From the sequence record HE978309: DNA of 64,000 nucleotides. One strand, given 5' to 3'. The position numbers and the translations under genes were made by a program. This DNA comes from Enterobacteria phage GEC-3S. How positions within the stretch are numbered: position 1 is the first letter of the stretch; the number at the start of each line of letters is the position of its first letter. Positions 1-64,000 of this stretch are shown here, one piece after another. The notes beneath the pieces were generated by a model, which saw only the letters and a program-made list of their open reading frames with translations, was not told where the DNA came from and did not search any database.

Positions 1-68
1 GTATGTTGAGCAAAGACAGCGTAGGTAAAAACGCATACTTCCGTCGTGTATGGGTTAAAGGTTGCTAA
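1..68 (+). CDS. 23: Major capsid protein gp23, C-terminal fragment (5' end outside window)
   Basis: Frame-3 translation ...SVGKNAYFRRVWVKGC* matches conserved T4 gp23 C-terminus (...GKNAYFRRVYVKGI); gene 24 follows as in T4. Confidence 0.8.
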   Translation, partial: MLSKDSVGKNAYFRRVWVKGC

Positions 69-153
69 TATAAGCCATTTCTGAAAAACTCCGGTCGGGT
101 GCAATACCCGACTTATCATAAACCTTATGACAGTGTAAAGTGTTAATTCCAAA

Positions 154-182
154 GGGAAGACTCGAAAGGGTCTTCCCTTTTT
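154..182 (+). terminator. Rho-independent terminator downstream of gene 23
   Basis: GGGAAGAC / GTCTTCCC stem with 8-nt loop followed by TTTTT. Confidence 0.7.
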
Positions 183-198
183 GCGTATTATATCCCGT

Positions 199-206
199 TA
201 TAAATA
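199..206 (+). promoter_or_regulatory. T4-type late promoter core TATAAATA
   Basis: Exact TATAAATA directly after gene 23 terminator; downstream target unclear (small ORF at 568 is about 360 nt away). Confidence 0.4.
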
Positions 207-567
207 AGGTTGCAAGCCTATATTCTATTGGGAGCGAAAATAGATACACACAACAAAGACGGAAGATGCAGAACATCGGTGGGTCGCGAGCCTAAATCCA
301 GTGGCTATGATATGTGTGATTGCTTTTGATGCTGGATTTATTAAAACACAACAAACAATTCCACCAATTTTCGTAGTAACCGCATGGCAAAGGACCAATG
401 AATGAAATGAGCGTTCATGTTGATATTGTGTCGGATAGATTTGGTAGATATACAGATCTGGTGTATGTCGACCTTGTTATGGCATTCCAGCGTGACGCTA
501 GCGGTAATTTTTGGTTTTGGTACGCTGTTCCCTGAATTAACCCAAAATTCTCCATAAGGAGGAATGC

Positions 568-720
568 ATGAGTAAGAAAGAAAACAGCTATGTTATGACT
601 CGTAAGGAATACAACGAATTGATGTTAGCATTAGCTTATGCAATTATTCGTTCTGATCATGCAATTAATCTGGTAAACAAAGTTAACCGTAGCGTTGATA
701 ATGTTTCTAGGAAGAAGTAA
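568..720 (+). CDS. Hypothetical small protein (50 aa) between genes 23 and 24
   Basis: ATG preceded by AAGGAGG at 5-nt spacing; MSKKENSYVMTRKEYNELMLALAYAIIRSDHAINLVNKVNRSVDNVSRKK; below ORF-track size cutoff. Confidence 0.35.
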   Translation: MSKKENSYVMTRKEYNELMLALAYAIIRSDHAINLVNKVNRSVDNVSRKK

Positions 721-729
721 GTTTATTTT

Positions 730-758
730 GGAATCCTTCGGATTCCTTTTTCTTTTTT
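730..758 (+). terminator. Hairpin plus T-run terminator upstream of gene 24 promoter
   Basis: GGAATCC-TTC-GGATTCC followed by TTTTTCTTTTTT. Confidence 0.5.
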
Positions 759-759
759 G

Positions 760-767
760 TATAAATA
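760..767 (+). promoter_or_regulatory. T4-type late promoter (TATAAATA) for gene 24
   Basis: Exact TATAAATA about 38 nt upstream of gene 24 ATG. Confidence 0.6.
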
Positions 768-804
768 TGATATATCCATTAAGGCAAATACAGGATTCAT
801 AAAC

Positions 805-2046
805 ATGACTCATATTTTTACTGAACTGTTGCGGGAATCTACTTCCTCAGTAGCTAACCAGACAGCGCGACCGCAACTATTATCATTAACTCGCGCGGTA
901 AACAACCTGATTTTCTCTGATCTGGTAGCAATCCAGCCAACGGATCAACCAGTATCTGCATTGTACGGCCTACGTTATCTTAATCATGATGGTCAGATGA
1001 CTTTCCGAACTGCTGCAACCTACGGTGGCGCGGTTGGTGATCGCACAGAGATTGAAGAGTTTTCAAAAGAAAAATCTTATGACGAAGGCGCACTATTCAA
1101 ATCAGGCGATGTTGTATACGAAGTTGTGACCGCTGGTACAGTCGGTGAAGATGCCGCAACTCCAGAAGCTGCGATCTTTAAAGGCGTAATGACAAACAAA
1201 ATTCGTTTCTATAGCGATTGTGCATCGGTAGAATACTTTGAAGATAAAAACACCGAAATTGCGTCTACCTCTATGCAGTTTGACAAGTGGCAAGTTAATG
1301 TAGGTTCTCGTAAACTGAAAACCTCGTTCACCACTGAATTAATGCAGGATCTTGAGGCAAGCCAAATCAACTCTGAAAACTCTGTAATTGATCTTCTGGC
1401 TACTGTTGCTTCCGAAGAGATCAACAAAGATATTATTCAGAAGTTGATCACTGTATCATCTCGCTATAAAATTAAAGGGATCACCCCTGATGGCGTACTT
1501 TCTCTCGTTAGCGTTCAGGATGCACCAACACAAGCGCGTGAACTTTACCGCTATGCTTGCGAGATGAGCAATCAAATGTTGCGGACTTCCTCCTTTGCTG
1601 GTACATACGTTTTGGCGTCTTCTCGCGTGGTTGGCCTCCTGCAATCTTCCGGTTGGATGGAAGAAACCGACAATGCTCTAAGCGAAGGTCGTCTACGTTG
1701 CGGTCTGGAAGTGTACGCAGACACGACAACACCTTTCGATTATATGCTCGTTGGTTGTAAGCACATGATCGGTGATATGGAGAGTGTAGGTTCTCTGTTC
1801 TACTCCCCATATACAGAAGCCGACGGCGCTGGCGCGTATAAGAGTGTAATTGACCCTAATAGCTTCCAGCATCATGTAGCTATTATGAATCGTTATTCAC
1901 TCTCTGTCAACCCATACACATCAAAAGTTGATCAGGAAGAACACCAGGTCATCAAGGGTGACGATTGGGGTAAAATGGCTGGACGTTCAGAAATGTCCTA
2001 CATTTTAGGAATCGAACTGCCACCGCTTGAGATTGACAACGCTTAA
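805..2046 (+). CDS. 24: Head vertex protein gp24 (gp23 paralog)
   Basis: MTHIFTELLREST... aligns with T4 gp24 (MAKINELLRESTT...; SRKLKT..ELAQDLEA; MAGRS); ORF-track ORF 757 starts at TTG, first ATG with AGGA at 805. Confidence 0.9.
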   Translation: MTHIFTELLRESTSSVANQTARPQLLSLTRAVNNLIFSDLVAIQPTDQPVSALYGLRYLNHDGQMTFRTAATYGGAVGDRTEIEEFSKEKSYDEGALFKSGDVVYEVVTAGTVGEDAATPEAAIFKGVMTNKIRFYSDCASVEYFEDKNTEIASTSMQFDKWQVNVGSRKLKTSFTTELMQDLEASQINSENSVIDLLATVASEEINKDIIQKLITVSSRYKIKGITPDGVLSLVSVQDAPTQARELYRYACEMSNQMLRTSSFAGTYVLASSRVVGLLQSSGWMEETDNALSEGRLRCGLEVYADTTTPFDYMLVGCKHMIGDMESVGSLFYSPYTEADGAGAYKSVIDPNSFQHHVAIMNRYSLSVNPYTSKVDQEEHQVIKGDDWGKMAGRSEMSYILGIELPPLEIDNA

Positions 2047-2634
2047 CTAAATATCTAACCAAGACAAGTCAGATCCGCCCAAGATTTTTTCGACGGCGGA
2101 TCTATTTTCTTGATGATATAAGTTAAAACATGGTATCCCATGTCTACGGGCAACATAAACAGCAATTCGAGTTCCTCCCGAAACGATTCCATTAACTTCT
2201 TTCGCCCAGAATATCACACAATCTACAGGATCATCAAGTGTCTCACCTAAGACTTGAGCAACATTTCTAGAAAACAGATTTTGCATGTATAACGGTATAG
2301 AACGAGGATTATCATAAACGTGTTCTAATTCATCCATCGCCAGATTTTTTTGTTCTAAGGTTTGCCATGCAATCACATCATGACCGTTATGCTTGTGGTC
2401 ATAAAACTTCCAATTTGGAATGAAAATTTTTCTATAATCTGGATCGTAATACTTCATGAAAGCATTGTCCATACCGTAAGCCCCTCCAGAATGCGCTACA
2501 ACGCGATTTTCTGACAATACCCTCCCAATGGTACTAGCCATTATCAAAATGTCGCTAGGCGCTTTTCTAGAGCCGATTAAAGCACATCTACGAAGTGGTT
2601 TTACTCCAAATAGATCTTGTAACTGGTCAAACAT
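2047..2634 (-). CDS. DprA/Smf-like Rossmann-fold protein
   Basis: Motifs IGSRK, SGGAYGMDNA, FSRN, GGTRIAVYVARRHGIPCF resemble DprA Rossmann domain; GGAGG RBS; function inferred. Confidence 0.6.
   Translation of the reverse strand: MFDQLQDLFGVKPLRRCALIGSRKAPSDILIMASTIGRVLSENRVVAHSGGAYGMDNAFMKYYDPDYRKIFIPNWKFYDHKHNGHDVIAWQTLEQKNLAMDELEHVYDNPRSIPLYMQNLFSRNVAQVLGETLDDPVDCVIFWAKEVNGIVSGGTRIAVYVARRHGIPCFNLYHQENRSAVEKILGGSDLSWLDI
2071..2111 (+). terminator. Possible terminator for gene 24 embedded in 3' end of convergent gene
   Basis: 9-bp stem AGATCCGCC/GGCGGATCT with long loop followed by T-rich run; weak. Confidence 0.3.
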
Positions 2635-2786
2635 AATATTTCCTCCATAGAAAGCAATATCATACTACAAGTTAATAACAAATACAAGTATCCGCGTAGC
2701 GGAAGCGAGCACAGCGAGCAATAAAACACTTCCAGTAATTGATTAATAAATGTTCGAAACAAATTTTTATTATTCTATAAGATAAG

Positions 2787-2812
2787 TCTTCGTTTTGATC
2801 ATAATTTAATCA
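2787..2812. repeat. 26-bp direct repeat, copy 1 (TCTTCGTTTTGATCATAATTTAATCA)
   Basis: Perfect 26-bp repeat in AT-rich intergenic region upstream of DprA-like gene. Confidence 0.8.
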
Positions 2813-2935
2813 TACATGTAAAAACTACACAAAAGGATATCGCTTCGCGAACTCCTACGGAGTATAACATTTGTGTTACAATATGTAGTGATTAATAATT
2901 AACCAAAGATACATTTTCTATGTTCTAAAGATCTT

Positions 2936-2961
2936 TCTTCGTTTTGATCATAATTTAATCA
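2936..2961. repeat. 26-bp direct repeat, copy 2
   Basis: Identical to copy at 2787-2812, 149 bp apart; nearby TGATTAATAA also duplicated. Confidence 0.8.
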
Positions 2962-3011
2962 AACAGTATTAATATTGTGCACATGTAAACTAAAATTATG
3001 TTAATAACAGA

Positions 3012-3040
3012 TACAAAAAAGCCGCCCCAAAGGACGGCTA
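3012..3040 (-). terminator. Terminator after minus-strand gene 3048..3485
   Basis: A-run / AGCCGCC..GACGGCT hairpin on plus strand (hairpin plus U-run on minus transcript). Confidence 0.5.
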
Positions 3041-3047
3041 ATGTTAA

Positions 3048-3485
3048 TTATTTGTTGATAACGATCTGATTTCGGCGAATGGTAACATTACTCTTAGAGA
3101 TGATCAGATCATCCGGCACTACGTTAGTTTTGTATGGTTGGAAGCGAACAAGCATCTGATTGCGTTTAGACCCTTCCTTAATCTTGATTTCCATCTGGAT
3201 ATTGTTGCCTACGTGAGCAACCGCAATTTCACCTTTATTCTCATAGACCCACTTGCTGGTAACGTCTCCAGCAAAAGCCTTAATAACTTGCAATGCTTCG
3301 TCGTATGCGGTAGAGCTGTGAACTTTCAGAAGGCCAGCCGTAGCAAGACGTGAGCAGGTGATCGCCGGAGATTGCCAAACATCAACATTAATTTGCTCAA
3401 TCAGAGTAACACCGCCCTGATCAACTGCTTTGAATGCTTCGAACATTGCCTTTTTCATTGCTACGTGGTTTTTACGGAATTTCAT
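3048..3485 (-). CDS. Hypothetical protein (145 aa)
   Basis: ORF with GAGGTG RBS; no recognised domain. Confidence 0.6.
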   Translation of the reverse strand: MKFRKNHVAMKKAMFEAFKAVDQGGVTLIEQINVDVWQSPAITCSRLATAGLLKVHSSTAYDEALQVIKAFAGDVTSKWVYENKGEIAVAHVGNNIQMEIKIKEGSKRNQMLVRFQPYKTNVVPDDLIISKSNVTIRRNQIVINK

Positions 3486-3531
3486 AATTAGTCACCTCTA
3501 TTGATTAGTTATTCAGAATATTAATTACAAA

Positions 3532-3807
3532 TCAGGACATTGCCCTTTTGAATGCGTCCATTATAACAGTGTTATTTGGCTTGTCAACACGTTTTTGAAC
3601 TTTATTTTTAAATTTTTTGTTGATGTGGTGTTTACGATAAACAACCTTTTCACGGTTGGCGTAAGCCTCGCGTGCGTCTTTTACCATCAACCATGCCTTA
3701 GCCGCATCTTGTCCGCTGATCCCGCCAATCTTCTTAGCAATATCAACAAAATTAAGACCGTGGTCTTCGCGTAGCATGTAAACCATTAACGCTGTTTTCT
3801 TGTCCAT
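3532..3807 (-). CDS. Hypothetical protein (91 aa), translationally coupled
   Basis: Internal ATG at 3807 overlaps stop of upstream gene (TGATG); ORF-track ORF extends to 3915. Confidence 0.45.
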   Translation of the reverse strand: MDKKTALMVYMLREDHGLNFVDIAKKIGGISGQDAAKAWLMVKDAREAYANREKVVYRKHHINKKFKNKVQKRVDKPNNTVIMDAFKRAMS

Positions 3808-4004
3808 CACTTCGCCCCATTGACGATTAACAGGATAGTGATTAGCACCGGAAACTGGATCATGATAGTGCCAATAAACCGGATAAATGCATTTTCTGAC
3901 TTCCACACATGACATGCGACTAGCTGATAGACCATTGTTGAAACCAGAACTAGGATATAAACCGAAAGCGGTGTAACTTCGATTAGTCGGGAAATCTCAT
4001 TCAT
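3807..4004 (-). CDS. Small membrane protein (65 aa, two hydrophobic segments)
   Basis: GAGGTG RBS; hydrophobic runs LSVYILVLVSTMVYQLV and IMIQFPVLITILLIV. Confidence 0.5.
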   Translation of the reverse strand: MNEISRLIEVTPLSVYILVLVSTMVYQLVACHVWKSENAFIRFIGTIMIQFPVLITILLIVNGAK

Positions 4005-4131
4005 ACTTCACCTCATACATTCATAAACACAACAACGAATAATACAGTAACAGTTATCAACGCCATTTTCAACCCCATATTCATAATATGTTCTTCGCCT
4101 CACTATGGACAGTAGCATGTCGATGCGTGCC

Positions 4132-4160
4132 ATTATAGACATCTAAATCGCTCTGTCAAG
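4132..4160 (-). promoter_or_regulatory. Sigma70-like early promoter (TTGACA-17-TATAAT) for 3807..4004 gene
   Basis: Minus strand TTGACA and TATAAT with 17-nt spacer, immediately after hoc terminator. Confidence 0.45.
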
Positions 4161-4164
4161 CACA

Positions 4165-4196
4165 AAAACAAAAAAGCCACCCCGAAGGATGGCTGA
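4165..4196 (-). terminator. Rho-independent terminator after hoc
   Basis: A-run then AGCCACCCC-GAA-GGATGGCT hairpin on plus strand (hairpin plus U-run on minus transcript). Confidence 0.6.
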
Positions 4197-4205
4197 TAGA
4201 TTTCA

Positions 4206-5420
4206 TTAAGCAGGATGCGTTTCACGAATGCGTAGAACTCGCTCTAACGTATCTCGGTCCAGTTTATGTAACTCTTTGGAATGATACATGAAACCATTGC
4301 GAGATTCCATGCAAGTGCAATCACTATATTTTTCTTCCGCTGCCGCGATTGTCTCCAGATCTTTGGCGTACTTGCTGGTTGAATAAACTTCTCGATCACG
4401 CCACTCTAACCCAGACTCATTGAATTTAACAATCTCGTCAAATACCCACCATCCAATGTAGATAAATGAAGTTTTGCGCCACGGGATCGGATGTACGTAA
4501 CGAAACATTTTAACAACTTCCATTGAACATTTTCGGCTTGTACTTGCTGCAACTTCTACTGTTTCATCTTCGATCTGTTGATATAGTTTAGCAACACACC
4601 AGAATTTGGCTGTGTCATCGTAAGTAGCACTCTCTTTGAACAGATGACCGTCTGGAGTGATAGAAAATCCTTCCAGTGCTTCGCCGACCTCACTACCGAT
4701 CAGAGTCGGTGACATTTGCCCTTCGCGCTGCAAATACCAGTTATATTTGATCGTCAAATTAGGCATACCGCTAGAATCGCCTACAATGTTCTCTGACACA
4801 ACATAATTAAGTAAGATCTCATTACCTAGTGCCACGGTCTTTGATTCCACCACATCCTGATCTACGTTCATTGTTGCCAGCATTATTTTAGTCGATGCGC
4901 TAGCGGCTGAATCTTCCGACTCGCCCCACACTTTTACAGTATACACGCCGTTTTTATCTGCTGTAAATTCTTGGATCGTAATATCCTTTTTTGTGTCTAT
5001 AACGTCATCGCCCTTACTCCAACTATAATGTAGTTCATAGTTGTCTGCTGGAGTCTTCCCACCAGAAAAATTTACTGTTGCATGTAATTCTACGTCTTTT
5101 TGTGATGATACGTAGAAATGCTGCGGTTCGGTGATATTTACGATTAATTCAGCTTCTTCCATGAGGAAAACTTCAGATTCTACTGATGTCATCGTATCGG
5201 TATCTTGTACCGTTACTTTATAGCTACCCGCATTTTCACTTGTTGCGTCTGCTACAGTTAGCGTAGCTGTGCTATTTTCATGCGGTTGGTCGTCTTTTGT
5301 CCATGTATATGTCAAATTGCTGGGTAATGGTTCGTCACCCGCTACAGTCGCCGTTAAGGTGAAACCATCTCCAGCAAGAAAACATCTTTTGTTAGATTGT
5401 ATTGATACTGTGAAAGCCAT
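4206..5420 (-). CDS. hoc: Hoc-like outer capsid decoration protein with Ig-like domains
   Basis: Repeated Ig-like segments (TYTWTKDDQ...GSYKVTV, YSWSKGDD...GVYTVKV), C-terminal capsid-binding-like region; T4 position between 24 and uvsW. Confidence 0.8.
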   Translation of the reverse strand: MAFTVSIQSNKRCFLAGDGFTLTATVAGDEPLPSNLTYTWTKDDQPHENSTATLTVADATSENAGSYKVTVQDTDTMTSVESEVFLMEEAELIVNITEPQHFYVSSQKDVELHATVNFSGGKTPADNYELHYSWSKGDDVIDTKKDITIQEFTADKNGVYTVKVWGESEDSAASASTKIMLATMNVDQDVVESKTVALGNEILLNYVVSENIVGDSSGMPNLTIKYNWYLQREGQMSPTLIGSEVGEALEGFSITPDGHLFKESATYDDTAKFWCVAKLYQQIEDETVEVAASTSRKCSMEVVKMFRYVHPIPWRKTSFIYIGWWVFDEIVKFNESGLEWRDREVYSTSKYAKDLETIAAAEEKYSDCTCMESRNGFMYHSKELHKLDRDTLERVLRIRETHPA

Positions 5421-5515
5421 ATAAAGCCACTCCCATCGAAAATCCGAATTTAATTAATTGAAATAGTTGATTGTCATCAACCAGATAACCATTGCGAGAT
5501 TCCAATACATGAGTA

Positions 5516-5680
5516 TTAGAATAGTGATGCAACGAGGCCGAAATAGTATCGATCTCGTCTGGGTATTTGTTCTGCTATAAAGTCTGCTGTACTAACAACA
5601 ATCTTTAACAGAAGTGGATGACCAACGGAGCCATAAACCGGATCTTCTGTTTGATGTAATACATTGATTTTGTTAGACAT
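5516..5680 (-). CDS. Hypothetical small protein (54 aa)
   Basis: Internal ATG with AGAGGA RBS; ORF-track ORF extends to 5704. Confidence 0.4.
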   Translation of the reverse strand: MSNKINVLHQTEDPVYGSVGHPLLLKIVVSTADFIAEQIPRRDRYYFGLVASLF

Positions 5681-5760
5681 GTAGTATCCTCTTTTTAATT
5701 GCATAACGGAACTACAATTAAAATTATAACAAATATTTCACAACTTTTATCACCCAAAAA

Positions 5761-6486
5761 TTACTTGAGTGTGTGGAATTGGCTATGTTTAGTCTCTCGC
5801 ACCTTGACAGACCCATCGCGTTTGATATAATAGATCAGTGACTTGAGGGTGTCGTGTACATACGCGTGCGGGAAACGCTCTGGATACTTCTTCCAATCTG
5901 GAGTATTAACGATCCAGTCGAAAATCCACCACGGGCAGGAGTAGTAACCACGACCGCCACCGATCAAACAAATGGTCGGACGGAAACCAGTAAGATCGCA
6001 AAATGAATCAGTGTCATGTGCAGGAGAACGATGCTCTGCTTCGTCAGAGAAAATGTTTGCTACCGGAGATTTCACTTTAACTTCCGGTGCTTCTTCAACA
6101 TCTGACTTAACTTCTTCGACCACTGGTTCAACTGCTGGAGATTCTTCTTTTGTTTCTTCAATGACGATCTCAGGTTCTTTCATTGCTTCAACCAGAGACG
6201 GATCAACTTCGTCGAATACTACTTTATCATCTGCGGTATCTGCTGCCAGAATAAGATCGTTAATACTGGTTCCTTCTGCCGGAGTTTCTTCTTCCATTTC
6301 GGAAGCCAGTTTAGTTAATTCGGTTTCTACGAACTCGATCATGTTCTCTAACGAGAGCGTCTTTTTGACCTTTATATCAAATTGTTTTGCGTAGTCCGCT
6401 AATTCTGTTTTAGCGGTTTTCTGTGCTTCTTTGTCGTCGGACGCCGCAATAGCGCGGAGTTCTTCGAAATATTCTTTATCAAACAT
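5761..6486 (-). CDS. Hypothetical acidic protein (positional equivalent of T4 inh; homology not verified)
   Basis: 241-aa ORF with AGGAGA RBS, acidic central region, Cys/Trp-rich C-terminus; sits between hoc and uvsW. Confidence 0.5.
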   Translation of the reverse strand: MFDKEYFEELRAIAASDDKEAQKTAKTELADYAKQFDIKVKKTLSLENMIEFVETELTKLASEMEEETPAEGTSINDLILAADTADDKVVFDEVDPSLVEAMKEPEIVIEETKEESPAVEPVVEEVKSDVEEAPEVKVKSPVANIFSDEAEHRSPAHDTDSFCDLTGFRPTICLIGGGRGYYSCPWWIFDWIVNTPDWKKYPERFPHAYVHDTLKSLIYYIKRDGSVKVRETKHSQFHTLK

Positions 6487-6512
6487 GTTATTCTCCTGAT
6501 TGGGGGTGTTTG

Positions 6513-6520
6513 TATAAATA
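6513..6520 (+). promoter_or_regulatory. T4-type late promoter (TATAAATA) for uvsW
   Basis: Exact TATAAATA 37 nt upstream of uvsW ATG. Confidence 0.6.
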
Positions 6521-6556
6521 TTTGTATACTGTATTTATTGAGTGAGGCTATTCGCT

Positions 6557-8059
6557 ATGCAAGATATTAAAATTCACTTTCTGAACTACTCCCATGTTCA
6601 AATTGAATGTAGCGATTCAATTTTATTAGAAATGCGAGATTATTTTAGTTTTGAAGTCGAGGGAGCAAGATTTCAAAAAAGATTTAAGTATGGTGGATGG
6701 GATGGGCGTATTCGTCTTTTAGATTACAACGGAAAGCTGCCAATCGGTCTAACTAAAACCGTGGGAATCTTCGCTAAAAATATGGGCTATAGCGTATGGG
6801 TAGATCCTCGCTTATTCGAAAAAGAACAAGTTACAGAAGAAGAAATTACAAAATGGTGTAATGACTTAGAATTATATTCCGGTGCTAACAGGATCACCCC
6901 TCATTGGTATCAATCAAAGGCCGTCTTTGAAGGTATTCATCATAAACGCCGTATGTTAGTTTTGCCTACGTCCGCTGGTAAATCTGCGATTGCTTGTATG
7001 TTGTCTCGTTGGTACTTAGAGAATTACGAAGGGAAAGTGTTGATCATCGTTCCTACCACGTCGCTAGTGCTGCAAATGCGTGATGACTTTGTTGATTATC
7101 GCCAGTTTCCTTATGAAGCAATTCATACTATCATGAGCGGTACTAGTAAACACGTAGGTGATCGCCTGATCGTTGTTAGTACGTGGCAATCTGCATGTAA
7201 ACAACCTAGTGAGTGGTTCCAACAATTCGGGATGGTTATTGTTGACGAATGTCACAAGGCTACTGCTAAAAACCTGCTAAACATCGTTACTGATATGGAT
7301 CATTGCCAATTTAAGATCGGCATGACTGGTTCCCCTCGTGACGGGAAAGCTAACATGATGCAGTATGTCGGGCTTTTTGGTGATATTTCTAAGATCGTGA
7401 GTATTGACCGCCTGATGGAAGAAGGTCAAGTGACAAAACTGAAAATTAACTGCCTTTTCCTTCGTTATACCGATGAGGAATGTAGCGCGGTTAAGGGGCG
7501 AGAATATGCGGAAGAGATCAAGTATATTACATCTAACCCACGACGAAATAAGTTTGCTTGCAATTTGGCGCTAAAACTCGCTAAGAAGGGCGAAAACGTA
7601 TTCCTGATGTTCCGCAATACTAAGCACGGAAAACTTATGTATGATGCGTTACAGAAGGTACACGACAAGGTTTATTATATTGACGGTGGAGTTAAGACAG
7701 AAGAACGTGATGAATTTAAGAAAATGGCGGAGGGTGACACCGGGATCATTTGTGTTGCGTCTTATGGTGTGTTCTCTACTGGTGTTTCAATTAAGAATTT
7801 GCACCATGTTATTTTCGGTCATCCAGTGAAGGAATCAACTATCGTTCGTCAGAGTATCGGTCGTGCATTGCGTAAACATGGTTCGAAAGACATTGCAACG
7901 GTCTGGGATCTTATAGATCATCTGGCGGTGAAGACAAAGAGCAAGAATGCTAAGAAACAGTTTAGTCACCTTAATTATGCTCTTAAACATGCCCTTGAAA
8001 GAATAAAAATTTACAATACCGACCGATTCGAATATGTCACGAAAACCATCGAGATTTAA
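6557..8059 (+). CDS. uvsW: UvsW DNA/RNA helicase
   Basis: Strong similarity to T4 UvsW (FSFE..RF..RF.YG.WDGRIRLLDYN; LPTSAGKS; VDECH; ATVWDLID); GAGG RBS. Confidence 0.93.
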   Translation: MQDIKIHFLNYSHVQIECSDSILLEMRDYFSFEVEGARFQKRFKYGGWDGRIRLLDYNGKLPIGLTKTVGIFAKNMGYSVWVDPRLFEKEQVTEEEITKWCNDLELYSGANRITPHWYQSKAVFEGIHHKRRMLVLPTSAGKSAIACMLSRWYLENYEGKVLIIVPTTSLVLQMRDDFVDYRQFPYEAIHTIMSGTSKHVGDRLIVVSTWQSACKQPSEWFQQFGMVIVDECHKATAKNLLNIVTDMDHCQFKIGMTGSPRDGKANMMQYVGLFGDISKIVSIDRLMEEGQVTKLKINCLFLRYTDEECSAVKGREYAEEIKYITSNPRRNKFACNLALKLAKKGENVFLMFRNTKHGKLMYDALQKVHDKVYYIDGGVKTEERDEFKKMAEGDTGIICVASYGVFSTGVSIKNLHHVIFGHPVKESTIVRQSIGRALRKHGSKDIATVWDLIDHLAVKTKSKNAKKQFSHLNYALKHALERIKIYNTDRFEYVTKTIEI

Positions 8060-8102
8060 TAAATAGGGGATTTAATGCCCCTTTATTCTACGGAGATTAA
8101 AA

Positions 8103-8339
8103 ATGATTAGCTTTAAACGTTTTTTGGTTGAGGCCGCTATTGACGGTTTCATGCGTAAGATTTATTCTTGTAATACTATCGAGGGATTAAATGAACTTGA
8201 GGCATATTATGAGAAGCGCAAGAAAGAAACAGAATTGAAACCTGCTGATGATATTTCGATCCGTGATGCCATCGCTGGACGCCGTAAGCAATTGGAAGCG
8301 GACAACGAGCCAGAAGAGGAGCCGGAAGAGGATTTTTAA
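8103..8339 (+). CDS. uvsW.1: UvsW.1-like small acidic protein
   Basis: 78-aa ORF immediately after uvsW, same position and size as T4 uvsW.1. Confidence 0.8.
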   Translation: MISFKRFLVEAAIDGFMRKIYSCNTIEGLNELEAYYEKRKKETELKPADDISIRDAIAGRRKQLEADNEPEEEPEEDF

Positions 8340-8344
8340 GATAT

Positions 8345-8370
8345 AAAAAAGCCCCATCAATGATGGGGCA
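8345..8370 (-). terminator. Hairpin terminator after uvsY operon
   Basis: AAAAAA then GCCCCATC-AAT-GATGGGGC on plus strand. Confidence 0.5.
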
Positions 8371-8402
8371 AAATAAACCAATTAAAATCGGTTATCAACA
8401 AA

Positions 8403-8579
8403 TTACATTAACAGCATTGTTTGCTCTACGAGTTGTTCTTGTTCTTCGCCGTTCGCATCTTCACTAATCGAACGTTCTGTTACTAGCTGTAAGCAGTAGC
8501 CAGTGTGAACAACGCCGTTTTCTGTCTGGACTGATAACGCATCCTCGACAGGTTGTTTACAACAAATACAGATTTTCAT
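8403..8579 (-). CDS. Small Cys-containing protein (58 aa), uvsY.-2-like position
   Basis: ATG with AGGAGG RBS 7 nt upstream; MKICICCKQPVEDALSVQTENGVVHTGYCLQLV...; below ORF-track cutoff. Confidence 0.45.
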   Translation of the reverse strand: MKICICCKQPVEDALSVQTENGVVHTGYCLQLVTERSISEDANGEEQEQLVEQTMLLM

Positions 8580-8600
8580 AAAAATTCCTCCTGCATGTAT

Positions 8601-9008
8601 TTAGCGACCAGATTCCAGCATACGCAATTCTATAGCATTCTTGATCGCAAATCCACGAGATTTAACGATATCAAGTGCGCGACCAGCAAAATCCATTACC
8701 ATCTGGTAATATGCAATTTTCGTATCAAGCGGTAAGATCTCGTCGTCTGCTGCCATGACAACTTTCAATTCTGATTTCTCATATTCAGCACGACACCAGT
8801 CATCACTACGGTTAGTGTAAAAGTCAAGACGATTTTTCATAGCCTTTTTCTTTTTAGCCTCAAGAGCAATCGTCTCTCTTTTCGCCTCGCTGTAAATCCT
8901 TAACCACTTTGAGTATACTACCGGATTATTCAGCGCCTCCCATTGCAACTTAGTCGCATCGATCTTCATGTCAGCTTCTAATTGTTCTTTCAAATCGTTT
9001 AGGTCCAT
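8601..9008 (-). CDS. uvsY: UvsY recombination mediator
   Basis: Aligns with T4 UvsY (KLQ.EA.NN...YSKWL; YEKSE.K.V; KSRGFAIK). Confidence 0.9.
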   Translation of the reverse strand: MDLNDLKEQLEADMKIDATKLQWEALNNPVVYSKWLRIYSEAKRETIALEAKKKKAMKNRLDFYTNRSDDWCRAEYEKSELKVVMAADDEILPLDTKIAYYQMVMDFAGRALDIVKSRGFAIKNAIELRMLESGR

Positions 9009-9055
9009 AATATCCCCTTATTCACACTAAGACCTATATCATATCACACACAAAA

Positions 9056-9442
9056 TCACTTTGCAAGTCTTATGCGTAGTTGTTCAAGATCATCTGGGTT
9101 ATCTATTACTGAAAAGTAGATTGATACTATGATTGAGTTATCGTCGTACTGCGGGGTTACTTCTACTGTCAGGTTTCGGACCCGTGGTTCATAGTTTCGG
9201 ATCGCCTCATTGATGTTTTTTGATAAGGTATCCACTGTCAGTGGGTTCATGTTCTCAAACAGTGATTTATTGAGATCGCATCCAAACAGTGGATCAAATG
9301 GACGAGATCCCTTGCGAGTAGTCACGATCAGTAGAATAGAATCTTTAACCGCTTTAATCCCTATGTTCTTTTTAACGTCGTTATTCCACGATCTGGATAT
9401 ATTGAGATCCAAATCAGTATACATCTGATTAATAGTTGCCAT
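9056..9442 (-). CDS. 25: Baseplate wedge subunit gp25
   Basis: Aligns with T4 gp25 (TTRKGSRPFDP.FGCDL; RNYEPR; FSVIDNPDD); ATG at 9442 with GAGG RBS. Confidence 0.9.
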   Translation of the reverse strand: MATINQMYTDLDLNISRSWNNDVKKNIGIKAVKDSILLIVTTRKGSRPFDPLFGCDLNKSLFENMNPLTVDTLSKNINEAIRNYEPRVRNLTVEVTPQYDDNSIIVSIYFSVIDNPDDLEQLRIRLAK

Positions 9443-9450
9443 GTTATACC

Positions 9451-10080
9451 TCAAAGAATTTTAAGGAAACTGGATAGACCTGATAATGAATATACACCAG
9501 ATTCCCCGCATTCGCACTTGATCGGTACTGCCAGCGTGATTTGATTTCTTGTTAGCTCGTCGATCACTTCTTCCACTTTATCCGTGGTAAGCATATCCAG
9601 CACGCGGTCAAAGTCCTGTGCGTTCAGGTCGTCTATATTGAATTGCTGATCGCCGATCACGATATATTCGATACATGCAATTACCATCTGCATAATATCA
9701 ACATCTTCTGTAAACTTAGGTTGACGAAACTTGATTTTTACTTGTCCTAAGTCCAGAATATACGGTTCAACTTCTGGTATCTGTGTGCGTGAAACATCAA
9801 GAGAGTATACTTTCTCTTTATTGCATACACCACACACCCAAGTAGCATCAATTTTCATCTTATTGAGGCTGTGACACCATAAGAGAAGAAAAATATATTC
9901 TGCTTCGCATTTCTCTAGCTCTAATGCATTGACCCCCGTACATTCATGTATGATCTCTATAACAACCTCTGACAGCTTGCCAGTCTCTTTTGCTGCTACC
10001 AGTTTTTGAAATTCGCCGAAGGTGAAAGCACGGGCGTGTATCAACTTTTCGCCTAATTGGATCTTGAAAAAGTATTGCAT
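9451..10080 (-). CDS. 26: Baseplate hub subunit gp26 (by position and size)
   Basis: 209 aa, directly upstream of gene 25, CxxC motifs; T4 gp26 is 208 aa. Confidence 0.75.
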   Translation of the reverse strand: MQYFFKIQLGEKLIHARAFTFGEFQKLVAAKETGKLSEVVIEIIHECTGVNALELEKCEAEYIFLLLWCHSLNKMKIDATWVCGVCNKEKVYSLDVSRTQIPEVEPYILDLGQVKIKFRQPKFTEDVDIMQMVIACIEYIVIGDQQFNIDDLNAQDFDRVLDMLTTDKVEEVIDELTRNQITLAVPIKCECGESGVYSLSGLSSFLKIL

Positions 10081-10122
10081 AATAAAACACCCTTTATAAA
10101 CACATAGAATTATTTAGTATTT

Positions 10123-10130
10123 TATAAATA
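10123..10130 (+). promoter_or_regulatory. T4-type late promoter (TATAAATA) for gene 51 operon
   Basis: Exact TATAAATA about 21 nt upstream of gene 51 ATG. Confidence 0.55.
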
Positions 10131-10150
10131 CCCGAAAGGGGGATTATACC

Positions 10151-10921
10151 ATGAATATTATCAGAATAAAACTACCGGAAGGTGTGCAGAGATTTAAACC
10201 ATTCACGGTAAAAGATTATAGAGATTTCCTTCTGGTGTCAACTGAAATTAAGATGAATCCAGAAGAAGAACAAACGATTCTTGATGAGCTATTAGAAGAA
10301 ATATATCCAGACGTAGATCCGGCATTTCGTGAATATATTTTCCTGAATGTCTTTACTAGTTCAATTGGTAAAACTAAGATACCGCTTTGTTTTACTTGCC
10401 CGACTTGCAACAAAGAAAGAAAAATGTTGCTTAACTTACAGATTGAAGCACTAAAACCAATCGTTCTAGAGGCCGCAGGGCTTAAAATAACTTTCCGGTA
10501 TGTTAAACCATCAACCGACTATGCAAAAACGTTTCTGGATGCGATAGAGCGTGTATCTGATGGTATTAATGATTATCTATGGACTGAATTACCGGAAGAA
10601 GTTAGAGAACAGGTTATCGATTCAATCTCATTTGCTGAATTTGAAGAAGTTGTCAAGCAGATGCACACAATCAAGATCGAACAAAAGATATCTTGTTGTG
10701 AAAGTCATGACCTGAAATACATAGGTCTTCTTCCATTATTCAAATTGTTGTTGAATCCAGATGAGTTATTCATCTTTTATCGAATAAACCATCTATTGGC
10801 AAAATCAAATTATTCTATCAGTGATCTTATGGATATGTTACCGGTCGAGAGAAACATTGCACTGACACTGGTCGAGAAAGACGTAAAAGAGGCAAATAAT
10901 GCAAAGAACGGGGTTTCCTAA
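10151..10921 (+). CDS. 51: Baseplate hub assembly protein gp51 (by position)
   Basis: 256 aa, first gene of coupled 51-27-28-29-48-54 operon; CPTCNKE motif similar to gp26. Confidence 0.7.
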   Translation: MNIIRIKLPEGVQRFKPFTVKDYRDFLLVSTEIKMNPEEEQTILDELLEEIYPDVDPAFREYIFLNVFTSSIGKTKIPLCFTCPTCNKERKMLLNLQIEALKPIVLEAAGLKITFRYVKPSTDYAKTFLDAIERVSDGINDYLWTELPEEVREQVIDSISFAEFEEVVKQMHTIKIEQKISCCESHDLKYIGLLPLFKLLLNPDELFIFYRINHLLAKSNYSISDLMDMLPVERNIALTLVEKDVKEANNAKNGVS

Positions 10922-11681
10922 TGTCTCAATAAAACTTTATGCTGTTAATAACGTAACTAGCATGATTGATGCCATCTATAAGGAAGTTCCTTTATGGAAA
11001 CCTACTATAAAGGGTGATAACGTTGTTATTCCTCGTTGTCCGTGGGTTAGTACCATAAATGACTATATGGATTTTGTGAGGGCATACGGGCAAAGCGTAG
11101 AAACAGAGTCTTTCGTGTATTGCTGGGAAGATTTTGATGGTATAACGATAGCTGGACACGATACAATATTAAAAAATGAGCCAATACCAGCTATAATCTG
11201 TGAGCCTAGACTCATGGGGCAATTTATTGATATGTCGCCTAATCTGATGGTTTTTAATTTCGAGTGGCAGACTAAGAGCAATGCTAAAGTTAAAAATTCA
11301 TTTAGCAATGTGACATACACAACTATTGATTTTGTTACTAAGCAGTATAATAAAATTATTGTTGGTAATGGGGATAACATTGCACACTTTGTTCATGGTG
11401 GCGCTTATGGCGATTTAACTTATAAGAATGCGTTTTTGGAAGGTTCTAAACTTGCCACAATAGAACAATATGATTCATATGCTACCGCCGTGTGTCACGG
11501 TAATTTTTCGTTGCGCCCCGGTATGGTTATTCGATTCTTTGATGAGAAGCAACAAGCACGCAATGATTTTATTGTTGACGAAGTGGTGCATGAAATTAGC
11601 CGAGAGCAATCATTAACTCACCTGTATATGATCGGTAACAGCGAAGAATTACAGGAAGTCAAATTTGAAGGTAAGATATAA
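10899..11681 (+). CDS. 27: Baseplate hub subunit gp27
   Basis: N-terminus (MQRTGFPNVSIKL) and C-terminal half align with T4 gp27 (GQFI; HGGAYGD.TYKN; QYD.YA; GNF.L.PG; VDEV.HE.S...THLYM); shorter than T4 (260 vs 391 aa). Confidence 0.8.
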   Translation: MQRTGFPNVSIKLYAVNNVTSMIDAIYKEVPLWKPTIKGDNVVIPRCPWVSTINDYMDFVRAYGQSVETESFVYCWEDFDGITIAGHDTILKNEPIPAIICEPRLMGQFIDMSPNLMVFNFEWQTKSNAKVKNSFSNVTYTTIDFVTKQYNKIIVGNGDNIAHFVHGGAYGDLTYKNAFLEGSKLATIEQYDSYATAVCHGNFSLRPGMVIRFFDEKQQARNDFIVDEVVHEISREQSLTHLYMIGNSEELQEVKFEGKI

Positions 11682-12199
11682 TGACAGAAACTAAACCTAT
11701 GTTAAAATTTGTTGTTCCTGTAAAAAAATTAGATATAAACGGGAAACATATCAAGATCCCAAAAATGGGGATTAAGCAACATCGATTATTAAAAGATGTT
11801 CGTAGCTGTGATGAAACATTAAAGATTCTTCTTGATTCAATCTGTCCTGGGTTAAACGCTGCCGAGTCTGAATTGGTTATGCTTAACCTTTGTGCGTTTA
11901 ATGGTAAGTGTCTGGAAGAAAAGGATGGTCTTAAGCTGTCTGATGTGTATATTTGTACAGAGACTGAATTTACTTTAAATGGTAAAGTCTTTAAATTTAA
12001 AAATCCAATGTATACTTCTGACCCCATTATCGATGACGCTGATTTCTTGAGTCATCATTATCACGATCCTAGTGTAGACTTCCATGATTTCCCAGCTTTT
12101 ATTATGGATTGGGCTACAGGATTAAGAAAAACTATTGCACTGGATACACCGGAAGGTACTATCTATGGTGGAATTAACATATTGGATCGCCTATCATGA
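11681..12199 (+). CDS. 28: Baseplate hub distal subunit gp28 (by position and size)
   Basis: 172 aa, TAATG coupling to gene 27; T4 gp28 is 177 aa. Confidence 0.7.
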   Translation: MTETKPMLKFVVPVKKLDINGKHIKIPKMGIKQHRLLKDVRSCDETLKILLDSICPGLNAAESELVMLNLCAFNGKCLEEKDGLKLSDVYICTETEFTLNGKVFKFKNPMYTSDPIIDDADFLSHHYHDPSVDFHDFPAFIMDWATGLRKTIALDTPEGTIYGGINILDRLS

Positions 12200-13929
12200 A
12201 TGACGCATTAACATCATTTCGCGGGATGCGCAAGGAAGCGGAAGAAAACCCGATTGATAAACTTAACAAATTAGATAAACTTGATTCTATTGATAATTTG
12301 CAAGCCGCTACCGAATTGGTGGCGGAGACAGTAGAACAAAAATCTAATGAAGTTGTTGGTGCGGTAGAGGATAACACCGCAGCCAATGAATTGACGGCAG
12401 AAAATACACAATCTACCGCTGGCAATACCAAAAAAACTTATGAAGAATTGCAAAAACTCAATAATTTCTCTTCTCAGATGAATGAGAAATTACGTGGTTT
12501 TGGTGTTATGATGGAACGTAGATTTGGTGTTGTCAGTAAAATGGCTAGCGGTATTGGTGCGATTGAAGAAGCACTGAAAAAACCGGAACAACCGCAAACA
12601 ATGCCATCACCTCAGCCAGTTTTGCCTACTGTGCCGGAACAGCCTAATAATGACAACTATCAAGGTCTTCCAAAGAAAAAACCAGATGTTGAGGAACGGA
12701 AGAAAAAGAACGCCACAGATAAGCGTAATGCCGATTCTATGGAAAATCTTCTTAAAGTTGTTCGTGGAGGATTTAAAGAAACCATAGGTATCTCTAATAA
12801 GGTCTTAGGGATGTTATTTAAGATCACCTTGACCGCTATGGCAGAAGCCGCAAAATGGGGCGCTATTTTGATGGGTATTGTTTTTGCCATTGATACCCTT
12901 ATGATTCATTTCAGATATTGGAGTGATTTATTCGAAACAAAATTTGATGAATTTATGGATAAAGCCGGAGAATGGGCTGGACCAATTAGTGATATTCTAA
13001 CAACTATTCGTCAAGTTCGAGATTATTGGTCTAAAGGCGAATATGGAGAGTTAATTAAATCTCTTGTTATGGGTATTGGTGATGCATTCTATAAAACCTT
13101 TATCCAACTTGATCGAATTATCACTACTGGTATTGCTAAAATTCTTCGCATGATCCCTGGTATGGGTGATTATGCCGATAAGTTAGAATACGGTGCTTTA
13201 AAGTCTGCTGTCGCTCAAGGCTATACTCCAAATGAAAGAGAACTCGAATTAATGGATAAGGTCGAGTCTGAACATGAAGAAGACAAATATGGAGAGCGTA
13301 CTGGTTGGACCGGAAAAGCCCGTGATATTGGCGAAGCTATTGGGGATTCTATTAAGGATAAAGTTAACGAAGGTCTTGTTAGTCTGGGCTGGCGAGATCA
13401 AAAGGATGTTGACGCAGAGAAACGACAAGAAGAATTAAAACGCGGGGAATATAAGTCTGTTTCTGCTGAACAACGATCTGCTAGTCGTAAACTTAGAATT
13501 AAAAGCGAGGGCGCGATCAATAATATTAATGAAGTTATGGAGAATTTGAGCGGTGACTATGACAAAGAAAGAATGGGAGAGTTGAAAAAGGATATTGATG
13601 TTTACCGTGAGCAAGTTCAAGATCCTACATTAGTTGAAAGTGATCGTTCTCAGTTAGAGCGTCTTATTGAAAAATTTGATGAGATGTATGCTGATAAAAC
13701 TAAGGGTGCGGTTCCAACTAATCCTGTTCCTGCAACTGAAACGGAAACAGCAAAACAAGCGGAACGTACTGAACAAATGCAGAAACAAGCTGCAATCCAG
13801 CAACAAACGACAAATCAGACCTCAAACGTAAATAATACACAAATTGTAACAAACAATAGAACTGTTAAACAGGGTGCACCAACAACTAGAATTGATGCCC
13901 CCGGTACAATTAATATGGGGAACTTTTAA
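12196..13929 (+). CDS. 29: Tail tube length determinator gp29 (by position and size)
   Basis: 577 aa, ATGA overlap with gene 28, coiled-coil-rich; T4 gp29 is 590 aa. Confidence 0.75.
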   Translation: MNDALTSFRGMRKEAEENPIDKLNKLDKLDSIDNLQAATELVAETVEQKSNEVVGAVEDNTAANELTAENTQSTAGNTKKTYEELQKLNNFSSQMNEKLRGFGVMMERRFGVVSKMASGIGAIEEALKKPEQPQTMPSPQPVLPTVPEQPNNDNYQGLPKKKPDVEERKKKNATDKRNADSMENLLKVVRGGFKETIGISNKVLGMLFKITLTAMAEAAKWGAILMGIVFAIDTLMIHFRYWSDLFETKFDEFMDKAGEWAGPISDILTTIRQVRDYWSKGEYGELIKSLVMGIGDAFYKTFIQLDRIITTGIAKILRMIPGMGDYADKLEYGALKSAVAQGYTPNERELELMDKVESEHEEDKYGERTGWTGKARDIGEAIGDSIKDKVNEGLVSLGWRDQKDVDAEKRQEELKRGEYKSVSAEQRSASRKLRIKSEGAINNINEVMENLSGDYDKERMGELKKDIDVYREQVQDPTLVESDRSQLERLIEKFDEMYADKTKGAVPTNPVPATETETAKQAERTEQMQKQAAIQQQTTNQTSNVNNTQIVTNNRTVKQGAPTTRIDAPGTINMGNF

Positions 13930-14987
13930 TGAAAATTAGTGTTATCAATGATGCCGTTGATAGCTTTAAAGCGGGGGTTAAAACCTCCGCTGGTTTTACC
14001 TCAAAAAATAAAGGAAAAACATTAACCGCTCAATTCCCCGCTGAACGTGCTAGCGGTAATGATGCTAGCGGTTATTATATCAACGACTTATATAATAATG
14101 GTCTGTTATTCACTGCATACGATTATACATCTCGTACTACTGGATCGTTGCGTGATTTCAGGAAAAAGAAAAATGTTGCTAGCGGTTTTGGCGGTAGCGT
14201 TAATATCGCTGGTTTTGATTTAAATTTGGGAGGGAGAAATGCTGCATTTGACCGCGAGGCAATTGCTAATATTCTTCTTCCTCGTAGTCAATCTGACGTT
14301 GACGCTGCTAGCCATAAGTTTAATGATGTTGGTGAATCTGTCATTTCTCGCGGCGGTGGTACTTTAGGCGGTGCTCTTTCTAATATGGCATCTACTGCCG
14401 TTTTTGGTGGTATCGAAAGTATTACTGGTGGATACCTTGCCGATCACGGTGAACAGATTTATAATACTGCGCGAAGCATGTATGCGGGTGCTGACGCACG
14501 AACTAAAAACTACGTATGGCATTTAACCCCACGTAGTATTGAAGACCTTCGCAATATTCTGATCATATACGAAACGTTTTTAGAATTGTCTTATGGATCT
14601 AGTGGTATTTCCAGCACCGCAAAAGAATTAAAAGCGGAAGTTGATGCGTGGTATAAAAATACACTATTGAGAAAATCCACCCCAGAGGAAGCGAAGAGAA
14701 ATGATACTCTGTTTGAAGGGATCACCGATTTTCTATCAAACGCAATTACTGTATCTAACCCGACAATATGGATGATCTCTAACTTCGGTAAGCGTACATC
14801 GTTTGAAGGGCGTAGCGATGCATTTGGTCCCGCTCAGATCTCAAGTGTACGTCTGGACAAGTCGCCGGATGGTAAGTTTAATGGCCTTGCTATTTCTCCT
14901 AACTTGCCGAGTACCTTTGTTCTGGAAGTATCATTTAGAGAGATCTTGACACTTTCCCGTGGTACTATATTTGGGAGTGCGGTATAA
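13929..14987 (+). CDS. 48: Baseplate tail tube cap gp48 (by position and size)
   Basis: 352 aa, TAATG coupling; T4 gp48 is 364 aa. Confidence 0.75.
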   Translation: MKISVINDAVDSFKAGVKTSAGFTSKNKGKTLTAQFPAERASGNDASGYYINDLYNNGLLFTAYDYTSRTTGSLRDFRKKKNVASGFGGSVNIAGFDLNLGGRNAAFDREAIANILLPRSQSDVDAASHKFNDVGESVISRGGGTLGGALSNMASTAVFGGIESITGGYLADHGEQIYNTARSMYAGADARTKNYVWHLTPRSIEDLRNILIIYETFLELSYGSSGISSTAKELKAEVDAWYKNTLLRKSTPEEAKRNDTLFEGITDFLSNAITVSNPTIWMISNFGKRTSFEGRSDAFGPAQISSVRLDKSPDGKFNGLAISPNLPSTFVLEVSFREILTLSRGTIFGSAV

Positions 14988-15919
14988 TGTTTGATTTAAA
15001 TGATTTTAACGAACAAGCCGCTAACCTTGACTTTCAGCGATCCAACTTATTCAGCGTGGCATTTGCCACCACTCCAAGTAATAAGACACAAGCGATCCTA
15101 GAAAGTATGGGCGGTGCGGTATATGATATTATACCAAATGCATTAAATGACTATTTCGGGATTACTCGTGGTGATTATACTGACGCATTAACAAATCTTG
15201 CTGTACAGGGTGTTAGGCGTGCTGTTGATTCATCCGGTGTCAAAAAGTATCTTTTAGGTGCAATGTCATCCCGCGTAGTTCAATCTCTTCTGGGGCAATT
15301 TGATGTTGGTACATATGCGCTTGACTGGTTCAATATGGCATATAAGACAAGCGGTCTTCTGGTGTATGCTGTTAAGGTTCCAGAAAACAGATTGAATTAT
15401 GAAATGGACCGTAACCACAATGCGCCAAACATTCGAATTACCGGACGTGATTTTGATCCGCTTGTGTTGAGCTTTAGAATGGACTCTAGCGCATCAAACT
15501 ATAGAGCAATGCAGGATTGGGTTAACTCAGTAGAAGACCCCGTCACAGGGCTTCGTGCGCTTCCTGTTGACGTTGAAGCGGATATTCAGGTCAACTTACA
15601 TAACCGAATGGGAGTCCCTCACACGATTATGATGTTTAATGGTTGTGTTCCTGTTGGTGTGAGTGCACCGGAATTAACCTATGAAAACAACAACGAAATT
15701 ACAACATTCGATGTTACTTTCGCATATCGTTCTATGCAAACTGGTGCTGTAGGAGAGCAAGCCGCGCGAGAATGGATTGAGGATAAGGCAATAAACGCAA
15801 TAACAAACACTTTCGGCAATAATTTACTTGATAGTGGGTTATCTGCTGCTGGTAATGCTTTATCGCGTCTAAATGGCGTTGGTGGGCGTGTGGTGAATAC
15901 TGTCACTAACTGGTTCTGA
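14987..15919 (+). CDS. 54: Baseplate tail tube initiator gp54 (by position and size)
   Basis: 310 aa, TAATG coupling; T4 gp54 is 320 aa. Confidence 0.75.
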   Translation: MFDLNDFNEQAANLDFQRSNLFSVAFATTPSNKTQAILESMGGAVYDIIPNALNDYFGITRGDYTDALTNLAVQGVRRAVDSSGVKKYLLGAMSSRVVQSLLGQFDVGTYALDWFNMAYKTSGLLVYAVKVPENRLNYEMDRNHNAPNIRITGRDFDPLVLSFRMDSSASNYRAMQDWVNSVEDPVTGLRALPVDVEADIQVNLHNRMGVPHTIMMFNGCVPVGVSAPELTYENNNEITTFDVTFAYRSMQTGAVGEQAAREWIEDKAINAITNTFGNNLLDSGLSAAGNALSRLNGVGGRVVNTVTNWF

Positions 15920-15925
15920 TAAGCG

Positions 15926-15955
15926 AAAGGCGGGGATTATCCCCGCCTTTTTATT
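15926..15955. terminator. Bidirectional rho-independent terminator between gene 54 and minus-strand alt cluster
   Basis: AAA-GGCGGGG-ATTAT-CCCCGCC-TTTTTATTTT. Confidence 0.7.
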
Positions 15956-16436
15956 TTGCTAAATCATTGCAATATTTTAGTGCCTTAGTTTGAAATTCTG
16001 CGCTGTTAAGTTCTTCATAACGGTCATAATCACCGTTTAATGCTGCCTTTCTTGCTTCTTGCTCTATCTGCATGTCAGACATGATAATACAGCGATCCCG
16101 TGCTTTCATCTTCTCAAGTTGTTTAGACTCTTCTTTCTGCTTGCGCAATTCTTCTTGACGCTTCTTTTCTTCTTGTTCTTTCTCTTCCCGCGCTTCTTTG
16201 ATTGCATCCTTGAACATCTGCGTTTGTGGTGCTAAACCAACTTTAACGCGATCCACGTCTCGACGTTCCATTTTAGAAATAAAGCATGATTCGATCTGGT
16301 CATCACTTGCATATGCTGCTTTACATTCACGAAGCAAGAAAACCGGATCTGATTTAGCATTCATCATAGCTTCCATGTTGGTACAACCAGTAAGCATGAA
16401 TGCAGCCGCAAGACCAATCAGTTTAATCATTTTCAT
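15951..16436 (-). CDS. Predicted lipoprotein with charged coiled-coil region
   Basis: N-terminal signal peptide with lipobox LTGC; KEAREEKEQEEKKRQEELRKQKEESK; GGTGAGGTGA RBS; coupled to upstream ART gene. Confidence 0.6.
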   Translation of the reverse strand: MKMIKLIGLAAAFMLTGCTNMEAMMNAKSDPVFLLRECKAAYASDDQIESCFISKMERRDVDRVKVGLAPQTQMFKDAIKEAREEKEQEEKKRQEELRKQKEESKQLEKMKARDRCIIMSDMQIEQEARKAALNGDYDRYEELNSAEFQTKALKYCNDLAK

Positions 16437-17257
16437 TTAGTCACCTCACCGAAAATTGTAAATTGTCTACGATTCTCATCGCCGAAAGATTCTACTACGT
16501 CGTTTACCTTGACGCAAGTCCCGCGCGGTAAAATTACTTCACATTCGCAAGGGTTCCATGCAATTGATCCAACAACAAAACCTTTATGATCTTTTACGTC
16601 AATTACCCATGATACATTACAAGAATGTTGCATCTTTCCGGTCATGGATTCATATCGATTCTCACAATAAAGGCTAGTGCTATTTGAAAGCCAGCCTCCA
16701 AAGATGATTGGTGTCATGCTGGTCGATACAAAGTTTTTAAAGGTAAACTCCTTATCTTCAATAATACGCTCTATTGTCTGAATGTCAAGATGTTGACCGC
16801 GATAAAGAGTACCGTTTAACTTTTCGGTTTTATCCATGACACAATCCATCAAATCAACAATCTCTGATATCTCATCGGTCATGTCTTCTTCCCCTAAGAG
16901 AGCACCATTTACCCATTCGTATTGTTCAGACACATAATCACAGATTGCATTATATTCTGCTGGGGTTATGTTGTTATGTTTGTAATGTTTGAATACATTA
17001 TCTCCAAAGTCTTCGGAGTGTACTTCATACATCACATTAATGATTTTCTTGACAAATCCATAATCTTGTGTCTCGCGCTCAAGGAAGCGGATAACCTTCA
17101 CATAATCATCAAAGTTAATCTGATCGCTGATCATCTCAGTGATCATGTAACCATTAATCCCCTCAATGTCATATGTTTCGATGTAATTATCCATACGTTC
17201 CATCATTGATTCGCGTGATTCTTCTGAAAGACGAAAATCCTGTAATTTCTTGAACAT
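16433..17257 (-). CDS. Alt-like ADP-ribosyltransferase paralog (R-S-E class)
   Basis: TLYRGQ (Arg), NFVSTSMTP (STS), ECEVILPRG (ExE) motifs, matching Alt C-terminal catalytic motifs. Confidence 0.7.
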   Translation of the reverse strand: MFKKLQDFRLSEESRESMMERMDNYIETYDIEGINGYMITEMISDQINFDDYVKVIRFLERETQDYGFVKKIINVMYEVHSEDFGDNVFKHYKHNNITPAEYNAICDYVSEQYEWVNGALLGEEDMTDEISEIVDLMDCVMDKTEKLNGTLYRGQHLDIQTIERIIEDKEFTFKNFVSTSMTPIIFGGWLSNSTSLYCENRYESMTGKMQHSCNVSWVIDVKDHKGFVVGSIAWNPCECEVILPRGTCVKVNDVVESFGDENRRQFTIFGEVTK

Positions 17258-17335
17258 TTTAAACCTCCCATATAACAGAAAACGGGGCTAGTATAAAACT
17301 AGTCCCCGTTTGAGTCAACCATTATTTCTTAAAAA

Positions 17336-19387
17336 TTACATTTTAAATTTATCTGGCATTGCGTCTACAGATACCAGATCAGCGATAAGCTGACGTAGAG
17401 TTGCCTTATCTGCTTTCTTACGTTCGGTTTTAGCTTCGCTAATGAAGCTGGAGAAAGACAGGTCAGAAGCAGGTTTAACAACACCCTCACGGATGAATGC
17501 ATCACCGTCCGCGATCATCTCGCCAGATTCTTGTAATGCTGCCAGTTCACTTTTGTTCATAATATGTGCCTCAATGTAATAAGTTTCTTGTGAATCCGTA
17601 GATGCCGTAGCACGAGTTACCGTATCAAAGGATAACACAACACCGCGAGGAAGTAAAATCTCGCATTCTTTGTAAGCAAATGCTTTGTTACCTACTGGCA
17701 ATACAGGGATGTTTTCCGCGCCAGCAATGGAGAAAGCAACATTAGCGCCACCTTCACCGCGAGATCCAGCCATAGAATCTACCCCAGCAACGGCACTAGC
17801 CACGTTTGCATTCCAGCCGCCAAAAATGTTAGGTGCAAGGGAAGTGCTCACGTAGTTTTTAAAGTAAAACGCTTTTTGCTTACGTGCAGTTTCCCACATT
17901 TGAGACCGGAAGTCCATACCACGATACAGAATAGTACCCGGATCAAGTTTAACGCCATAGTTAGAGAAGGCATTATCCAGTGCATCGCACATCTTGACCA
18001 ATTCTTCTGGATCTGCGATTCCCTCAAACTCTTCCAGCTTGCGATCAGTTAGGAAGTTGTTCATATTGATGTATGCTGCATCGGCATATTCGCTCAACAC
18101 AAAACCTTCCGCGCCCGGCAGATCAAGATCAATATCTGCCATCATTTCACCCATGTTGCTAGCAATTGCTTCAAACATACCGGAAGCAACATTACGAAGG
18201 GCATCGGTTTTAATCTGGGTGATATGACTACGCAGCATTTCAGCTTTTACATCTGCTGGCATAGACTGGTCTACTCGATCCATTGCCAGGGCGGTGATCT
18301 TGTTTTCGAATACTTCCTCGCTCATGATTTCTTTTAAGCGTTTGATTGATGCTGCGATAACTTCCGCAGACAACGGATCATATTGATCCTGAACTTTTAC
18401 CAGTTCGCTTACTGCGTATTTTGCATCGGCTTCGCTTTCAAAAATAGTACGCATGAAACCATAGCGAGTGATAATATCACTTGTCCAGTCATTCAGAGAA
18501 CGGGCGGTTGAACGTTCTAAGGCTTGACGGTCAATCAGAGTATTAAACTGTTTCTTAGGTTCTGCTTCGGTGATATCTTCTTCCGGTTTAAGATTAATTT
18601 TTTCTGGATGATTCACATAGTCGCTGTTATAGGTCGCTTGAGTTTTCAGCATTTCTTCTTTAGTCAAACGAGATTTAGCCGCTACGCGTTGTTCTGCTTC
18701 CGCGTTTCGTTCTTCTTCTGACACAAGACTAGCCGCATATGCCTCATCTTTAGTCAGAGATTCACCAGTAGCCTTAGATACCCAGCGATCACCTAAATCA
18801 CTTTCTACTTTAGTGAACAAGGATTCATCAAGTTTAATCCCTTTAATCTTATCAATCGCCATCCCGCGACGCTTGACAACAACTAAAGCGATCTTTTTGC
18901 TGGTCATTACTTCCTGCTGGAATACTTCAAACTTCGGTGTACGACGCACCAAACGCTCTATAACGCGCTTAACCAGTTCGGTCTTACCTTTCATGCGGGA
19001 TACGTTAAAACGGAACATAACAGCGTCTAATTGCGCTTTACGGGCTGTTTCCATAACCACATCAAACGCACTTGCCATAACTGCAATCGGGTTATCGCCT
19101 AGACCATTTTTAAGCTGTACAATACGACCGCTTTTGTTCATTTCGCACAGTACAACATGTGCGGTCTTGTCGCCCATACGAATGATTTTAGGTGTTTTGT
19201 TGGTGAAGTTACAAAGACGGACAATCACATCTTTATCGCGTGTCTGTACTGCAAAAAGCTGTTTAGGATTCTGCTTAGGCTTTAAGCACTGTACCGGAGC
19301 AATACTGCCAAAGTTTTCTTCCTCTTCCGTCAACAGCCATTTCTCGAAAGATTCAATCATTAGATCGTCGATTTCTAAGTTAAACAT
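17336..19387 (-). CDS. alt: Alt ADP-ribosyltransferase
   Basis: 683 aa (T4 Alt 682 aa), T4 position next to gene 54; ILYRGMDFR, NYVSTSLAP, YKECEILLPRG motifs. Confidence 0.85.
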   Translation of the reverse strand: MFNLEIDDLMIESFEKWLLTEEEENFGSIAPVQCLKPKQNPKQLFAVQTRDKDVIVRLCNFTNKTPKIIRMGDKTAHVVLCEMNKSGRIVQLKNGLGDNPIAVMASAFDVVMETARKAQLDAVMFRFNVSRMKGKTELVKRVIERLVRRTPKFEVFQQEVMTSKKIALVVVKRRGMAIDKIKGIKLDESLFTKVESDLGDRWVSKATGESLTKDEAYAASLVSEEERNAEAEQRVAAKSRLTKEEMLKTQATYNSDYVNHPEKINLKPEEDITEAEPKKQFNTLIDRQALERSTARSLNDWTSDIITRYGFMRTIFESEADAKYAVSELVKVQDQYDPLSAEVIAASIKRLKEIMSEEVFENKITALAMDRVDQSMPADVKAEMLRSHITQIKTDALRNVASGMFEAIASNMGEMMADIDLDLPGAEGFVLSEYADAAYINMNNFLTDRKLEEFEGIADPEELVKMCDALDNAFSNYGVKLDPGTILYRGMDFRSQMWETARKQKAFYFKNYVSTSLAPNIFGGWNANVASAVAGVDSMAGSRGEGGANVAFSIAGAENIPVLPVGNKAFAYKECEILLPRGVVLSFDTVTRATASTDSQETYYIEAHIMNKSELAALQESGEMIADGDAFIREGVVKPASDLSFSSFISEAKTERKKADKATLRQLIADLVSVDAMPDKFKM

Positions 19388-19427
19388 TTTATATCCTCTA
19401 GTTGATAACCTATAAACCTATATTTAT

Positions 19428-19455
19428 GAAAAAGGGGCTTAACGCCCCCTTTTAT
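19428..19455. terminator. Hairpin terminator between small early gene and alt
   Basis: AAAAA-GGGGC-TTAA-CGCCCC-TTTTA. Confidence 0.6.
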
Positions 19456-19667
19456 TATAATGCACCATCGAGCAATTGCTCTAAGGTGTATCCTGAATAG
19501 TCTTTTTCAATCAGGGTATATTTTCCTACTCGTTTAATACAACCGCGCATTTCCACGTATTCTGTGTAGTTGATGGTACGAGTTGTTCCATCTTCCAGTA
19601 ATGCAGTACCGATTTCGTTAATGCGGTCATAAGTTACGTCGGTAATGATGATTTCGATGTTAGCCAT
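19455..19667 (-). CDS. Hypothetical early protein (70 aa)
   Basis: ORF preceded by GGAG RBS and own sigma70-like promoter. Confidence 0.55.
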   Translation of the reverse strand: MANIEIIITDVTYDRINEIGTALLEDGTTRTINYTEYVEMRGCIKRVGKYTLIEKDYSGYTLEQLLDGAL

Positions 19668-19701
19668 TTGATACTCCTTAGTAGTTCGTTTCGGTATGGG
19701 T

Positions 19702-19733
19702 GTATTATGATATACACCCTCTGTTATGTCAAC
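19702..19733 (-). promoter_or_regulatory. Sigma70-like early promoter
   Basis: Minus strand AAAAAGTTGTTGACA ... CATAAT, conserved leader CCGAAACGAA plus GGAG RBS. Confidence 0.55.
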
Positions 19734-19739
19734 AACTTT

Positions 19740-19919
19740 TTAGAACATTTTTGAAATTAATTTTGCTTTGATTTCGCAGAGAACACCTAAAGATTTCTCG
19801 TCACCCGCTTTTGCTGCTTCTGATTGCATTTTTGAAATGGCTTCAATGTCAGTGCAATTATAAGCCGCTTGAACTTTAGCGATTGCGATGATTGCCGATT
19901 CGATGGTTAAGTGTTTCAT
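19740..19919 (-). CDS. Hypothetical early protein (59 aa)
   Basis: MKHLTIESAIIAIAKVQAAYNCTDIEAISKMQ...; RBS GGAGAATCAA; below ORF-track cutoff. Confidence 0.45.
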   Translation of the reverse strand: MKHLTIESAIIAIAKVQAAYNCTDIEAISKMQSEAAKAGDEKSLGVLCEIKAKLISKMF

Positions 19920-19951
19920 GTTTGATTCTCCTTTCGTTTCGGTATGTGTGC

Positions 19952-19981
19952 ATTATAGGGGATCACCGATCCCCTGTCAAC
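19952..19981 (-). promoter_or_regulatory. Sigma70-like early promoter with palindromic spacer
   Basis: TTGACA - GGGGATCGGTGATCCCC (17 nt) - TATAAT on minus strand. Confidence 0.6.
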
Positions 19982-19987
19982 AACTTT

Positions 19988-20506
19988 TTAGTTATTTTTT
20001 AATTGCTCATCTTGCAATAGGGAAATCACATGCTGGCGATGTTCTTCCGATTGAGGAACACCGAAAAAGTTTGTTTTGTAGAAATACTCTAATCGGTCTT
20101 CTCGTGTGCTCTCTTCCATCATGATCGCGGGTAGTCCGAGATTTCGGAAACGTCGCTTTTCTGCTGGCGTAAAATCACTGTAATACAACATAGAATCATC
20201 ATTACCCGCAATGCTAAATTCATCCTTCATAAAGGAGAATATTGCGTTTAAACGCTGTTTACCGTCCACGATTTCGATCTCATAGCGAGATCCATCATCA
20301 ATCTTAGCCATTGCGATAGCACCAACCGGAAAATCATTAATCAGGTTTTCGATAAACATACGTTTGTTTTCGGTGTCCCATACCAAAGGACGCTGATAAT
20401 CTGGGTTCATGTTGATATAGCCATCTTCTAACCACGCCTCATAAACAGAGATGACAAAGTTTTTAGTATTGGTATAGTAACGGCGTTTAGGCGTTAAACG
20501 GTTCAT
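19988..20506 (-). CDS. DUF262 / ParB-like nuclease-domain protein
   Basis: NPDYQRPLVWD ... IVDGKQRLNAI resembles DUF262 DGQQR-type motif; ATG at 20506 with GGAG RBS, adjacent to stop of upstream gene. Confidence 0.6.
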   Translation of the reverse strand: MNRLTPKRRYYTNTKNFVISVYEAWLEDGYINMNPDYQRPLVWDTENKRMFIENLINDFPVGAIAMAKIDDGSRYEIEIVDGKQRLNAIFSFMKDEFSIAGNDDSMLYYSDFTPAEKRRFRNLGLPAIMMEESTREDRLEYFYKTNFFGVPQSEEHRQHVISLLQDEQLKNN

Positions 20507-20507
20507 G

Positions 20508-20840
20508 TTATAGTCTCCTGAATGGATCATCACGTAAATCAATATCTTTTAAGAACTCATCCCATGAATGGCGGATATTGTTCTTAATTCTCCAGATAAG
20601 CGCAGGGATTGAACGCTCTCCCATCTGGAAGTAGGGATCATATGATCCGTATGCCCAATATGCTACTACAATTCCACAATCAGCGCAATAGTATTCTATT
20701 TCACTTGCTGGCGACCAAATTCCATCAATATGATCGGTGATCCTGCTTTCGATGTTATGGCTATGGCAATCAGGGCAACGGATGCAATGACCTTGTTTAT
20801 CGTAATTTGACGTTAGCGAATACTTAAACAATCTCATCAT
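20508..20840 (-). CDS. Cys/His zinc-ribbon-like protein (110 aa)
   Basis: CIRCPDCHSH ... CADCG; ATGA overlap with upstream methyltransferase-like gene. Confidence 0.55.
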   Translation of the reverse strand: MMRLFKYSLTSNYDKQGHCIRCPDCHSHNIESRITDHIDGIWSPASEIEYYCADCGIVVAYWAYGSYDPYFQMGERSIPALIWRIKNNIRHSWDEFLKDIDLRDDPFRRL

Positions 20841-21553
20841 AGATCCTTATTGGCTTCAAATACTGCCTTTGCGAATCCTCGCGGGGTAAGTGACCTGATA
20901 GTCTTTGTTCTGGTTCCTTTCCCGCCTAGCTTAGAATGCTGTTTACTGTACCCTTTATTAATATGCAACGGTTTCTTTTCTGGCATTATAAAGCCTTGTC
21001 CGGTCCATAAGCAAGTCTTTTTCGGGTACATATCACGGGCGGCGATATACTCAGGAAACGTAGGATGTTTATCATCTTCCGGCAAATAACCGCCATATTC
21101 CCACGGATGGAACATGTAATCAGGCTTACGCCACATACTAGAGATAACGCTTACAGGATTCTCTATCATGTAGGGAACTCCTAGCCATTCACCCAAATAA
21201 GCGGTTATTTTAGCTGCCCGTACATCATGAACTTGAATCAACGGTCCTTGTTCTCGTTTCTTTCGTTCAAAGTGTGCAGCGCCACTAACAGCTAAATTGG
21301 TACACGGTGGGAATGCAAAGATAATATCCGGTTTCCCCCATTCAAGGTCCATTGCTCTTTCCAGCCAGTTCAAATCAATCCAGGTGTTTACATAGGTAAT
21401 GTTTGGATGTTCAAATCTGGTATTATACTTTTTGTATGTACCGTGGTCGGCGTCATCCGCATTAAAGCAGACTACCTTATGACCTGCTTTAGCCCATTCT
21501 AGACCCATTATCCCCGATCCATCAAAGTTGCAGAATATTAATTTTTGTTTCAT
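20837..21553 (-). CDS. Compact DNA (cytosine-5)-methyltransferase-like protein
   Basis: Motif I FCNFDGSGIMG, motif IV FPPCTNLAVSG, motif VI MIENP, C-terminal RSLTPRGFAKA in canonical C5-MTase order; only 238 aa. Confidence 0.6.
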   Translation of the reverse strand: MKQKLIFCNFDGSGIMGLEWAKAGHKVVCFNADDADHGTYKKYNTRFEHPNITYVNTWIDLNWLERAMDLEWGKPDIIFAFPPCTNLAVSGAAHFERKKREQGPLIQVHDVRAAKITAYLGEWLGVPYMIENPVSVISSMWRKPDYMFHPWEYGGYLPEDDKHPTFPEYIAARDMYPKKTCLWTGQGFIMPEKKPLHINKGYSKQHSKLGGKGTRTKTIRSLTPRGFAKAVFEANKDL

Positions 21554-21795
21554 ATACGACCCTTTAACCCAGCACAGATTTTAGTCGGTTCTTTACCGTG
21601 CCACATTAAGTAAAGTCCGTTAATGCGACCTTGTTTTGTGTGTGATTCTTTTCTGATCTTCTTATAGTGTCGTGCTTCCTCAACTGATTGTTTAGAATAC
21701 CAATCATAAAGGAAGAGGCACAAAGGCCAACCATTAGCGGCCTTAATGCAGTTATTAAGAAATTCCTTATTGCGTTTAATTAATTTTCTTTTCAC
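21550..21795 (-). CDS. Hypothetical basic protein (81 aa), GTG start
   Basis: GTGA overlap with upstream gene and ATGA overlap with downstream gene. Confidence 0.45.
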   Translation of the reverse strand: MKRKLIKRNKEFLNNCIKAANGWPLCLFLYDWYSKQSVEEARHYKKIRKESHTKQGRINGLYLMWHGKEPTKICAGLKGRI

Positions 21796-22043
21796 GCTGC
21801 CCCCGTTGGTTTGATAGTAACAGAATCTAAAAGACCTTTGTTAGCCAGTTCGCGGCAAGTTTTCAGATCCGCAACTTCCCAGCCAGCCGCAATCAGGTTA
21901 TCAATCAGGCTGTTAGCAACTTCTTCGCTCATGAAAGAGCACTGTTTGCCGATGGTGTAGCGTACACGCTGTAATTTCAGTTTACGGAAGCCTTTAACGT
22001 TCAGGTCTTTAGCGATTTTCTTTGCGGTTTCGATGTTAGCCAT
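21792..22043 (-). CDS. Hypothetical protein (83 aa), first gene of five-gene operon
   Basis: Own sigma70-like promoter and GGAGAATCAA RBS. Confidence 0.55.
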   Translation of the reverse strand: MANIETAKKIAKDLNVKGFRKLKLQRVRYTIGKQCSFMSEEVANSLIDNLIAAGWEVADLKTCRELANKGLLDSVTIKPTGAA

Positions 22044-22083
22044 TGTTTGATTCTCCTAAGTGGTATCTCGTCTTGATGGTTGT

Positions 22084-22113
22084 ATTGTAGGGGAGTTATC
22101 CTCCCCTGTCAAC
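22084..22113 (-). promoter_or_regulatory. Sigma70-like early promoter with palindromic spacer
   Basis: TTGACA - GGGGAGGATAACTCCCC - TACAAT on minus strand. Confidence 0.6.
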
Positions 22114-22126
22114 ACTTTTTATAAAA

Positions 22127-22294
22127 TTATTTGTTAATTTCTGGTGCGTTGCTAGGATAGTAACCTTCTTTAACTCCGAGGTATTTCGCAACCATCCCTA
22201 CAATCTTCTGTGCTACTACAATGTCAAATTTCAGATAATCTTCGCCGTAGGTTTCAATGATATATGCTTCACATGCTGCTTTAGTCTCGAACAT
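22127..22294 (-). CDS. Hypothetical early protein (55 aa); paralog of 25403..25570
   Basis: MFETKAACEAYIIETYGEDYLKFDIVVAQKIVGMVAKYLGVKEGYYPSNAPEINK; near-identical C-terminus to 25403..25570. Confidence 0.45.
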   Translation of the reverse strand: MFETKAACEAYIIETYGEDYLKFDIVVAQKIVGMVAKYLGVKEGYYPSNAPEINK

Positions 22295-22329
22295 TTTGAT
22301 TCTCCTATATTTCGTTTCGGTATGGGTGT

Positions 22330-22359
22330 ATTATAGGGGATCTCCCGATCCCCGTCAAC
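22330..22359 (-). promoter_or_regulatory. Sigma70-like early promoter with palindromic spacer
   Basis: TTGACG - GGGGATCGGGAGATCCCC - TATAAT on minus strand. Confidence 0.6.
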
Positions 22360-22372
22360 AACTTTTTTAAAA

Positions 22373-22654
22373 TTATTCGTGATTAGTTTCGATGTTGTGC
22401 ATTTTGCACCAGTTCAGCCAATCGACCAGGTCTTGATAGTTGATGCTTTTATCTGCTGCCATCGTTTTTGTCTTGATACCCATATGTGCGTTATGAGTAA
22501 GCATTTTTACAGTGAACTCAATTTTATCGCCTTTAGCTTTAACATCAACCAGTTTGGTCCACTGGCTACCAGCGCCGCGAATGTTCATGCCAACGATGTT
22601 TCCGATGTATGCTTCTTTGTTTTTCAGGATTTCGGTTGCTTTGATGAATTTCAT
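22373..22654 (-). CDS. Hypothetical early protein (93 aa)
   Basis: ORF with own promoter and GGAGAATCAAA RBS. Confidence 0.55.
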   Translation of the reverse strand: MKFIKATEILKNKEAYIGNIVGMNIRGAGSQWTKLVDVKAKGDKIEFTVKMLTHNAHMGIKTKTMAADKSINYQDLVDWLNWCKMHNIETNHE

Positions 22655-22687
22655 TTTTGATTCTCCAGTTCGTTTCGGTATGGGTGT

Positions 22688-22717
22688 ATTATGCTATGTT
22701 CTTACTTTGGTGTCAAC
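22688..22717 (-). promoter_or_regulatory. Sigma70-like early promoter
   Basis: TTGACA - 17 nt - CATAAT on minus strand. Confidence 0.55.
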
Positions 22718-22724
22718 AACTTTT

Positions 22725-22994
22725 TTAGATATTTTCAGAAATAAATTTTAAAACTTGACGTAAATGTTTCTCATCTTTGATAGTCGCCGGAAGTTCTTCT
22801 TTTACTTCCTGTGCAAGATAGATATTTCCGTTCCAAGTGAAAGATCCGTCTTCGTTTACGCGATAGCTGAACATCCACTCGCAATCATTTTCGATTTCAT
22901 ATACACATAGAAGAGTATAATCTTCAAAGCTATTGATTTCAAGGTCGAAGCCGTGACGTTTTGCAAAGTTGGTAGTGGTTTTAGTCAGTGCCAT
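22725..22994 (-). CDS. Hypothetical early protein (89 aa)
   Basis: ORF with own promoter and GGAGAATCAAA RBS. Confidence 0.55.
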   Translation of the reverse strand: MALTKTTTNFAKRHGFDLEINSFEDYTLLCVYEIENDCEWMFSYRVNEDGSFTWNGNIYLAQEVKEELPATIKDEKHLRQVLKFISENI

Positions 22995-23034
22995 TGTTTG
23001 ATTCTCCTAAGTGGTATCTCGTTTCGATGGGTGT

Positions 23035-23065
23035 ATTATGCTATAGGCGTGATCTGGTGTCAATT
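23035..23065 (-). promoter_or_regulatory. Sigma70-like early promoter
   Basis: TTGACA - 18 nt - CATAAT on minus strand. Confidence 0.5.
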
Positions 23066-23086
23066 CTTTTTTTAAATTTTATGCAA

Positions 23087-23116
23087 TAAAAAAGCCGACG
23101 CTATGGTCGGCTAATA
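23087..23116 (-). terminator. Hairpin terminator after 23120..23428
   Basis: A-run then GCCGAC-GCTATG-GTCGGC on plus strand. Confidence 0.5.
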
Positions 23117-23119
23117 AAA

Positions 23120-23428
23120 TCATTTAGACAAATAATCATTCAGTGCAATCCGGTCGGCGTATGCTGGTGTTACGTCAATCGCAATCACTTTAACGCGTGC
23201 TTTCTTGCGACCTGGGTTTTCACGTAACCAGTGCTCATGACCGTGAACATTTTTATACTGCGATGCTTCTTCGAAGGTACGGATCGGACCTGGGTAATCA
23301 GCGTAAAGGATCTCTAGATCTTCGGTGATGTAAAAATATACATCGTAATTGCTGTTCTCTAGCTTAAGCAGAGACTTTCGGAACATTGGGAGATTTTCGC
23401 GGGTAAATTCAAAGATATTATCTTTCAT
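23120..23428 (-). CDS. HxHW-motif family protein (paralog 1 of 6)
   Basis: VHGHEHWL...VKVIAIDVTPAYADRIA shared pattern with five other ORFs. Confidence 0.55.
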   Translation of the reverse strand: MKDNIFEFTRENLPMFRKSLLKLENSNYDVYFYITEDLEILYADYPGPIRTFEEASQYKNVHGHEHWLRENPGRKKARVKVIAIDVTPAYADRIALNDYLSK

Positions 23429-23452
23429 AGTATTATCCTCAATAGTTGGATG

Positions 23453-23472
23453 AAAAGGGGCGTTAACGCCCC
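23453..23472 (-). terminator. Hairpin after 23479..23766
   Basis: AAAA-GGGGCG-TTAA-CGCCCC on plus strand. Confidence 0.45.
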
Positions 23473-23478
23473 CATATA

Positions 23479-23766
23479 TTAAAACAGTCCTTCCTGTACA
23501 CCGTAGTAGAGTTCGTCGCTGATAATTTCATTAATGCGACGGTGTGCATATTCCTGATTTGCGAAGTTGTCAGCAAGTTCTATTTTAGTTTCGCCGTCAT
23601 GAGTCCATTTAGTGATAACTTTACCATCTGCAAATTTGAAGTTGAACTCTTTAGCTACTGCATCGCGTACCAGACGTGCAAACTTATTGTTGCGGATTGC
23701 ATTGTCGGTTTCGTGTGCAGCGTGAGCAAATTTGTTAACTTTCAGAGTGATAGTGATGTATGCCAT
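23479..23766 (-). CDS. Hypothetical early protein (95 aa); shares AKEFN motif with 26806..27117
   Basis: ORF with own promoter and GGAGAATCAAA RBS. Confidence 0.55.
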   Translation of the reverse strand: MAYITITLKVNKFAHAAHETDNAIRNNKFARLVRDAVAKEFNFKFADGKVITKWTHDGETKIELADNFANQEYAHRRINEIISDELYYGVQEGLF

Positions 23767-23812
23767 AATTTGATTCTCCTAGTTAGAAAGTGTATCTCGT
23801 TTCGATGGGGAT

Positions 23813-23842
23813 ATTATGCTATATCCCCGATCCGGTGTCAAC
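23813..23842 (-). promoter_or_regulatory. Sigma70-like early promoter, palindrome spanning -10
   Basis: TTGACA ... GGGGATAT-AGCATA-ATATCCCC containing CATAAT. Confidence 0.55.
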
Positions 23843-23847
23843 ACTTT

Positions 23848-24126
23848 TTATAAAATAATTTTTTGATATTTTTCTATGATGTTCGTGTAAGTCACATCAA
23901 CCGCTAGCACTGTTGCTTCGAATCCACCGTTTAGCCAATGGCTATGATCATGGTCGTGAAAGAAACCTAGACCAGTACGAAGACCTTCTTTATATTCTGC
24001 GCGTACATTCAGTTTGTCGTCGATAAACAGATAAAACCATGAATTTTTACTAGGATTGATGATACAACCTTTCAGATTAGGGAGAATATCACGACTAAGA
24101 ATAAACTTATCACCTACTTTGAACAT
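23848..24126 (-). CDS. HxHW-motif family protein (paralog 2)
   Basis: FHDHDHSHWL...TVLAVDVT; internal ATG at 24126 with GAGGA RBS. Confidence 0.55.
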   Translation of the reverse strand: MFKVGDKFILSRDILPNLKGCIINPSKNSWFYLFIDDKLNVRAEYKEGLRTGLGFFHDHDHSHWLNGGFEATVLAVDVTYTNIIEKYQKIIL

Positions 24127-24130
24127 AATA

Positions 24131-24451
24131 TTAGTCCTCACTTATAAGGTCAAACCAATTGTTTTTCGCATAATGCTTAATGCGTGCTTGATCTGCTTCC
24201 GCTGGTGATAGATTCCATGCAACCACTACAACTTCTGACGCATCGTCATCAGTTTCCGATACCCAATGATTGTGATTCATACAGTTATTTGCTATCGAGT
24301 GAGCAAATGATTTCATCACTGGAGACGTATAATCATAGTAACGGATTTTCAGATTTTCATCAACATACAAATAGATCGTATAAGGTTTATATTCAGTAAC
24401 AAGTAACAGACAGTTACGCAATTCTGGGAAAATCTTTTTAGTTAATTTCAT
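24131..24451 (-). CDS. HxHW-motif family protein (paralog 3)
   Basis: MNHNHWVSE...VVVVAWNLSPAEADQA. Confidence 0.55.
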   Translation of the reverse strand: MKLTKKIFPELRNCLLLVTEYKPYTIYLYVDENLKIRYYDYTSPVMKSFAHSIANNCMNHNHWVSETDDDASEVVVVAWNLSPAEADQARIKHYAKNNWFDLISED

Positions 24452-24653
24452 ATTCTAGTTCTCCGTAATACACGGTAATCCATTTTTCTTCATATTTTGT
24501 ATCTTTCCAGCACACAATACCGTTTACTGTGCAATCTTTGGAATTGACGAATGATTCATATTGTTCCGCATCTTCCATCATTTCATGAGCGGTCTTTTCA
24601 TCGAATATATCGCAGATCGCTTTATATGCTCGATAATCTTTAAATTTGCTCAT
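24438..24653 (-). CDS. Hypothetical small protein (71 aa); tandem paralog of 24656..24865
   Basis: Both start MSKFKDY[RK]AY; internal ATG at 24653. Confidence 0.45.
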   Translation of the reverse strand: MSKFKDYRAYKAICDIFDEKTAHEMMEDAEQYESFVNSKDCTVNGIVCWKDTKYEEKWITVYYGELEYEIN

Positions 24654-24655
24654 AA

Positions 24656-24865
24656 TTAACACCACTCAAGAGTTTTTGAAAACACATCTATCCATTGTTG
24701 AGTATATGCGGTTTCTTTCCATGATACAATACCAGTCGAATAATGGTTTTTGTTTCCAGAAAAGGACGGGCATTTTGATGCATCTTCCATCATCTTTTCG
24801 GCGAACTCTGGTTCGTATACTCGCAAGATCTGTTGATATGCTTTATAATCTTTAAACTTACTCAT
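24656..24865 (-). CDS. Hypothetical small protein (69 aa); tandem paralog of 24438..24653
   Basis: ATGA overlap with upstream gene. Confidence 0.5.
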   Translation of the reverse strand: MSKFKDYKAYQQILRVYEPEFAEKMMEDASKCPSFSGNKNHYSTGIVSWKETAYTQQWIDVFSKTLEWC

Positions 24866-25146
24866 AACAACACCACCGATACATCGTAATCATTCGCGAC
24901 CTTATCGGCTTCTTCAACCGACATAATACCTTCTGCGACAATTGGCATAGGGTGATCGTGATTCCACCAATGGTCATGTATATCAATTTCAGTTTTGCCG
25001 GAAAATGAATCATGTTTGACGTTTTTCACTTTATACCCGATGTGACCGTCGTGGTCAATAAAGATATAGTTTCCGAAAATCGGTGTCTGTAAAATCATAC
25101 CGAAAAATTTTTCTTTGTTGTTCGGGTCGAGTGTAATCATTTTCAT
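24862..25146 (-). CDS. HxHW-motif family protein (paralog 4)
   Basis: IDIHDHWWNHDH...AEGIMSVEEADKVA; AAGAGG RBS. Confidence 0.55.
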   Translation of the reverse strand: MKMITLDPNNKEKFFGMILQTPIFGNYIFIDHDGHIGYKVKNVKHDSFSGKTEIDIHDHWWNHDHPMPIVAEGIMSVEEADKVANDYDVSVVLL

Positions 25147-25158
25147 AATATATTCCTC

Positions 25159-25338
25159 TTAGAAAGGGATGGTCATTTCTTGAGCTTGTACATTCTCGTT
25201 AGGATTAAACTTCATCCAACCGATATTGTCTACCAGCATATGCACATTTTTATCATATCCTACGTGAGTAGTCAACACTAAATGTGCTTTACATTCAACG
25301 ATGATTTCCATGTACTTCTGAACTTCGATAGCTTTCAT
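25159..25338 (-). CDS. Hypothetical early protein (59 aa)
   Basis: MKAIEVQKYMEIIVECKAHLVLTTHVGYDKNVHMLVDNIGWMKF...; GGAGAATCAAA RBS; below ORF-track cutoff. Confidence 0.45.
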   Translation of the reverse strand: MKAIEVQKYMEIIVECKAHLVLTTHVGYDKNVHMLVDNIGWMKFNPNENVQAQEMTIPF

Positions 25339-25370
25339 TTTGATTCTCCGTTTGTTGTCTTGATGGGAGT

Positions 25371-25400
25371 ATCTTACTACTCCCTTTAATCATTGTCAAC
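25371..25400 (-). promoter_or_regulatory. Sigma70-like early promoter (GGGAGTA...TACTCCC palindrome around -10)
   Basis: TTGACA - 17 nt - TAAGAT; palindrome identical to copies near 35.02 and 61.85 kb. Confidence 0.5.
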
Positions 25401-25402
25401 GA

Positions 25403-25570
25403 TTATTTGTTAATTTCTGGTGCGTTGCTCGGATAGTAACCTTCTTTAACACCCAGATATTTTGCAACCATTCCGGTGATCTTCTGTGCTACTACGATAT
25501 CGAATTTCAGGTAGTCTTCACCGTGGTTTGCTACAATGTATGCTTCGCATTCTGCTTTAGTCTGGAACAT
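25403..25570 (-). CDS. Hypothetical early protein (55 aa); paralog of 22127..22294
   Basis: MFQTKAECEAYIVANHGEDYLKFDIVVAQKITGMVAKYLGVKEGYYPSNAPEINK; internal ATG of ORF-track ORF 25403..25636. Confidence 0.5.
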   Translation of the reverse strand: MFQTKAECEAYIVANHGEDYLKFDIVVAQKITGMVAKYLGVKEGYYPSNAPEINK

Positions 25571-25604
25571 TTTTGATTCTCCTATATCTCGTTGGTATGT
25601 GTGT

Positions 25605-25634
25605 AGTATAGGGGATCGGTGATCCCCTGTCAAC
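25605..25634 (-). promoter_or_regulatory. Sigma70-like early promoter with palindromic spacer
   Basis: TTGACA - GGGGATCACCGATCCCC - TATACT on minus strand. Confidence 0.6.
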
Positions 25635-25641
25635 AACTTTT

Positions 25642-25950
25642 TTATTCTTCATCTTCATTTTTATCTTTATATGCGTACTTCATAAATTTGTCTGCTACTT
25701 TGTCCGCGTTTTCAGGTTCTACGTCTGACGCTAGGACAACAGCTAGTTCGGTTTTGTCGTTTCCGTCATACCAATGATTATGAGTGTCGTTTTCTTCGAT
25801 ATAAAACGAATCATTTGGAGTTGTTCGACAATATACGTCTAAATTCCCATCGATATAAAAGATCCAATCCGAATACAAAATGATTGCTTTAGCCAGATTT
25901 TTATTGTCTCTTACAAAAGGTTCCGCGACAAATAGCTTAGTTTGTTCCAT
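25642..25950 (-). CDS. HxHW-motif family protein (paralog 5)
   Basis: NDTHNHWYDG...ELAVVLASDVEPENADKVA; ATG at 25950 with GAGGAA RBS. Confidence 0.55.
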   Translation of the reverse strand: MEQTKLFVAEPFVRDNKNLAKAIILYSDWIFYIDGNLDVYCRTTPNDSFYIEENDTHNHWYDGNDKTELAVVLASDVEPENADKVADKFMKYAYKDKNEDEE

Positions 25951-25966
25951 AATATTTTCCTCAAAA

Positions 25967-26158
25967 TTATACAGCTTCGTAAACTTCCCAATGTTCAGCG
26001 CCAACACGCTTAACGAAAAGGTTTTCTTTGATGTTATTCATAAACGTCTGGATAGATTTAATGCGGTTGGAAGGTTTCCAGTCTTCGTTGGCATTGCGGC
26101 GATACATAATAACATTACCAGTTCGCTTATATTCAGCAACCATTTTAAGATCACACAT
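25967..26158 (-). CDS. Hypothetical small protein (63 aa)
   Basis: ORF with GAGGA RBS. Confidence 0.45.
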   Translation of the reverse strand: MCDLKMVAEYKRTGNVIMYRRNANEDWKPSNRIKSIQTFMNNIKENLFVKRVGAEHWEVYEAV

Positions 26159-26215
26159 AATATTATCCTCAATTTGTGGGAGAGTATTACCCCTCCCAAT
26201 GATTGTTATGTTATA

Positions 26216-26536
26216 TCACACAAAATGGCGTGTCAATGCTTCTTTTGCGGTTCCGCTAAGACTTTCGATCTCGCCTGGCATAACATCAACCGCCAGAACT
26301 TCGACAACATCCTCGGACCCTAACCAGTGAGTATGGCCTTTGTAGAACTTGATAACCAGACTACCTTCCTCATCCCATTTAACGCTATCGCTAGCCCACC
26401 ACACATCACCGTCGATAAAGTTGATGTAAAGCACACTACGCCACATTGAATTAATTACTTTCAATACTGCGCCTTTCATCTCTTCCACGGTATGGTCTTC
26501 CATTTTGAAGACCTCACCTACCTGAACTTTTGCCAT
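26216..26536 (-). CDS. HxHW-motif family protein (paralog 6)
   Basis: YKGHTHWLGSEDVVEVLAVDVMP; GAGAGGTGA RBS. Confidence 0.55.
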   Translation of the reverse strand: MAKVQVGEVFKMEDHTVEEMKGAVLKVINSMWRSVLYINFIDGDVWWASDSVKWDEEGSLVIKFYKGHTHWLGSEDVVEVLAVDVMPGEIESLSGTAKEALTRHFV

Positions 26537-26553
26537 TTAGTCACCTCTCTTTA

Positions 26554-26733
26554 TTACATAACAATCACGCCAGCCGTTGAAAGTTGATGTTTCAACTGAG
26601 CATTTTCTGCTACCGTCAAATCAATGATTTCTTGTGACGCTGCAATCATATATCCATTGGTGATATTGTTTTGCATCAGTTCAATGGTTTCTTCGTTGTA
26701 GCGGATTTTAGCGATGATTTCGTTGAAGTTCAT
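26554..26733 (-). CDS. Hypothetical early protein (59 aa)
   Basis: MNFNEIIAKIRYNEETIELMQNNITNGYMIAASQEIIDLTVAENAQLKHQ...; GGAGAATCAATC RBS; below ORF-track cutoff. Confidence 0.45.
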   Translation of the reverse strand: MNFNEIIAKIRYNEETIELMQNNITNGYMIAASQEIIDLTVAENAQLKHQLSTAGVIVM

Positions 26734-26767
26734 GATTGATTCTCCTAGTTCGTTTCGGTATGTGTGT

Positions 26768-26798
26768 ATTATAGGGGATCTCCCGATCCCCTGTCAAC
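26768..26798 (-). promoter_or_regulatory. Sigma70-like early promoter with palindromic spacer
   Basis: TTGACA - GGGGATCGGGAGATCCCC - TATAAT on minus strand. Confidence 0.6.
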
Positions 26799-26805
26799 AA
26801 CTTTT

Positions 26806-27117
26806 TTAAAGTTTTTCCATGATAACGGTCATAATTACATCTTCTGCGCGAGCGGTCAGATTATCAGCGTCAGCATGTGGGCGGTTGGTTGTTACAGAGA
26901 TAGCACCGTTGCGCACTGGTTTGATATTGATATCAAGATGATCCGCGAAACGTTCGCCAGTTACAGAATGAATTTTGGTGTTAAATTCTTTTGCCAGTGC
27001 CTTGCGAACTTCACGAATCAGGGTAGCGTTTTTCAGTTGGTTCTCCGCGCTCATGGTCTTCTGGGTGTTCATGGTTCCGTCGAAGTCAATCATTGGCAGC
27101 GTTACGATGTATTTCAT
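26806..27117 (-). CDS. Hypothetical early protein (103 aa)
   Basis: ORF with own promoter and GGAGAATCAAA RBS. Confidence 0.55.
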   Translation of the reverse strand: MKYIVTLPMIDFDGTMNTQKTMSAENQLKNATLIREVRKALAKEFNTKIHSVTGERFADHLDINIKPVRNGAISVTTNRPHADADNLTARAEDVIMTVIMEKL

Positions 27118-27162
27118 TTTTGATTCTCCGTTTAAGAAAGTGTGTTTCGTTTTGATGTGTGT

Positions 27163-27193
27163 ATTATAAGGGGATCACCGATCCCCTGTCAAC
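27163..27193 (-). promoter_or_regulatory. Sigma70-like early promoter with palindromic spacer
   Basis: TTGACA - GGGGATCGGTGATCCCC - TATAAT on minus strand. Confidence 0.6.
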
Positions 27194-27204
27194 AACTTTT
27201 TGAA

Positions 27205-27681
27205 TTATTTTTCTTGATGCTCGCGCTCGTACTTTTCGAAATAAAATTCTACTGGCTGATCGTGGATTGAAAGCAAGCCAAAGCGTTTAGCCGCTCGCAA
27301 TCCCATATTGCGCTGAATGTACTTCTGGAAGTTCTCGCGTATACACTTACGCCAGTATTCTAAGCCCATACAGCTTTTATAAAGATTGCATTGCACACAC
27401 GCCGGATTCATGTTATCAAGTATATCATGTTCCGGTTTATGCATTCCTACAACCTTATACTTCCACGATCCATCATCATTACGGGCAATTCGTCCATTTT
27501 CATCATAGACTACCTTTGAGCGTCGCAATACTGGTTTGATATGGTCTGCGTGCCAGCGATCCCCTAGTTCCTCGCCACAATAGGCACAACGCCCACCGTA
27601 TTTCATTTTCAGGATCTGGCGTTGCTCTTTCTTTGACAATTTTTTAGGTTTAGGGGCTTTCGCCCCTTCATTATCACACAT
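27205..27681 (-). CDS. HNH homing-endonuclease-like protein
   Basis: CAYCG ... WHADHIKP ... CVQCN (HNH-type Cys/His motifs); overlaps 3' end of ligase gene by 8 nt. Confidence 0.7.
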   Translation of the reverse strand: MCDNEGAKAPKPKKLSKKEQRQILKMKYGGRCAYCGEELGDRWHADHIKPVLRRSKVVYDENGRIARNDDGSWKYKVVGMHKPEHDILDNMNPACVQCNLYKSCMGLEYWRKCIRENFQKYIQRNMGLRAAKRFGLLSIHDQPVEFYFEKYEREHQEK

Positions 27682-29170
27682 CGAATACCTCTTTTACTGT
27701 ATTTGCCGTGGTCTTGTCGTAGCGAATACGTTTGATGATCGGGAGAAATAAAGAGAACTCCGGTTCATCTTCTTTACGTGATTTGCTGCGAATGTACCCG
27801 TTGCATGTCATCTCAATGACTTTTCCGACCAGGTTATGCCGTTCAGCCCATAACATTTCTCGGTCAAGTTCATTTCGACGATCGAACGGAATTACACGTT
27901 CAGTACCATCATCACCTTTTTCGGTTGTAGTGTCGGTTAATCCCGATCCGGTGTTAGTCATCATTCGTCCGCACGCACTACGGACAGTAAAACCGCCTAC
28001 CTTATTGGGGTCTTTACTATGCGGATATACATCAACAATTTCCGCGTCGAAGTCAATAACTTCTTTAAATTTAACCTGATCTTTACTGCGACGATCTTCA
28101 AATACACCATGTAAATTTTTAAGGATAATACCTTCTAAGCCCATGTTTACATAGCGATGATATACTTCGCGAGCTTCATCGATATTGTTAACTACGGTAT
28201 TTTCGATTATCTGAACACGAGGATCGTTAAGTTCTTCAACAATCTGTTTTAGTTCTTCGAATCGATCTTTATATTGCTTCGTTGCTTTCTCGTTTCCGTA
28301 ATACACATCACGGTCGATAACATCCCAGACAGTGTAAACAATACATTGGGCTTCTTCTTTTGGAATAGTTCCTTTCAGTGATTTGTTGAGGATACCATTT
28401 CCGGTCTGACGATCTGCAACAACGGATTCTTTCACCGCTTCCGCTACTGGCGTTAATGGCATTTCCTCTTCTTCAAATATCCATGACAGAGTACCATCAT
28501 AAACGCTCTCAACGAAGTTCTGCGCTGGTGTTTGCGAAAGGGTAGGCATATATACCAATTCGCCATCTAGAACAATTCCACGGCCTCGTAGACGCTCTAA
28601 AACCGCAAACAAATCATCAAGCCCTTGATAGGTATTACCTGAGCGGGTATAGATTGCTAATGTTTCCCCGTCAATATCAGCCATACCACGAGCGCCATCG
28701 CTTTTAAGTTGTGCATACGCCGGATACTTGATATTAGAAATAGTCTTATCAGAACATGACGATGCAAGGTGGCACGGTTGCTGAGGGATCAGTTTCTTCC
28801 ATACCTTGTTTGCAGTGGTAGCGGAACAACCGCATTCCAGGTCACGATTCAGGACCATCATTGCAACTTTAGCATCATCCTCTGACAAGCAAGTCAGAGT
28901 ATCGGTAACTAGCTGTAATGCTGCGTTGCCAGTTACTTGACGCGTGGCAAGTTTATTTTTAAAGACCTGTAATGCACCGGATAAAGACAATACAGACGAA
29001 TAGCGAGATGGTTTATCGTATTTCTTTACGCCAAACGTAACCTGTTTGCAATATGCCAGATAAAAGCATTCTTTCAGCGTTTCATTGCTCGCGGATTCTT
29101 TCAGAATCTTTTCTTTCAGCGATGTTTTGTCTGTTGCTGCAAGCTGATTAATGATATTAAGAATTGACAT
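27674..29170 (-). CDS. 30: ATP-dependent DNA ligase gp30
   Basis: Aligns with T4 DNA ligase (AQLKSDGAR KxDG site; TRQVTGNAA; NRDLECG; ANKSLKGTI.KEEAQC; EGIILKN); ATG at 29170 with GAGGTG RBS. Confidence 0.93.
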   Translation of the reverse strand: MSILNIINQLAATDKTSLKEKILKESASNETLKECFYLAYCKQVTFGVKKYDKPSRYSSVLSLSGALQVFKNKLATRQVTGNAALQLVTDTLTCLSEDDAKVAMMVLNRDLECGCSATTANKVWKKLIPQQPCHLASSCSDKTISNIKYPAYAQLKSDGARGMADIDGETLAIYTRSGNTYQGLDDLFAVLERLRGRGIVLDGELVYMPTLSQTPAQNFVESVYDGTLSWIFEEEEMPLTPVAEAVKESVVADRQTGNGILNKSLKGTIPKEEAQCIVYTVWDVIDRDVYYGNEKATKQYKDRFEELKQIVEELNDPRVQIIENTVVNNIDEAREVYHRYVNMGLEGIILKNLHGVFEDRRSKDQVKFKEVIDFDAEIVDVYPHSKDPNKVGGFTVRSACGRMMTNTGSGLTDTTTEKGDDGTERVIPFDRRNELDREMLWAERHNLVGKVIEMTCNGYIRSKSRKEDEPEFSLFLPIIKRIRYDKTTANTVKEVFDV

Positions 29171-29636
29171 TTTCACCTCGTTTTGTTAAACGTTCACGAA
29201 TATCATTGAGGATACTACAAAATTCCGATTCAGTCAATATAGTCTTTAACGGATCTGTTCCACCTATACTATGACGCAATTTCTTATTTCCGGTAGCGAG
29301 TAATGCTTTACAAAATTCTGGGTTATTCCGTGCCATCGTAACAAATGCCAGATGTACCAGTCTGTAATAATGCTCACTCATTCGATGAATCGGGCGACCC
29401 TGAAAATATAGCATGTGATTCTCTATCTTTTCAGTCCTTCCGGTTCTTTTTGCTTTGCCACCGTGCATCAAAAAGATTTCTCTTTGTCTCTGGGGGTTCT
29501 TGAATCTTAATCCCTGTAAAAATCCTTCTGTGCTGTTAATATCGCAACCAAATAGACGGAATGGTCTTTTATTGAAATTACTCAATTCACCCGATGGATA
29601 AGGTCCACCCGCATAGATATCAATTTCATAAGTCAT
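29157..29636 (-). CDS. NADAR (YbiA-like) domain protein
   Basis: SNFNKRPF, STEGFLQGLRF, KALLATGNKKL...GG resemble NADAR family motifs; function inferred. Confidence 0.5.
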   Translation of the reverse strand: MTYEIDIYAGGPYPSGELSNFNKRPFRLFGCDINSTEGFLQGLRFKNPQRQREIFLMHGGKAKRTGRTEKIENHMLYFQGRPIHRMSEHYYRLVHLAFVTMARNNPEFCKALLATGNKKLRHSIGGTDPLKTILTESEFCSILNDIRERLTKRGENVNS

Positions 29637-29790
29637 TGAAACTAATCTCGCTAATCAGAGAGAACGGATCATAATCGTCATTAGGAATATCGATAGTAAT
29701 CGAATGAGGATTTACCCATACACCAAACTGGTCTTCTTCGGTGAATACTTCGGTATGGATTTCGTGGATGTTTACATTCATAGTTTTCAT
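29626..29790 (-). CDS. Hypothetical small protein (54 aa)
   Basis: ATG with AAGGAA RBS; stop overlaps NADAR start; below ORF-track cutoff. Confidence 0.4.
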   Translation of the reverse strand: MKTMNVNIHEIHTEVFTEEDQFGVWVNPHSITIDIPNDDYDPFSLISEISFNDL

Positions 29791-29839
29791 AATAAAATTC
29801 CTTAATAATCAATAACTTACAAAATCATATAGCCAAAAT

Positions 29840-29866
29840 ATAGGCGGGATTATTTCCCGCCGTTTA
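29840..29866 (-). terminator. Hairpin terminator after gene 31
   Basis: GGCGGGA-TTATTT-CCCGCC followed on minus strand by U-rich tract. Confidence 0.5.
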
Positions 29867-29873
29867 AAAATCA

Positions 29874-30197
29874 TTAACCGTAAACTACCACAATATTCTG
29901 TTTGTGCGTTACAGTCCATTTCAGGTCGATCTCTTCTTCCTTCTTAACGCCGTTAATAACGTCTGGATGAGGAACTTTATTCATCTTTCCGTGTGGCAGT
30001 AGAACAGTTTTACCCAGCAATTCTTTATCTACAGTTTCACCAATATCAATAATCTTACCTACCAGCGGAATCTCGCCCATAGTGCGCTTTTGCTCAATAA
30101 TGATCCCCATAGAGCTTTTTACTTCGGTCCCTGCGCTTTCTGCTTTAGCTTCGATAATTACATAATCACCAAGTGCTTTAGGAGTTTTAACGGTCAT
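29874..30197 (-). CDS. 31: Co-chaperonin gp31 (GroES-like)
   Basis: 107 aa; GEYVI/GDYVII, SGLIIG-like, VPHP motifs shared with T4 gp31; T4 position. Confidence 0.7.
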   Translation of the reverse strand: MTVKTPKALGDYVIIEAKAESAGTEVKSSMGIIIEQKRTMGEIPLVGKIIDIGETVDKELLGKTVLLPHGKMNKVPHPDVINGVKKEEEIDLKWTVTHKQNIVVVYG

Positions 30198-30238
30198 AAT
30201 TTTATTACCTCTTCAAATCAATACAGTTTAATGATGAA

Positions 30239-30553
30239 TTATTTATAAATTTCGACGATCTGTGCTGGAGTCAGCCCGTCTACATTAATCAGACTATCAA
30301 GCCCAAAACTACGGAAACCTTCAACTGCAATTTCATATACGGGCAAAGATGTTTCTGATTCTTTACGCGGTTTTTCTACATTAGGAACTAACCACTTTTC
30401 GTATGTTTCAAACGGCATCAGTGCCGGATCTCGCGTGGCGATCATCTCGCGGACAGTACCATCTTTCTTAGTAAACTGCAAAGAGTGAGTACCGACCGAA
30501 AACATTTTCTTTAGTGCTTCACGAATTGCGATATTATCAATTTGTTCAGTCAT
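30239..30553 (-). CDS. Hypothetical protein (104 aa)
   Basis: ORF; ATG at 30553 (ORF-track start at 30559 is TTG). Confidence 0.5.
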   Translation of the reverse strand: MTEQIDNIAIREALKKMFSVGTHSLQFTKKDGTVREMIATRDPALMPFETYEKWLVPNVEKPRKESETSLPVYEIAVEGFRSFGLDSLINVDGLTPAQIVEIYK

Positions 30554-31052
30554 TATCAATACCCTTCAAATCAGTCAATAATGCTTTTGGAATACGCGTA
30601 ACCGTAATGTCGGCTTTATCCAAAATATCAGCCCAATCACGCCCACCATTTCGATCATATGTGTCGCAATAATATAGATGTTTAATTCCACTGTTTGCAA
30701 TTGCTTTAGCGCAATCTGGACATGGTGAAGCAGTACACCACATACTAGCGCCTTCAATCGATACACCGCTACGGGCAGCAAACAAAATAGCATTTAATTC
30801 AGCGTGGATCTCGTTTTTCTGTGACCATGCACTATGCTCTGACCGTTTTTCAGGGATCATTTTACCTTCATCATCCAGCCAACCGCTTTTATGTGCATGA
30901 CAGCTACAATTTACTTGCCCTGCTGGAGTTCCATTAAATCCAGTAGAAATGATTCGCCCGTCTTTTTCAATTAGTGCGCCTACCTTCCACGAAACGCATT
31001 TAGAGTTCTTTGCGATTAGATAGGCGATCTGCATGTAAGTTTGTGACAACAT
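30546..31052 (-). CDS. cd: dCMP deaminase
   Basis: Zinc-binding motifs HAELNAI and PCPDC; GTGAGG RBS; T4 position. Confidence 0.9.
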   Translation of the reverse strand: MLSQTYMQIAYLIAKNSKCVSWKVGALIEKDGRIISTGFNGTPAGQVNCSCHAHKSGWLDDEGKMIPEKRSEHSAWSQKNEIHAELNAILFAARSGVSIEGASMWCTASPCPDCAKAIANSGIKHLYYCDTYDRNGGRDWADILDKADITVTRIPKALLTDLKGIDND

Positions 31053-31073
31053 AATATAATCCTCACATATTAA

Positions 31074-31277
31074 TTAACCGTATACGCGAAAGTATTCTAC
31101 TGATCCGTCGCTATACTGTTTTACATTGAATGTATTCACACCATGATTATTGCTCATAATGACATATACACTACGACGCTCATCGCTAAACGGGTTAACT
31201 GGTGCGGGTTCAATTTCAACATTAAAACCACGTTTAGCAAGTGCTTCGCCTAATTGCTTGAGTTTATCGGTAAACAT
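31074..31277 (-). CDS. Hypothetical small protein (67 aa)
   Basis: ORF with GGAGAC RBS; TAATG coupling to pseT. Confidence 0.5.
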   Translation of the reverse strand: MFTDKLKQLGEALAKRGFNVEIEPAPVNPFSDERRSVYVIMSNNHGVNTFNVKQYSDGSVEYFRVYG

Positions 31278-32155
31278 TAAAAGTCTCCGTAGTTAACCTG
31301 AAAACATTCTACACCAATTGCGCGGTACATGTCAACCACTTGATCACGGTCATCTACTGCCAACACAACATGATAACGCGGTGCAATTTCAGAGAAGAAA
31401 ATCTCTTTCTTCACTTCATGGTCAGGACGACGATCATTAGTTTCACGTTGAAAGTGATCACTAGGTTCAATACCCTGTTCACGCAGCCATTGCAGAGTAT
31501 CTTCTTCGCAAACATCCTCACGCCCTGAGCATGTAATGATACGATAACCATTATCACGATACAGTTTAAGCATTTCGATCACTTGCGGACGCGGTTTATC
31601 TTCTTTGACCTTTGTCCAGTCAAACGGATGACGACCGCCCTTATCCGCTAATGTCCCATCAATATCAAAGATCACTGCTTTCGGCAGCATGGTATTCGGT
31701 TTGTATACTTCTTGACCCATATATTCCTGCATCAGATAAAATTGGTTGCGCAAATGAGAAAGTGGAATTGCTTTCTCTCCGCGATAGAAATTACGTTTCT
31801 TTAGTGTCTCAAATGATTCATTGAACACTTGTTCAGTATACACCGCGTTAAATTCTTTTGCAAGTTTTTTGTAGAATACACGATGTTTTTCTTTCAGGTT
31901 AGTATCAGAGATAATGATACTTAATCCGCGTGATAGAGTCTCACGAGCAATCATTCTCTGAATAGACTCTACCAGCTTTTCTTTTTCCTTAGTATACTTG
32001 TATTTCAAATGTGAGTCAACACCAAACAACATAAGACGAAGGTCATCACGATTCACATTACGATAATTACTAAACCGTTTACATGTCTCCATAGCCCATG
32101 TAGTTTTACCGGACCCAGAACAACCAACGGTTAAAATCACTTCACATTTCGGCAT
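31277..32155 (-). CDS. pseT: Polynucleotide 5'-kinase / 3'-phosphatase
   Basis: P-loop GCSGSGKTT and HAD motif DIDGTL in same order as T4 Pnk; ATG at 32155 with AAGGAG. Confidence 0.9.
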   Translation of the reverse strand: MPKCEVILTVGCSGSGKTTWAMETCKRFSNYRNVNRDDLRLMLFGVDSHLKYKYTKEKEKLVESIQRMIARETLSRGLSIIISDTNLKEKHRVFYKKLAKEFNAVYTEQVFNESFETLKKRNFYRGEKAIPLSHLRNQFYLMQEYMGQEVYKPNTMLPKAVIFDIDGTLADKGGRHPFDWTKVKEDKPRPQVIEMLKLYRDNGYRIITCSGREDVCEEDTLQWLREQGIEPSDHFQRETNDRRPDHEVKKEIFFSEIAPRYHVVLAVDDRDQVVDMYRAIGVECFQVNYGDF

Positions 32156-32607
32156 TATTTCTCCTTCGGTTTGCACCGTTCCTCATTAAGTTCTTTGCGA
32201 TAATAACACATGATCAACTTACTTTCAAGTGTATATCTCTTAATATCCGCAAGCCAGACTCTGAATTTTTGGGAGTCCTCCCACGACATAGAAACTCTAG
32301 GTTTACCGTCTATTGTATCCACTTTCAGGTCAATGTCAACTTTTTCTATTGGTGCTGGTAGTGGAGGATGTAATTTCGGTTCTTGTGAATAATGGTCCAT
32401 TGTACACGAAGAAAGCACAAATACAATAGGCACAGCGAAGACATGGATTATGGAGGTCTGAAAATTCTTGTGTACTTTCTTAAACATCCAGTGTATCACG
32501 AAAATTGAAAACACCATCAGAATAATAATGCTTGCACCTATCCACAAATAATCAACCAGATTAAAATTGCTTATCTGCTCTTGCGTAGGCAATATTTCTA
32601 TGCTCAT
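32155..32607 (-). CDS. o-spanin candidate (lipobox, Pro-rich); N-terminal extent uncertain
   Basis: Lipoprotein signal MFKKVHKNFQTSIIHVFAVPIVFVLSSC then PPLPAP; full ORF has AAGGAGG RBS and ATGA coupling at 32607; possible internal start at 32487. Confidence 0.5.
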   Translation of the reverse strand: MSIEILPTQEQISNFNLVDYLWIGASIIILMVFSIFVIHWMFKKVHKNFQTSIIHVFAVPIVFVLSSCTMDHYSQEPKLHPPLPAPIEKVDIDLKVDTIDGKPRVSMSWEDSQKFRVWLADIKRYTLESKLIMCYYRKELNEERCKPKEK

Positions 32608-32927
32608 TTAGTAGCCTCCTTTAATTCTTCGGTAAACTCCTTAAATGAGTCATTAAGCTGTTTCTCTACCAACTTGGGTTTTTGTGCTACTACATAGCCT
32701 CGTGTAGCGTCTTTCATTGCTTTGTTTTGTTCTTCTGCAAACTTAGTTCTTATTCCGTACATCTCCTTTTGCAGCGAGTCTACAATCTTCATCTTTTCAT
32801 CTGTCTTTTTCTTATACTCTGTAAATTCCTGATTCAGTCGATCTACCTCCTTTTTATTTTCCCACCACATATTTCCACCTACCCCCAGCAACACAGAGAT
32901 GATAACAATGTATATCAGCTTTGACAT
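32604..32927 (-). CDS. i-spanin candidate (N-terminal TM plus coiled coil)
   Basis: MSKLIYIVIISVLLGVGG TM segment followed by charged coiled-coil region; next to lipoprotein ORF and pseT as T4 pseT.3/pseT.2. Confidence 0.55.
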   Translation of the reverse strand: MSKLIYIVIISVLLGVGGNMWWENKKEVDRLNQEFTEYKKKTDEKMKIVDSLQKEMYGIRTKFAEEQNKAMKDATRGYVVAQKPKLVEKQLNDSFKEFTEELKEATK

Positions 32928-32940
32928 ATTACCCCCAACG

Positions 32941-32970
32941 ACAAAAGGCGGGGAACTAGCCCCGCTTATT
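32941..32970 (-). terminator. Hairpin terminator after rnlA
   Basis: GGCGGGG-AACTAG-CCCCGC; U-run on minus transcript. Confidence 0.55.
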
Positions 32971-32971
32971 A

Positions 32972-34141
32972 TTACCAATCAATCTTATCTGCCGGAATCA
33001 GTTTCTTATAATTCCGTAGATAGTAAGTTTTCATTGAATCCAGAATACGGTCATAATCAAGACCATCGAATGCAATCATCAGACACATGAAAATATATGC
33101 TTGTGCATCACCATGTTTACGCGATTCGATAGTCGCATTGGATGCATATGTCTTTCTGTCTTCTCCCGCGTGTTCGTTATAAAACTCTGTTGCTGTCGTA
33201 AAGGCATTGCGAAGAATAGACCTGAATGCTTCCTCGAATAACTCGATTCGTTCCAGTGCTTCCGGTTCGCCTTCATATGCAGCACGCAAATCATCGGTTT
33301 CGCTTTCTACGACATAGTAGATCAGGTTATTAGGAAACATCGATGTGTTTTTAATGTTATGCACACCAATATACCATTCACTCTTCACTTTGAACAGTTG
33401 ACCGTCTTTAGTGCGTGCAACAATTCCTTCGATACCTTCTGCGGTCCGAACTTCATCAAGAATATTGCTAAAACGCGCTGAATCAACCTGTAACGCATTT
33501 ACCAGATGAGGACGTAGGATTGAATCGGCGAATAGCATTTGATGCGGTACATACTCTCCTGTGACGTTATGGCGTACATTCAGAAGTGTTAGCGACGGTT
33601 CAGAATATTCTACAACAATTCGGTTGCTGGGTGCTGTATATTCAAAGTTGAAAGTATAATCAGACCCAATATCGGCGATCTTAGCGCGTAGATCCGCATA
33701 CTTCTCGGAATACAGAAGACCGTTTGCTCTCTCTGCCTGGCTTGAGTATAAGGCCGCTTTAGACTTCAACTGAACATAGCCGTTATCAATGTATGTGCTT
33801 ACTAGACTACCGTCCATTTTGTCCATGACCATTTCCACATCTTCCGGCTTAAAGCGAGCGCGATCATTCTCACCTAAATTAAAAAACTTCTCCATAGGAC
33901 GAGATGCAATGCGGACCGGACTACCTTTATCGTCAATTTCAAACATGATCCCGCGACACTCTAACGCATCTGGTTTATTCCACATTTCCGGTTTGCTCAA
34001 GTACAGATAACTAAAAATGCGCATACGGGTTTGCATCGCCGTAATTTCATCTTTGTAATAGAACGTATCAGATCCGTCACATAGTGCCATCAGATTTTTG
34101 AACAATGCTAAAACTTTTTTGTTGTTTTCTTTTGTTGACAT
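32972..34141 (-). CDS. rnlA: RNA ligase 1
   Basis: Aligns with T4 Rnl1 (LF.NLM.LC; PDALECRGIMFE; VRIASRPMEKFFNL; KMDGSLVSTY KxDG). Confidence 0.85.
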   Translation of the reverse strand: MSTKENNKKVLALFKNLMALCDGSDTFYYKDEITAMQTRMRIFSYLYLSKPEMWNKPDALECRGIMFEIDDKGSPVRIASRPMEKFFNLGENDRARFKPEDVEMVMDKMDGSLVSTYIDNGYVQLKSKAALYSSQAERANGLLYSEKYADLRAKIADIGSDYTFNFEYTAPSNRIVVEYSEPSLTLLNVRHNVTGEYVPHQMLFADSILRPHLVNALQVDSARFSNILDEVRTAEGIEGIVARTKDGQLFKVKSEWYIGVHNIKNTSMFPNNLIYYVVESETDDLRAAYEGEPEALERIELFEEAFRSILRNAFTTATEFYNEHAGEDRKTYASNATIESRKHGDAQAYIFMCLMIAFDGLDYDRILDSMKTYYLRNYKKLIPADKIDW

Positions 34142-34538
34142 AATTTGTGTTCCATTCTGGTTTAAATTTGGTGATCAAAACAGGTTCTTCGATATCGGCA
34201 GTGCTTATAATATCCTTACCCGTTGGATTCTCAATATATAACTCAAAGCACTGGCGGTAATAGAATGTTACTGTCTTACCTTCCTCTAGCGCCTTATGAA
34301 TATTCTTACTCTTGCGAGTATCCGCTGTTGGTGTTTGTCTGTTAATGCTAGTCCGGTAATAATTGATCCGCTTTCTGAGATTGACAGTCTGACCAATGTA
34401 TACCAGTTCATTATCAACCGCAATAGCGTAAAGAACATTTAAACGGTTCTTCTGAGGCGGTAGAATAACGTCACCATCTTTACACTCTAAACATGAATAT
34501 TTAACGAATCCATAGTTTTCTATTAGCTCATTAATCAT
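34077..34538 (-). CDS. GIY-YIG endonuclease-like protein
   Basis: LYAIAVDNELVYIGQTVNLRKR matches GIY-x10-YIG...R pattern; 3' end overlaps rnlA start by 65 nt. Confidence 0.6.
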   Translation of the reverse strand: MINELIENYGFVKYSCLECKDGDVILPPQKNRLNVLYAIAVDNELVYIGQTVNLRKRINYYRTSINRQTPTADTRKSKNIHKALEEGKTVTFYYRQCFELYIENPTGKDIISTADIEEPVLITKFKPEWNTNYVNKRKQQKSFSIVQKSDGTM

Positions 34539-34588
34539 TATCCTTTCCTCACGTCACAACAAAGGCGGGATTTCTCCCGCCCACCTTA

Positions 34589-34987
34589 TTAACTTTCCAG
34601 AATATCGCGAGCTTCGTTACGCTCCTTGATGATTTTCAGGACAAATTCCAGTTTTTCTTTGTTTAGTGTTCCGTTTTCCATTGCTTCTTTGACGGTAAAC
34701 ACTCCGCCACCTTGCCCGTATACAGTGACAGTGATTTCACCTAACATCGTGGTATGAAAACCGCCAATTTTCGGTGATTCGAAAGAAACAATTACCTCGC
34801 GGACAGTATTACCGTCGTTGATTTCTGAGAGGGTAATGTCGTTTTTGTAGGCGGTTGCTTTAACCATACGGATCAGCATAGTCTGATCTGGGGAGATGGT
34901 CATTTTGTCCATTGCATGTTGCAATGCAGCGTAACCGAAAACTTTAACGAAGTCCAGAACGTCTTTGCGAGTTTGAAATTTAATCAT
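34589..34987 (-). CDS. Hypothetical protein (132 aa)
   Basis: ORF with own promoter and AAGGAGTATCAAG RBS. Confidence 0.55.
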   Translation of the reverse strand: MIKFQTRKDVLDFVKVFGYAALQHAMDKMTISPDQTMLIRMVKATAYKNDITLSEINDGNTVREVIVSFESPKIGGFHTTMLGEITVTVYGQGGGVFTVKEAMENGTLNKEKLEFVLKIIKERNEARDILES

Positions 34988-35020
34988 CTTGATACTCCTT
35001 AGTTGTTTTAGTATTGGAGT

Positions 35021-35050
35021 ATCTTACTACTCCCGTGATATGCTGTCAAC
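35021..35050 (-). promoter_or_regulatory. Sigma70-like early promoter (GGGAGTA...TACTCCC palindrome around -10)
   Basis: TTGACA - 17 nt - TAAGAT. Confidence 0.5.
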
Positions 35051-35057
35051 TGCTTTT

Positions 35058-35207
35058 TTATGCAACCGCAAACATCAACATTTGAACATTCTTGGCTGTC
35101 TGGCTTTCAAAGTTCTGACATTCTTTGATAATGTCCTCTACTTTCTCTCCGGAGATCTCCGCGTAAGTTTCGATTGCCATTTTCAGTACCGCGTCAAAGT
35201 TGTTCAT
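35058..35207 (-). CDS. Hypothetical early protein (49 aa)
   Basis: MNNFDAVLKMAIETYAEISGEKVEDIIKECQNFESQTAKNVQMLMFAVA; GGAGAATCAAATG; below ORF-track cutoff. Confidence 0.45.
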   Translation of the reverse strand: MNNFDAVLKMAIETYAEISGEKVEDIIKECQNFESQTAKNVQMLMFAVA

Positions 35208-35245
35208 TTGATTCTCCTTAAAGTGTATTTCGTTTCGATGGGGGT

Positions 35246-35275
35246 ATATTAATACCCCCGTTATTCAGTGTCAAC
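35246..35275 (-). promoter_or_regulatory. Sigma70-like early promoter with GGGGGTAT...ATACCCCC palindrome
   Basis: TTGACA - 17 nt - TAATAT. Confidence 0.5.
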
Positions 35276-35493
35276 TACTTTTTAATGACAAGTTCGAATT
35301 TTGCTACCTTGCGTCCGCGTTTATTGAAAGCAACCCACGGACGGTTTTCAATGTAGAACAATTCTTCGCCAATAATGAATACTGGCTGATTGTAAAGTCG
35401 ACCCATCAGGTCACGTTGACGAATAGTAGTAGATTCGTATACTTCGCCCACTACAAAGTGTTTGTTGATAGAGTCGGTGCAAATAAATTTCAT
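35275..35493 (-). CDS. Hypothetical early protein (72 aa)
   Basis: ORF with own promoter and GGAGAATCAAAATG. Confidence 0.55.
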   Translation of the reverse strand: MKFICTDSINKHFVVGEVYESTTIRQRDLMGRLYNQPVFIIGEELFYIENRPWVAFNKRGRKVAKFELVIKK

Positions 35494-35522
35494 TTTGATT
35501 CTCCTTTGTTTCTTGGTGGGGT

Positions 35523-35552
35523 ATATTACTACCCCCGTTATTCAGTGTAAAC
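35523..35552 (-). promoter_or_regulatory. Sigma70-like early promoter (GTTTACA -35)
   Basis: GTTTACA - 17 nt - TAATAT with GGGGGTAGTAATATACCCC palindrome. Confidence 0.5.
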
Positions 35553-35558
35553 TACTTT

Positions 35559-35777
35559 TTACTTGTTGTATTCATTCCACCATTGGGTGAGCTTATCAAT
35601 TATTTTTGTGTTTCTATCCAACTTATCCCACCGTTTTCGAGGGTTTATCAACCGGAATAGGTAAGGTGTACTTGTTAAGTGAACTCGGTCAATATAGTGA
35701 TTGATGTACTGCTTTTCGATTCTAAGTTTCATCTTTTTACGATGAAAATATGCAATAACTTGTTCTTCTGTTTCCAT
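35559..35777 (-). CDS. Hypothetical early protein (72 aa)
   Basis: ORF with GGAGGAA RBS and own promoter. Confidence 0.55.
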   Translation of the reverse strand: METEEQVIAYFHRKKMKLRIEKQYINHYIDRVHLTSTPYLFRLINPRKRWDKLDRNTKIIDKLTQWWNEYNK

Positions 35778-35801
35778 ATGTTCCTCCGTCTCGATGTGCG
35801 T

Positions 35802-35831
35802 ATTATGCTATGGTAAGATCCGATTGTCAAC
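35802..35831 (-). promoter_or_regulatory. Sigma70-like early promoter
   Basis: TTGACA - 17 nt - CATAAT. Confidence 0.55.
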
Positions 35832-35841
35832 ACCCAATAAC

Positions 35842-35872
35842 AAAAAAGTCGCCACTATGGGCGACTTTGAAC
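35842..35872 (-). terminator. Hairpin terminator after HAD-like gene
   Basis: A-run then GTCGCC-ACTATGG-GCGAC on plus strand. Confidence 0.5.
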
Positions 35873-35877
35873 AAACA

Positions 35878-36354
35878 TTAATCATGACCGTGATTTGCAA
35901 TATCCGCTCGCGTCTTATCTTTGTGATTTCCTACGTCAAAAACACGATAACCATTTTCACGCAAAACTTTAATCACTTCTGGGTTATCCTCAAAGACTCC
36001 GACAACTTCATCTTTATCAAAGGATTTAATTACCTCTAATTTGATGTGATAGTCTTTACGGGAGTCTGTGCGGCCTCTCATAAAGATTTTATCAAAACAC
36101 ACCCCGTTAGAAATTAACCAATCAATTGTTTCCATGTAAGCATGTGAACTTCGTCCGGTGAGGATGTAAATCAAATGCCCGTTATCGGAAAGAGCATTAA
36201 TAACACGAATTACATCGTAAATGGGGGAATCTCCCCCACATGCCTTGTTATATTCGATCCATGACTCAACTTTATCAAGATTTTCGGTTGGCATCTTTGT
36301 TAGTCGATGTGTTGGATCTGTGATCGTAAAATCTAAATCGACAAAATATATCAT
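35878..36354 (-). CDS. HAD-superfamily phosphatase-like protein
   Basis: N-terminal FVDLDFTITD (DxDxT motif I); overlaps nrdB stop. Confidence 0.6.
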   Translation of the reverse strand: MIYFVDLDFTITDPTHRLTKMPTENLDKVESWIEYNKACGGDSPIYDVIRVINALSDNGHLIYILTGRSSHAYMETIDWLISNGVCFDKIFMRGRTDSRKDYHIKLEVIKSFDKDEVVGVFEDNPEVIKVLRENGYRVFDVGNHKDKTRADIANHGHD

Positions 36355-37511
36355 AGATATTTCCCGAATCGGTTGTAGTCATCGTCTGTTAAATCGGTAT
36401 TAACCTGAGATACCAGATACATAATCTCTACTTCCTGCGCTGCATTCTGTACTTCGTCAGAGTTCAACCATTTACGCATCCACGGTAACGGATGACGACG
36501 AACACTAAACGGGCTTTTCAGTCCGGCAGCACGCATACGGGAATCTGCCAGGTATTCTACATAGGTTTTCAGAATTTCCGGTGACAGGTTAGGAATTGCC
36601 CCCATTGCGAATAGGTGGTCTACCCATTCTTTTTCTTGCTCGACAACATCCAGAAAGATTTTCGTTGCTTCGCCTTCAAGTTCTTCCGCAATCTGTTTCC
36701 ACTCATCACCATCAACCCCCGTTTGCCATTGACGAATAATGTATTGTGTGCCTTTTAAGTGAAGTTGTTCATCACGCGCAATAAATTTCATGATCTTCGC
36801 GTTACCTTCCAGTAAACCACGTTCGGCAAAGCTGAAAGTACATGCAAAGGACACATAAAAACGAATTGCTTCCAGTGCATTGACGCAGTGTGCACACAGA
36901 TAAATCGAAGCCATCAGATCTCGTTTTGTATCTTCAAAAAATCTTCTTGCATCATCTAATGCTGTCTGGTCGTCTCGTTCTTCCCAATAGCGGAGATCTT
37001 CTTTTGCATTCTCATACTTACGAATCCAATAAAGAACATCATCATAATATTTCCCGATAGATTCCGCTCGCTTCATGATAGCAGGGTTATCGATGATCTG
37101 GTCGAACTCACTAGCCGGATCAATGAAACAGTTACGCATAATGTGTGTATAGCTTCGGCTATGAATCGTTTCGCTGAATGTCCATGTTTGCAACCATGTA
37201 TCGAGAGTTGGATCAGATACAATTGGACCAAATGCTGCGGACGGTGCGCGTCCTTGAATAGAATCAAGTAATGTCTGATACTTCAAATTTTCGGTAAAGA
37301 AACGCTTTTCAACGTCACCCATATTAAGATATTGAATGCGGTCGGTTGCAAGTGAAATTTCTTCGGGGCGCCAAAAAAATGACAATTGCTTTTCGATCAG
37401 TTCTTCAAATACTTGATGACGCTGAATATCATAGCGAGCGATACCCAACCCACTACCCAGAAACATTGGTTCGTTCATAATATCAACATGTTCGCGGTTA
37501 AATACGCTCAT
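36351..37511 (-). CDS. nrdB: Ribonucleotide reductase beta subunit
   Basis: Class Ia R2 features (FSFAERGLLEGNAKIMKFIARDEQLH; di-iron ligand pattern); 386 aa; T4 order. Confidence 0.93.
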   Translation of the reverse strand: MSVFNREHVDIMNEPMFLGSGLGIARYDIQRHQVFEELIEKQLSFFWRPEEISLATDRIQYLNMGDVEKRFFTENLKYQTLLDSIQGRAPSAAFGPIVSDPTLDTWLQTWTFSETIHSRSYTHIMRNCFIDPASEFDQIIDNPAIMKRAESIGKYYDDVLYWIRKYENAKEDLRYWEERDDQTALDDARRFFEDTKRDLMASIYLCAHCVNALEAIRFYVSFACTFSFAERGLLEGNAKIMKFIARDEQLHLKGTQYIIRQWQTGVDGDEWKQIAEELEGEATKIFLDVVEQEKEWVDHLFAMGAIPNLSPEILKTYVEYLADSRMRAAGLKSPFSVRRHPLPWMRKWLNSDEVQNAAQEVEIMYLVSQVNTDLTDDDYNRFGKYL

Positions 37512-37526
37512 TAATTCACCTCACTA

Positions 37527-37694
37527 TCACTTTTTAACACAAAAGAACTTAGTATTTCTGTTAACTTCGCTATCCTGCTGCAATTCCTGCACAGCTTCAA
37601 AACAATTTTGATATGATGAAAACTCTACGCTGGTAACAGTTCCTTTATTATATACGCCTACGCTAACGGAAAGCAATAACCATAATGTAGCCAT
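37527..37694 (-). CDS. Small protein with N-terminal hydrophobic segment (55 aa); tandem paralog
   Basis: MATLWLLLSVSVGVYNKGTVTSVEFSSYQNCFEAVQELQQDSEVNRNTKFFCVKK; TAATG coupling. Confidence 0.4.
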   Translation of the reverse strand: MATLWLLLSVSVGVYNKGTVTSVEFSSYQNCFEAVQELQQDSEVNRNTKFFCVKK

Positions 37695-37867
37695 TAGTTC
37701 ACCTTTTGTTTTTCAACGCAATATAGATTCATAAAGCGTTTATTGTCTTCGCGGATAATCTCGCGAGCTTTAACGCAATCCTGCTTTGTTGCAAATTCAA
37801 TGCTTGACATATTTCCGTAATTATACATTGAATTGCTGATTGCAATCAATAACCATACAGTAGCCAT
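37694..37867 (-). CDS. Small protein with N-terminal hydrophobic segment (57 aa); tandem paralog
   Basis: MATVWLLIAISNSMYNYGNMSSIEFATKQDCVKAREIIREDNKRFMNLYCVEKQKVN; TAATG coupling. Confidence 0.4.
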   Translation of the reverse strand: MATVWLLIAISNSMYNYGNMSSIEFATKQDCVKAREIIREDNKRFMNLYCVEKQKVN

Positions 37868-38055
37868 TATTCGACAACCTCAAAGCATTTATCATCAGGA
37901 AGAATAGCCCATTCTATGCCGTATTCATCCTCAACGTAGTAGCAAGCCCCATCATGTCGAGCATCATATTCATCACGTCGAGCATCATATACATCACCGA
38001 CAACAAAGCTATCAGCTAGCTCAAAATCTACAGCAACACATTTTAATTTGGTCAT
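37867..38055 (-). CDS. Hypothetical acidic small protein (62 aa)
   Basis: Internal ATG at 38055 with GAGGA RBS; ORF-track ORF extends to 38118. Confidence 0.45.
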   Translation of the reverse strand: MTKLKCVAVDFELADSFVVGDVYDARRDEYDARHDGACYYVEDEYGIEWAILPDDKCFEVVE

Positions 38056-38084
38056 AATAAAATCCTCACTTGTTTTTGATGGTT

Positions 38085-38118
38085 GAATTATAGCGGGGAT
38101 TTCTCCCCGCGTCAACAC
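38085..38118 (-). promoter_or_regulatory. Sigma70-like promoter with embedded terminator-like hairpin after nrdA
   Basis: TTGACG - GCGGGGAGAAATCCCCGC - TATAAT on minus strand. Confidence 0.45.
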
Positions 38119-38123
38119 TTATT

Positions 38124-40367
38124 TTACAGCTTGCAAGATGAGCACTCGCTAGAGTCTTCCGTACCATCTGCACCGTCGCGAACGTTCGCATAATACAGGG
38201 TTTTCAGACCGTAATATTGAGCAAACAACATATCATCTAAAACATCAGCAATATCGACTTTACCCGTCTTATAAGTGCTTGGGTCGTAGGATGTATTGGA
38301 ACTAATCGCCTGGTCTACAAACTTCTGCATGATCGCTGCCAGTGTCAGATAAGGCTTGTTACCTTTCTTGATCAGTGTCCAAAGCAGGTCAATAACATCA
38401 GCATTATTCTCTACGTTCGGAATAACCTGATTAAATTGCCCTTCTTTCGATCCTTTAACCGATACAATCCCGCGAGGCGGTTCAATACCGTTTGTGCTGT
38501 TAGACACCTGAGAAGACGACTCACAAGGCATCAGCGCCGAAAGCGTACTGTTACGAATGCCATATTTTTTCAGGTCTTCGCGCAGTTCTTCCCAATCCAT
38601 CTCATACACCGGATCAACCAGTTCATCTACTGTCTTTTTGTACCAGTCGATAGGAAGTTCACCGCGACCATAGCGTGTTTCGTGCATCAGTTCGCAAGCA
38701 CCCTTCTCTTTTGCTAGCTGCACACTAGCTTTAATCAGAGCATATTGCAAGCGTTCAAACGTTTTATGCGTAAACTCGTTAGCGTCTTCATATGTGAAGA
38801 AATTATCTGCTAGATATGATGCAAAGTTAGTCACACCAACACCCAGAGAGCGACGTTTTTTGGCTGTCAGAGCTTGTTCTACAGGATAATCCTGGTAATC
38901 TAACAGGTTGTCAAGTGCACGCACCATAACCATAGCAATGCGTTCTACTTCTTCCATATTTTCGATATCAAAGTTTCCTAAAACATATGCTGCCAAAGTG
39001 CATAGGCTGATCTCTGAATCATCACGACCCATCGGTTTTGTAGGCAGAGCAATTTCACAACACAGGTTGGATTGTTTAATCGGTGCTACATTACGAATAA
39101 ACGCCCCGTGATTGTTCATGTTGTCTGTGAACGTTGGGTAGATTCGACCAGTGTTAAAACGTTCAATTGCCACCGCTAAAAACAGGTCTTCGGCTTTAAC
39201 ACGAGTTTTACGAACACTCGGATCTTTTTCCAGTTTTTCGTAAAGCTGGCGGAAACCTTCCTCATCTCGGAAGTATAGATCCCACAACAAGCCACCTGCA
39301 ACATCTGGACTAAACAGAGTAATGTAATCCCGTTTAAGGAATCGCTCTACCATCAGGTTATTAATCTGTACGCCGTAGTCAAGATGGCGAATGCGGTTAT
39401 CTTCCACGCCCTTATTGTTCTTTAACACAATCAGACTTTCAAACTCTAAATGCCACATTGGGTAATAGAGAGTCGCCGCCCCGCCACGAATACCGCCTTG
39501 TGAGCATGACTTAACGGCAGTCTGAAAATGTTTCCAGAATGGGATAACGCCAGTATGACGAACTTCACCATGCCCGATCTTAGATCCTTCCGCGCGAATC
39601 ATGCCAGCGTTGATACCGATACCCGCACGCTTGCTAATATACTTGATGATTGCATTTGCTGTTTCGTTGATGCCCTGCAATGAGTCATCACTTTCAATCA
39701 CCACACACGAACTAAATTGGCGTGTTGGGGTACGCACACCAGCCATAATCGGAGTAGGCAGAGAGATTTGCTTATTCGAAACAGCATTATAAAAATCAAT
39801 CACATGTTCAAGTCGATTTTCTGTCTCTTCTTGATGCAAGCACATACCGATCAGCATATACGCAAATTGCGGTGTTTCGATGATTTTCTTAGTGCTGCGA
39901 TCCTGAACAAGATATTTCTCTTTTAACTGCATCGCACCAGCATAGGTCATTTTAAAATCAAGTTTATGGTCGATGAATTTCTCCAGATATTCCACTTCTT
40001 CACGGGAATACTTTTGCAGAATTTCACGATCATATTTTCCGGTTGCAATATTACGCTCAATATGGCTGTAAAAATCAATCGGTTGGAATTGACCGTATAC
40101 TGATTTGCGAAGCGCGAACATTGCAAGGTTACTTGCTACATATTGATAATCGGGTGTTTCTACAGTAATGTTATCTGCTGCGACCTTAATCAATACTTTC
40201 TGGATATCATTGGTAGACATACCTTCTGTCAGAAGTGGTTCAACCATATCAAACAATTCATATGGATCAACGTTATGACCTTCGGCTGCCGCTTCCAGAA
40301 TTTTCATTACTTTTTCTTTTTCAAACGGAACAGTCAGACCGGAAGACTTAACAACATTTTTAATCAT
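38124..40367 (-). CDS. nrdA: Ribonucleotide reductase alpha subunit
   Basis: 747 aa; class Ia R1 features (ATP-cone N-terminus, NLCCEI, C-terminal CSSC); GTGAGG RBS. Confidence 0.95.
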   Translation of the reverse strand: MIKNVVKSSGLTVPFEKEKVMKILEAAAEGHNVDPYELFDMVEPLLTEGMSTNDIQKVLIKVAADNITVETPDYQYVASNLAMFALRKSVYGQFQPIDFYSHIERNIATGKYDREILQKYSREEVEYLEKFIDHKLDFKMTYAGAMQLKEKYLVQDRSTKKIIETPQFAYMLIGMCLHQEETENRLEHVIDFYNAVSNKQISLPTPIMAGVRTPTRQFSSCVVIESDDSLQGINETANAIIKYISKRAGIGINAGMIRAEGSKIGHGEVRHTGVIPFWKHFQTAVKSCSQGGIRGGAATLYYPMWHLEFESLIVLKNNKGVEDNRIRHLDYGVQINNLMVERFLKRDYITLFSPDVAGGLLWDLYFRDEEGFRQLYEKLEKDPSVRKTRVKAEDLFLAVAIERFNTGRIYPTFTDNMNNHGAFIRNVAPIKQSNLCCEIALPTKPMGRDDSEISLCTLAAYVLGNFDIENMEEVERIAMVMVRALDNLLDYQDYPVEQALTAKKRRSLGVGVTNFASYLADNFFTYEDANEFTHKTFERLQYALIKASVQLAKEKGACELMHETRYGRGELPIDWYKKTVDELVDPVYEMDWEELREDLKKYGIRNSTLSALMPCESSSQVSNSTNGIEPPRGIVSVKGSKEGQFNQVIPNVENNADVIDLLWTLIKKGNKPYLTLAAIMQKFVDQAISSNTSYDPSTYKTGKVDIADVLDDMLFAQYYGLKTLYYANVRDGADGTEDSSECSSCKL

Positions 40368-40413
40368 ATTACCTCACTTCATATTTTAGCAGGAACAAGT
40401 TTATCCTCCATAT

Positions 40414-40429
40414 TGGGGGCTTTCGCCCC
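40414..40429 (-). other. GC-rich stem-loop between td and nrdA (GGGGGC-TTTC-GCCCCC)
   Basis: Perfect 6-bp GC stem with tetraloop; same motif near 27652 and 52063. Confidence 0.4.
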
Positions 40430-40435
40430 CTTTGT

Positions 40436-41659
40436 TTATACTGCCATTTGAGCGGTGATCGCTGGATGGCTTTGATAGTTGTGAATTTTAAAATCTTTCG
40501 GAGTCTTTGTCAATACCTCATCTAAAGATTTAAATTCCGGCAACTCAATTGTTGGTTTATCAAACGGAACACGGCTTAACTGTTCCATAACTTGATCAAA
40601 ATGGTTTTTGTAAATGTGGCAATCCCCACACTGATAAACCAGTTCGCCAACTTCTAACCCGCAAATCTTCGCGATGATATGCGTTAACAGTGCATAGCTC
40701 GCTACGTTGAACGGATTCCCTAAAAAGAGATCATTCGAACGCATGAAAAATAAACAACTCAATTTGTTGTCGTTGGAAACATAAAACTGTACCATCGGAT
40801 GACATACACCTAACACAGCATTATGCGTTTCCTGTACGTTCCATGAATCAATGATAATACGACGACTATACGGATCATTCTTGATCATGTCAATAACTTT
40901 TTGTAACTGGTCTTCCCAAATCTTCGGGCGATAGACATATTCTTCATCGTCTTTAGTGCTTGATGTGTCTACGTCCATACTAACAAACATCGTGGTATCC
41001 GGTGCTATAATATCCCCACCCAGATAATCACTATCAAGCAGATAACCGAAATAACCATCATCTACCCATTCCTGGAATCCCCACAAGCAATATGCATCAT
41101 TAACAAAATTAGATTGAGTCTTCCAGTGGTCTGCTACCAGAATATAATCAAACTCTTCATAACGCATACCACGCCAGATAGCACATAAACGGTCTTCTGT
41201 GTCATTGGTTGGCGTAAAGTCTTCTACCCACGGGTGCTTAAATGTATGTGTATATTTGCTCTTAACGCGCTTAATTTTGATTTCACCATGTGGATGAATC
41301 GGTTTGCGTCGCCACGCCATACCATACATATTGCCGACATTATAACCATTGAATCGCAAGGGATTCTTTTCTTTCATATCAAGACAGTTGCCGCGCCAAA
41401 TATCAAAGGCTTCCTCGTCAAACTTGCCGCGTGTAATTTCCTGTAAGCGACGGCGGTCAAGTGATCCCTCCATAAACCATAGCAATTCGCCAATCACAGA
41501 GGCTGTAGCCATCTTTTTAGTGGTCAGTAATGGGAAACCCTTGCTTAAATCAATTCGCATCTCTGCGCCGAATTTAGAGAGCGTACCTACCCCCGTGCGG
41601 TCTTCACGAGGACAGCCATTATCAAGAACATCACGCAACAGTTTCAAATATTCTTTCAT
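40436..41659 (-). CDS. td: Thymidylate synthase with large internal insertion
   Basis: ThyA motifs (REDRTGVGT; FPLLTTKK; ELLWF; DPYSRRIII; CHPMVQFYV; FMRSNDLFLGNPFNVASYALL) in one 407-aa ORF; about 120 extra residues mid-protein. Confidence 0.9.
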   Translation of the reverse strand: MKEYLKLLRDVLDNGCPREDRTGVGTLSKFGAEMRIDLSKGFPLLTTKKMATASVIGELLWFMEGSLDRRRLQEITRGKFDEEAFDIWRGNCLDMKEKNPLRFNGYNVGNMYGMAWRRKPIHPHGEIKIKRVKSKYTHTFKHPWVEDFTPTNDTEDRLCAIWRGMRYEEFDYILVADHWKTQSNFVNDAYCLWGFQEWVDDGYFGYLLDSDYLGGDIIAPDTTMFVSMDVDTSSTKDDEEYVYRPKIWEDQLQKVIDMIKNDPYSRRIIIDSWNVQETHNAVLGVCHPMVQFYVSNDNKLSCLFFMRSNDLFLGNPFNVASYALLTHIIAKICGLEVGELVYQCGDCHIYKNHFDQVMEQLSRVPFDKPTIELPEFKSLDEVLTKTPKDFKIHNYQSHPAITAQMAV

Positions 41660-41900
41660 CCCACATCACCTTTTTCTTGTTGATTGCTTTCTTACGCAGT
41701 TTTGCTACTGTCTCGTCAATATCGATAAAGACAACGCCACGGTCGAATATAGTAGCAGGTCTTGAGATATCGCTATTTTCTTGCACAGGAAGCCATGATG
41801 CGCTCGCTTCATCATAGAGATATTGTAAACCGTAATAATCTACGGCTACTGCGTAGTTTTCACTGGTAGCCGTCCATAATTGAATAATACCGACTTTCAT
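41631..41900 (-). CDS. Hypothetical protein (89 aa)
   Basis: Internal ATG at 41900; 3' end overlaps td start. Confidence 0.45.
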   Translation of the reverse strand: MKVGIIQLWTATSENYAVAVDYYGLQYLYDEASASWLPVQENSDISRPATIFDRGVVFIDIDETVAKLRKKAINKKKVMWDERIFETVA

Positions 41901-41992
41901 TATTGTTCCCGTCCGCAATGTAAGCACCGACTACCAGCAAACATCAAAGATTCACCACAATGTTTGCACTCATAATCTGTAAGAATTTTCAT
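41900..41992 (-). CDS. Possible 30-aa zinc-ribbon peptide
   Basis: MKILTDYECKHCGESLMFAGSRCLHCGREQ; TAATG coupling to downstream gene; very short. Confidence 0.3.
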   Translation of the reverse strand: MKILTDYECKHCGESLMFAGSRCLHCGREQ

Positions 41993-41993
41993 G

Positions 41994-42563
41994 TTACGCC
42001 TTCTTACGTTCTAAAATTTGTTCGCTGATCAGGTAATTATCAAGGAAGTAATTATGTTCTTCTTTGGTTACAAAGTCAAAATACAATTCCTGAATCATTT
42101 CCTTAGAGATACCAACATCATATTCAAATGGATCGTTGATCCCTGAACGTTGAACATACGTTAACACAATACGGTCCGCAAAGTCAACCGCTTTTTCAAT
42201 CAGGGAAGGTCCGCCGATAACACTTACCAAACCTTGCGTTTTCTCCAGGACTTTTAACAGATCCTTTAATTCAATTCCAGTATACACATTAGGCTGGTCG
42301 CCGTTTTTGGCTTTCGGTGTCGGCTTGCTGGCATCGGTACTAATAACCACATTAAGACGACCTTCCAGTGCTTTAGGGAGACTTTCAAAGGTATTACGTC
42401 CCATTACAACCGCCGCAAGATCAACATCTCCCATAGTGCGCATTTTAAAGTTTTCCATGTCCTTTTTAATTGGACGCCCCCACGGTAAACCGCCTTTAAA
42501 ACCAAAAGACCATTTTTCATCTGACATTTTAGTGTCACCAATAGCAAATACACATTGAATCAT
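41994..42563 (-). CDS. frd: Dihydrofolate reductase
   Basis: 189 aa; DHFR-like pattern (GGLPW; VVMGRNTFESLP; VIGG); T4 position. Confidence 0.9.
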   Translation of the reverse strand: MIQCVFAIGDTKMSDEKWSFGFKGGLPWGRPIKKDMENFKMRTMGDVDLAAVVMGRNTFESLPKALEGRLNVVISTDASKPTPKAKNGDQPNVYTGIELKDLLKVLEKTQGLVSVIGGPSLIEKAVDFADRIVLTYVQRSGINDPFEYDVGISKEMIQELYFDFVTKEEHNYFLDNYLISEQILERKKA

Positions 42564-42578
42564 AATATAAATCTCCCA

Positions 42579-42908
42579 TCAAATCAGTTTGAAATAGTTT
42601 TCGTTTACATTTTCTTCTGTGATTGCTGTCTTAAATTCTTGACCGTTATCCGGTGTGATGAAATAACGGTCAGAATAATCACGAAAACGTTTTAAGTGAG
42701 ATACCCCAACATTAACACCATTTTCCCAAAAACGAAAGGTAATCATTTTTGGTTCATATCGATAGTCGCTGGTTAACACAGTACCATCACCGCGACGGGC
42801 TTCATAAACCGTAATACATTCACGATTAGCGGCTTTAAGGCATTCTTCAATAGTGCCGCATGAGATAATACTTACTTTTTCATCTACGATTTGTTCTACA
42901 GTCCACAT
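42579..42908 (-). CDS. Hypothetical protein (109 aa)
   Basis: Internal ATG at 42908 with GAGAGGA RBS downstream of own promoter. Confidence 0.5.
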   Translation of the reverse strand: MWTVEQIVDEKVSIISCGTIEECLKAANRECITVYEARRGDGTVLTSDYRYEPKMITFRFWENGVNVGVSHLKRFRDYSDRYFITPDNGQEFKTAITEENVNENYFKLI

Positions 42909-42939
42909 AATATAATCCTCTCTTTGTTTCGATATGTGC

Positions 42940-42968
42940 ATTATACACTATTGCGTTACGCTGTCAAC
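42940..42968 (-). promoter_or_regulatory. Sigma70-like early promoter
   Basis: TTGACA - 16 nt - TATAAT. Confidence 0.5.
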
Positions 42969-44134
42969 TCTTTTTCAAAAGATTTTACGATATACATGAT
43001 GGTGCTCAATTCGGACGGCGCTACTGTCTCTGTGTAGCCATCCGGCATATCTTCTTTCGAGATATAGGAAGTTTTACCTTTCATTGCTTCCTTGATTTTG
43101 TTCTCTAATTCTAAGATCTTTTGACCGTCTTGTAAAGTCAATTCATAAAAGATCTCATGATCGAACTTTGAAACACGAGATTGGTTTCTCATGCGCTCAT
43201 GTGTTTCTTTGTTTGTTATTCCAAATTTCACGCCAACAAAGGAATCATTGTTGGTTAATTTCTGTATATAAAGAGTTCCTGTCTTTAATGCCTGATAACC
43301 ATGCTTAGAACACAACGGGCAGCGTGTTCCGCGATTAACAAAATTATCAATAGTTACATCCCATTCATGGTTACGTTCGCATGTCAGAAGTATTCTTGTT
43401 AATGCACCTTTCCACTTTCCTGAAATCCCAATAAATTTTAGTCTGTTGGTTTCGCATATTTTTTCAATTTGTTTTAATCGGTCACTTTTTGTTATTGGTG
43501 CTGTTCCGCTACATTTGCGACACCGACGACCTAGTTTGAACTTATCATAACTTTGTTCGTAAATGTGATTATTAGGACACTCAAATTTAAGTTTAGTTTT
43601 TGTTCCTCTCCATTCCCCAATTATACCCAAAAATTTATAATCTCCTTTATTTTCATTTATATAAGATAAGGAATCTTCTTTATCATGCATCTTGCCCCCG
43701 TTACATAAAGGACATCTTGTTTTTTGATGAATGAAATCTGTATATGTTGGTTGGTATGTGTGTCCGTTTGTACAGTTCATAATGAGTCTTGTTCTGCTAT
43801 TTTTATACTCCCCACCAACAAAACCAACAAATACATCGTTTGTTTCTTGTTTTATTCTTTCTATCACATTGTTTGGGTTTAATCTTTGAGAATCAACCAC
43901 ACATTTCTTACACGAAACTTTTTTCCTGATATTTGCTAGAGTTGATGTGTATTCATGCTTGTTATTACATAATATAAGAGCTTTTGTTTTGAGACCAGAC
44001 CATTCTCCAACAAACCCCATGAAAGAATAACCAACTTCCAAACATGATTTTTTTACAACATTTTCCCAATAGAAGGGAGTTTTCGTGTTTCCTTTTATTT
44101 CTATACGAATCTCATGTGCTTGACGTACTAACAT
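42956..44134 (-). CDS. Four tandem Cys/His zinc-ribbon repeats plus C-terminal T5orf172/GIY-YIG-like domain
   Basis: Four ~45-aa repeats each with C..H...CxxC, then LYIQKL...FVGVKFGIT...R; ATG at 44134 with GGAGGAT RBS. Confidence 0.6.
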   Translation of the reverse strand: MLVRQAHEIRIEIKGNTKTPFYWENVVKKSCLEVGYSFMGFVGEWSGLKTKALILCNNKHEYTSTLANIRKKVSCKKCVVDSQRLNPNNVIERIKQETNDVFVGFVGGEYKNSRTRLIMNCTNGHTYQPTYTDFIHQKTRCPLCNGGKMHDKEDSLSYINENKGDYKFLGIIGEWRGTKTKLKFECPNNHIYEQSYDKFKLGRRCRKCSGTAPITKSDRLKQIEKICETNRLKFIGISGKWKGALTRILLTCERNHEWDVTIDNFVNRGTRCPLCSKHGYQALKTGTLYIQKLTNNDSFVGVKFGITNKETHERMRNQSRVSKFDHEIFYELTLQDGQKILELENKIKEAMKGKTSYISKEDMPDGYTETVAPSELSTIMYIVKSFEKELTA

Positions 44135-44164
44135 ATTTTTATCCTCCGTTGTTTCGATGATTGT

Positions 44165-44193
44165 ATTATACATTACCACATCAGCATGTCAAT
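44165..44193 (-). promoter_or_regulatory. Sigma70-like early promoter
   Basis: TTGACA - 16 nt - TATAAT. Confidence 0.5.
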
Positions 44194-44217
44194 ACATTTT
44201 CATAAAATTTTAGGCAA

Positions 44218-44246
44218 TAAAAAAGCCTTCCCGAAGGAAGGCTTTA
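44218..44246 (-). terminator. Rho-independent terminator after gene 32
   Basis: AAAAAA-GCCTTCC-CGAA-GGAAGGC on plus strand. Confidence 0.6.
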
Positions 44247-44253
44247 AAATTCA

Positions 44254-45222
44254 TTACATCGCTAACAGAGAGTCAAGGTCATCCAGATCAGAAGCGGAGG
44301 AAGTACCGCCACCCAGGTCCAGAGATGCCATCAGGTCATCAGCGGAAGAATCTAACGCCGTGCTAGCTGCGTTAATACCAACTACAGTGCTAGCTGCGGT
44401 AATACCAGAGTCGAATGCATTCATCTGTGCGTCAAAATCGTCAAGCTGACTGTTAATCGCTGCCGCAGCACTGGAAGCCGCAGCACCCGCTACCATAGAA
44501 ACGCCCATAGTTTTCTTAAATTTGGTTTCCAGTTCATCGAACGGTTTAAACTGGCTAGGCGCTACAATCTCACTCAGATCAACCATGTTTTCCATCAGAT
44601 ATTTCTGATATGCTTCGTCTTCAATCTTCGGAAGCTGTGATTGCTGCATGAAACGAGAATCATCATAGTTCTGGTGTTTATCAACCTTCTTAGCTTTCAG
44701 GAGGAAGTTAGCACCGGAGAACACACAAGTTACATCTACCGGAACTTCGCCCATGTCGGTATTCACGTTCACCATTGCAACGATCTTATCATAAATTTTC
44801 TGACCGAATCGGAATTTGAATACTTTACCTTCATTTTCTGGTGCTTGAGGATCTTTCAGTACAAGAATGTTTGCGTAGTAAGACGCTTTACGCTTAATCA
44901 GTTGCCATTCGGTTTTATCGGTATTGTATAGGTCTTTTTCGTTAATATATTTGCACACAGGGCAAGAATCAAAATCACCGTGGGTGCTGGAGCAGTTTTC
45001 CCAATACCATTTACCATTAACTTTGAAGGAATGGTTTACCAGTTTCACAATCGGCAGACCGTCTTCTGTCTTAGACGGCAGGAAGCGAATCAGGGCTTCA
45101 CCGTTACCTGCTGCATCAGTCTTAATCTTCCACTCTTTCGGATCTTCTTTTGAGAAACCGTTGCCACCTTTCAGTGCGGCCAGTTGAGCTTGCAGTTTGG
45201 AAGAATCTTGGCGTTTAAACAT
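44254..45222 (-). CDS. 32: Single-stranded DNA-binding protein gp32
   Basis: Aligns with T4 gp32 (MFKR; [13 protein letters not shown]; [22 protein letters not shown]; [12 protein letters not shown]; DLDSLLAM); ATG at 45222. Confidence 0.93.
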
Positions 45223-45282
45223 ATTCACTATTCCTTCTTTTGATTAATTTACTAGACTATTATACAGATTTAAATTTACTTG

Positions 45283-45963
45283 TCAACTATTTGTTTCGGC
45301 TTTTAATTGAGATATTTCTTTACACTCTTTAACTACTTTAACAAATAATGCTCTTGCTTTTGCGGCGTCAATAACAAGTAGTTTCTTGTACGCCTTCATT
45401 TTAACACTATAAGTTTGCCAAATCAAGTCTTTGGCTACCTTGTCGTGTTCGTCGATTATATTTAGAAAGCTATCTAACAACATAAACGACTCAAACGATA
45501 TAATCCGATTTTGCAGTAGTTTAAAGATACCGCTAGTTTCGGTTGCGGGATTGTATGTAATTAGCTCTTTAAGAGTAACCCCGCGTTTCTCGGAGAAGTA
45601 TACCAGACTTTTAATGTCATCGTCAAATCTTGTTGCTGCATCGGTTATCTTTCCTATGTATTCCATATAAAAGCCGTATGCGTCAACATCAGTGATTTCA
45701 CCTACCCATGCATCGGTATTAGCTACCAGATTGCTTAGGAATAAGAAGTATAATTCTCTTAGATTGTACTTTTCCGCTAATTTTGCGAAATAATACTTAT
45801 CTCTGCGTTTATTGAATGCGGCATCAGACAACCGCATCCTCCAATTGTATTTTACGCAATCATAACGCCCGTTCATATGAGCTTTCATCATGCAATATAA
45901 CATATACACAGATTTAGCATTAATTCGCATATCTGGATCTGGAGGAAGACGGTTTCTGATCAT
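45283..45963 (-). CDS. 59: Helicase loader gp59
   Basis: Aligns with T4 gp59 (KSVY.LY.M.K.HMNG.YD..KYNW.MR.SDAA; FLSNLVAN.DAW; ISFE.F.LLDSFLNIID). Confidence 0.9.
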   Translation of the reverse strand: MIRNRLPPDPDMRINAKSVYMLYCMMKAHMNGRYDCVKYNWRMRLSDAAFNKRRDKYYFAKLAEKYNLRELYFLFLSNLVANTDAWVGEITDVDAYGFYMEYIGKITDAATRFDDDIKSLVYFSEKRGVTLKELITYNPATETSGIFKLLQNRIISFESFMLLDSFLNIIDEHDKVAKDLIWQTYSVKMKAYKKLLVIDAAKARALFVKVVKECKEISQLKAETNS

Positions 45964-45972
45964 ACATACCCC

Positions 45973-46242
45973 TTAAATATCGAGAGTGTTGGTCGGTTCG
46001 TCGATCACTCCCTTCCTGAGCGTTCTATTTACTATACATTCTTGTGTGATCTTGTCAATAATGGACACCGGAATATACTTCTGATAGTGACCATATTCTA
46101 TAGAGTTTTCCTCGACAAACTGAGTTGTCGCTTCAAGATAAGTCAATCCCTCTTCAACAACCAGTTTTTCGATTGCAAGACCGTTTGCTGTTTTATTCGC
46201 GGCTTTTACCGCATGTTCATTAAGCATTGAACACCCGATCAT
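45973..46242 (-). CDS. 33: Late-transcription co-activator gp33
   Basis: IEKLVVEEGLTYLEATTQFVEENSI ... NTLDI aligns with T4 gp33 C-terminal region; N-terminus shorter than T4. Confidence 0.75.
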   Translation of the reverse strand: MIGCSMLNEHAVKAANKTANGLAIEKLVVEEGLTYLEATTQFVEENSIEYGHYQKYIPVSIIDKITQECIVNRTLRKGVIDEPTNTLDI

Positions 46243-46495
46243 AGAGTTCTACCGCTTCATCGCGTTCTGCTTCGAAGGTTTCGCGCTGTTGCTGGTGATA
46301 CAGTTTAAACAGAATGCCCCACATTTTACCATCTACACCTAATTCTTCTTTAGCACGCTGTTTGATCTCTTTGATCTTATCGCCATATGCTTCTTGAATG
46401 GTTTTCTGATCGCTGGCTTCTTTAATCAGTTGTGCCAGGGTATTTCCGTGCGCTGCTTCGTCAAATACTACTTTTTCTTTTTTCTGTTCAGTCAT
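46220..46495 (-). CDS. dsbA: dsDNA-binding protein DsbA
   Basis: Aligns with T4 DsbA (FDEA.HG..LA..IKEASD; RAKDELGVDGKM; FEAE..E.VELYD.VF). Confidence 0.85.
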   Translation of the reverse strand: MTEQKKEKVVFDEAAHGNTLAQLIKEASDQKTIQEAYGDKIKEIKQRAKEELGVDGKMWGILFKLYHQQQRETFEAERDEAVELYDRVFNA

Positions 46496-46499
46496 AATA

Positions 46500-47096
46500 T
46501 TAACCCTCTTTCGTCATTAATTGAAAACCACGTTCAGCTTTTGAAATTTCGCTAGGACTTAAATCGTCACCCACATATTCTAGCATCATTTCTCGGATAA
46601 TGTCAAGTGCTTTTTCATCGCCTGATTTTAACTCAAACTCAAGTTCATAGTGAGCATCTCCCATTACTTCGCCGACTTTGCAATAATAGAAAGTGTCTCT
46701 GCACATTTCCACTATACCACAACCCATATCTAGAGTCAATGACTTGCGGTATGTCATTACTTGAAGTAAAGGAACGATAAGGTCGGAGTTTACGCCTAGA
46801 CTATCAACATAGTGATAGAAATCATCCATTGTTGAAAAAGTAATTTCTTCTCGGTTGAATAGTCCAGATTCACCATCACCTATTTTGACCATGATCAATG
46901 ATCTATTAACGTCAAGTCGTGCATAAATTCCTTTTTGACGTAGAGCATGATCTTTGGTATCATAATAAAATTCGTGTTTTATAATGTTATCTCGGTCTAC
47001 GAGATTGTACCCGTCATACATTGCTACCCACAAATCACAGATTGTTTCGACGCCAATTTGTGAGTGTGCATAGTATTTTAATTCAAGTTCTTTCAT
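46500..47096 (-). CDS. CYTH-like (triphosphate tunnel metalloenzyme) domain protein
   Basis: N-terminal ELELKY (ExExK) and C-terminal YELEFELK, basic residues between, consistent with CYTH signature; function inferred. Confidence 0.55.
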   Translation of the reverse strand: MKELELKYYAHSQIGVETICDLWVAMYDGYNLVDRDNIIKHEFYYDTKDHALRQKGIYARLDVNRSLIMVKIGDGESGLFNREEITFSTMDDFYHYVDSLGVNSDLIVPLLQVMTYRKSLTLDMGCGIVEMCRDTFYYCKVGEVMGDAHYELEFELKSGDEKALDIIREMMLEYVGDDLSPSEISKAERGFQLMTKEG

Positions 47097-47106
47097 GTGT
47101 CAACCC

Positions 47107-48054
47107 TTAGAACTCACCAATTTTCTGCAACATTTTAACTAACGCATTTGTTACAAAATAGTTATAAATTTTACCGCGTGGTGCTGGTTTAGATTTTTCC
47201 CATGACTCCAGAATCTGAGTCTTAATATTGTCTGGGATGTAATCGAAATCAATAAGTTCGCGGTTTTCGTCAAAGCGTCGTGCTTCTTCCTCTGTCATTA
47301 AAGACTTTGGATCTTCGGCATCGAAAATTTGCTCTAACCATTTGGTTGCAACCGGTTTAGCTCGTTCCCCTTCCAGTCGAGAGATAATGAAATCACTACG
47401 ACACTTGACAGAAGCCACACCGTCTTTTGCGTCACCCTTAACACATTTTACCATAAGGTCTTTGTAAGGGCTACCATATTTGCATTTCTTCCATGCTTTC
47501 TGTACTGGCGCCCACTGTTTCACGTTTTTGTATTTGTGCAACTGCGTGTAGTCACCATCACCGGAGTTGATCAGCACCTGGCGACCTTCTACAGAAAACT
47601 TTTTAGTTAATACAGCGATTATATCATCCGCTTCAACTTTGTCAACCTTAATAACGTGATAAGGCATATTCTCTTTAAACTCTTCGGTGATCTTATTGAT
47701 CGCAGCAAAGATCATCTCCCAATCACGCGGATCTGCGTCTCGCTTTTCCTTACGGTTGCGTTTATAGTAAGGGGCGATATCACGTCGCCAGTAACCTTTG
47801 CTTGAATCAAAAGCAAGTACCGTAATAGGGTATTGCTCTTTGAATTTTGTCATATTATAACGCATGGTGTCAAGAATAAGATGACGGATCATGCCTTCAT
47901 TAATAGGATCTTCCGGTTTAAATGTATGCGAGATAGTAGCAATCATAAGCTGTGACATATCAATCAAATGCACACCTTCCGGCAGTTTATCTTCTGGATC
48001 ATCGAAGAAATCATTAAGTGTAGCGGTAGTTTTTGTAAACGGGTTATATGTCAT
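47107..48054 (-). CDS. rnh: RNase H / 5'-3' exonuclease (FEN-like)
   Basis: Aligns with T4 RNase H (GYWRRD.A.YYK.NR; HKYKNVKQW; DFDYIPDNI; PRGKIY.YFV). Confidence 0.9.
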   Translation of the reverse strand: MTYNPFTKTTATLNDFFDDPEDKLPEGVHLIDMSQLMIATISHTFKPEDPINEGMIRHLILDTMRYNMTKFKEQYPITVLAFDSSKGYWRRDIAPYYKRNRKEKRDADPRDWEMIFAAINKITEEFKENMPYHVIKVDKVEADDIIAVLTKKFSVEGRQVLINSGDGDYTQLHKYKNVKQWAPVQKAWKKCKYGSPYKDLMVKCVKGDAKDGVASVKCRSDFIISRLEGERAKPVATKWLEQIFDAEDPKSLMTEEEARRFDENRELIDFDYIPDNIKTQILESWEKSKPAPRGKIYNYFVTNALVKMLQKIGEF

Positions 48055-48056
48055 AA

Positions 48057-48242
48057 TTAAGTTCTCTCCACTCTCACAACAACATATTCGCCAAACGAGT
48101 TAGATACTTCACGATCATAACCGTACTTCTCCATAACTCGCAGAATTGCATTGTTTAATTCGGCGCGGAAATAATTGTAATCCTTATCAGGGATTCTGTC
48201 AACTACCCATTTTGCACCGTCTGACAAATCAACTTTAACCAT
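48057..48242 (-). CDS. Hypothetical small protein (61 aa)
   Basis: ORF with AAGAGGAT RBS; stop abuts rnh start. Confidence 0.5.
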   Translation of the reverse strand: MVKVDLSDGAKWVVDRIPDKDYNYFRAELNNAILRVMEKYGYDREVSNSFGEYVVVRVERT

Positions 48243-48280
48243 AATATATCATCCTCTTTTGTTTCTATCAAGCCTTATTT

Positions 48281-48288
48281 TATAAATA
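48281..48288 (+). promoter_or_regulatory. T4-type late promoter (TATAAATA) for gene 34
   Basis: Exact TATAAATA 29 nt upstream of gene 34 ATG; AAGGAG RBS. Confidence 0.6.
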
Positions 48289-48316
48289 TGATCATACTAT
48301 AAAAGGAGACCCAATA

Positions 48317-51300
48317 ATGGCAGATTTTTCTCAACATTTCAAGGCCACATTTGGCTTTGACGCTGGTAATGAAAAGGTCGTCAATGTAGCATTGGCTGAT
48401 AAGAATGTCAACACCGATGCGGTCAACGTTGAATTTTTCAATTACCATAATGGTATTACTCAGTATGACACAACTCGCGGTTATGATCAATACGGAACTA
48501 CAATCTATCAAAACCGTCCGTATTATGCAAAAGAAGATATCACAAAACCAGCAGGTGATTTTGACCCGACTAAATGGCAAGCACTGCGCACGGACCCACG
48601 TTGGGATTATATTGCAGCAACTTCCGGTGATACTCCTTTACAGTCTGGTGATTATATCGCAGCAGATGGTCAATTTGCAAACTTGACTTTCTCTATGCCA
48701 ACTAAACCAGCAGAGGGAGACACTATAACAGTAAAAGATATCGGTGGCAAGTGTGGTGTTAACGAATTATCGTTCTTGAGTTCAGGACATGAGTTTTACC
48801 ATAACGGTAATGTGTATAACCGAAAATGGTATTGCACTACCCCGTATGCAATGAACTATTTCATCTTTGTTCGTAATCGTTGGCATGTTTATCAGACAGG
48901 AACAGAGCCACGCGGTGTGTACGCACAGCCAGCGATTGATGCTATTCAAATGCAGAATGGTGATCAGGTCTTTCGTCGTAGTTCGTTGGGTAATATTACC
49001 TTAGTGCTTCCTAAGTTTGCCAACAATGGCGACATGATCCAGACTACAGACCTTGACGGATTAACCGCAACCAACCACGTTACGGTTAAAGTTCATGAGC
49101 ACGCAGAAGAACAATCAATTGGCACGTCCGGTCTAAAAGAGATTATCGGTAAGCGTAGCGGTCATGGTGTATTCATCTTTGACAAGACGGAAAACTTATG
49201 GCGTTTGTGGGATGGTGATCAGTCTGTTCGTCTTAAACCGATCATCGATGACACTCGCTTGCAACCTAATAGCTATGTTGCCGTATTTGGTGATCGTGAT
49301 GTTACTCTGACGCTGCCGACCAATGTCGAGCCGGGTGATCGTATTCAAGTTTCTATGCAGTATATGCACGGAAACCAGAATTGCCGTATTATCACCGCCA
49401 CAGAGGATACAAAAATCCTTATGCAGAAAAACATGGTTCAGTTTCCTAAGCGTAGCGAGTACCCATTCAATGGGACCGATACATGGACGGGAGTTTCTGA
49501 ATTGTCTTTCAACGCTGCAAATGATTATGTACCTTATCTGGAGTTCTCTTATTCAGAAGGTGATGATGGTAAGAAATACTGGTTGGTGGCACATGCTCAC
49601 CCGATTGTAGAACGAGTAGATCCGACTCGTAAAGACCGTGTTGGTGTAATTGCACTGGCTACCCAGGATGAAACAAACAAAAACCATGAAGATAATCCTA
49701 GCGACGAAGTTGCGGTGACTCCAAAGGTTCTGGCTAATAAAACAGCCAACGAAACTCGACGCGGTATTGCTCGCATTGCGACTCAAGCGGAAACGCATCA
49801 AGATACTGGTTCTAACTTCCTGGATGATGTTATCGTTACGCCTAAAAAGTTAAATGACTGTGTTGCTACCGAAGCCCGTCGTGGTGTGATGGAAATTGCA
49901 ACCCAGCACGAAACCAATGAAGGTTTAGACGATACCCGCGCTATTACTCCTAAGAAATTAGAAGAACGTCGCGCTTCCGAAGATCTCGCTGGTATTGCTG
50001 AAATTGTTCAGGTTGGCGGTAGTGCTGCCGCTCGACGTGGCGAAGCTGGTACAGGGATCTATAACATCAATGACCATGCTAAAATTGTTACGCCAAAAAA
50101 CATCAACGAAGTCAAGGCGACCGAAACTTCCCGTGGTGTTGGCTATCTGGCAACTGACGCGGAAGTGCAAGGGGCTACAGAATCAACCCCGCAAGATGCT
50201 TTACTAATCACTACTCGCACGCTAACTAAACGTACTGCTACCGAATCGCGCACTGGTATCGCTGAAATTGCAACTCAGGAAGAAACAAACTTAGGTCAAA
50301 GTGATAACCATATCATCACGCCTAAAAAGCTGCATACTCGCCGCGCAACGGAAACTTTACATGGTTTAGCAGAAATTGCAACTCAACCGGAGTTTGACGC
50401 AGGTCTTGACGATGCTCGCATTTCTACCCCATTGAAGATTAAAACCTTCTTTGAGAATGCACAGCGTTTGAAAGTAGATCCGACTCAGGGGCTTAACCTT
50501 ACTGGTGATTTGTGGCAAGGTATCATGATCAGCGGTCTGGATGCAACCGAAGACACAAAAGGTGTCGCTAAAGTTGCTACTACTCAGCTTACGGATGCTG
50601 GTCAAGATGATACTACAATCATCACGCCTAAAAAGCTGCAAGGCAAAAAAGCCACCGAAGGTAAAGAAGGTATTATCCGCGTTGGTACTCAAGCCGAAAC
50701 CGTGGCTGGTACACTGGCTAATGTAGCAATTTCTCCGAAGAACTTCAAATATGTTGTTCAGACAGAGGATACATGGAAAGCAACCGAAGCGCGTCGTGGA
50801 TTCTTGAAAGTTGCTACTCAGGAAAACTGTTTTGTTGGTGACAATCTGCAAGGTTCTACTCAAGAACTAGGAAACTACCAGCATGACGGAATTGCTGTTA
50901 CCCCGAAAGGATTAAACTATGCACTTGCTAATTTCTTACCTAAGATGGCAACCGCTCAGAATAGTTTGAAATTGGGTAACGTAGAGGCCGCTAAATGGGC
51001 GCGTAGAGACATTGACCAGACCATAGAGAGCAATTACACGTTTAATAAAAACGTTAACGTGAAGGGCGATTTAGGGTGCTTAAAATCTGGTTCCTTTGAA
51101 ACTCTTTCTGTGACTAAGAACTCTACTGATGTTCCGAGTAATGGTCATCTGGTGTTGGGTAAGCGTGGAGTTGACGGTCACACCGGAATTACTCTGCATG
51201 GTACAACCGCATCGGAAGGCATGAAAAACTCGTGGTCTATTATCGTTGGTGGTACTGGAACAGCGCAAGTTGTTGATAGTGATGCTATCGCTTTCGGTCA

Positions 51301-52057
51301 AATCAATGATGGTGGAGTCGTCGAGCATTACGCCTTTGCTGTGGAACACAATGGCGACGCGACAGCATATAGAGACTTTATTGCAGGTCGTAACCTGTAT
51401 GCGAAACAAGGCGGTTTATACATTGTTGACCAGTCTAATCCGGCAATGACTCGTTCCCAAGATGGTATGCTGAATATCGGTCACGGTGGAAGTGTTAACA
51501 TCAAGGCAGGTTCTCAAAAGTTAACTACAGAGATCGCCGGACAGAAATATCAGATCGTACACGCAGGAAACGCCGACGAAGTTCTTAACCGTCAGTTTGT
51601 TAAGAATGCTGGCGATACAATGGTCGGTAAGCTGACTATGGATAATGCGCCTATTGTTTCTGTTAAGCATGAAGCTAGCGCGGCAACCGCTCCGGCAATC
51701 GGTAACATCGGTTTCTGGAATATGCGAGTTACTACCCAGAACATCAAAGAAACTTATCCAGAGAAGAAAAACGGTACTCTGATGCAATGGGGTACTGACG
51801 CGGACGGGCTTACCCAGCTTTGGTCCCCTGATGGTACTCATAAACATTATATCCGTTCCGGTACTGGTGGTCAATGGACCGCATGGGGTGAAATTTACAC
51901 CAAACAGAATAAGCCTACCGCTCAGGAAATCGGGGCAGTAGTTGCAGAAGGTGGTTTAATGAACTCTATGACGGTTCGTGATTGGATCAAAGTTGGTAAT
52001 GTTAAAATCATCGCCAATAATCTGACTCGTACCGTAGACTTTATCTGGGAAGACTAA
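48317..52057 (+). CDS. 34: Long tail fibre proximal subunit gp34
   Basis: 1246 aa (T4 1289 aa); N-terminus similar to T4 gp34; internal repeats (ETRRGIARIATQAETH / TEARRGVMEIATQHETN ...). Confidence 0.9.
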   Translation: MADFSQHFKATFGFDAGNEKVVNVALADKNVNTDAVNVEFFNYHNGITQYDTTRGYDQYGTTIYQNRPYYAKEDITKPAGDFDPTKWQALRTDPRWDYIAATSGDTPLQSGDYIAADGQFANLTFSMPTKPAEGDTITVKDIGGKCGVNELSFLSSGHEFYHNGNVYNRKWYCTTPYAMNYFIFVRNRWHVYQTGTEPRGVYAQPAIDAIQMQNGDQVFRRSSLGNITLVLPKFANNGDMIQTTDLDGLTATNHVTVKVHEHAEEQSIGTSGLKEIIGKRSGHGVFIFDKTENLWRLWDGDQSVRLKPIIDDTRLQPNSYVAVFGDRDVTLTLPTNVEPGDRIQVSMQYMHGNQNCRIITATEDTKILMQKNMVQFPKRSEYPFNGTDTWTGVSELSFNAANDYVPYLEFSYSEGDDGKKYWLVAHAHPIVERVDPTRKDRVGVIALATQDETNKNHEDNPSDEVAVTPKVLANKTANETRRGIARIATQAETHQDTGSNFLDDVIVTPKKLNDCVATEARRGVMEIATQHETNEGLDDTRAITPKKLEERRASEDLAGIAEIVQVGGSAAARRGEAGTGIYNINDHAKIVTPKNINEVKATETSRGVGYLATDAEVQGATESTPQDALLITTRTLTKRTATESRTGIAEIATQEETNLGQSDNHIITPKKLHTRRATETLHGLAEIATQPEFDAGLDDARISTPLKIKTFFENAQRLKVDPTQGLNLTGDLWQGIMISGLDATEDTKGVAKVATTQLTDAGQDDTTIITPKKLQGKKATEGKEGIIRVGTQAETVAGTLANVAISPKNFKYVVQTEDTWKATEARRGFLKVATQENCFVGDNLQGSTQELGNYQHDGIAVTPKGLNYALANFLPKMATAQNSLKLGNVEAAKWARRDIDQTIESNYTFNKNVNVKGDLGCLKSGSFETLSVTKNSTDVPSNGHLVLGKRGVDGHTGITLHGTTASEGMKNSWSIIVGGTGTAQVVDSDAIAFGQINDGGVVEHYAFAVEHNGDATAYRDFIAGRNLYAKQGGLYIVDQSNPAMTRSQDGMLNIGHGGSVNIKAGSQKLTTEIAGQKYQIVHAGNADEVLNRQFVKNAGDTMVGKLTMDNAPIVSVKHEASAATAPAIGNIGFWNMRVTTQNIKETYPEKKNGTLMQWGTDADGLTQLWSPDGTHKHYIRSGTGGQWTAWGEIYTKQNKPTAQEIGAVVAEGGLMNSMTVRDWIKVGNVKIIANNLTRTVDFIWED

Positions 52058-52060
52058 TTA

Positions 52061-52080
52061 AAGGGGGCGAAAGCCCCCTA
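52061..52080 (+). other. GC-rich stem-loop between genes 34 and 35 (GGGGGC-GAAA-GCCCCC)
   Basis: Perfect 6-bp GC stem with GAAA tetraloop, no following T-run. Confidence 0.4.
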
Positions 52081-52090
52081 TGGGGTTATT

Positions 52091-53230
52091 ATGACACAAG
52101 AGATAGAATTACGCAACACTGGAATTAGGTTTGCGCATTTCGACGAAGACTCTGCGACATTTACCAGCATTTCAGAAAATAACTCTGTGATGTATAAGCT
52201 GGAAGTGCGCGGATCTAATGCGGATTCTACCAAACCAGCAAGGATTAGATTTAATGGAGTGGAGATCGTTGGCACTGGCTATGAAAATGGCCTAAATTTT
52301 AAAGTTCTTACTCCAACTGGACAATTACACGAAGAAAAGGTATTCTATGGTCGCGGTGCTGTTTTGGCAATGCGTGATTATCTTTCTTTGCTGAAAGGTG
52401 ACTATATCATTGCGATGGCAACGCATGGAGAATTGTTTGCAGATCCGGTAAGTGATGTTGTATTTTCTAAGCTGGGATCTGTATCATTCCCGAATCACAT
52501 TTTGTTACAGCAAATGCCTCGTGTATCATATGCAGCAATTTATTCTACGAAAATGGGTAAAATTGTGTGCGAAGGGATGCAAGCAACTCACGGGGAAGGA
52601 CAAGATTCATCTATACAAATTGAGAAAGTCTATGATACTATAGATGATCTTGCTATAACAGGAACACCGCAACGATTTTTAGATTATCCGGTTGAGTATG
52701 TTAGCGAAGATGCCGAACATTTCGAGCTAATACAATGGCCTCACGATGAGATCAGCGCCCCACTTGAGGATTTTAACATAAAGGCAGGTGACAAACTATC
52801 AATATCCTTTGAATTGTTCCGTGATAGTGCCGCAGCCGCAGCCAACGTAACAGCGCGTTTCTATCACAACTACTTCACCGATGGACAATATCAAACTGGT
52901 GTTCGATACAATGCCAGCAAAAAAGATCAATGGGAAAAGTTTGAAGCAGTCTATACCGTACCGGAAGGTGTCGATAGTGTAGTAACTGGTTGTATCAGAT
53001 ATCCAACCAACTCAAGTGAAGGTATTGTTAAAATTAGAAACATACTAATAACGCCGATCAGTGGAGTCGTCAAAACTACTGGTCCTACTTCATTTGGTGT
53101 TAATGGTGTTAGAACAACTCATATTCAGGATAACGGTGATTTTACTAACCCTGTAATGAGTCTTCTTAAGCTGCCTAGAGACAATAAACATATCACATCC
53201 AACAACTTTAAAGAGTTCGATGTTGATTAA
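52091..53230 (+). CDS. 35: Long tail fibre hinge connector gp35 (by position and size)
   Basis: 379 aa (T4 gp35 372 aa), directly downstream of gene 34. Confidence 0.75.
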   Translation: MTQEIELRNTGIRFAHFDEDSATFTSISENNSVMYKLEVRGSNADSTKPARIRFNGVEIVGTGYENGLNFKVLTPTGQLHEEKVFYGRGAVLAMRDYLSLLKGDYIIAMATHGELFADPVSDVVFSKLGSVSFPNHILLQQMPRVSYAAIYSTKMGKIVCEGMQATHGEGQDSSIQIEKVYDTIDDLAITGTPQRFLDYPVEYVSEDAEHFELIQWPHDEISAPLEDFNIKAGDKLSISFELFRDSAAAAANVTARFYHNYFTDGQYQTGVRYNASKKDQWEKFEAVYTVPEGVDSVVTGCIRYPTNSSEGIVKIRNILITPISGVVKTTGPTSFGVNGVRTTHIQDNGDFTNPVMSLLKLPRDNKHITSNNFKEFDVD

Positions 53231-53241
53231 CATTTTTAACA

Positions 53242-53270
53242 AGCCGATCCATGTGGTCGGCTTTATTTTT
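53242..53270 (+). terminator. Rho-independent terminator after gene 35
   Basis: AAGCCGATCCA-TG-TGGTCGGCTT followed by TTATTTTT. Confidence 0.65.
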
Positions 53271-53392
53271 ATACAGTTGGTTAAAATGTAACCAAAACGA
53301 AGAAAGATCTTTAGAATAATAGAAAATTTGTTTCGGTTAAAAATTAGTCAGTGCCTCCGGCACGTCGCGAAGCGATATTTTTGTTAACATTC

Positions 53393-53400
53393 TATAAATA
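53393..53400 (+). promoter_or_regulatory. T4-type late promoter (TATAAATA) for gene 36
   Basis: Exact TATAAATA about 34 nt upstream of gene 36 ATG. Confidence 0.6.
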
Positions 53401-53433
53401 CTCGGAACTATAACTAATTTTTGAGGTTACTTT

Positions 53434-54924
53434 ATGGCAGATTTGAAATATGGATCTACTGTAGGTGGATCTCCCATTTGGACGCAAGGAAACTTGACGA
53501 TCCAGCCAGCGGGGGATCAGCTTTTCTACAAAGGTCATAAAATCTATACCGCTTTTGATAGACCTTCGGCTACCGATTTTGATGCTGTTAGTGCATCCGA
53601 AGGTGGCACATTTCAAAAGCAAGTTCATTTCGAGGAAGGTTTAAGCGTAGGTAGCGCATCGGCTGGAGAAACTAAAAAGAATGGTATCTTTAAAGGTCAG
53701 AGTGACGCTGCTAATTTTGACGGTGTAAGCTGGGGTTTGCATTCATGGAAGTCAATCGGCTTTGTTAATGCCCGTGATGGCGTTATTATGGCGTATATTG
53801 ACACCACAACTGGCGAATTTAAGTCTAAAGGGACTATCGAAGGGACAACCATTAAAGACACAGGTCAACGCGTCTATAGCCCTGTTAATAAACCAACGAA
53901 TAATGATTTAGATTTGGTGTCTCGTCGCGGTGATACTCTCACAGGAACATATAATTTAAACACCGTCACTGTTAAACTATCGGTTGATTCGAAATTAATT
54001 GCAAGGGAACGTGATTTAATTAATTTTGATGCGACTAAGATCTATTATGGTAACGTTCTTGATACGTTGGTCTTCCGAAGTAAAGATGAGCCTACCATTT
54101 TTGTTAATGGCAAAGAAGGTCGTTTTTATCACACCAACAATAAACCAACTAAAGCCGATGTTGGACTAGGCAATGTCACCAATGATGCACAGGTTAAACG
54201 TGCTGGTGATATTATGGAAGGTAACTTGCAAGCGCCTAGAATGTTGGCGACAAACGATCCTGCTGGTCCTAATGAATTGGTTCGTTTGAGCTACTTTGAG
54301 AGAAAATCAATGGTAGCAAATCCAACCATCATTGGAAACGTTGATTGGAACACTCTTATTAATCGCGGTATCTATCGTGTGGAAAATGCTGGATCAGGTA
54401 CTAATAAACCGTCTGATAGCTATTATAACGGCGTTTTGATGGTATATCGCCCAGAAGATGCGGTCGGTACTCGTCGAATTGTTCAGGTGTATTATCCTGA
54501 ATCTATTGACCATCCGATGTGCTGGCGTTCTTGTTCTAATGAATCATGGACTGCATGGAACTATGTAGATCACCGTAAATTAGCCGATATTCGCTATGTT
54601 AACGTAACTGGCGATACCATGACAGGACCGTTAACTGTTCCGGCTGCAAACGGTGTTAGAACAGCTAAAACTAACTATAACGGGGATAACTGTTATGCGG
54701 CGTTAAGCGGTGCTGATGGTACTGCTATGATTCACCGCATTAGTGATATTAAAGGGACCGAAAAGCTGGGGATCACCCACGACTCAAAGGTCGTGTTTTT
54801 CCGTTCTAGAAACAATACTCAAACCGTGGATCGCTATCAGCTTTATCATGAAGGTAATAAACCTACTCCGGCTGATGTTGGAGCGGTTCCACTTAATGCG
54901 GTGATTGATTTTGGTACTTTCTAA
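53434..54924 (+). CDS. 36: Long tail fibre distal connector gp36-like (enlarged)
   Basis: Position between 35 and 37; 496 aa vs 221 aa in T4; N-terminus (MADLKYG...) related to gp34/gp37 N-termini. Confidence 0.65.
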   Translation: MADLKYGSTVGGSPIWTQGNLTIQPAGDQLFYKGHKIYTAFDRPSATDFDAVSASEGGTFQKQVHFEEGLSVGSASAGETKKNGIFKGQSDAANFDGVSWGLHSWKSIGFVNARDGVIMAYIDTTTGEFKSKGTIEGTTIKDTGQRVYSPVNKPTNNDLDLVSRRGDTLTGTYNLNTVTVKLSVDSKLIARERDLINFDATKIYYGNVLDTLVFRSKDEPTIFVNGKEGRFYHTNNKPTKADVGLGNVTNDAQVKRAGDIMEGNLQAPRMLATNDPAGPNELVRLSYFERKSMVANPTIIGNVDWNTLINRGIYRVENAGSGTNKPSDSYYNGVLMVYRPEDAVGTRRIVQVYYPESIDHPMCWRSCSNESWTAWNYVDHRKLADIRYVNVTGDTMTGPLTVPAANGVRTAKTNYNGDNCYAALSGADGTAMIHRISDIKGTEKLGITHDSKVVFFRSRNNTQTVDRYQLYHEGNKPTPADVGAVPLNAVIDFGTF

Positions 54925-54928
54925 TTTT

Positions 54929-54953
54929 AGCGGGGATTATCTCCCCGCTTTTC
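54929..54953 (+). terminator. Rho-independent terminator after gene 36
   Basis: GCGGGGA-TTATC-TCCCCGC followed by TTTT. Confidence 0.65.
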
Positions 54954-54994
54954 TAAATAATATTATTCTAATAACCGTTTAAGGATTTTATAAA

Positions 54995-57763
54995 ATGGCA
55001 GATTTAAGCAGAATCCAATTTAAACGCACTAGCACTAAAGGTCGTAAACCTGATGCTAGTACGATGAATCCGGGGGAATTGGCAATCAACCTTGCGGATC
55101 AATATCTTCTTACTAAAAATGATTCCGGTGCTATTATCAATTTAAGTTGCCCTCCGGTGTATGACCGTGATGTTACAATGGCGGGTAAGGTTAAAGGTAA
55201 TAATTATATCTTAGGTAAAACCGCCAACTATCTGGAAGATCAGACAGCGCGAGATCTTAACTACTTTGGTGCTTTCCGTACCAATGGTCTTGATGGTTTT
55301 CTCGAACTCACGCTAAACGTTCCTCATTCTTCTGGTGTTCAGCATGGTCGAGGATTTACTTTCCAGTATGGACACACAGGAAACCGTGTAGAAACTTATG
55401 GTTATAATAAAGAAGGACAAAAAGCATTTAGCTATAAAATGTATCACGAAGGTGATAAACCAACACCCTCAGAATTGAACGTTTACAGCAAACAAGAAGT
55501 TGACCGTATGTTTGTTAAAAACGTTAAACTTGCTACAGTTCCTGGTGATATAGTTGACGGTTATTTTAAATTAGCAACTGCAATGATTCCGCAAAGCGGT
55601 CGTAGTGTATTTTTCCGTATTCATGGTGGTAACGGATATAACGTTACTGCATACGATCAAGTTGATATTGTAGAAATTGTTATTCGCAGTGGAAATAATC
55701 GTCCTAAAGGTGTTAACGTTATTGCATATCGCCGAAATACAAACAAAGCATTTGATGTTTTGGCTGTTAATACTTCTGGTGATAACTATGATATCTACGT
55801 GAAATATCAGCGTTATACTGATAACGTTATTGTTGAATTTGGTAAAAGTGTTGATGTTAATCTGGTAGTCCATGACGTTCCAGACTTTGTTGTTGATCGT
55901 CCTGCTGGCGATAATGTTATTGGCGGTCGCGCGGTAACTCTTTTTAACACCGAAAACAAACGAGGTGTGTTGAGTTTTGACGATAACACACAAAATAGTT
56001 ATGATATTGTTCACTTGAGTAATGATAGGGGTACTGGACGAAAATATATTCGTAAATTCCGTAGTAACTATAATGAAATGATCTGGCACGAGACGGTTCA
56101 AGGCGCCAGCTATCGTCTGGCTACTGGTGCAACTGATGTTCAGGAGATTCTAACCGTTGAATCTGTTAGCTCAATTGCTGGAACTCATAAAGGTAATATT
56201 ACTTCTGGCCGTATGCTGTTAAATGGTGGTAGTAATGTTATTACCTTGCGGCGTCCTGCTGGTCAATCCAACCATATTGCGTTTCAAGATAATCGTACTG
56301 GAGATATTACCCGTCAAGGATGGATCGGTTATGCCAATGCTGATACTAACGTTTTTGAATGGTATAGTGATGTAGGTGGCAGTTCTATTCGTCAACATAT
56401 CGACGGACAGATCGAATTTCAGACAGGTAGCATGAAGCGAGTTTATACTAACGGACAATTCATTTCATTATATGCCGATGGCTTCCGTACAGTATATGGA
56501 AACTATGGTTCATGGTGGCGAAATGACGGTAGTAACGTTTATCTGATGAGCACAAAATCAGGCGACACTATGGGTCCGTGGAATACCTTTAGGCCGTTCA
56601 TATACAGTCTCGCCAATGGAAACGTTACTCTAGGTGGTAGCGATGCTGGCAACCATTTAATGCGTCTCAATAATGAAAATCGTCAAGTAGAAATAAATGC
56701 AACAACACATTTAGGGTCTCGATTATATTGGGAACGTAGCGAAGGATCGGCATCTAGATTTTTTATTAAGAATTGGGGTAATGGATCTTCTCGCGCTCAA
56801 GTGTGGGAACTTGCTGACGAGACAGGTTATCATGTATATTCTCAGCGAAACGACGCGGGTGTTCTTCAATTCCGTACTGCTGGTAATTTTGAGACTGGTG
56901 GTGATGCTCAAGTAAACGGGACTTTACGTGTCACCAATGTTCTTCGAACAGATAACCAAATTCAGATTTATCGCGATAACAACAAAGAACTCTGGTTTAA
57001 GGATGCTAATGGTACTAACCGTGGTGTTATCTGGGGTGATAGCACAGGTCAAATGCGCATTCGAAACTATAACAGCGGAGAATTTGACCATGTTTTCCAG
57101 ACTGGTATGATTCGCTTAGAACGTGGGTATGCAAACGGTAGCGACCGTGGTTTGATTCGCGGAGAAGTACAAGGTGGTGCTTGGTCAGAATGGAAAACTC
57201 GCGCTGCTGGCTTATTGGTTGACTGTCCAGCTGCTCAAACTTCCGCATATAACGTATGGAAAGCGACCAAATGGGGTTTAGACCACATCGCGGCAATGGG
57301 CGTTCATGTTCCTAGTGGCGTTATTACTAATGCTATGGCACGTCTTCATATTCATACCACAAACTTTGACTTTAACGCCTCCGGTGATTTCCAAGCAGGT
57401 CGTAACGGTAATTTTAACGATGTGTATATTCGTTCTGATGCTCGCCTTAAAATCAATAAGGAAGAGTATAAGGAGAATGCCACCGATAAAGTTAATCGCT
57501 TGACGGTATACACCTATGACAAGGTTAAATCTTTAACCGACCGTACTGTCATTGCTCATGAAGTTGGTATTATTGCTCAGGATCTTGAGAAAGAATTGCC
57601 GGAAGCCGTAACAACTTCTAAGGTCGGCGATCCTGATAAGCCAGAAGAGATCTTAACAATTTCTAACTCTGCTGTCAACGCTCTTTTAATTAAGGCGTTT
57701 CAGGAAATGAGCGAAGAACTTAAAGCCGTTAAAGCTGAACTAGCGGAACTTAAAAAGAATTAA
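54995..57763 (+). CDS. 37: Long tail fibre distal subunit gp37-like with C-terminal intramolecular chaperone (S74-like) domain
   Basis: 922 aa; C-terminal YIRSDARLKINK ... resembles auto-cleaving IMC domains of phage fibres; position upstream of holin t. Confidence 0.8.
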   Translation: MADLSRIQFKRTSTKGRKPDASTMNPGELAINLADQYLLTKNDSGAIINLSCPPVYDRDVTMAGKVKGNNYILGKTANYLEDQTARDLNYFGAFRTNGLDGFLELTLNVPHSSGVQHGRGFTFQYGHTGNRVETYGYNKEGQKAFSYKMYHEGDKPTPSELNVYSKQEVDRMFVKNVKLATVPGDIVDGYFKLATAMIPQSGRSVFFRIHGGNGYNVTAYDQVDIVEIVIRSGNNRPKGVNVIAYRRNTNKAFDVLAVNTSGDNYDIYVKYQRYTDNVIVEFGKSVDVNLVVHDVPDFVVDRPAGDNVIGGRAVTLFNTENKRGVLSFDDNTQNSYDIVHLSNDRGTGRKYIRKFRSNYNEMIWHETVQGASYRLATGATDVQEILTVESVSSIAGTHKGNITSGRMLLNGGSNVITLRRPAGQSNHIAFQDNRTGDITRQGWIGYANADTNVFEWYSDVGGSSIRQHIDGQIEFQTGSMKRVYTNGQFISLYADGFRTVYGNYGSWWRNDGSNVYLMSTKSGDTMGPWNTFRPFIYSLANGNVTLGGSDAGNHLMRLNNENRQVEINATTHLGSRLYWERSEGSASRFFIKNWGNGSSRAQVWELADETGYHVYSQRNDAGVLQFRTAGNFETGGDAQVNGTLRVTNVLRTDNQIQIYRDNNKELWFKDANGTNRGVIWGDSTGQMRIRNYNSGEFDHVFQTGMIRLERGYANGSDRGLIRGEVQGGAWSEWKTRAAGLLVDCPAAQTSAYNVWKATKWGLDHIAAMGVHVPSGVITNAMARLHIHTTNFDFNASGDFQAGRNGNFNDVYIRSDARLKINKEEYKENATDKVNRLTVYTYDKVKSLTDRTVIAHEVGIIAQDLEKELPEAVTTSKVGDPDKPEEILTISNSAVNALLIKAFQEMSEELKAVKAELAELKKN

Positions 57764-57805
57764 GGAAAACTCCCAGGGAAGGGAAACTACTAAGGAGAAA
57801 CGGCT

Positions 57806-58045
57806 ATGGTCTATAATATCGTCATTGGTGCTTTGTCTAGTTTCGGAATGAAATTATTGTCAAAGTTAATTAGTGAAAAGATGCTCACTAAAATTTTCTT
57901 CTATTGCGCTCGTCGTCTTGCGGCTTATACCAATACGCCAATTGATGATCGTTTTGTGGAAGAACTTTATAAGGAGTTTAATAAAGATCAGTCAGAAGAT
58001 AGTAACGAGCAAGAGAAACCTAGTGATAGTCAACTACCTAAATAA
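57806..58045 (+). CDS. Hypothetical small protein with N-terminal hydrophobic segment (79 aa)
   Basis: ORF between gene 37 and t, where T4 has gene 38; no similarity to gp38 recognised. Confidence 0.45.
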   Translation: MVYNIVIGALSSFGMKLLSKLISEKMLTKIFFYCARRLAAYTNTPIDDRFVEELYKEFNKDQSEDSNEQEKPSDSQLPK

Positions 58046-58078
58046 GAGTACACTGTCATAGTTATCTTAGGGCATTAT

Positions 58079-58735
58079 ATGCAAGTTTCTGAAAAAGGGA
58101 AAGACTTTGCTATCTCAAATGTCCTGCGCGCTATTTTCACAACTAAAAGCACGGAGTTGCTCGTACTTCGTGTTTTTGCTGCCGTCGTGTTGTCCATATT
58201 GGCATTTGTCGTTTATAGTAAAAACGAGTTGTTTGCGCTTTATAAAGAGACTCGTTATGAGACTTATGCTCACATTCTCCAGGTAGAGAAAGACCGCAAT
58301 TTTGATAATGCAGCACAGGAGCAGTTACAGATAGTTCATGTGTCGGCTGATGCCGATTTTTCTGCTGTTTTTAGTTTTCGTCCGAAAAACCTAAACTATT
58401 TTGTTGATTTGGTGGCATATGAAGGAAAGTTGCCGCATACAATCGATGAAAAAAATTTAGGCGGATTCCCTATCAATAAAACGAGTGAAGAATATCGTAG
58501 GCATCTTTTAGGTAAATCATATTTTACCGATAAAGATTTCCAGTATATTCCATCAAGAGAAAAGAAATTAGAGAATATCGATATAGGTTTCATGTATTCT
58601 TGTCCTATATTCAATCTCGATAATGTCTATTCTGGTAGTATCGCCATTTCATGGAAGAATAAACCGGATATTGACATTGAGAATTTAGATACTCTTTGCA
58701 ATCAATCTGCCAGAATCCTCGGAAGGATTAGATAA
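58079..58735 (+). CDS. t: Holin T
   Basis: 218 aa; aligns with T4 holin (YETY; EQLQIVH.S.DADFSAV.SFRPKNLNYFVD..AYEGKLP; MYSCP.FNLDN.Y.G.I; ARILGR). Confidence 0.9.
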   Translation: MQVSEKGKDFAISNVLRAIFTTKSTELLVLRVFAAVVLSILAFVVYSKNELFALYKETRYETYAHILQVEKDRNFDNAAQEQLQIVHVSADADFSAVFSFRPKNLNYFVDLVAYEGKLPHTIDEKNLGGFPINKTSEEYRRHLLGKSYFTDKDFQYIPSREKKLENIDIGFMYSCPIFNLDNVYSGSIAISWKNKPDIDIENLDTLCNQSARILGRIR

Positions 58736-58740
58736 CTTAA

Positions 58741-58772
58741 AGGGGAAGCCTTTCGGCCTCCCCTTCTTTTTA
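58741..58772. terminator. Bidirectional terminator between holin t and convergent minus-strand gene
   Basis: AAA-GGGGAAGCC-TTTC-GGCCTCCCC-TTCTTTTTATT. Confidence 0.65.
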
Positions 58773-59018
58773 TTGGCGCATAGAAGCCCCTGAATCACAT
58801 TTTGACGCTGTATGATGAAAACAGGTAGCGTACCAGTCATCGGCTTGTTTGTCTTCGTCAGAAAACGCGTAATTGCGTTGTATGCCGTTTTCTACTTTGA
58901 CCAGTGCAATAGCTGTTTCTGGAAGATCAATCAATCGGACAAAATCACCATCTTCCCACTCTACACGAGCAATATCATAGCCCATCTCAAAGTATACAAT
59001 CGCTTGTTCTAATTTCAT
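58770..59018 (-). CDS. DUF2829/Tad2-like small protein (candidate anti-Thoeris sponge)
   Basis: 82 aa; N-terminal A..Y....G....R.EW and C-terminal acidic DDWY resemble DUF2829 as recalled; low-certainty motif call. Confidence 0.4.
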   Translation of the reverse strand: MKLEQAIVYFEMGYDIARVEWEDGDFVRLIDLPETAIALVKVENGIQRNYAFSDEDKQADDWYATCFHHTASKCDSGASMRQ

Positions 59019-59344
59019 TCTGGAAACTTCCCGTAAACATTCTCTGCCAGCTTACGTGCATCTTTTACAATATCTTTCATGTAGTGACTATAATTTTTAG
59101 CTAGATCAATGATGCAATCAACAAAGAAGTAATAGCGTCGCAGTGCTACCAGCTCAACATCTTCAAGATGACCATTTTCTCCAATCGCTGAAATATGTTT
59201 AAATTCCTTTCGGATCGCATCCATCGCTACATTAACTTCTTTTATAATATCTTTCGTATTATATGCACCTCGACTAATCAAAATTTTGGTTAGGTCTTCT
59301 GCTTTTTCGTGAAAGTTGTCAATTTCAAACTCGATCATAATCAC
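59015..59344 (-). CDS. Hypothetical protein (109 aa); paralog of 59453..59785
   Basis: C-terminal ...ENVYGKFPE vs ...ENIFGKF; ATGA coupling. Confidence 0.5.
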   Translation of the reverse strand: MIMIEFEIDNFHEKAEDLTKILISRGAYNTKDIIKEVNVAMDAIRKEFKHISAIGENGHLEDVELVALRRYYFFVDCIIDLAKNYSHYMKDIVKDARKLAENVYGKFPE

Positions 59345-59452
59345 CTCTCATAATTTCACGCTGTTGTTTCAACATTTTTTCGTGGTTTGCTAATTCTATA
59401 CCTTGTAATAGCATAACCAGTGCAATTTTCAATGATTCATCATCTTTCATAA

Positions 59453-59785
59453 TCAAAATTTACCGAAAATATTCTCTGTCATAATTCTTGCTTCGTCGAT
59501 TATTTTCGTCATGTTCATGGTGTAGTTATGATCATTTAATGCCTTAATGACAACGAGCAAGGAATCTAAAAACACTCGATACCGGGTATATTCTACGCTA
59601 TTTGTGAATACCGATGTTTTCTCTACTTTATCGATCAGATAGCCTAAAACCGATAGCGCCTCGTTTACTTCCCTTGTTACTTTATCGGCGCTAAACAACA
59701 CCGGATAAAGACGCGGTGTGATTAACCGCGCTGCCTCTTTCAATTCGGTCGCTTTCCATGATTCATATTTGTCATAGTTAAACAA
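59453..59785 (-). CDS. Hypothetical protein (110 aa); paralog of 59015..59344
   Basis: Similar length and C-terminal motif. Confidence 0.5.
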   Translation of the reverse strand: MFNYDKYESWKATELKEAARLITPRLYPVLFSADKVTREVNEALSVLGYLIDKVEKTSVFTNSVEYTRYRVFLDSLLVVIKALNDHNYTMNMTKIIDEARIMTENIFGKF

Positions 59786-59797
59786 TGTATAATCTCC

Positions 59798-60130
59798 TTA
59801 CAGATGAAAACCTGTTACAATCACCGCATCGATCATACCGCTAGGAATAAACGGTTCGCCCTCTTTTATTTCAACTTTGAATTGATGCCATTTCGCTAAT
59901 ACTTCTTCCGGTACACCCAGCGATTCGGCGTCTGCTTTAGTTTCATCCATAATCCAACTAGGCTGCATGAGAGCATAGTTTACATAGTCCATTTCTGGGG
60001 TCATGTCATCAATGTTAATATATTTGCAGTTGACGCGTTTCAGAATTTCAAATTCTTTATTGTCAACCTGTACCATGTATAATTCAGTAGTTTCTGGAAT
60101 CAGTTCCCACACAATCAGTACATTTTTCAT
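59798..60130 (-). CDS. Hypothetical protein (110 aa)
   Basis: ORF in tightly packed minus-strand early cluster. Confidence 0.5.
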   Translation of the reverse strand: MKNVLIVWELIPETTELYMVQVDNKEFEILKRVNCKYINIDDMTPEMDYVNYALMQPSWIMDETKADAESLGVPEEVLAKWHQFKVEIKEGEPFIPSGMIDAVIVTGFHL

Positions 60131-60138
60131 AGTTCACC

Positions 60139-60507
60139 TCACTTAACAAAGATTTTCTTTAATGCTTTCAGGATCGTTGCTTCCGGCGCTTCTTCCGGTG
60201 GAGGAAGCAATTCTACCACTTCCTCTTCCAACTCGATATAGTCTACCAGATATTCTACATAGAATGCAAGTGCTTCCATGAAATTAGATGCTACATCCGA
60301 TTCGCCACACGCGCCCACATGCATTGTATAAACATCACTGCGATCAAGTTTGTGGATGCTCCCCAGATAGTTTCGGTTATACCAGACTTCCCACACTTTC
60401 AACTTTCCGGTTTTGGTTGCTGTTTTATAATCGGTTTCGTAATGATGCAATTGACGTTGCAGATCATTGATAATAACACATTTTTCGTAATTGTTTTGAA
60501 TTTCCAT
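60139..60507 (-). CDS. Hypothetical protein (122 aa), acidic C-terminus
   Basis: ORF with GAGGAT RBS. Confidence 0.5.
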   Translation of the reverse strand: MEIQNNYEKCVIINDLQRQLHHYETDYKTATKTGKLKVWEVWYNRNYLGSIHKLDRSDVYTMHVGACGESDVASNFMEALAFYVEYLVDYIELEEEVVELLPPPEEAPEATILKALKKIFVK

Positions 60508-60517
60508 GATGTAATCC

Positions 60518-60709
60518 TCACTTATCGTTAAGAAGTTCTAAAACTTTCTGTCGTACTTTGTCAATATTAGTTGATTCAAAAACTGTACGGTATCCCCAAC
60601 CTTGACCGTATGATCGCGAGCAATCCCCATATCCCCATTGTTCAACCTGATAGTATTCAAGGAATTGGTGCTGCCGAACTATGATACCATCGCGATTAAA
60701 AATTACCAT
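60518..60709 (-). CDS. Hypothetical small protein (63 aa)
   Basis: ORF with GAGGAT RBS. Confidence 0.4.
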   Translation of the reverse strand: MVIFNRDGIIVRQHQFLEYYQVEQWGYGDCSRSYGQGWGYRTVFESTNIDKVRQKVLELLNDK

Positions 60710-60732
60710 AATATAATCCTCACGTCAACAAC

Positions 60733-61014
60733 TTATTTTCGGTTGTAATTCTGCCACTTTCGGTAATACTGCTTGTAATATTGTTTAATGTTTGGTGGTT
60801 CGTCACTATACATGTTATCAACCATCATGTCAATAAGACCTTCCGGTGTTTGATAGTTACCCGCTCGAATGAGTTCCTTAATCAAAAGATCTTGTGTCGC
60901 TTTATACTTGACAATAACAACTGTCTTTTCTGCCTTTCCAATTCCGATCCGGTCGTTAGCTCTCATAGCATCCCACCAATCTTTTTTAAACTTCATGTTG
61001 TTAAATTTCATCAT
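60733..61014 (-). CDS. Hypothetical protein (93 aa)
   Basis: ORF abutting upstream secreted-protein gene. Confidence 0.45.
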   Translation of the reverse strand: MMKFNNMKFKKDWWDAMRANDRIGIGKAEKTVVIVKYKATQDLLIKELIRAGNYQTPEGLIDMMVDNMYSDEPPNIKQYYKQYYRKWQNYNRK

Positions 61015-61815
61015 TTAACCCTTCTTATATTCGCAAACATATTGAGTACCATAATCATAGCTAATGCGACCTTTCTCGATGACTTCAAAGCGGATTTCAT
61101 CGTTTTCCCCTACCCACATTTTGTACTCGTTGAAGTATCCTGCTACATCCGGTTTGCTCATACCAACAACCATATTTTTATATTGTTTGCTGCGTGTCAG
61201 ATTTGATTTAAACACTTCGCGCTCATCAACATATACGAAAGAAGACAATTCACCTTCGGTCATGGTCATTTTCAGCTTGCCGCCCTTGTTGCCATAAGTA
61301 GAGTTGCCATACAATGGATCTTTGCGGCTGTCTGTTTCAATACCATCAATGATTTTCCATGTAAATTTTGCAATGCACTGATAAGTGATAGATCCAGAGA
61401 TTTTCTCTTCTTTCTTCTGTTCTTCCACCACTTTTTCTTCCTGTTTCGGCTGTTCTTCTTCAACCTTCACGGAAGTCTCTGAATCGATTTCTGACGCGGT
61501 TTCTTCTTTAGGTAATACATTCATCAAGTTTTGGATTTGAGCGTTATATACAGCCTCCAGTGGCTGGATCTGCCCGATATTGATCATTGTATCACGAACA
61601 GTTTTATTCCAGTTGCGTTGCTCTTGTTTAAGAGACGGATCAATCTTAACAGCCTTAACATATACTTCATGAAGTTTCGAATCCAGTGCGGAGATTGACT
61701 CATTAGCACAAATAAACTTCTCTGATTTGGTAGTAGCTTTAGCGCAATCAAAGGACGCAGCATTAGCACCGAAAGCAGTAGCAGAAAGAACGATAGCAGC
61801 GATAATGTTTTTCAT
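61015..61815 (-). CDS. Secreted protein with DUF1311/LprI-like N-terminal domain
   Basis: Signal peptide MKNIIAAIVLSATAFGANA; FDCAKATTKSEKFICANESISALDSKL pattern; own promoter. Confidence 0.6.
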   Translation of the reverse strand: MKNIIAAIVLSATAFGANAASFDCAKATTKSEKFICANESISALDSKLHEVYVKAVKIDPSLKQEQRNWNKTVRDTMINIGQIQPLEAVYNAQIQNLMNVLPKEETASEIDSETSVKVEEEQPKQEEKVVEEQKKEEKISGSITYQCIAKFTWKIIDGIETDSRKDPLYGNSTYGNKGGKLKMTMTEGELSSFVYVDEREVFKSNLTRSKQYKNMVVGMSKPDVAGYFNEYKMWVGENDEIRFEVIEKGRISYDYGTQYVCEYKKG

Positions 61816-61848
61816 AATATATTCCTCAATGTTTTTCTTGATGGGAGT

Positions 61849-61878
61849 ATCTTACTACTCCCTTAATCCGGTGTCAAC
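61849..61878 (-). promoter_or_regulatory. Sigma70-like early promoter (GGGAGTA...TACTCCC palindrome around -10)
   Basis: TTGACA - 17 nt - TAAGAT; same palindrome as near 25.37 and 35.02 kb. Confidence 0.5.
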
Positions 61879-61884
61879 TACTTT

Positions 61885-62097
61885 TTAATTTTTACCCACT
61901 CGTGCATTAATGCGCATTTTCTGCATAGCCATGATCTGGTTTACTGCTTCTTCTTTACGTTCTTGCGTGATAACGTGACCAGATTCCGCAAACTCTCCAG
62001 CAACTTCTTCTACGATCTCGCGAACTTGAGAACGTCCAAAGATGCGGTTTCCTTCGTAGCTCATAAATTCAGTCACTACTTGCTCAATAGATTTCAT
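61885..62097 (-). CDS. Hypothetical small protein (70 aa)
   Basis: ORF with GGAGAATCACATG RBS. Confidence 0.5.
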   Translation of the reverse strand: MKSIEQVVTEFMSYEGNRIFGRSQVREIVEEVAGEFAESGHVITQERKEEAVNQIMAMQKMRINARVGKN

Positions 62098-62129
62098 GTG
62101 ATTCTCCTTCTTTCGTTTCGGTGTGGTAG

Positions 62130-62160
62130 TATGTTAATACTCCCATTTCTTTACGTCAAC
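62130..62160 (-). promoter_or_regulatory. Weak sigma70-like promoter (TTGACG -35, poor -10)
   Basis: -35 TTGACG with conserved leader CCGAAACGAA; -10 hexamer not clearly matched. Confidence 0.3.
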
Positions 62161-62166
62161 CAGTTT

Positions 62167-62409
62167 TTAGAAATTTTTCGCTTCTTCTTCGGTCATCATC
62201 ACCGCGCATTCGTGCATAACTTTGAAAACCGGGTCAATCATATCGAATGCTTCGCGGGACAGTTTACGAGAAGCGATTTTGACTGCTTCAACGTCTTCTA
62301 CTACAGGAACAAAAACAGTTTTCAGTTCGTCGAGCATGGCAGCTTCTTTTTCATTCAGGAAGATTCCAGCGTCGTACAATGCAACTTCGATAACATTAAC
62401 TTTAACCAT
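62167..62409 (-). CDS. Hypothetical small protein (80 aa)
   Basis: Internal ATG at 62409 downstream of promoter; ORF-track ORF (to 62472) would overlap the promoter. Confidence 0.5.
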   Translation of the reverse strand: MVKVNVIEVALYDAGIFLNEKEAAMLDELKTVFVPVVEDVEAVKIASRKLSREAFDMIDPVFKVMHECAVMMTEEEAKNF

Positions 62410-62443
62410 TTTTATTTCCTCCAGTTCGTTTCGGTATGGGAGT

Positions 62444-62473
62444 ATAATACTACCGATGACCTTTGGCGTCAAC
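62444..62473 (-). promoter_or_regulatory. Sigma70-like early promoter
   Basis: TTGACG - 17 nt - TATTAT with conserved leader and GGAGGAA RBS. Confidence 0.45.
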
Positions 62474-62673
62474 TAGTTTTTGTTATTTTCGTGAAAATTT
62501 TTCGTCGCCTCATGTGCTTTTCTCTGGGCTTCTTGTTGTGCTTGCTGGCGTGCTGCCTCTTGCGATGTCATAACGGAAGCATTTGCAGCAGTTACAGCCG
62601 CGACCATCGCTGCGGTATTAGCATTTACAGTACATGCACTAGCCAGCAAAGCAATTGCAATCATTTTCTTCAT
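62473..62673 (-). CDS. Small secreted protein (66 aa, signal peptide)
   Basis: MKKMIAIALLASACTVNA signal-peptide-like N-terminus; ATGA coupling. Confidence 0.45.
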   Translation of the reverse strand: MKKMIAIALLASACTVNANTAAMVAAVTAANASVMTSQEAARQQAQQEAQRKAHEATKNFHENNKN

Positions 62674-62840
62674 AGTTTCCCCTTTAGGTTATCTTCGACC
62701 TTCATCCATTCCGCGTATTCTTGCGCGGCTACTTTCGGATTTAGTCCGTCTTCGTACATTGCTTCAAGTAATTCTTCGTCGGTGGGCTTATACCCTAGAT
62801 AAGCCTCCACCTGATTTTTCCAAATTTTATACCAGTTCAT
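62670..62840 (-). CDS. Hypothetical small protein (56 aa; alternative start 62909)
   Basis: Internal ATG at 62840 avoids 65-nt overlap with upstream gene; RBS weak, start uncertain. Confidence 0.35.
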   Translation of the reverse strand: MNWYKIWKNQVEAYLGYKPTDEELLEAMYEDGLNPKVAAQEYAEWMKVEDNLKGKL

Positions 62841-62844
62841 ATTA

Positions 62845-63117
62845 TCACCAGTCAAGAGCGCGTGTCTCTGCGTCTTCCCATGCTTGATCCATAACAGCCT
62901 TGAAAACATATTCTAAAGTATCATCTTTAGAGAATCCGAAGACCTTAGACGGGATATCTTCAATTGCTACTCCCGCAACTTCTGCATTACGCGCTTGGCA
63001 ATAATGCAACTCTAAGTTATCGAGATAGCGACCGCCTAATTTCTCCATATCATCCCAGCATTTCCAGTAACCTACTTTATCTGCAATTGCTAACACTTTG
63101 CTGTTTTTGTTGCTCAT
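62845..63117 (-). CDS. Hypothetical protein (90 aa)
   Basis: Internal ATG at 63117 with GGAGAATCAAAG RBS directly downstream of promoter. Confidence 0.5.
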   Translation of the reverse strand: MSNKNSKVLAIADKVGYWKCWDDMEKLGGRYLDNLELHYCQARNAEVAGVAIEDIPSKVFGFSKDDTLEYVFKAVMDQAWEDAETRALDW

Positions 63118-63148
63118 CTTTGATTCTCCTTTTGTTTGGTATGGGTGT

Positions 63149-63178
63149 ATTATGCAATGCTGGATTTGTGAAGTCAAC
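63149..63178 (-). promoter_or_regulatory. Sigma70-like early promoter
   Basis: TTGACT - 17 nt - CATAAT. Confidence 0.5.
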
Positions 63179-63197
63179 AACTTTTTAAAATAAAAAA

Positions 63198-63222
63198 AGC
63201 CGACCACAAGGATCGGCTTAAT
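63198..63222 (-). terminator. Hairpin terminator after 63229..63624
   Basis: A-run then AGCCGA-CCACAAGGA-TCGGCT on plus strand. Confidence 0.5.
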
Positions 63223-63228
63223 AATCAG

Positions 63229-63624
63229 TTACTTACTAAATTTCTTTTTGGCTTCGTCTACTGCATGAGATGCCAGTACCGCAGCCGCATGTGCACTTTT
63301 ATCTGTGTTGCAGAGAACACCCAGATAAACATCACGCCAAAGTTTAATCATCTCGTAGATCATATCAATATCATTTTCTTGTTTGTTGGCGATGCTATTC
63401 GTCGTTATCTGGTAAGGCAACGGCTTGATCTGTACTGGTTCCGCCATCGGGCTAATCGGTTTCGGATCAGTCATAATAGGTGCTGTTGTGGGCGGTGTTT
63501 TCCATACGCCATTATTCCACGGTTTAATTGTTGTATCGTAAAGTTTATAAGGGTTTTTGTCTGGGTCAACCATCCATGCATGATGAGTACCCAAACCATT
63601 TGAAGTGATGCGTCGTTCAGTCAT
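63229..63624 (-). CDS. Hypothetical protein (131 aa)
   Basis: ORF; no recognised domain. Confidence 0.5.
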   Translation of the reverse strand: MTERRITSNGLGTHHAWMVDPDKNPYKLYDTTIKPWNNGVWKTPPTTAPIMTDPKPISPMAEPVQIKPLPYQITTNSIANKQENDIDMIYEMIKLWRDVYLGVLCNTDKSAHAAAVLASHAVDEAKKKFSK

Positions 63625-63639
63625 AATTTATTTCCCCTC

Positions 63640-63831
63640 TTAAAATTCTTTCATCAAGCTATCGATCTTTGCTCTGTGTTCTGGCGTGTTTGTCATCTCT
63701 GCTAATTTGCTCAGAGATTCACTGGTGATCCGGTTGGATTCTTCCAGTGTTTCAACGACCATTGGCACAATCTTTTTATTGTTGTACAGAAATGCAATAT
63801 AACCGCCTTCTGGATATTCTTTCATAATCAA
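63640..63831 (-). CDS. Hypothetical small protein (63 aa; TTG start in ORF track, ATG 2 codons in)
   Basis: ORF; start uncertain. Confidence 0.4.
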   Translation of the reverse strand: MIMKEYPEGGYIAFLYNNKKIVPMVVETLEESNRITSESLSKLAEMTNTPEHRAKIDSLMKEF

Positions 63832-64000
63832 CCCTTCTTAAGTTCTTTAAGATCTTTCTTATATTCCTTCATTGCGGTCGTCTTTGTCCAATACTCATAT
63901 TCACTATGATGTTTATCGGCATCTTTGACCAGTCGATCATACTCTTCTTGAGTAACGCTATACAATGGCATAGAAACTAGCTTATCGGCGTATGAACGTA

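Follow-up and report, generated by a model that had tools for sequence, protein, structure and literature searches.

A divergent, minimal Tad2-like protein encoded beside holin t in Krischvirus phages, a candidate sponge for a nucleotide-derived immune signal

What is encoded by the small gene that faces holin t in Krischvirus phages, and what might it do for the phage? RB49-type phages are classical, genetically tractable phages of E. coli, and Krischviruses are frequent in E. coli phage collections. We analyzed a 64,000-nt stretch of Enterobacteria phage GEC-3S (the window), which is part of the genome of a Krischvirus, an RB49-type, T4-like coliphage. A first-pass annotation had described an 82-aa ORF in this window, convergent with holin t, and had proposed that its product resembles DUF2829, the family of the Thoeris anti-defense protein Tad2. 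The ORF is present in the ORF list, on the minus strand, and the two genes do converge (Table 1). The protein, MKLEQAIVYFEMGYDIARVEWEDGDFVRLIDLPETAIALVKVENGIQRNYAFSDEDKQADDWYATCFHHTASKCDSGASMRQ, is 100% identical to RB49p255 (NP_891826.1, 'RB49ORF253c'), which carries the label 'hypothetical protein' in GenBank. Over the 2.8 kb surrounding the gene, identity to RB49, JSE, Phi1, Cognac and some 50 further records is 98.6-99.0%.

Table 1. Coordinates of the Tad2-like gene, its parts and the adjoining elements in the window
Feature	Position	Strand	Basis or remark
Tad2-like CDS (PF11195/DUF2829), 82 aa	58770..59018	-	ATG start; stop codon 58770-58772 inside the coordinates
Folded core, residues 1-68	58815..59018	-	AlphaFold2: helix 1, five strands and helix 3
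C-terminal tail, residues 69-82	58773..58814	-	Predicted disordered; poor ortholog conservation
Codons E20-W21	58956..58961	-	W21 is the counterpart of SPO1 W25 (ligand-stacking Trp), invariant in 59/59 aligned sequences
Codons Y50-D56 (YAFSDED)	58851..58871	-	Counterpart of the 'W-L-A-S-Q-T-D' pocket segment; alignments
Codons D61-W62, invariant 'DW' opening the last strand (SPO1 D84-W85)	58833..58838	-	59/59 aligned sequences
Holin t	58079..58735	+	Pfam Phage_holin_T, 206.7 bits
G+C-rich hairpin inside the 34-nt spacer separating the Tad2-like gene from holin t	58739..58766		RNA fold; TB34 annotation
ATGA overlap: Tad2-like start codon with the stop codon of the 109-aa gene upstream (59015-59344)	59015..59018	-	Sequence and ORF coordinates
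Strong sigma-70-like promoter (tentative), nearest upstream on the same strand, TTGACA-17-TATAGT, 11/12	60805..60833	-	Consensus scan

Purifying selection acts on the Tad2-like gene. Each of the 57 phage records with this region encodes the protein, and amino acid identity is 97.6-100%. Relative to the allele of Shigella phage SSG23 there are 10 synonymous and 2 non-synonymous substitutions (pN/pS 0.05), and the adjoining holin t has a pN/pS of 0.06. The ORF is a real gene and not a chance reading frame. A plus-strand ORF antisense to it (58812-59012) was rejected as non-coding: substitutions track the minus-strand frame, and the ORF matches the chimeric C-terminus of P0002, an 83-aa protein from a 3785-nt ENA contig. 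P0002, which corresponds to 58812-59018 of the window, matches the Tad2-like protein over residues 1-64 in phmmer, and it was rejected as a natural allele; its C-terminus is an opposite-strand translation of the same gene and looks like an inverted-repeat assembly chimera.

A word-indexed homolog search with the Tad2-like protein returned near-identical proteins only. In an exhaustive phmmer scan of 1.8 billion representatives, two diverged orthologs were recovered, P0004 (58% identity) and P0005 (49%). Three further matches, the long repeat proteins P0003, P0007 and P0008, were rejected as spurious sums over multiple stretches. Both ortholog genes occupy the same place in T4-like contigs, where they converge on a holin t gene of 85-88% identity. 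With orthologs at 49-58% and the holin at 85-88%, the position of the gene has been kept and its sequence has diverged much faster than that of the holin. The faster divergence is common to the Tad2-like gene and its early-gene neighbors, whose identity in these contigs goes down to 35-57%.

The sole relative found outside T4-like phages comes from the Klebsiella phage VLCpiP4a (N4-like, Schitoviridae), where a 68-aa protein is encoded between two tail protein genes (L003, 3953-4159). It is 44% identical over 55 aligned residues and shares the pattern 'DW...Y..T.SDK..DW'. On PF11195 it scores 21.0 bits, under the cut-off of 25.

The proposed kinship with DUF2829 held up when profiles were used. 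The Krischvirus protein matches PF11195, now 'Tad2-like' and formerly DUF2829, with 27.9 bits (gathering cut-off 25; E 3.4e-6), and residues 1-63 align collinearly with HMM positions 1-71 of 73. Scored separately, the two T4-like orthologs reach 26.1 and 25.5 bits on the same profile, again full-length and collinear, and SPO1 Tad2 reaches 85.8 bits. The residue pattern from which the kinship had been read is present in its elements (A6..Y9, G13....R18, R18.E20W21 and D60D61W62Y63), with one correction: Y9 and G13 are spaced by three residues, not four. When the subfamily was aligned by hhalign to 51 canonical Tad2 proteins, positions 1-66 matched 5-91 collinearly over the whole domain at E 6.8e-4, with a probability of only 26.9%. 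Neither the single protein in phmmer nor a 4-sequence profile matched a Tad2 chain of the PDB at E up to 10, none of the pairwise comparisons with 21 Tad2 proteins tested in a 2025 screen was significant, and NCBIfam holds no model for the protein. Because the sequence searches of solved structures were empty, the link to Tad2 rests on the Pfam profile, hhalign and the fold comparison. The domain assignment is not new, since the UniRef cluster is already named 'Thoeris anti-defense 2-like domain-containing protein, Tax=Krischvirus'; the GenBank records are without this label. No literature pairing RB49 or Krischvirus with Tad2 or Thoeris was found, and the sequence is absent from the supplementary tables of a screen of 84 sponges, Table S1 being covered in part (10.1101/2025.08.24.671296).

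Two AlphaFold2 models were made. Model 1 used a 4-sequence subfamily alignment without canonical Tad2 proteins, and model 2 used a 59-sequence alignment. The Tad2 fold expected from the first-pass annotation was found: the core consists of helix 1 (residues 3-11), strands at 14-19, 26-32, 36-43 and 46-50, helix 3 (54-58) and a last strand (63-67). Model 1 has a mean pLDDT of 76.5, with core blocks at about 76-90, and model 2 has the same topology at 79.6. In the tail, pLDDT falls below 50 (residues 69-82 in model 1, 73-82 in model 2), and in the alignments residues 69-82 are missing from canonical Tad2 proteins and from the Klebsiella phage relative. Foldseek against the PDB returned SPO1 or Myroides Tad2 as the top eight matches, all with probability 1.00 and TM 0.54-0.62; the next match had an E of 0.9. 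In BFVD, ranks 2-20 are mostly named Tad2-like or DUF2829. The assignment is supported as one of family and fold membership only, and the Krischvirus protein is a peripheral, divergent and minimal member of the Tad2/DUF2829 family.

A different identity was considered from T4 synteny only, as the gene next to t in T4 is AsiA. AsiA was rejected, as no AsiA Pfam match was obtained at E up to 1 and the model is alpha+beta, whereas AsiA is all-helical.

SPO1 Tad2 (gp34.65; PDB 8SME/8SMF/8SMG, 8WJE) is the founding member of PF11195. Like it, the Krischvirus protein is a small stand-alone phage protein in which helix 1 and helix 3 accompany an antiparallel sheet of five strands, and the two share the invariant A and R, the W that precedes strand 2, S..D in helix 3 and D-W in the last strand. 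They differ in overall sequence (about 18% identity, with no pairwise significance) and in the phage that carries the gene, here a T4-like phage with a Gram-negative host. The Krischvirus protein also has a 14-residue disordered tail and lacks SPO1 residues 36-59, which comprise an insertion and helix 2. In the model, strand 2 is joined to strand 3 by a turn of about three residues, and in the alignments SPO1 residues ~36-59 face a gap. The insertion is likewise missing from other short DUF2829 proteins, so we regard its absence as a trait of the subfamily and not as grounds for exclusion.

The insertion between strands 2 and 3, with helix 2, contributes to a V-shaped dimer, and it contributes to a second pocket in HgmTad2 (10.1101/2023.11.15.567273) and MoTad2. 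It is long in HgmTad2/AcrIIA7 (PDB 8KBI-8KBM) and MoTad2/ModTad2 (PDB 8V3E, 9EIB), and the second pocket binds cyclic dinucleotides in HgmTad2 (10.1101/2023.11.15.567273) and cUMP in MoTad2. This second binding mode is unavailable to the Krischvirus protein, because only the short turn is present there.

The primary pocket is kept in part. In SPO1 Tad2 the ligand is contacted by W25, N26, W73, S76, T78 and D79 (10.1101/2023.05.01.538930). In HgmTad2, mutation of W21/N22 or S90/T92/D93 abolishes gcADPR binding, and N22-G23 holds the diphosphate (10.1101/2023.11.15.567273). MAFFT alignments place W21, E22, Y50, S53, E55 and D56 of the Krischvirus protein at the six SPO1 positions. A6, R18, W21, D56, D61 and W62 are invariant across the Krischvirus subfamily and the canonical clade, and S53 is also kept here. 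With W21, Y50 and D56 at ligand-contact positions, the pocket retains its aromatic and Asp core.

Around this core the pocket has been remodeled. E22 replaces the phosphate-contacting N26 of SPO1, D23 replaces G27, and G24 stands at the position of the conserved K28, which is lost; the motif 'GWNGK' becomes 'EWEDG'. In the second segment, W73 is replaced by Y50 and T78 by E55, S76 and D79 correspond to S53 and D56, and 'PWLASQTD' becomes 'NYAFSDED'. Among the three T4-like orthologs W21, D23, Y50, F52, E55, D56 and K57 are invariant. The protein as a whole is strongly acidic, with a net charge of -8 (SPO1 Tad2, -3) and a pI of 4.5; its orthologs range from -8 to -10. The characterized sponges SPO1 Tad2, MoTad2, HgmTad2 and Tad2_68/70/71/76/79/82/83 have net charges of -3 to +1, and the pockets of known sponges are reported as almost always strongly positive (10.1101/2025.07.12.664507). 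The subfamily-specific K41 and R48, together with the invariant K57, might compensate the acidic charge.

The setting of the gene fits an early operon. The Tad2-like gene is the last in a string of tightly packed small leftward genes that runs from topoisomerase gene 52 towards t. The ATGA that it shares with the 109-aa gene upstream suggests that the two are co-transcribed and translationally coupled. Folding energies of the hairpin in the spacer are -23.6 kcal/mol (z -4.5) for the minus strand and -17.5 (z -2.0) for the plus strand; the hairpin is marked as a terminator in the record of phage TB34, and it is probably a bidirectional intrinsic terminator. The nearest strong sigma-70-like site upstream is a tentative candidate for an early promoter of the leftward string. 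Each of the four best such sites in the region (at least 10/12) is a minus-strand site; overall, the consensus scan shows no excess of sites over shuffle expectation. Because the count is not above that of shuffles, early expression of the gene is read from its position.

Other features of the leftward region were also noted. Directly upstream of the Tad2-like gene are two diverged paralogs, both phrog_9457, of 109 aa (59015-59344, minus strand) and 110 aa (59453-59785, minus strand), which are 37% identical across their C-terminal 43 aa (E 8e-8). In ECD7-type Krischviruses there is only one copy, so the copy number of phrog_9457 varies beside a conserved Tad2-like gene. The 122-aa protein encoded at 60139-60507 (minus strand) belongs to phrog_1594, its ortholog in contig L006 has a Pfam Phage_T4_Y16F match, and in the RB49 record the protein is described as similar to a 12.8-kDa protein from the asiA-motA region of T4. 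From these matches and the RB49 note, the block is syntenic with the asiA-motA region of T4. Within a 63-aa ORF (60518-60709, minus strand), 87 nt (60514-60600) are 88.5-89.3% identical to rV5-like phages such as slur16 and V18, with which there is no other relatedness in DNA; this may be an exchanged short gene segment. Finally, the 266-aa product of 61015-61815 (minus strand) has a signal-peptide-like N-terminus and matches Pfam LprI (lysozyme inhibitor) over residues 24-77 with 24 bits (cut-off 22). In RB49 this exported, lysozyme-inhibitor-like protein of a T4-like phage is labeled hypothetical.

What could a protein of this kind do? We favor, with a probability of roughly 0.55, a homo-oligomeric sponge that is expressed early and takes up a nucleotide-derived immune signal. 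The gene, at the end of the leftward early-type string from gene 52 to holin t, would probably be expressed early. Its product would assemble into a homo-oligomer, as the solved Tad2 proteins do, and W21, Y50, S53, E55 and D56 would line pockets where protomers meet. These pockets would sequester the nucleotide-derived signal of a host TIR/Thoeris-type (or related) defense, and the effector would never be switched on. Early expression, oligomerization, sponge activity and the identity of the ligand are what we infer here. Given the remodeled pocket and the absent insertion, the ligand need not be 3'cADPR, and binding of cyclic dinucleotides in the manner of HgmTad2 is unlikely.

The fold, the family, the conservation of pocket positions and the fixation of the gene in the genus support the sponge reading, and the ATGA overlap, the tight packing, the terminal hairpin and the same-strand sigma-70-like promoters fit an early operon. 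Precedent is a further support. Tad2_72 and Tad2_79 have non-canonical pockets, yet they inhibit Thoeris I/IV or CBASS (10.1101/2025.08.24.671296, Table S2). T4 Vs.3, which is TadIV-1, is a sponge for a TIR signal in a T4-type coliphage (PMC13243611). With Vs.4 (Acb2), Vs.3 exemplifies the small early sponges of Straboviridae coliphages, and a like role is proposed for the Krischvirus protein; the two T4 proteins have unrelated helical folds, belong to other families and are encoded at a different genome position. No Acb2 homolog was found within the window.

Against the sponge reading stand the place of the protein at the edge of the family, the acidic residues at phosphate-binding positions, the loss of the conserved K of 'GWNGK', the net charge of -8, the absence of helix 2 and the insertion, and the inactivity of some divergent homologs. 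Tad2_69 and Tad2_78 inhibited none of seven systems (10.1101/2025.08.24.671296). [quoted passage not shown] Of the tested homologs it is the one that by eye most resembles the Krischvirus protein. Like the latter, Tad2_80 is short and without the insertion, has an acidic 'LEWPDDG' in place of 'GWNGK' and a residue other than Trp at the W73 position, and matches PF11195 (29.9 bits). The two are not closely related (E 0.04 when phmmer was run on a set of 22 sequences), and Tad2_80 is of environmental virus origin.

These same observations bear on the possibility that the Tad2 fold has been re-used for another early role, such as binding to a protein of the host or the phage, to a cation or to some other small metabolite; the acidic surface itself would then be functional. 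The charge of -8 to -10 is maintained across the orthologs, the acidic replacements fall exactly at phosphate-binding positions, several divergent Tad2 homologs are inactive against seven signaling systems, and the Klebsiella N4-like relative is encoded between tail genes and not in an early or anti-defense region. However, the residues invariant in the subfamily (W21, Y50, E55, D56 and K57) line the canonical pocket and do not form a new surface patch. No other function of DUF2829 has been demonstrated, the anti-CRISPR claim for AcrIIA7 was not reproduced (10.1101/2023.11.15.567273), and negative results in seven systems do not span all signals. We consider such a re-use unlikely, at about one chance in four.

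A strictly canonical Tad2, that is, a tetramer that binds 1''-3' gcADPR (3'cADPR) like SPO1 Tad2 and acts against type I Thoeris, is less likely than a sponge whose ligand is left open. The shared fold and family and the retention of the key aromatic W21 with S53 and D56 speak for it. Most Tad2 homologs tested in the founding study inhibited type I Thoeris, and the gcADPR site is reported to be conserved in about 99% of the Tad2 proteins analyzed (10.1101/2023.11.15.567273). But it is at this site that the Krischvirus protein departs: the diphosphate-contacting N-G is E-D, W73 is Tyr, T78 is Glu and K28 is lost. [quoted passage not shown] A role of the SPO1 type is therefore improbable in our judgment, perhaps one chance in five.

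A chance ORF or a decaying remnant without function, which the short length of 82 aa, the 'hypothetical protein' label and a Pfam score near the cut-off might suggest, is effectively refuted by a pN/pS of 0.05, equal to that of the essential holin, by presence in 57/57 related records, by orthologs of 49-58% identity in the same position and frame, by the confident fold prediction and by a start codon coupled to the upstream gene.

More speculatively, the Krischvirus protein could form a minimal, strongly acidic Tad2 clade together with its T4-like orthologs and the N4-like Klebsiella relative. The remodeled pocket of this clade, with E-D for N-G, Tyr for Trp and an invariant E55-D56-K57, would bind a signal that has so far not been linked to Tad2, perhaps from an enterobacterial defense, or would bind through a bridging metal or cationic moiety, unlike the positive pockets of known sponges. 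We regard this as a long shot.

The presence of a Tad2-family protein in these phages is not in itself surprising; its interest lies in the combination of a divergent pocket with a tractable E. coli phage. Because the pocket departs at the residues that hold the diphosphate, the ligand of the Krischvirus protein would be a test of how much retuning the Tad2 scaffold allows. If the protein proves inactive, it marks a limit of prediction from a PF11195 match. If it is a sponge, it could be used as bait for a messenger that is yet to be identified. The fixation of a Tad2-family gene in the genus implies steady pressure on these phages from signaling defenses, TIR/Thoeris-type or related, and if this is so the protein would be a counter-defense candidate to set beside Acb1, Acb2/Vs.4 and TadIV-1/Vs.3 of T4.

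Follow-up and report, generated by a model that had tools for sequence, protein, structure and literature searches.

Background

The closest described counterparts of the locus analysed here are the hyperplastic regions of phages RB49 and Phi1, whose promoter/stem-loop elements (PeSLs) were described by Arbiol, Comeau, Kutateladze, Adamia & Krisch (2010; PMC2839356). That study reports that PeSLs of RB49 and Phi1 other than those considered below are active as promoters and terminators and have a role in recombination, and it describes mini-circles carrying ORFans; ORF255–268 are not specifically treated in its text. The PeSL cassettes and hyperplastic regions of both phages are also covered by Comeau et al. 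(2014; PMC4122927). The corresponding interval of T4, between holin gene t and topoisomerase gene 52, contains asiA, asiA.1, arn, arn.1–4, motA and motA.1. RB49 lacks motA, middle promoters and middle-mode transcription (Nolan, 2006; PMC1524935).

Organization of the t–52 interval

The window, a stretch of 64 000 nucleotides of Enterobacteria phage GEC-3S (HE978309), contains 16 tightly packed minus-strand ORFs (g1–g16) that fill positions 58770–63831 and are flanked by holin t and gene 52. An earlier note on this DNA had placed an early accessory gene cluster 3' of holin t, and the analysis located both the cluster, with its 16 ORFs and sigma70-type cassettes, and every feature listed in that note at the coordinates given there. 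The left border is holin t (58079..58735, plus strand), which matches Pfam Phage_holin_T (4.5e-61) and is annotated as a holin in Phi1, MIZ6 and JSE; the right border is the 3' end of gene 52, encoding the topoisomerase II medium subunit (63828..64000, minus strand), which is recognized by a match of ORF 63828–63971 to phrog_551 (1.4e-12) and by the Phi1 and MIZ6 annotation. GC skew and AT skew both turn negative precisely at 58.7 kb, and the convergent genes t and g1 are separated by a hairpin (58739..58766) with a 12-bp G+C-rich stem (–23.6 kcal/mol, z=–5.7, none of 200 shuffles as good) that, from its sequence, is likely to be a bidirectional terminator.

DNA identity with phage MIZ6 (Krischvirus) is 97.7%; the order of genes from t to 52 is the same in Krischvirus genomes, and some of the cluster proteins match those of GEC-3S, RB49, Phi1 and JSE exactly. 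All 16 ORFs are kept in related phages and 14 match PHROG families, and we thus regard them as genuine genes and not chance ORFs. Starts were moved in three cases, to ATG 62409 for ORF 62167–62472 (80 aa), to 62840 for ORF 62670–62909 (56 aa) and to 63117 for ORF 62845–63207 (90 aa), and ORF 63640–63831 probably begins at ATG 63825. The products are mostly small and acidic (pI 4.4–5.8); two (g9 and g12) are of the exported type, and the other 14 have neither an export signal nor a membrane segment.

We consider it likely that this is the t–gene 52 hyperplastic region of an RB49-type (Krischvirus) genome, with small leftward early genes on PeSL cassettes and a mixed accessory cargo. That cargo would consist of assorted non-essential accessory genes rather than a single system, a label that partly reflects the ten ORFs without assignment. 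The architecture itself is already in the literature, both for the PeSL elements and hyperplastic regions (PMC2839356) and for RB49 without motA (PMC1524935); what is new here is the Tad2/DUF2829-like g1, the arn.4 homologue g6 and the division of g9 into constant and hypervariable halves.

Comparison with the T4 interval

The cluster resembles the T4 t–52 interval in position, orientation and content of small early genes, and the arn.4/g6 family is common to both, but it differs in having no AsiA, MotA or Arn homologues. The shared member, g6 (60139..60507, 122 aa; Pfam Phage_T4_Y16F family), gave a single phmmer match in a search of almost the whole T4 genome, taken as ORFs in six frames (T4 162630–162959, E=1.1e-5), with the alignment motif W[ED][IV]WY..YLG[ST]I...NFM.A, and a 58% identical relative in a diverged phage (L011:4964–5326) has a precomputed PF26821 match; g6 is the sole gene of the T4 block kept in the interval. 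The earlier note had weighed its functional reading against the prospect that these ORFs are known T4 early genes, and this is so for one of the 16 (g6, through the arn.4 family) and not for the rest, the other 15 having no counterpart at E<0.01 in about 96% of the T4 genome. In the opposite direction, the AsiA, MotA, Imm and Sp proteins of T4 compared by phmmer with all 1002 six-frame window ORFs gave nothing below E=0.04. The same note had not recognized AsiA or MotA by eye, and a Pfam search of window ORFs for these and for Imm and Sp likewise returned nothing at E≤0.1. That AsiA, MotA and Arn are missing fits the report that RB49 has no middle-mode transcription (PMC1524935).

PeSL promoter cassettes

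Several cluster genes had been said to share promoter cassettes with an array between alt (17336–19387) and DNA ligase (27674–29176), and there are indeed four copies in the cluster, in register with that array. They belong to repeat families D1–D4 (copies at 61833–61886, 62109–62178, 62422–62491 and 63128–63190), of which about 15 further matching copies lie at 19.6–27.2 kb (the array) and 35 kb, in the same register; the 24-nt cassette core has six matches in the window versus none expected. Agreement with the –35/–10 consensus in the cluster cassettes is 9 to 10 of 12, with a spacing of 17 bp. All four are on the minus strand. The cassette upstream of g9 (61833..61886; TTGACA-17-TAAGAT; family D4, 83% to the copy at 25355) has a significant 7-bp stem (–11.9 kcal/mol, z=–3.1) that covers the –10 box. 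Upstream of g10 (62109..62178; TTGACG-17-TAACAT; families D1, D2 and D4) the stem is degenerate, with a folding energy no better than that of shuffled sequence, and two of the four cluster stems are in this position. The cassette upstream of g11 (62422..62491; TTGACG-17-TATTAT) has two mismatches to the 24-nt core, and that upstream of g14 (63128..63219; families D3 and D7) consists of a terminator hairpin with a T-run (63219–63197) followed by the PeSL promoter TTGACT-17-CATAAT. A separate promoter match, TTGACA-17-TATAGT (11/12), lies at 60833–60805, within g8 and upstream of g7.

The order of upstream-gene stop codon, AT-rich stretch, Shine–Dalgarno sequence and ATG agrees with that in the figure legend of Arbiol et al. 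(PMC2839356). The likeness to RB49/Phi1 PeSLs extends to the phage group, the sigma70 –35/–10 boxes, the stem-loop and the ORFan served, and to the gathering of cassettes in variable regions where gene presence or absence varies at the cassettes; there is no essential difference, although the stems of two of the four cluster cassettes are degenerate. We propose that early transcription of the 16 leftward genes would rely on host sigma70 RNA polymerase starting at the predicted PeSL promoters, each PeSL comprising in order an AT-rich stretch, –35 box, stem-loop, –10 box, conserved leader, Shine–Dalgarno sequence and start codon. The cassettes would also attenuate transcription arriving from upstream and, because they are repeated, may act as recombination sites at which single-gene modules are inserted, deleted or swapped between related phages.

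Such exchange is suggested for the stretch g10–g12, which would be swapped between related phages via PeSLs. The position of the ORFan g10 (61885..62097, 70 aa; phrog_14966) relative to adjoining cassettes varies between phages. The acidic ORFan g11 (62167..62409, 80 aa), an exact match to GEC-3S BN201_0265 with no PHROG match, is present in RB49, MIZ6 and SSG23 and absent from Phi1 and JSE, and g12 (62473..62673) is also absent from the latter two; g11 and g12 occur together in 26 of the 56 phage records that matched, and both are dispensable cassette genes. Extra ORFs are found at the same junctions in MIZ6, Phi1 and SSG23. The earlier description of g12 as a 66-aa signal-peptide protein holds: its N-terminus, MKKMIAIALLASACTVNA/N, resembles a signal peptide and is compatible with the lipobox pattern of PROSITE as well (LLASAC), so that this small predicted exported protein is possibly a lipoprotein.

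Paralogues and other ORFs

A paralogue pair had been noted at 59015–59344 and 59453–59785, and direct BLASTP confirms it (37% identity over 43 C-terminal residues, E=8e-8). Both match phrog_9457 (8e-57 and 3e-43 respectively), both are matched over their full length by a metagenomic relative (L010:48–380; 2e-17 and 1e-15), and the family has the C-terminal motif ENV[YF]GKF; g2 and g4 are thus an old duplication. Both the PHROG alignment and the annotation of Phi1 place the start of g2 at the ATG at codon 3 (59015..59338, about 107 aa); g4 is 110 aa (59453..59785). Between them, g3 (59325..59450, about 41 aa; Phi1 ORF256.1, phrog_17009) is unannotated in MIZ6 and is therefore the least certain gene in the set.

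The acidic ORFan g5 (59798..60130, 110 aa; phrog_4658) shares 52% identity with its counterpart in L011, a diverged phage, and searches of Pfam, NCBIfam, PDB and PADLOC gave no match for it. The basic ORFan g8 (60733..61014, 93 aa; phrog_15915) varies among relatives, with an identity of 49% to the RB49 protein and 73% to that of JSE. The other ORFans are g7 (60518..60709, 63 aa; phrog_6957), g13 (62670..62840, 56 aa; phrog_8655), g14 (62845..63117, 90 aa; phrog_7287), g15 (63229..63624, 131 aa; phrog_15644) and g16 (63640..63825, about 61 aa; phrog_15105), the last of which has a start that abuts the gene 52 stop codon and is thus probably co-transcribed with gene 52.

A candidate minimal Tad2/DUF2829-like protein

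The first gene beyond t, g1 (58770..59018, 82 aa), which adjoins t in diverged phages too, scores 27.9 bits on Pfam Tad2-like (PF11195) against a cut-off of 25, and two relatives (P0025 and P0026) score 26.1 and 25.5, giving three diverged members above the cut-off. It matches phrog_1048 (5e-19) over the profile segment to which the solved MoTad2, HgmTad2 and SptTad2 also align, and already carries the UniRef name 'Thoeris anti-defense 2-like'. In a profile merge, W21, Y50, S/T53, D56 and D61-W62 of g1 align with the Tad2 motif GW...W..S.TD..A.DW. Like the known sponges (SPO1 Gp34.65, HgmTad2/AcrIIA7, SptTad2 and MoTad2), g1 is small, lies in an early-gene cluster and keeps the N-terminal helix-G-x-x-[IV]-[AS]-R-x-x-W and the C-terminal aromatic-x-x-[ST]-x-x-D-x-x-A-x-D-W. 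It differs in its core of about 65 residues versus 85–105, which is shorter because the beta2-beta3/alpha2 insert, of which alpha2 serves Tad2 dimerization, is missing, and in having EWEDGDF for the GWNGKGM loop. Two ligand-contact positions, taken from 10.1101/2023.05.01.538930, are altered to acidic residues (N26 to E/D and T78 to E).

Comparison with solved Tad2 gave neither a structural nor a sequence match: g1 found nothing among PDB sequences, profile search included, and Foldseek with a low-confidence AF2 model (one helix and five strands, pLDDT 63) found no Tad2 and no PDB fold. Alignment with true Tad2 profiles by hhalign was weak, covering 23–27 N-terminal columns only at E of about 0.01. 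The sequence evidence for g1 as a minimal, divergent Tad2/DUF2829-like protein is borderline but consistent. If so, g1 would act early in infection by binding and sequestering a nucleotide that serves as a host immune signal, as in Thoeris, CBASS or Pycsar, and we advance this role of a stripped-down sponge tentatively, as possible rather than probable.

A predicted exported protein with constant and hypervariable halves

The 266-aa secreted-type protein with an LprI/DUF1311 domain reported earlier is g9 (61015..61815), and the domain is confirmed by Pfam LprI (24 bits versus a cut-off of 22, residues 24–77). Its N-terminus, MKNIIAAIVLSATAFGANA/AS, has the K-hydrophobic-AxA layout typical of a signal peptide; the helical LprI domain is followed by an acidic linker and an 8-stranded beta-barrel closed by a Cys147–Cys261 pair. 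Among g9 alleles the signal peptide and LprI domain are nearly invariant (97% identity) and the barrel is hypervariable (33% identity), with four Cys and an intact fold kept in all. The constant half is common to a gene at an E. coli prophage end, with about 95% DNA identity. With M. tuberculosis LprI (LprI and MliC domains) and with periplasmic LprI-domain proteins (Salmonella ScwA and predicted T6SS immunity proteins), g9 shares the succession of a Sec signal, a helical LprI/DUF1311 domain in which a pair of Cys is conserved, and a small beta-barrel, as well as a cell-envelope location (predicted for g9); the g9 barrel is not recognizable as MliC, and no lysozyme-inhibitor activity of the LprI domain's own has been demonstrated (PMC7933661).

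We envisage that g9 would go to the periplasm, where the constant helical domain would bear, on its flexible acidic linker, a barrel exchanged or diversified between alleles. The barrel would bind a target that varies and is either incoming or periplasmic, for example a component, or a cell-wall hydrolase, of a competing phage; that g9 so protects the infected or lysogenic cell is a conjecture we regard as somewhat doubtful, and its hypervariability could stem from relaxed constraint or plain module swapping, with no arms race. The hypervariable C-domain and the close relative at a prophage end give circumstantial support to an exclusion or envelope role for g9.

Alternative readings of the cluster

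The earlier note read the cluster mainly as a superinfection-exclusion or envelope module around secreted proteins like T4 Imm or Sp. These T4 proteins are early phage products acting at the envelope, and Sp (Spackle) is small and periplasmic with a similar ALASC-type signal peptide; the signal-peptide-like N-termini of g9 and g12, the variability of the exported domain of g9, and the prophage end as a typical site of exclusion or conversion genes point the same way. However, with just two of 16 products exported this reading does not fit the cluster as a whole, no cluster protein has sequence similarity to Imm or Sp, and g1 and g6, a cytoplasmic Tad2-like product and a member of the arn.4 family, suggest other roles, so that we judge it improbable. 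The idea that the cluster serves above all in counter-defence, as an island comparable to the arn part of the T4 interval with small acidic cytoplasmic proteins each neutralizing one host defence (g1 as signal sponge), is a better prospect, if still on the unlikely side: the T4 interval includes Arn, an inhibitor of McrBC, and small early T-even ORFs repeatedly prove to be sponges, for example Vs.3, which is TadIV-1 (PMC13243611). The link to a known anti-defence family is, however, confined to one ORF, g1, and borderline, PADLOC and NCBIfam searches gave no matches, and acidity and small size are not specific.

Most of the ORFs might instead be passengers of mobile PeSL cassettes, selfish or nearly neutral and of little or no benefit to the phage, with the weak domain matches as remnants. 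Cassette genes are gained and lost between near-identical phages, the mini-circles of Arbiol et al. (PMC2839356) carry ORFans, and 11 of the ORFs have no detectable family of assigned function. This too seems quite unlikely to us: g1–g7 are 95–100% conserved at the protein level in five of the Krischvirus genomes compared (apart from g2, 48% in SSG23, and g3, 91–92% in Phi1 and SSG23), and g1, g2, g5, g6 and g8 are recognizable, with their order kept, in a phage just 35–58% identical, which argues for purifying selection. The four Cys and intact fold of every g9 allele likewise count against neutral cargo.

Gene content and relatives of the t-52 interval

The interval between holin t (58079-58735, plus strand; Pfam 4.5e-61), which forms the left border, and the end of topoisomerase gene 52 (63828 onward), which forms the right, contains 16 minus-strand ORFs separated by gaps of 0-70 nt, here numbered g1 to g16 from the t side; the cluster of small early-type genes described from inspection by eye is thus real. 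Strand skews switch sign at the t border, where a hairpin with a 12-bp G+C-rich stem (58739-58766; -23.6 kcal/mol, z=-5.7) lies between the convergent t and g1. Four ORF starts were revised from the sequence, at 62409, 62840, 63117 and probably 63825.

Every one of the 72 phage records that match 58000-64000 by megablast is RB49-like (genus Krischvirus), the closest being MIZ6, MIZ2 and MIZ3 (97.7% identity over 100% of the interval), followed with few indels by RB49, Phi1 and JSE. By exact protein look-up, g1 (58770-59018) encodes the same 82-aa protein as RB49ORF253c and the corresponding genes of Phi1 and JSE, g9 (61015-61815; 266 aa) is GEC-3S BN201_0263, and g11 (62167-62409; 80 aa) is BN201_0265. 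Of the 16 ORFs, fourteen match a PHROG family, in each case one without known function, the exceptions being g11 and the 66-aa g12 (62473-62673), and each annotated relative labels the whole stretch 'hypothetical protein' throughout. Searches of NCBIfam, PADLOC and Rfam gave no matches, and sequence searches of the PDB with g1 (as a single sequence and as a profile), g5, g6, g9 and g15 (63229-63624) returned nothing usable. The cluster is already described as a kind, GenBank already contains its sequences as hypothetical proteins, and the region overall is a textbook case of a published phenomenon. What the present sequence comparisons would add is a borderline Tad2-like call, a link to T4 arn.4 and the uneven conservation of the predicted exported protein g9; the earlier note's proposal of superinfection exclusion or envelope modification would cover two genes at most.

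To the left of t, the stretch 54995-58045 encodes gp37 (922 aa), the distal protein of the long tail fibre, in which a Gp34_trimer domain is combined with an intramolecular chaperone domain of the Peptidase_S74 type at the C-terminus. There is no gp38 between 37 and t, just a 79-aa ORF (57806-58045, phrog_402); a diverged relative phage (L011) has a gp38 adhesin at the same place.

PeSL cassettes and gene turnover

Judged by their sequence, the promoter cassettes of the cluster are the PeSL (promoter/stem-loop) element known from the hyperplastic, or variable, regions of RB49 and Phi1 (Arbiol 2010, PMC2839356), with which they agree in promoter spacing, AT-rich/stop-codon layout, Shine-Dalgarno sequence and ORFan start, and repetition across hyperplastic regions. 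The four promoters (-35 to -10 at 61877-61849, 62159-62131, 62472-62444 and 63177-63149) have a 17-bp spacer and agree with the consensus at 9-10 of 12 positions, and all were recovered by a sigma70-type consensus scan. The coding-strand layout is constant in all four: an A-rich run that includes the stop codon of the upstream gene, TTGAC(A/G/T), 17 nt, the -10 hexamer, and then a conserved leader (ACCCATACCGAAACGA), GGAG and the ATG of an ORFan. About 15 further copies, at 19.6-27.2 kb and 35 kb, belong to the same repeat families (D1-D4 and D7) as the cassettes of this cluster (61833-61886, 62109-62178, 62422-62491 and 63128-63190); the array at 19.6-27.2 kb sits between alt and DNA ligase. 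A 24-nt cassette core has six matches in the window where none is expected; the cassettes are therefore common to this cluster and the alt-ligase array, as had been noticed by eye. The stem-loop component is more variable. The stem at the g9 cassette (61833-61886) is significant against shuffles (z=-3.1), a separate terminator hairpin (63219-63197) precedes the cassette of g14 (62845-63117), and the stems of 62109-62178 and 62422-62491 are degenerate and no better than shuffles. Promoter and terminator activity has been measured for PeSLs of RB49 and Phi1, and PeSL-PeSL recombination has been proposed to shuffle ORFans; strong early promoter/terminator activity and mini-circle formation were demonstrated solely on PeSLs other than these (PMC2839356).

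Comparison with annotated relatives at the DNA and protein levels shows that differences in gene content coincide exactly with the PeSL-rich part. The order here is g9-g10-g11-g12-g13 (g10, 61885-62097; g13, 62670-62840) and in Phi1 it is ORF262-263-263.1-264(=g10)-265; MIZ6 has one additional 99-aa ORF, JSE is without g11 and g12, and SSG23 has an additional ORF between g14 and g15. The pair g11 and g12 behaves as a dispensable cassette, found by DNA search in 26 of 56 matching records; a tblastn search of phages with g12 gave no match, probably because of low-complexity masking, since the DNA search does place the gene in those 26 records. The N-terminus of g12 (MKKMIAIALLASACTVNA/N) is signal-peptide-like on a heuristic reading, in agreement with its earlier description as a signal-peptide protein, and a permissive lipobox pattern fits as well; the predicted mature part is rich in Ala and Gln.

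A PeSL remnant or deletion scar between g8 (60733-61014) and g7 (60518-60709) was considered and ruled out, the difference from Phi1 being a 27-nt tandem triplication in that phage. At the junction of the Phi1 g8 and g7 homologues (L001:5711-5790, equivalent to 60710-60740 here) the unit AGTACAACCGAAAATAAGTTGTTGACA occurs three times; it is single-copy in the window, RB49 and JSE. A near-identical translation initiation region (GAGGAATATATTATG...) is common to g7 (60697-60721), g9 (61803-61827) and one alt-ligase gene (25134-25158). The best sigma70 consensus match in the region (TTGACA-17-TATAGT, 11/12; 60805-60833) lies within the g8 coding sequence, about 95 nt upstream of g7, and belongs to no PeSL repeat family.

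The earlier note also pointed to a paralogous pair, g2 (59015-59338) and g4 (59453-59785), and their relationship is sound: direct alignment is confined to the C-termini (E=8e-8), both match phrog_9457, and a metagenomic relative matches each over its full length. The family has ENV[YF]GKF at its C-terminus and no member identified in T4; matches of g4 to T4 tk.1 (E=0.02) and of a g2/g4 profile to T4 (E=0.016) were judged not significant. Elsewhere, the alt-ligase hyperplastic region contains a 172-nt direct repeat of 85% identity (22126-22297 and 25402-25573) and an 88-nt repeat pair (at 24568 and 24780), which suggest more duplicated ORFs there, and two adjacent minus-strand ORFs at 16433-19387, encoding a 274-aa protein and a 683-aa Alt homologue, both match the ADP-ribosyltransferase exoenzyme family.

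Comparison with T4

In T4 the t-52 interval contains asiA, asiA.1, arn, arn.1-4, motA and motA.1. When the proteins of this interval, together with Imm, Sp, rI and Vs.3, were compared with all 1002 six-frame ORFs of the window (phmmer --max), none matched below E=0.04, and a Pfam search for AsiA, MotA, Arn, Imm and Sp domains gave nothing at E<=0.1. The failure to recognize AsiA and MotA by eye is thus borne out by profile searches, which extend it to Imm and Sp. RB49 is without motA and without middle promoters, and AsiA is listed only for RB69, 44RR, Aeh1 and KVP40 among the phages compared (PMC1524935).

The reciprocal search, of the 16 products against the six-frame ORFs of approximately 96% of the T4 genome (3041 ORFs), gave a single significant match, of g6 (60139-60507) to the arn.4 reading frame (T4 162630-162959; E=1.1e-5), in an alignment that spans W[ED][IV]WY..YLG[ST]I and NFM.A. 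A relative of g6 in the diverged phage L011 (4964-5326; 58% identical) carries a precomputed match to Pfam Phage_T4_Y16F (PF26821). By sequence homology and by its position in the t-52 interval, g6 belongs to the T4 Arn.4 family, and it is the only ORF of the cluster that could be assigned to a T4 early gene; none of the others has a significant match. This link is the first cross-genus anchor for arn.4. The similarity continues upstream of the annotated arn.4 ATG for about 23 codons (T4 NC_000866 162627-162959, minus strand; L002:6628-6960), where the conserved block lies in a frame that is open and contains no ATG, GTG or TTG; the 68-aa product as annotated may thus be truncated or start at an unusual codon, which suggests that the annotated start needs review.

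A Tad2-like candidate beside t

The product of g1 matches the Pfam Tad2-like family (PF11195) by a small margin: residues 1-63 align with profile positions 1-71 of 73 at 27.9 bits, the cut-off being 25; two diverged relatives also exceed the cut-off, at 26.1 and 25.5 bits, and the UniRef label for g1 is already Tad2-like. An exhaustive search of 1.8 billion representatives found just four true relatives, three long matches being spurious ones to eukaryotic FN3-repeat proteins. Solved Tad2 proteins were obtained from the PDB with a probe sequence, and MoTad2, HgmTad2 and SptTad2 all have phrog_1048 as best PHROG, at profile positions 110-195, which is also the family and segment that g1 and its relatives match. 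In a MAFFT profile merge, W21 of g1 falls on the GW of GWNGKG, and Y50-x-x-S53-x-E55-D56-x-x-A59-x-D61-W62 on W-x-x-S-x-T-D-x-x-A-x-D-W. SPO1 Tad2 contacts its ligand through W25, N26, W73, S76, T78 and D79 (10.1101/2023.05.01.538930). With SPO1 numbering deduced from motif spacing, the g1 family keeps the first W and the D, has Y for the second W and S or T for the S, and differs in having acidic equivalents of N26 (E/D) and T78 (E); it also lacks the 25-35-residue beta2-beta3/alpha2 insert of Tad2.

In the Tad2 fold an N-terminal helix precedes an antiparallel sheet of five strands, and the loops contain alpha2 and alpha3. The AF2 model of g1 has a helix at 3-11, five strands and a helix at 54-58, with the alpha2 insert absent, at a pLDDT of 63; a Foldseek search of the PDB with this model did not return Tad2 and is uninformative because the model is weak. 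Comparison of the g1 family with true Tad2 alignments by hhalign gave a weak N-terminal match only. The position of g1 beside t is kept in two diverged phages. On these grounds g1 is a borderline candidate for a divergent, minimal member of the Tad2/DUF2829 superfamily, whose other traits are a homotetramer with two inter-protomer pockets, sequestration of gcADPR or another immune signal, and rescue of phage from Thoeris, CBASS or Pycsar. Phage-therapy cocktails make use of Krischvirus phages, and a Tad2-like g1, if functional as such, would have a bearing on the E. coli defence systems that these phages can overcome.

The polymorphic protein g9

The 266-aa protein to which the earlier note gave an LprI-like N-terminal domain is g9, which scores above the profile cut-off for LprI/DUF1311 (PF07007) and has the helical fold and conserved Cys pair. 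Export to the periplasm is suggested by a heuristic signal-peptide reading, low pLDDT over residues 1-20 and conserved Cys pairs compatible with an oxidizing compartment. In the AlphaFold model the predicted signal peptide and an acidic linker (104-138) are disordered, residues 30-98 form helices, and residues 141-263 form an eight-stranded barrel (pLDDT about 87). Conservation is strikingly uneven in an alignment of 22 relatives: mean pairwise identity is 97.4% in the mature LprI domain and 32.5%, falling to 9%, in the C-terminal 127 residues, with at least five allele groups and Cys 24, 36, 147 and 261 invariably present. Among the Krischvirus alleles, those of RB49 and SSG23 have 66% overall identity, and the part common to the JSE allele is limited to the first 138 residues.

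The barrel has no Pfam match, and its structural matches are generic small barrels (Cap15, the TbpB C-lobe, NHBA and lipocalins). A lysozyme inhibitor of the MliC/PliC type (PF09864) was considered for it and rejected, there being no profile match and no MliC/PliC protein among the structural matches. In M. tuberculosis LprI, lysozyme inhibition is attributed to the MliC domain, and the LprI-only protein ScwA gives no lysozyme protection (PMC7933661), so the Pfam name should not be read as the function of g9.

A chromosomal gene whose first 400 nt or so are 94-96% identical to g9 is present in 26 of 5426 complete E. coli genomes. In E. coli H2 (NZ_CP028733 2.546-2.559 Mb; L009:1-13324) a truncated hicB marks the insertion site of a prophage that has capsid, portal, terminase and Rha genes. 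The last gene of this prophage is of the LprI family, with about 95% DNA identity to g9 in the 5' half; the arrangement recurs in two further loci (L007 and L008).

The pattern is consistent with a constant handle and a binding head that can be exchanged, and uneven conservation in a protein that prophages share is the kind of signature that earlier led to exclusion and immunity proteins. It is a long shot that g9 belongs to a class of phage-borne, polymorphic periplasmic proteins not yet described and that, separately, g1 is the smallest functional Tad2-type sponge. In such a class the LprI-type handle would stay constant and the disulfide-closed beta-barrel heads on it would be interchangeable. 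Virulent T4-like phages and temperate prophages would exchange the module, which would protect the infected or lysogenic cell, in an allele-specific way, from rival phages or from effectors that degrade the cell wall; g1, as a sponge, would have a new ligand or oligomer arrangement. Homologues of about 93 aa in Klebsiella and Aeromonas T4-like phages (e.g. MZ634349 and NC_048674) consist of a signal peptide and an LprI domain, with no barrel.
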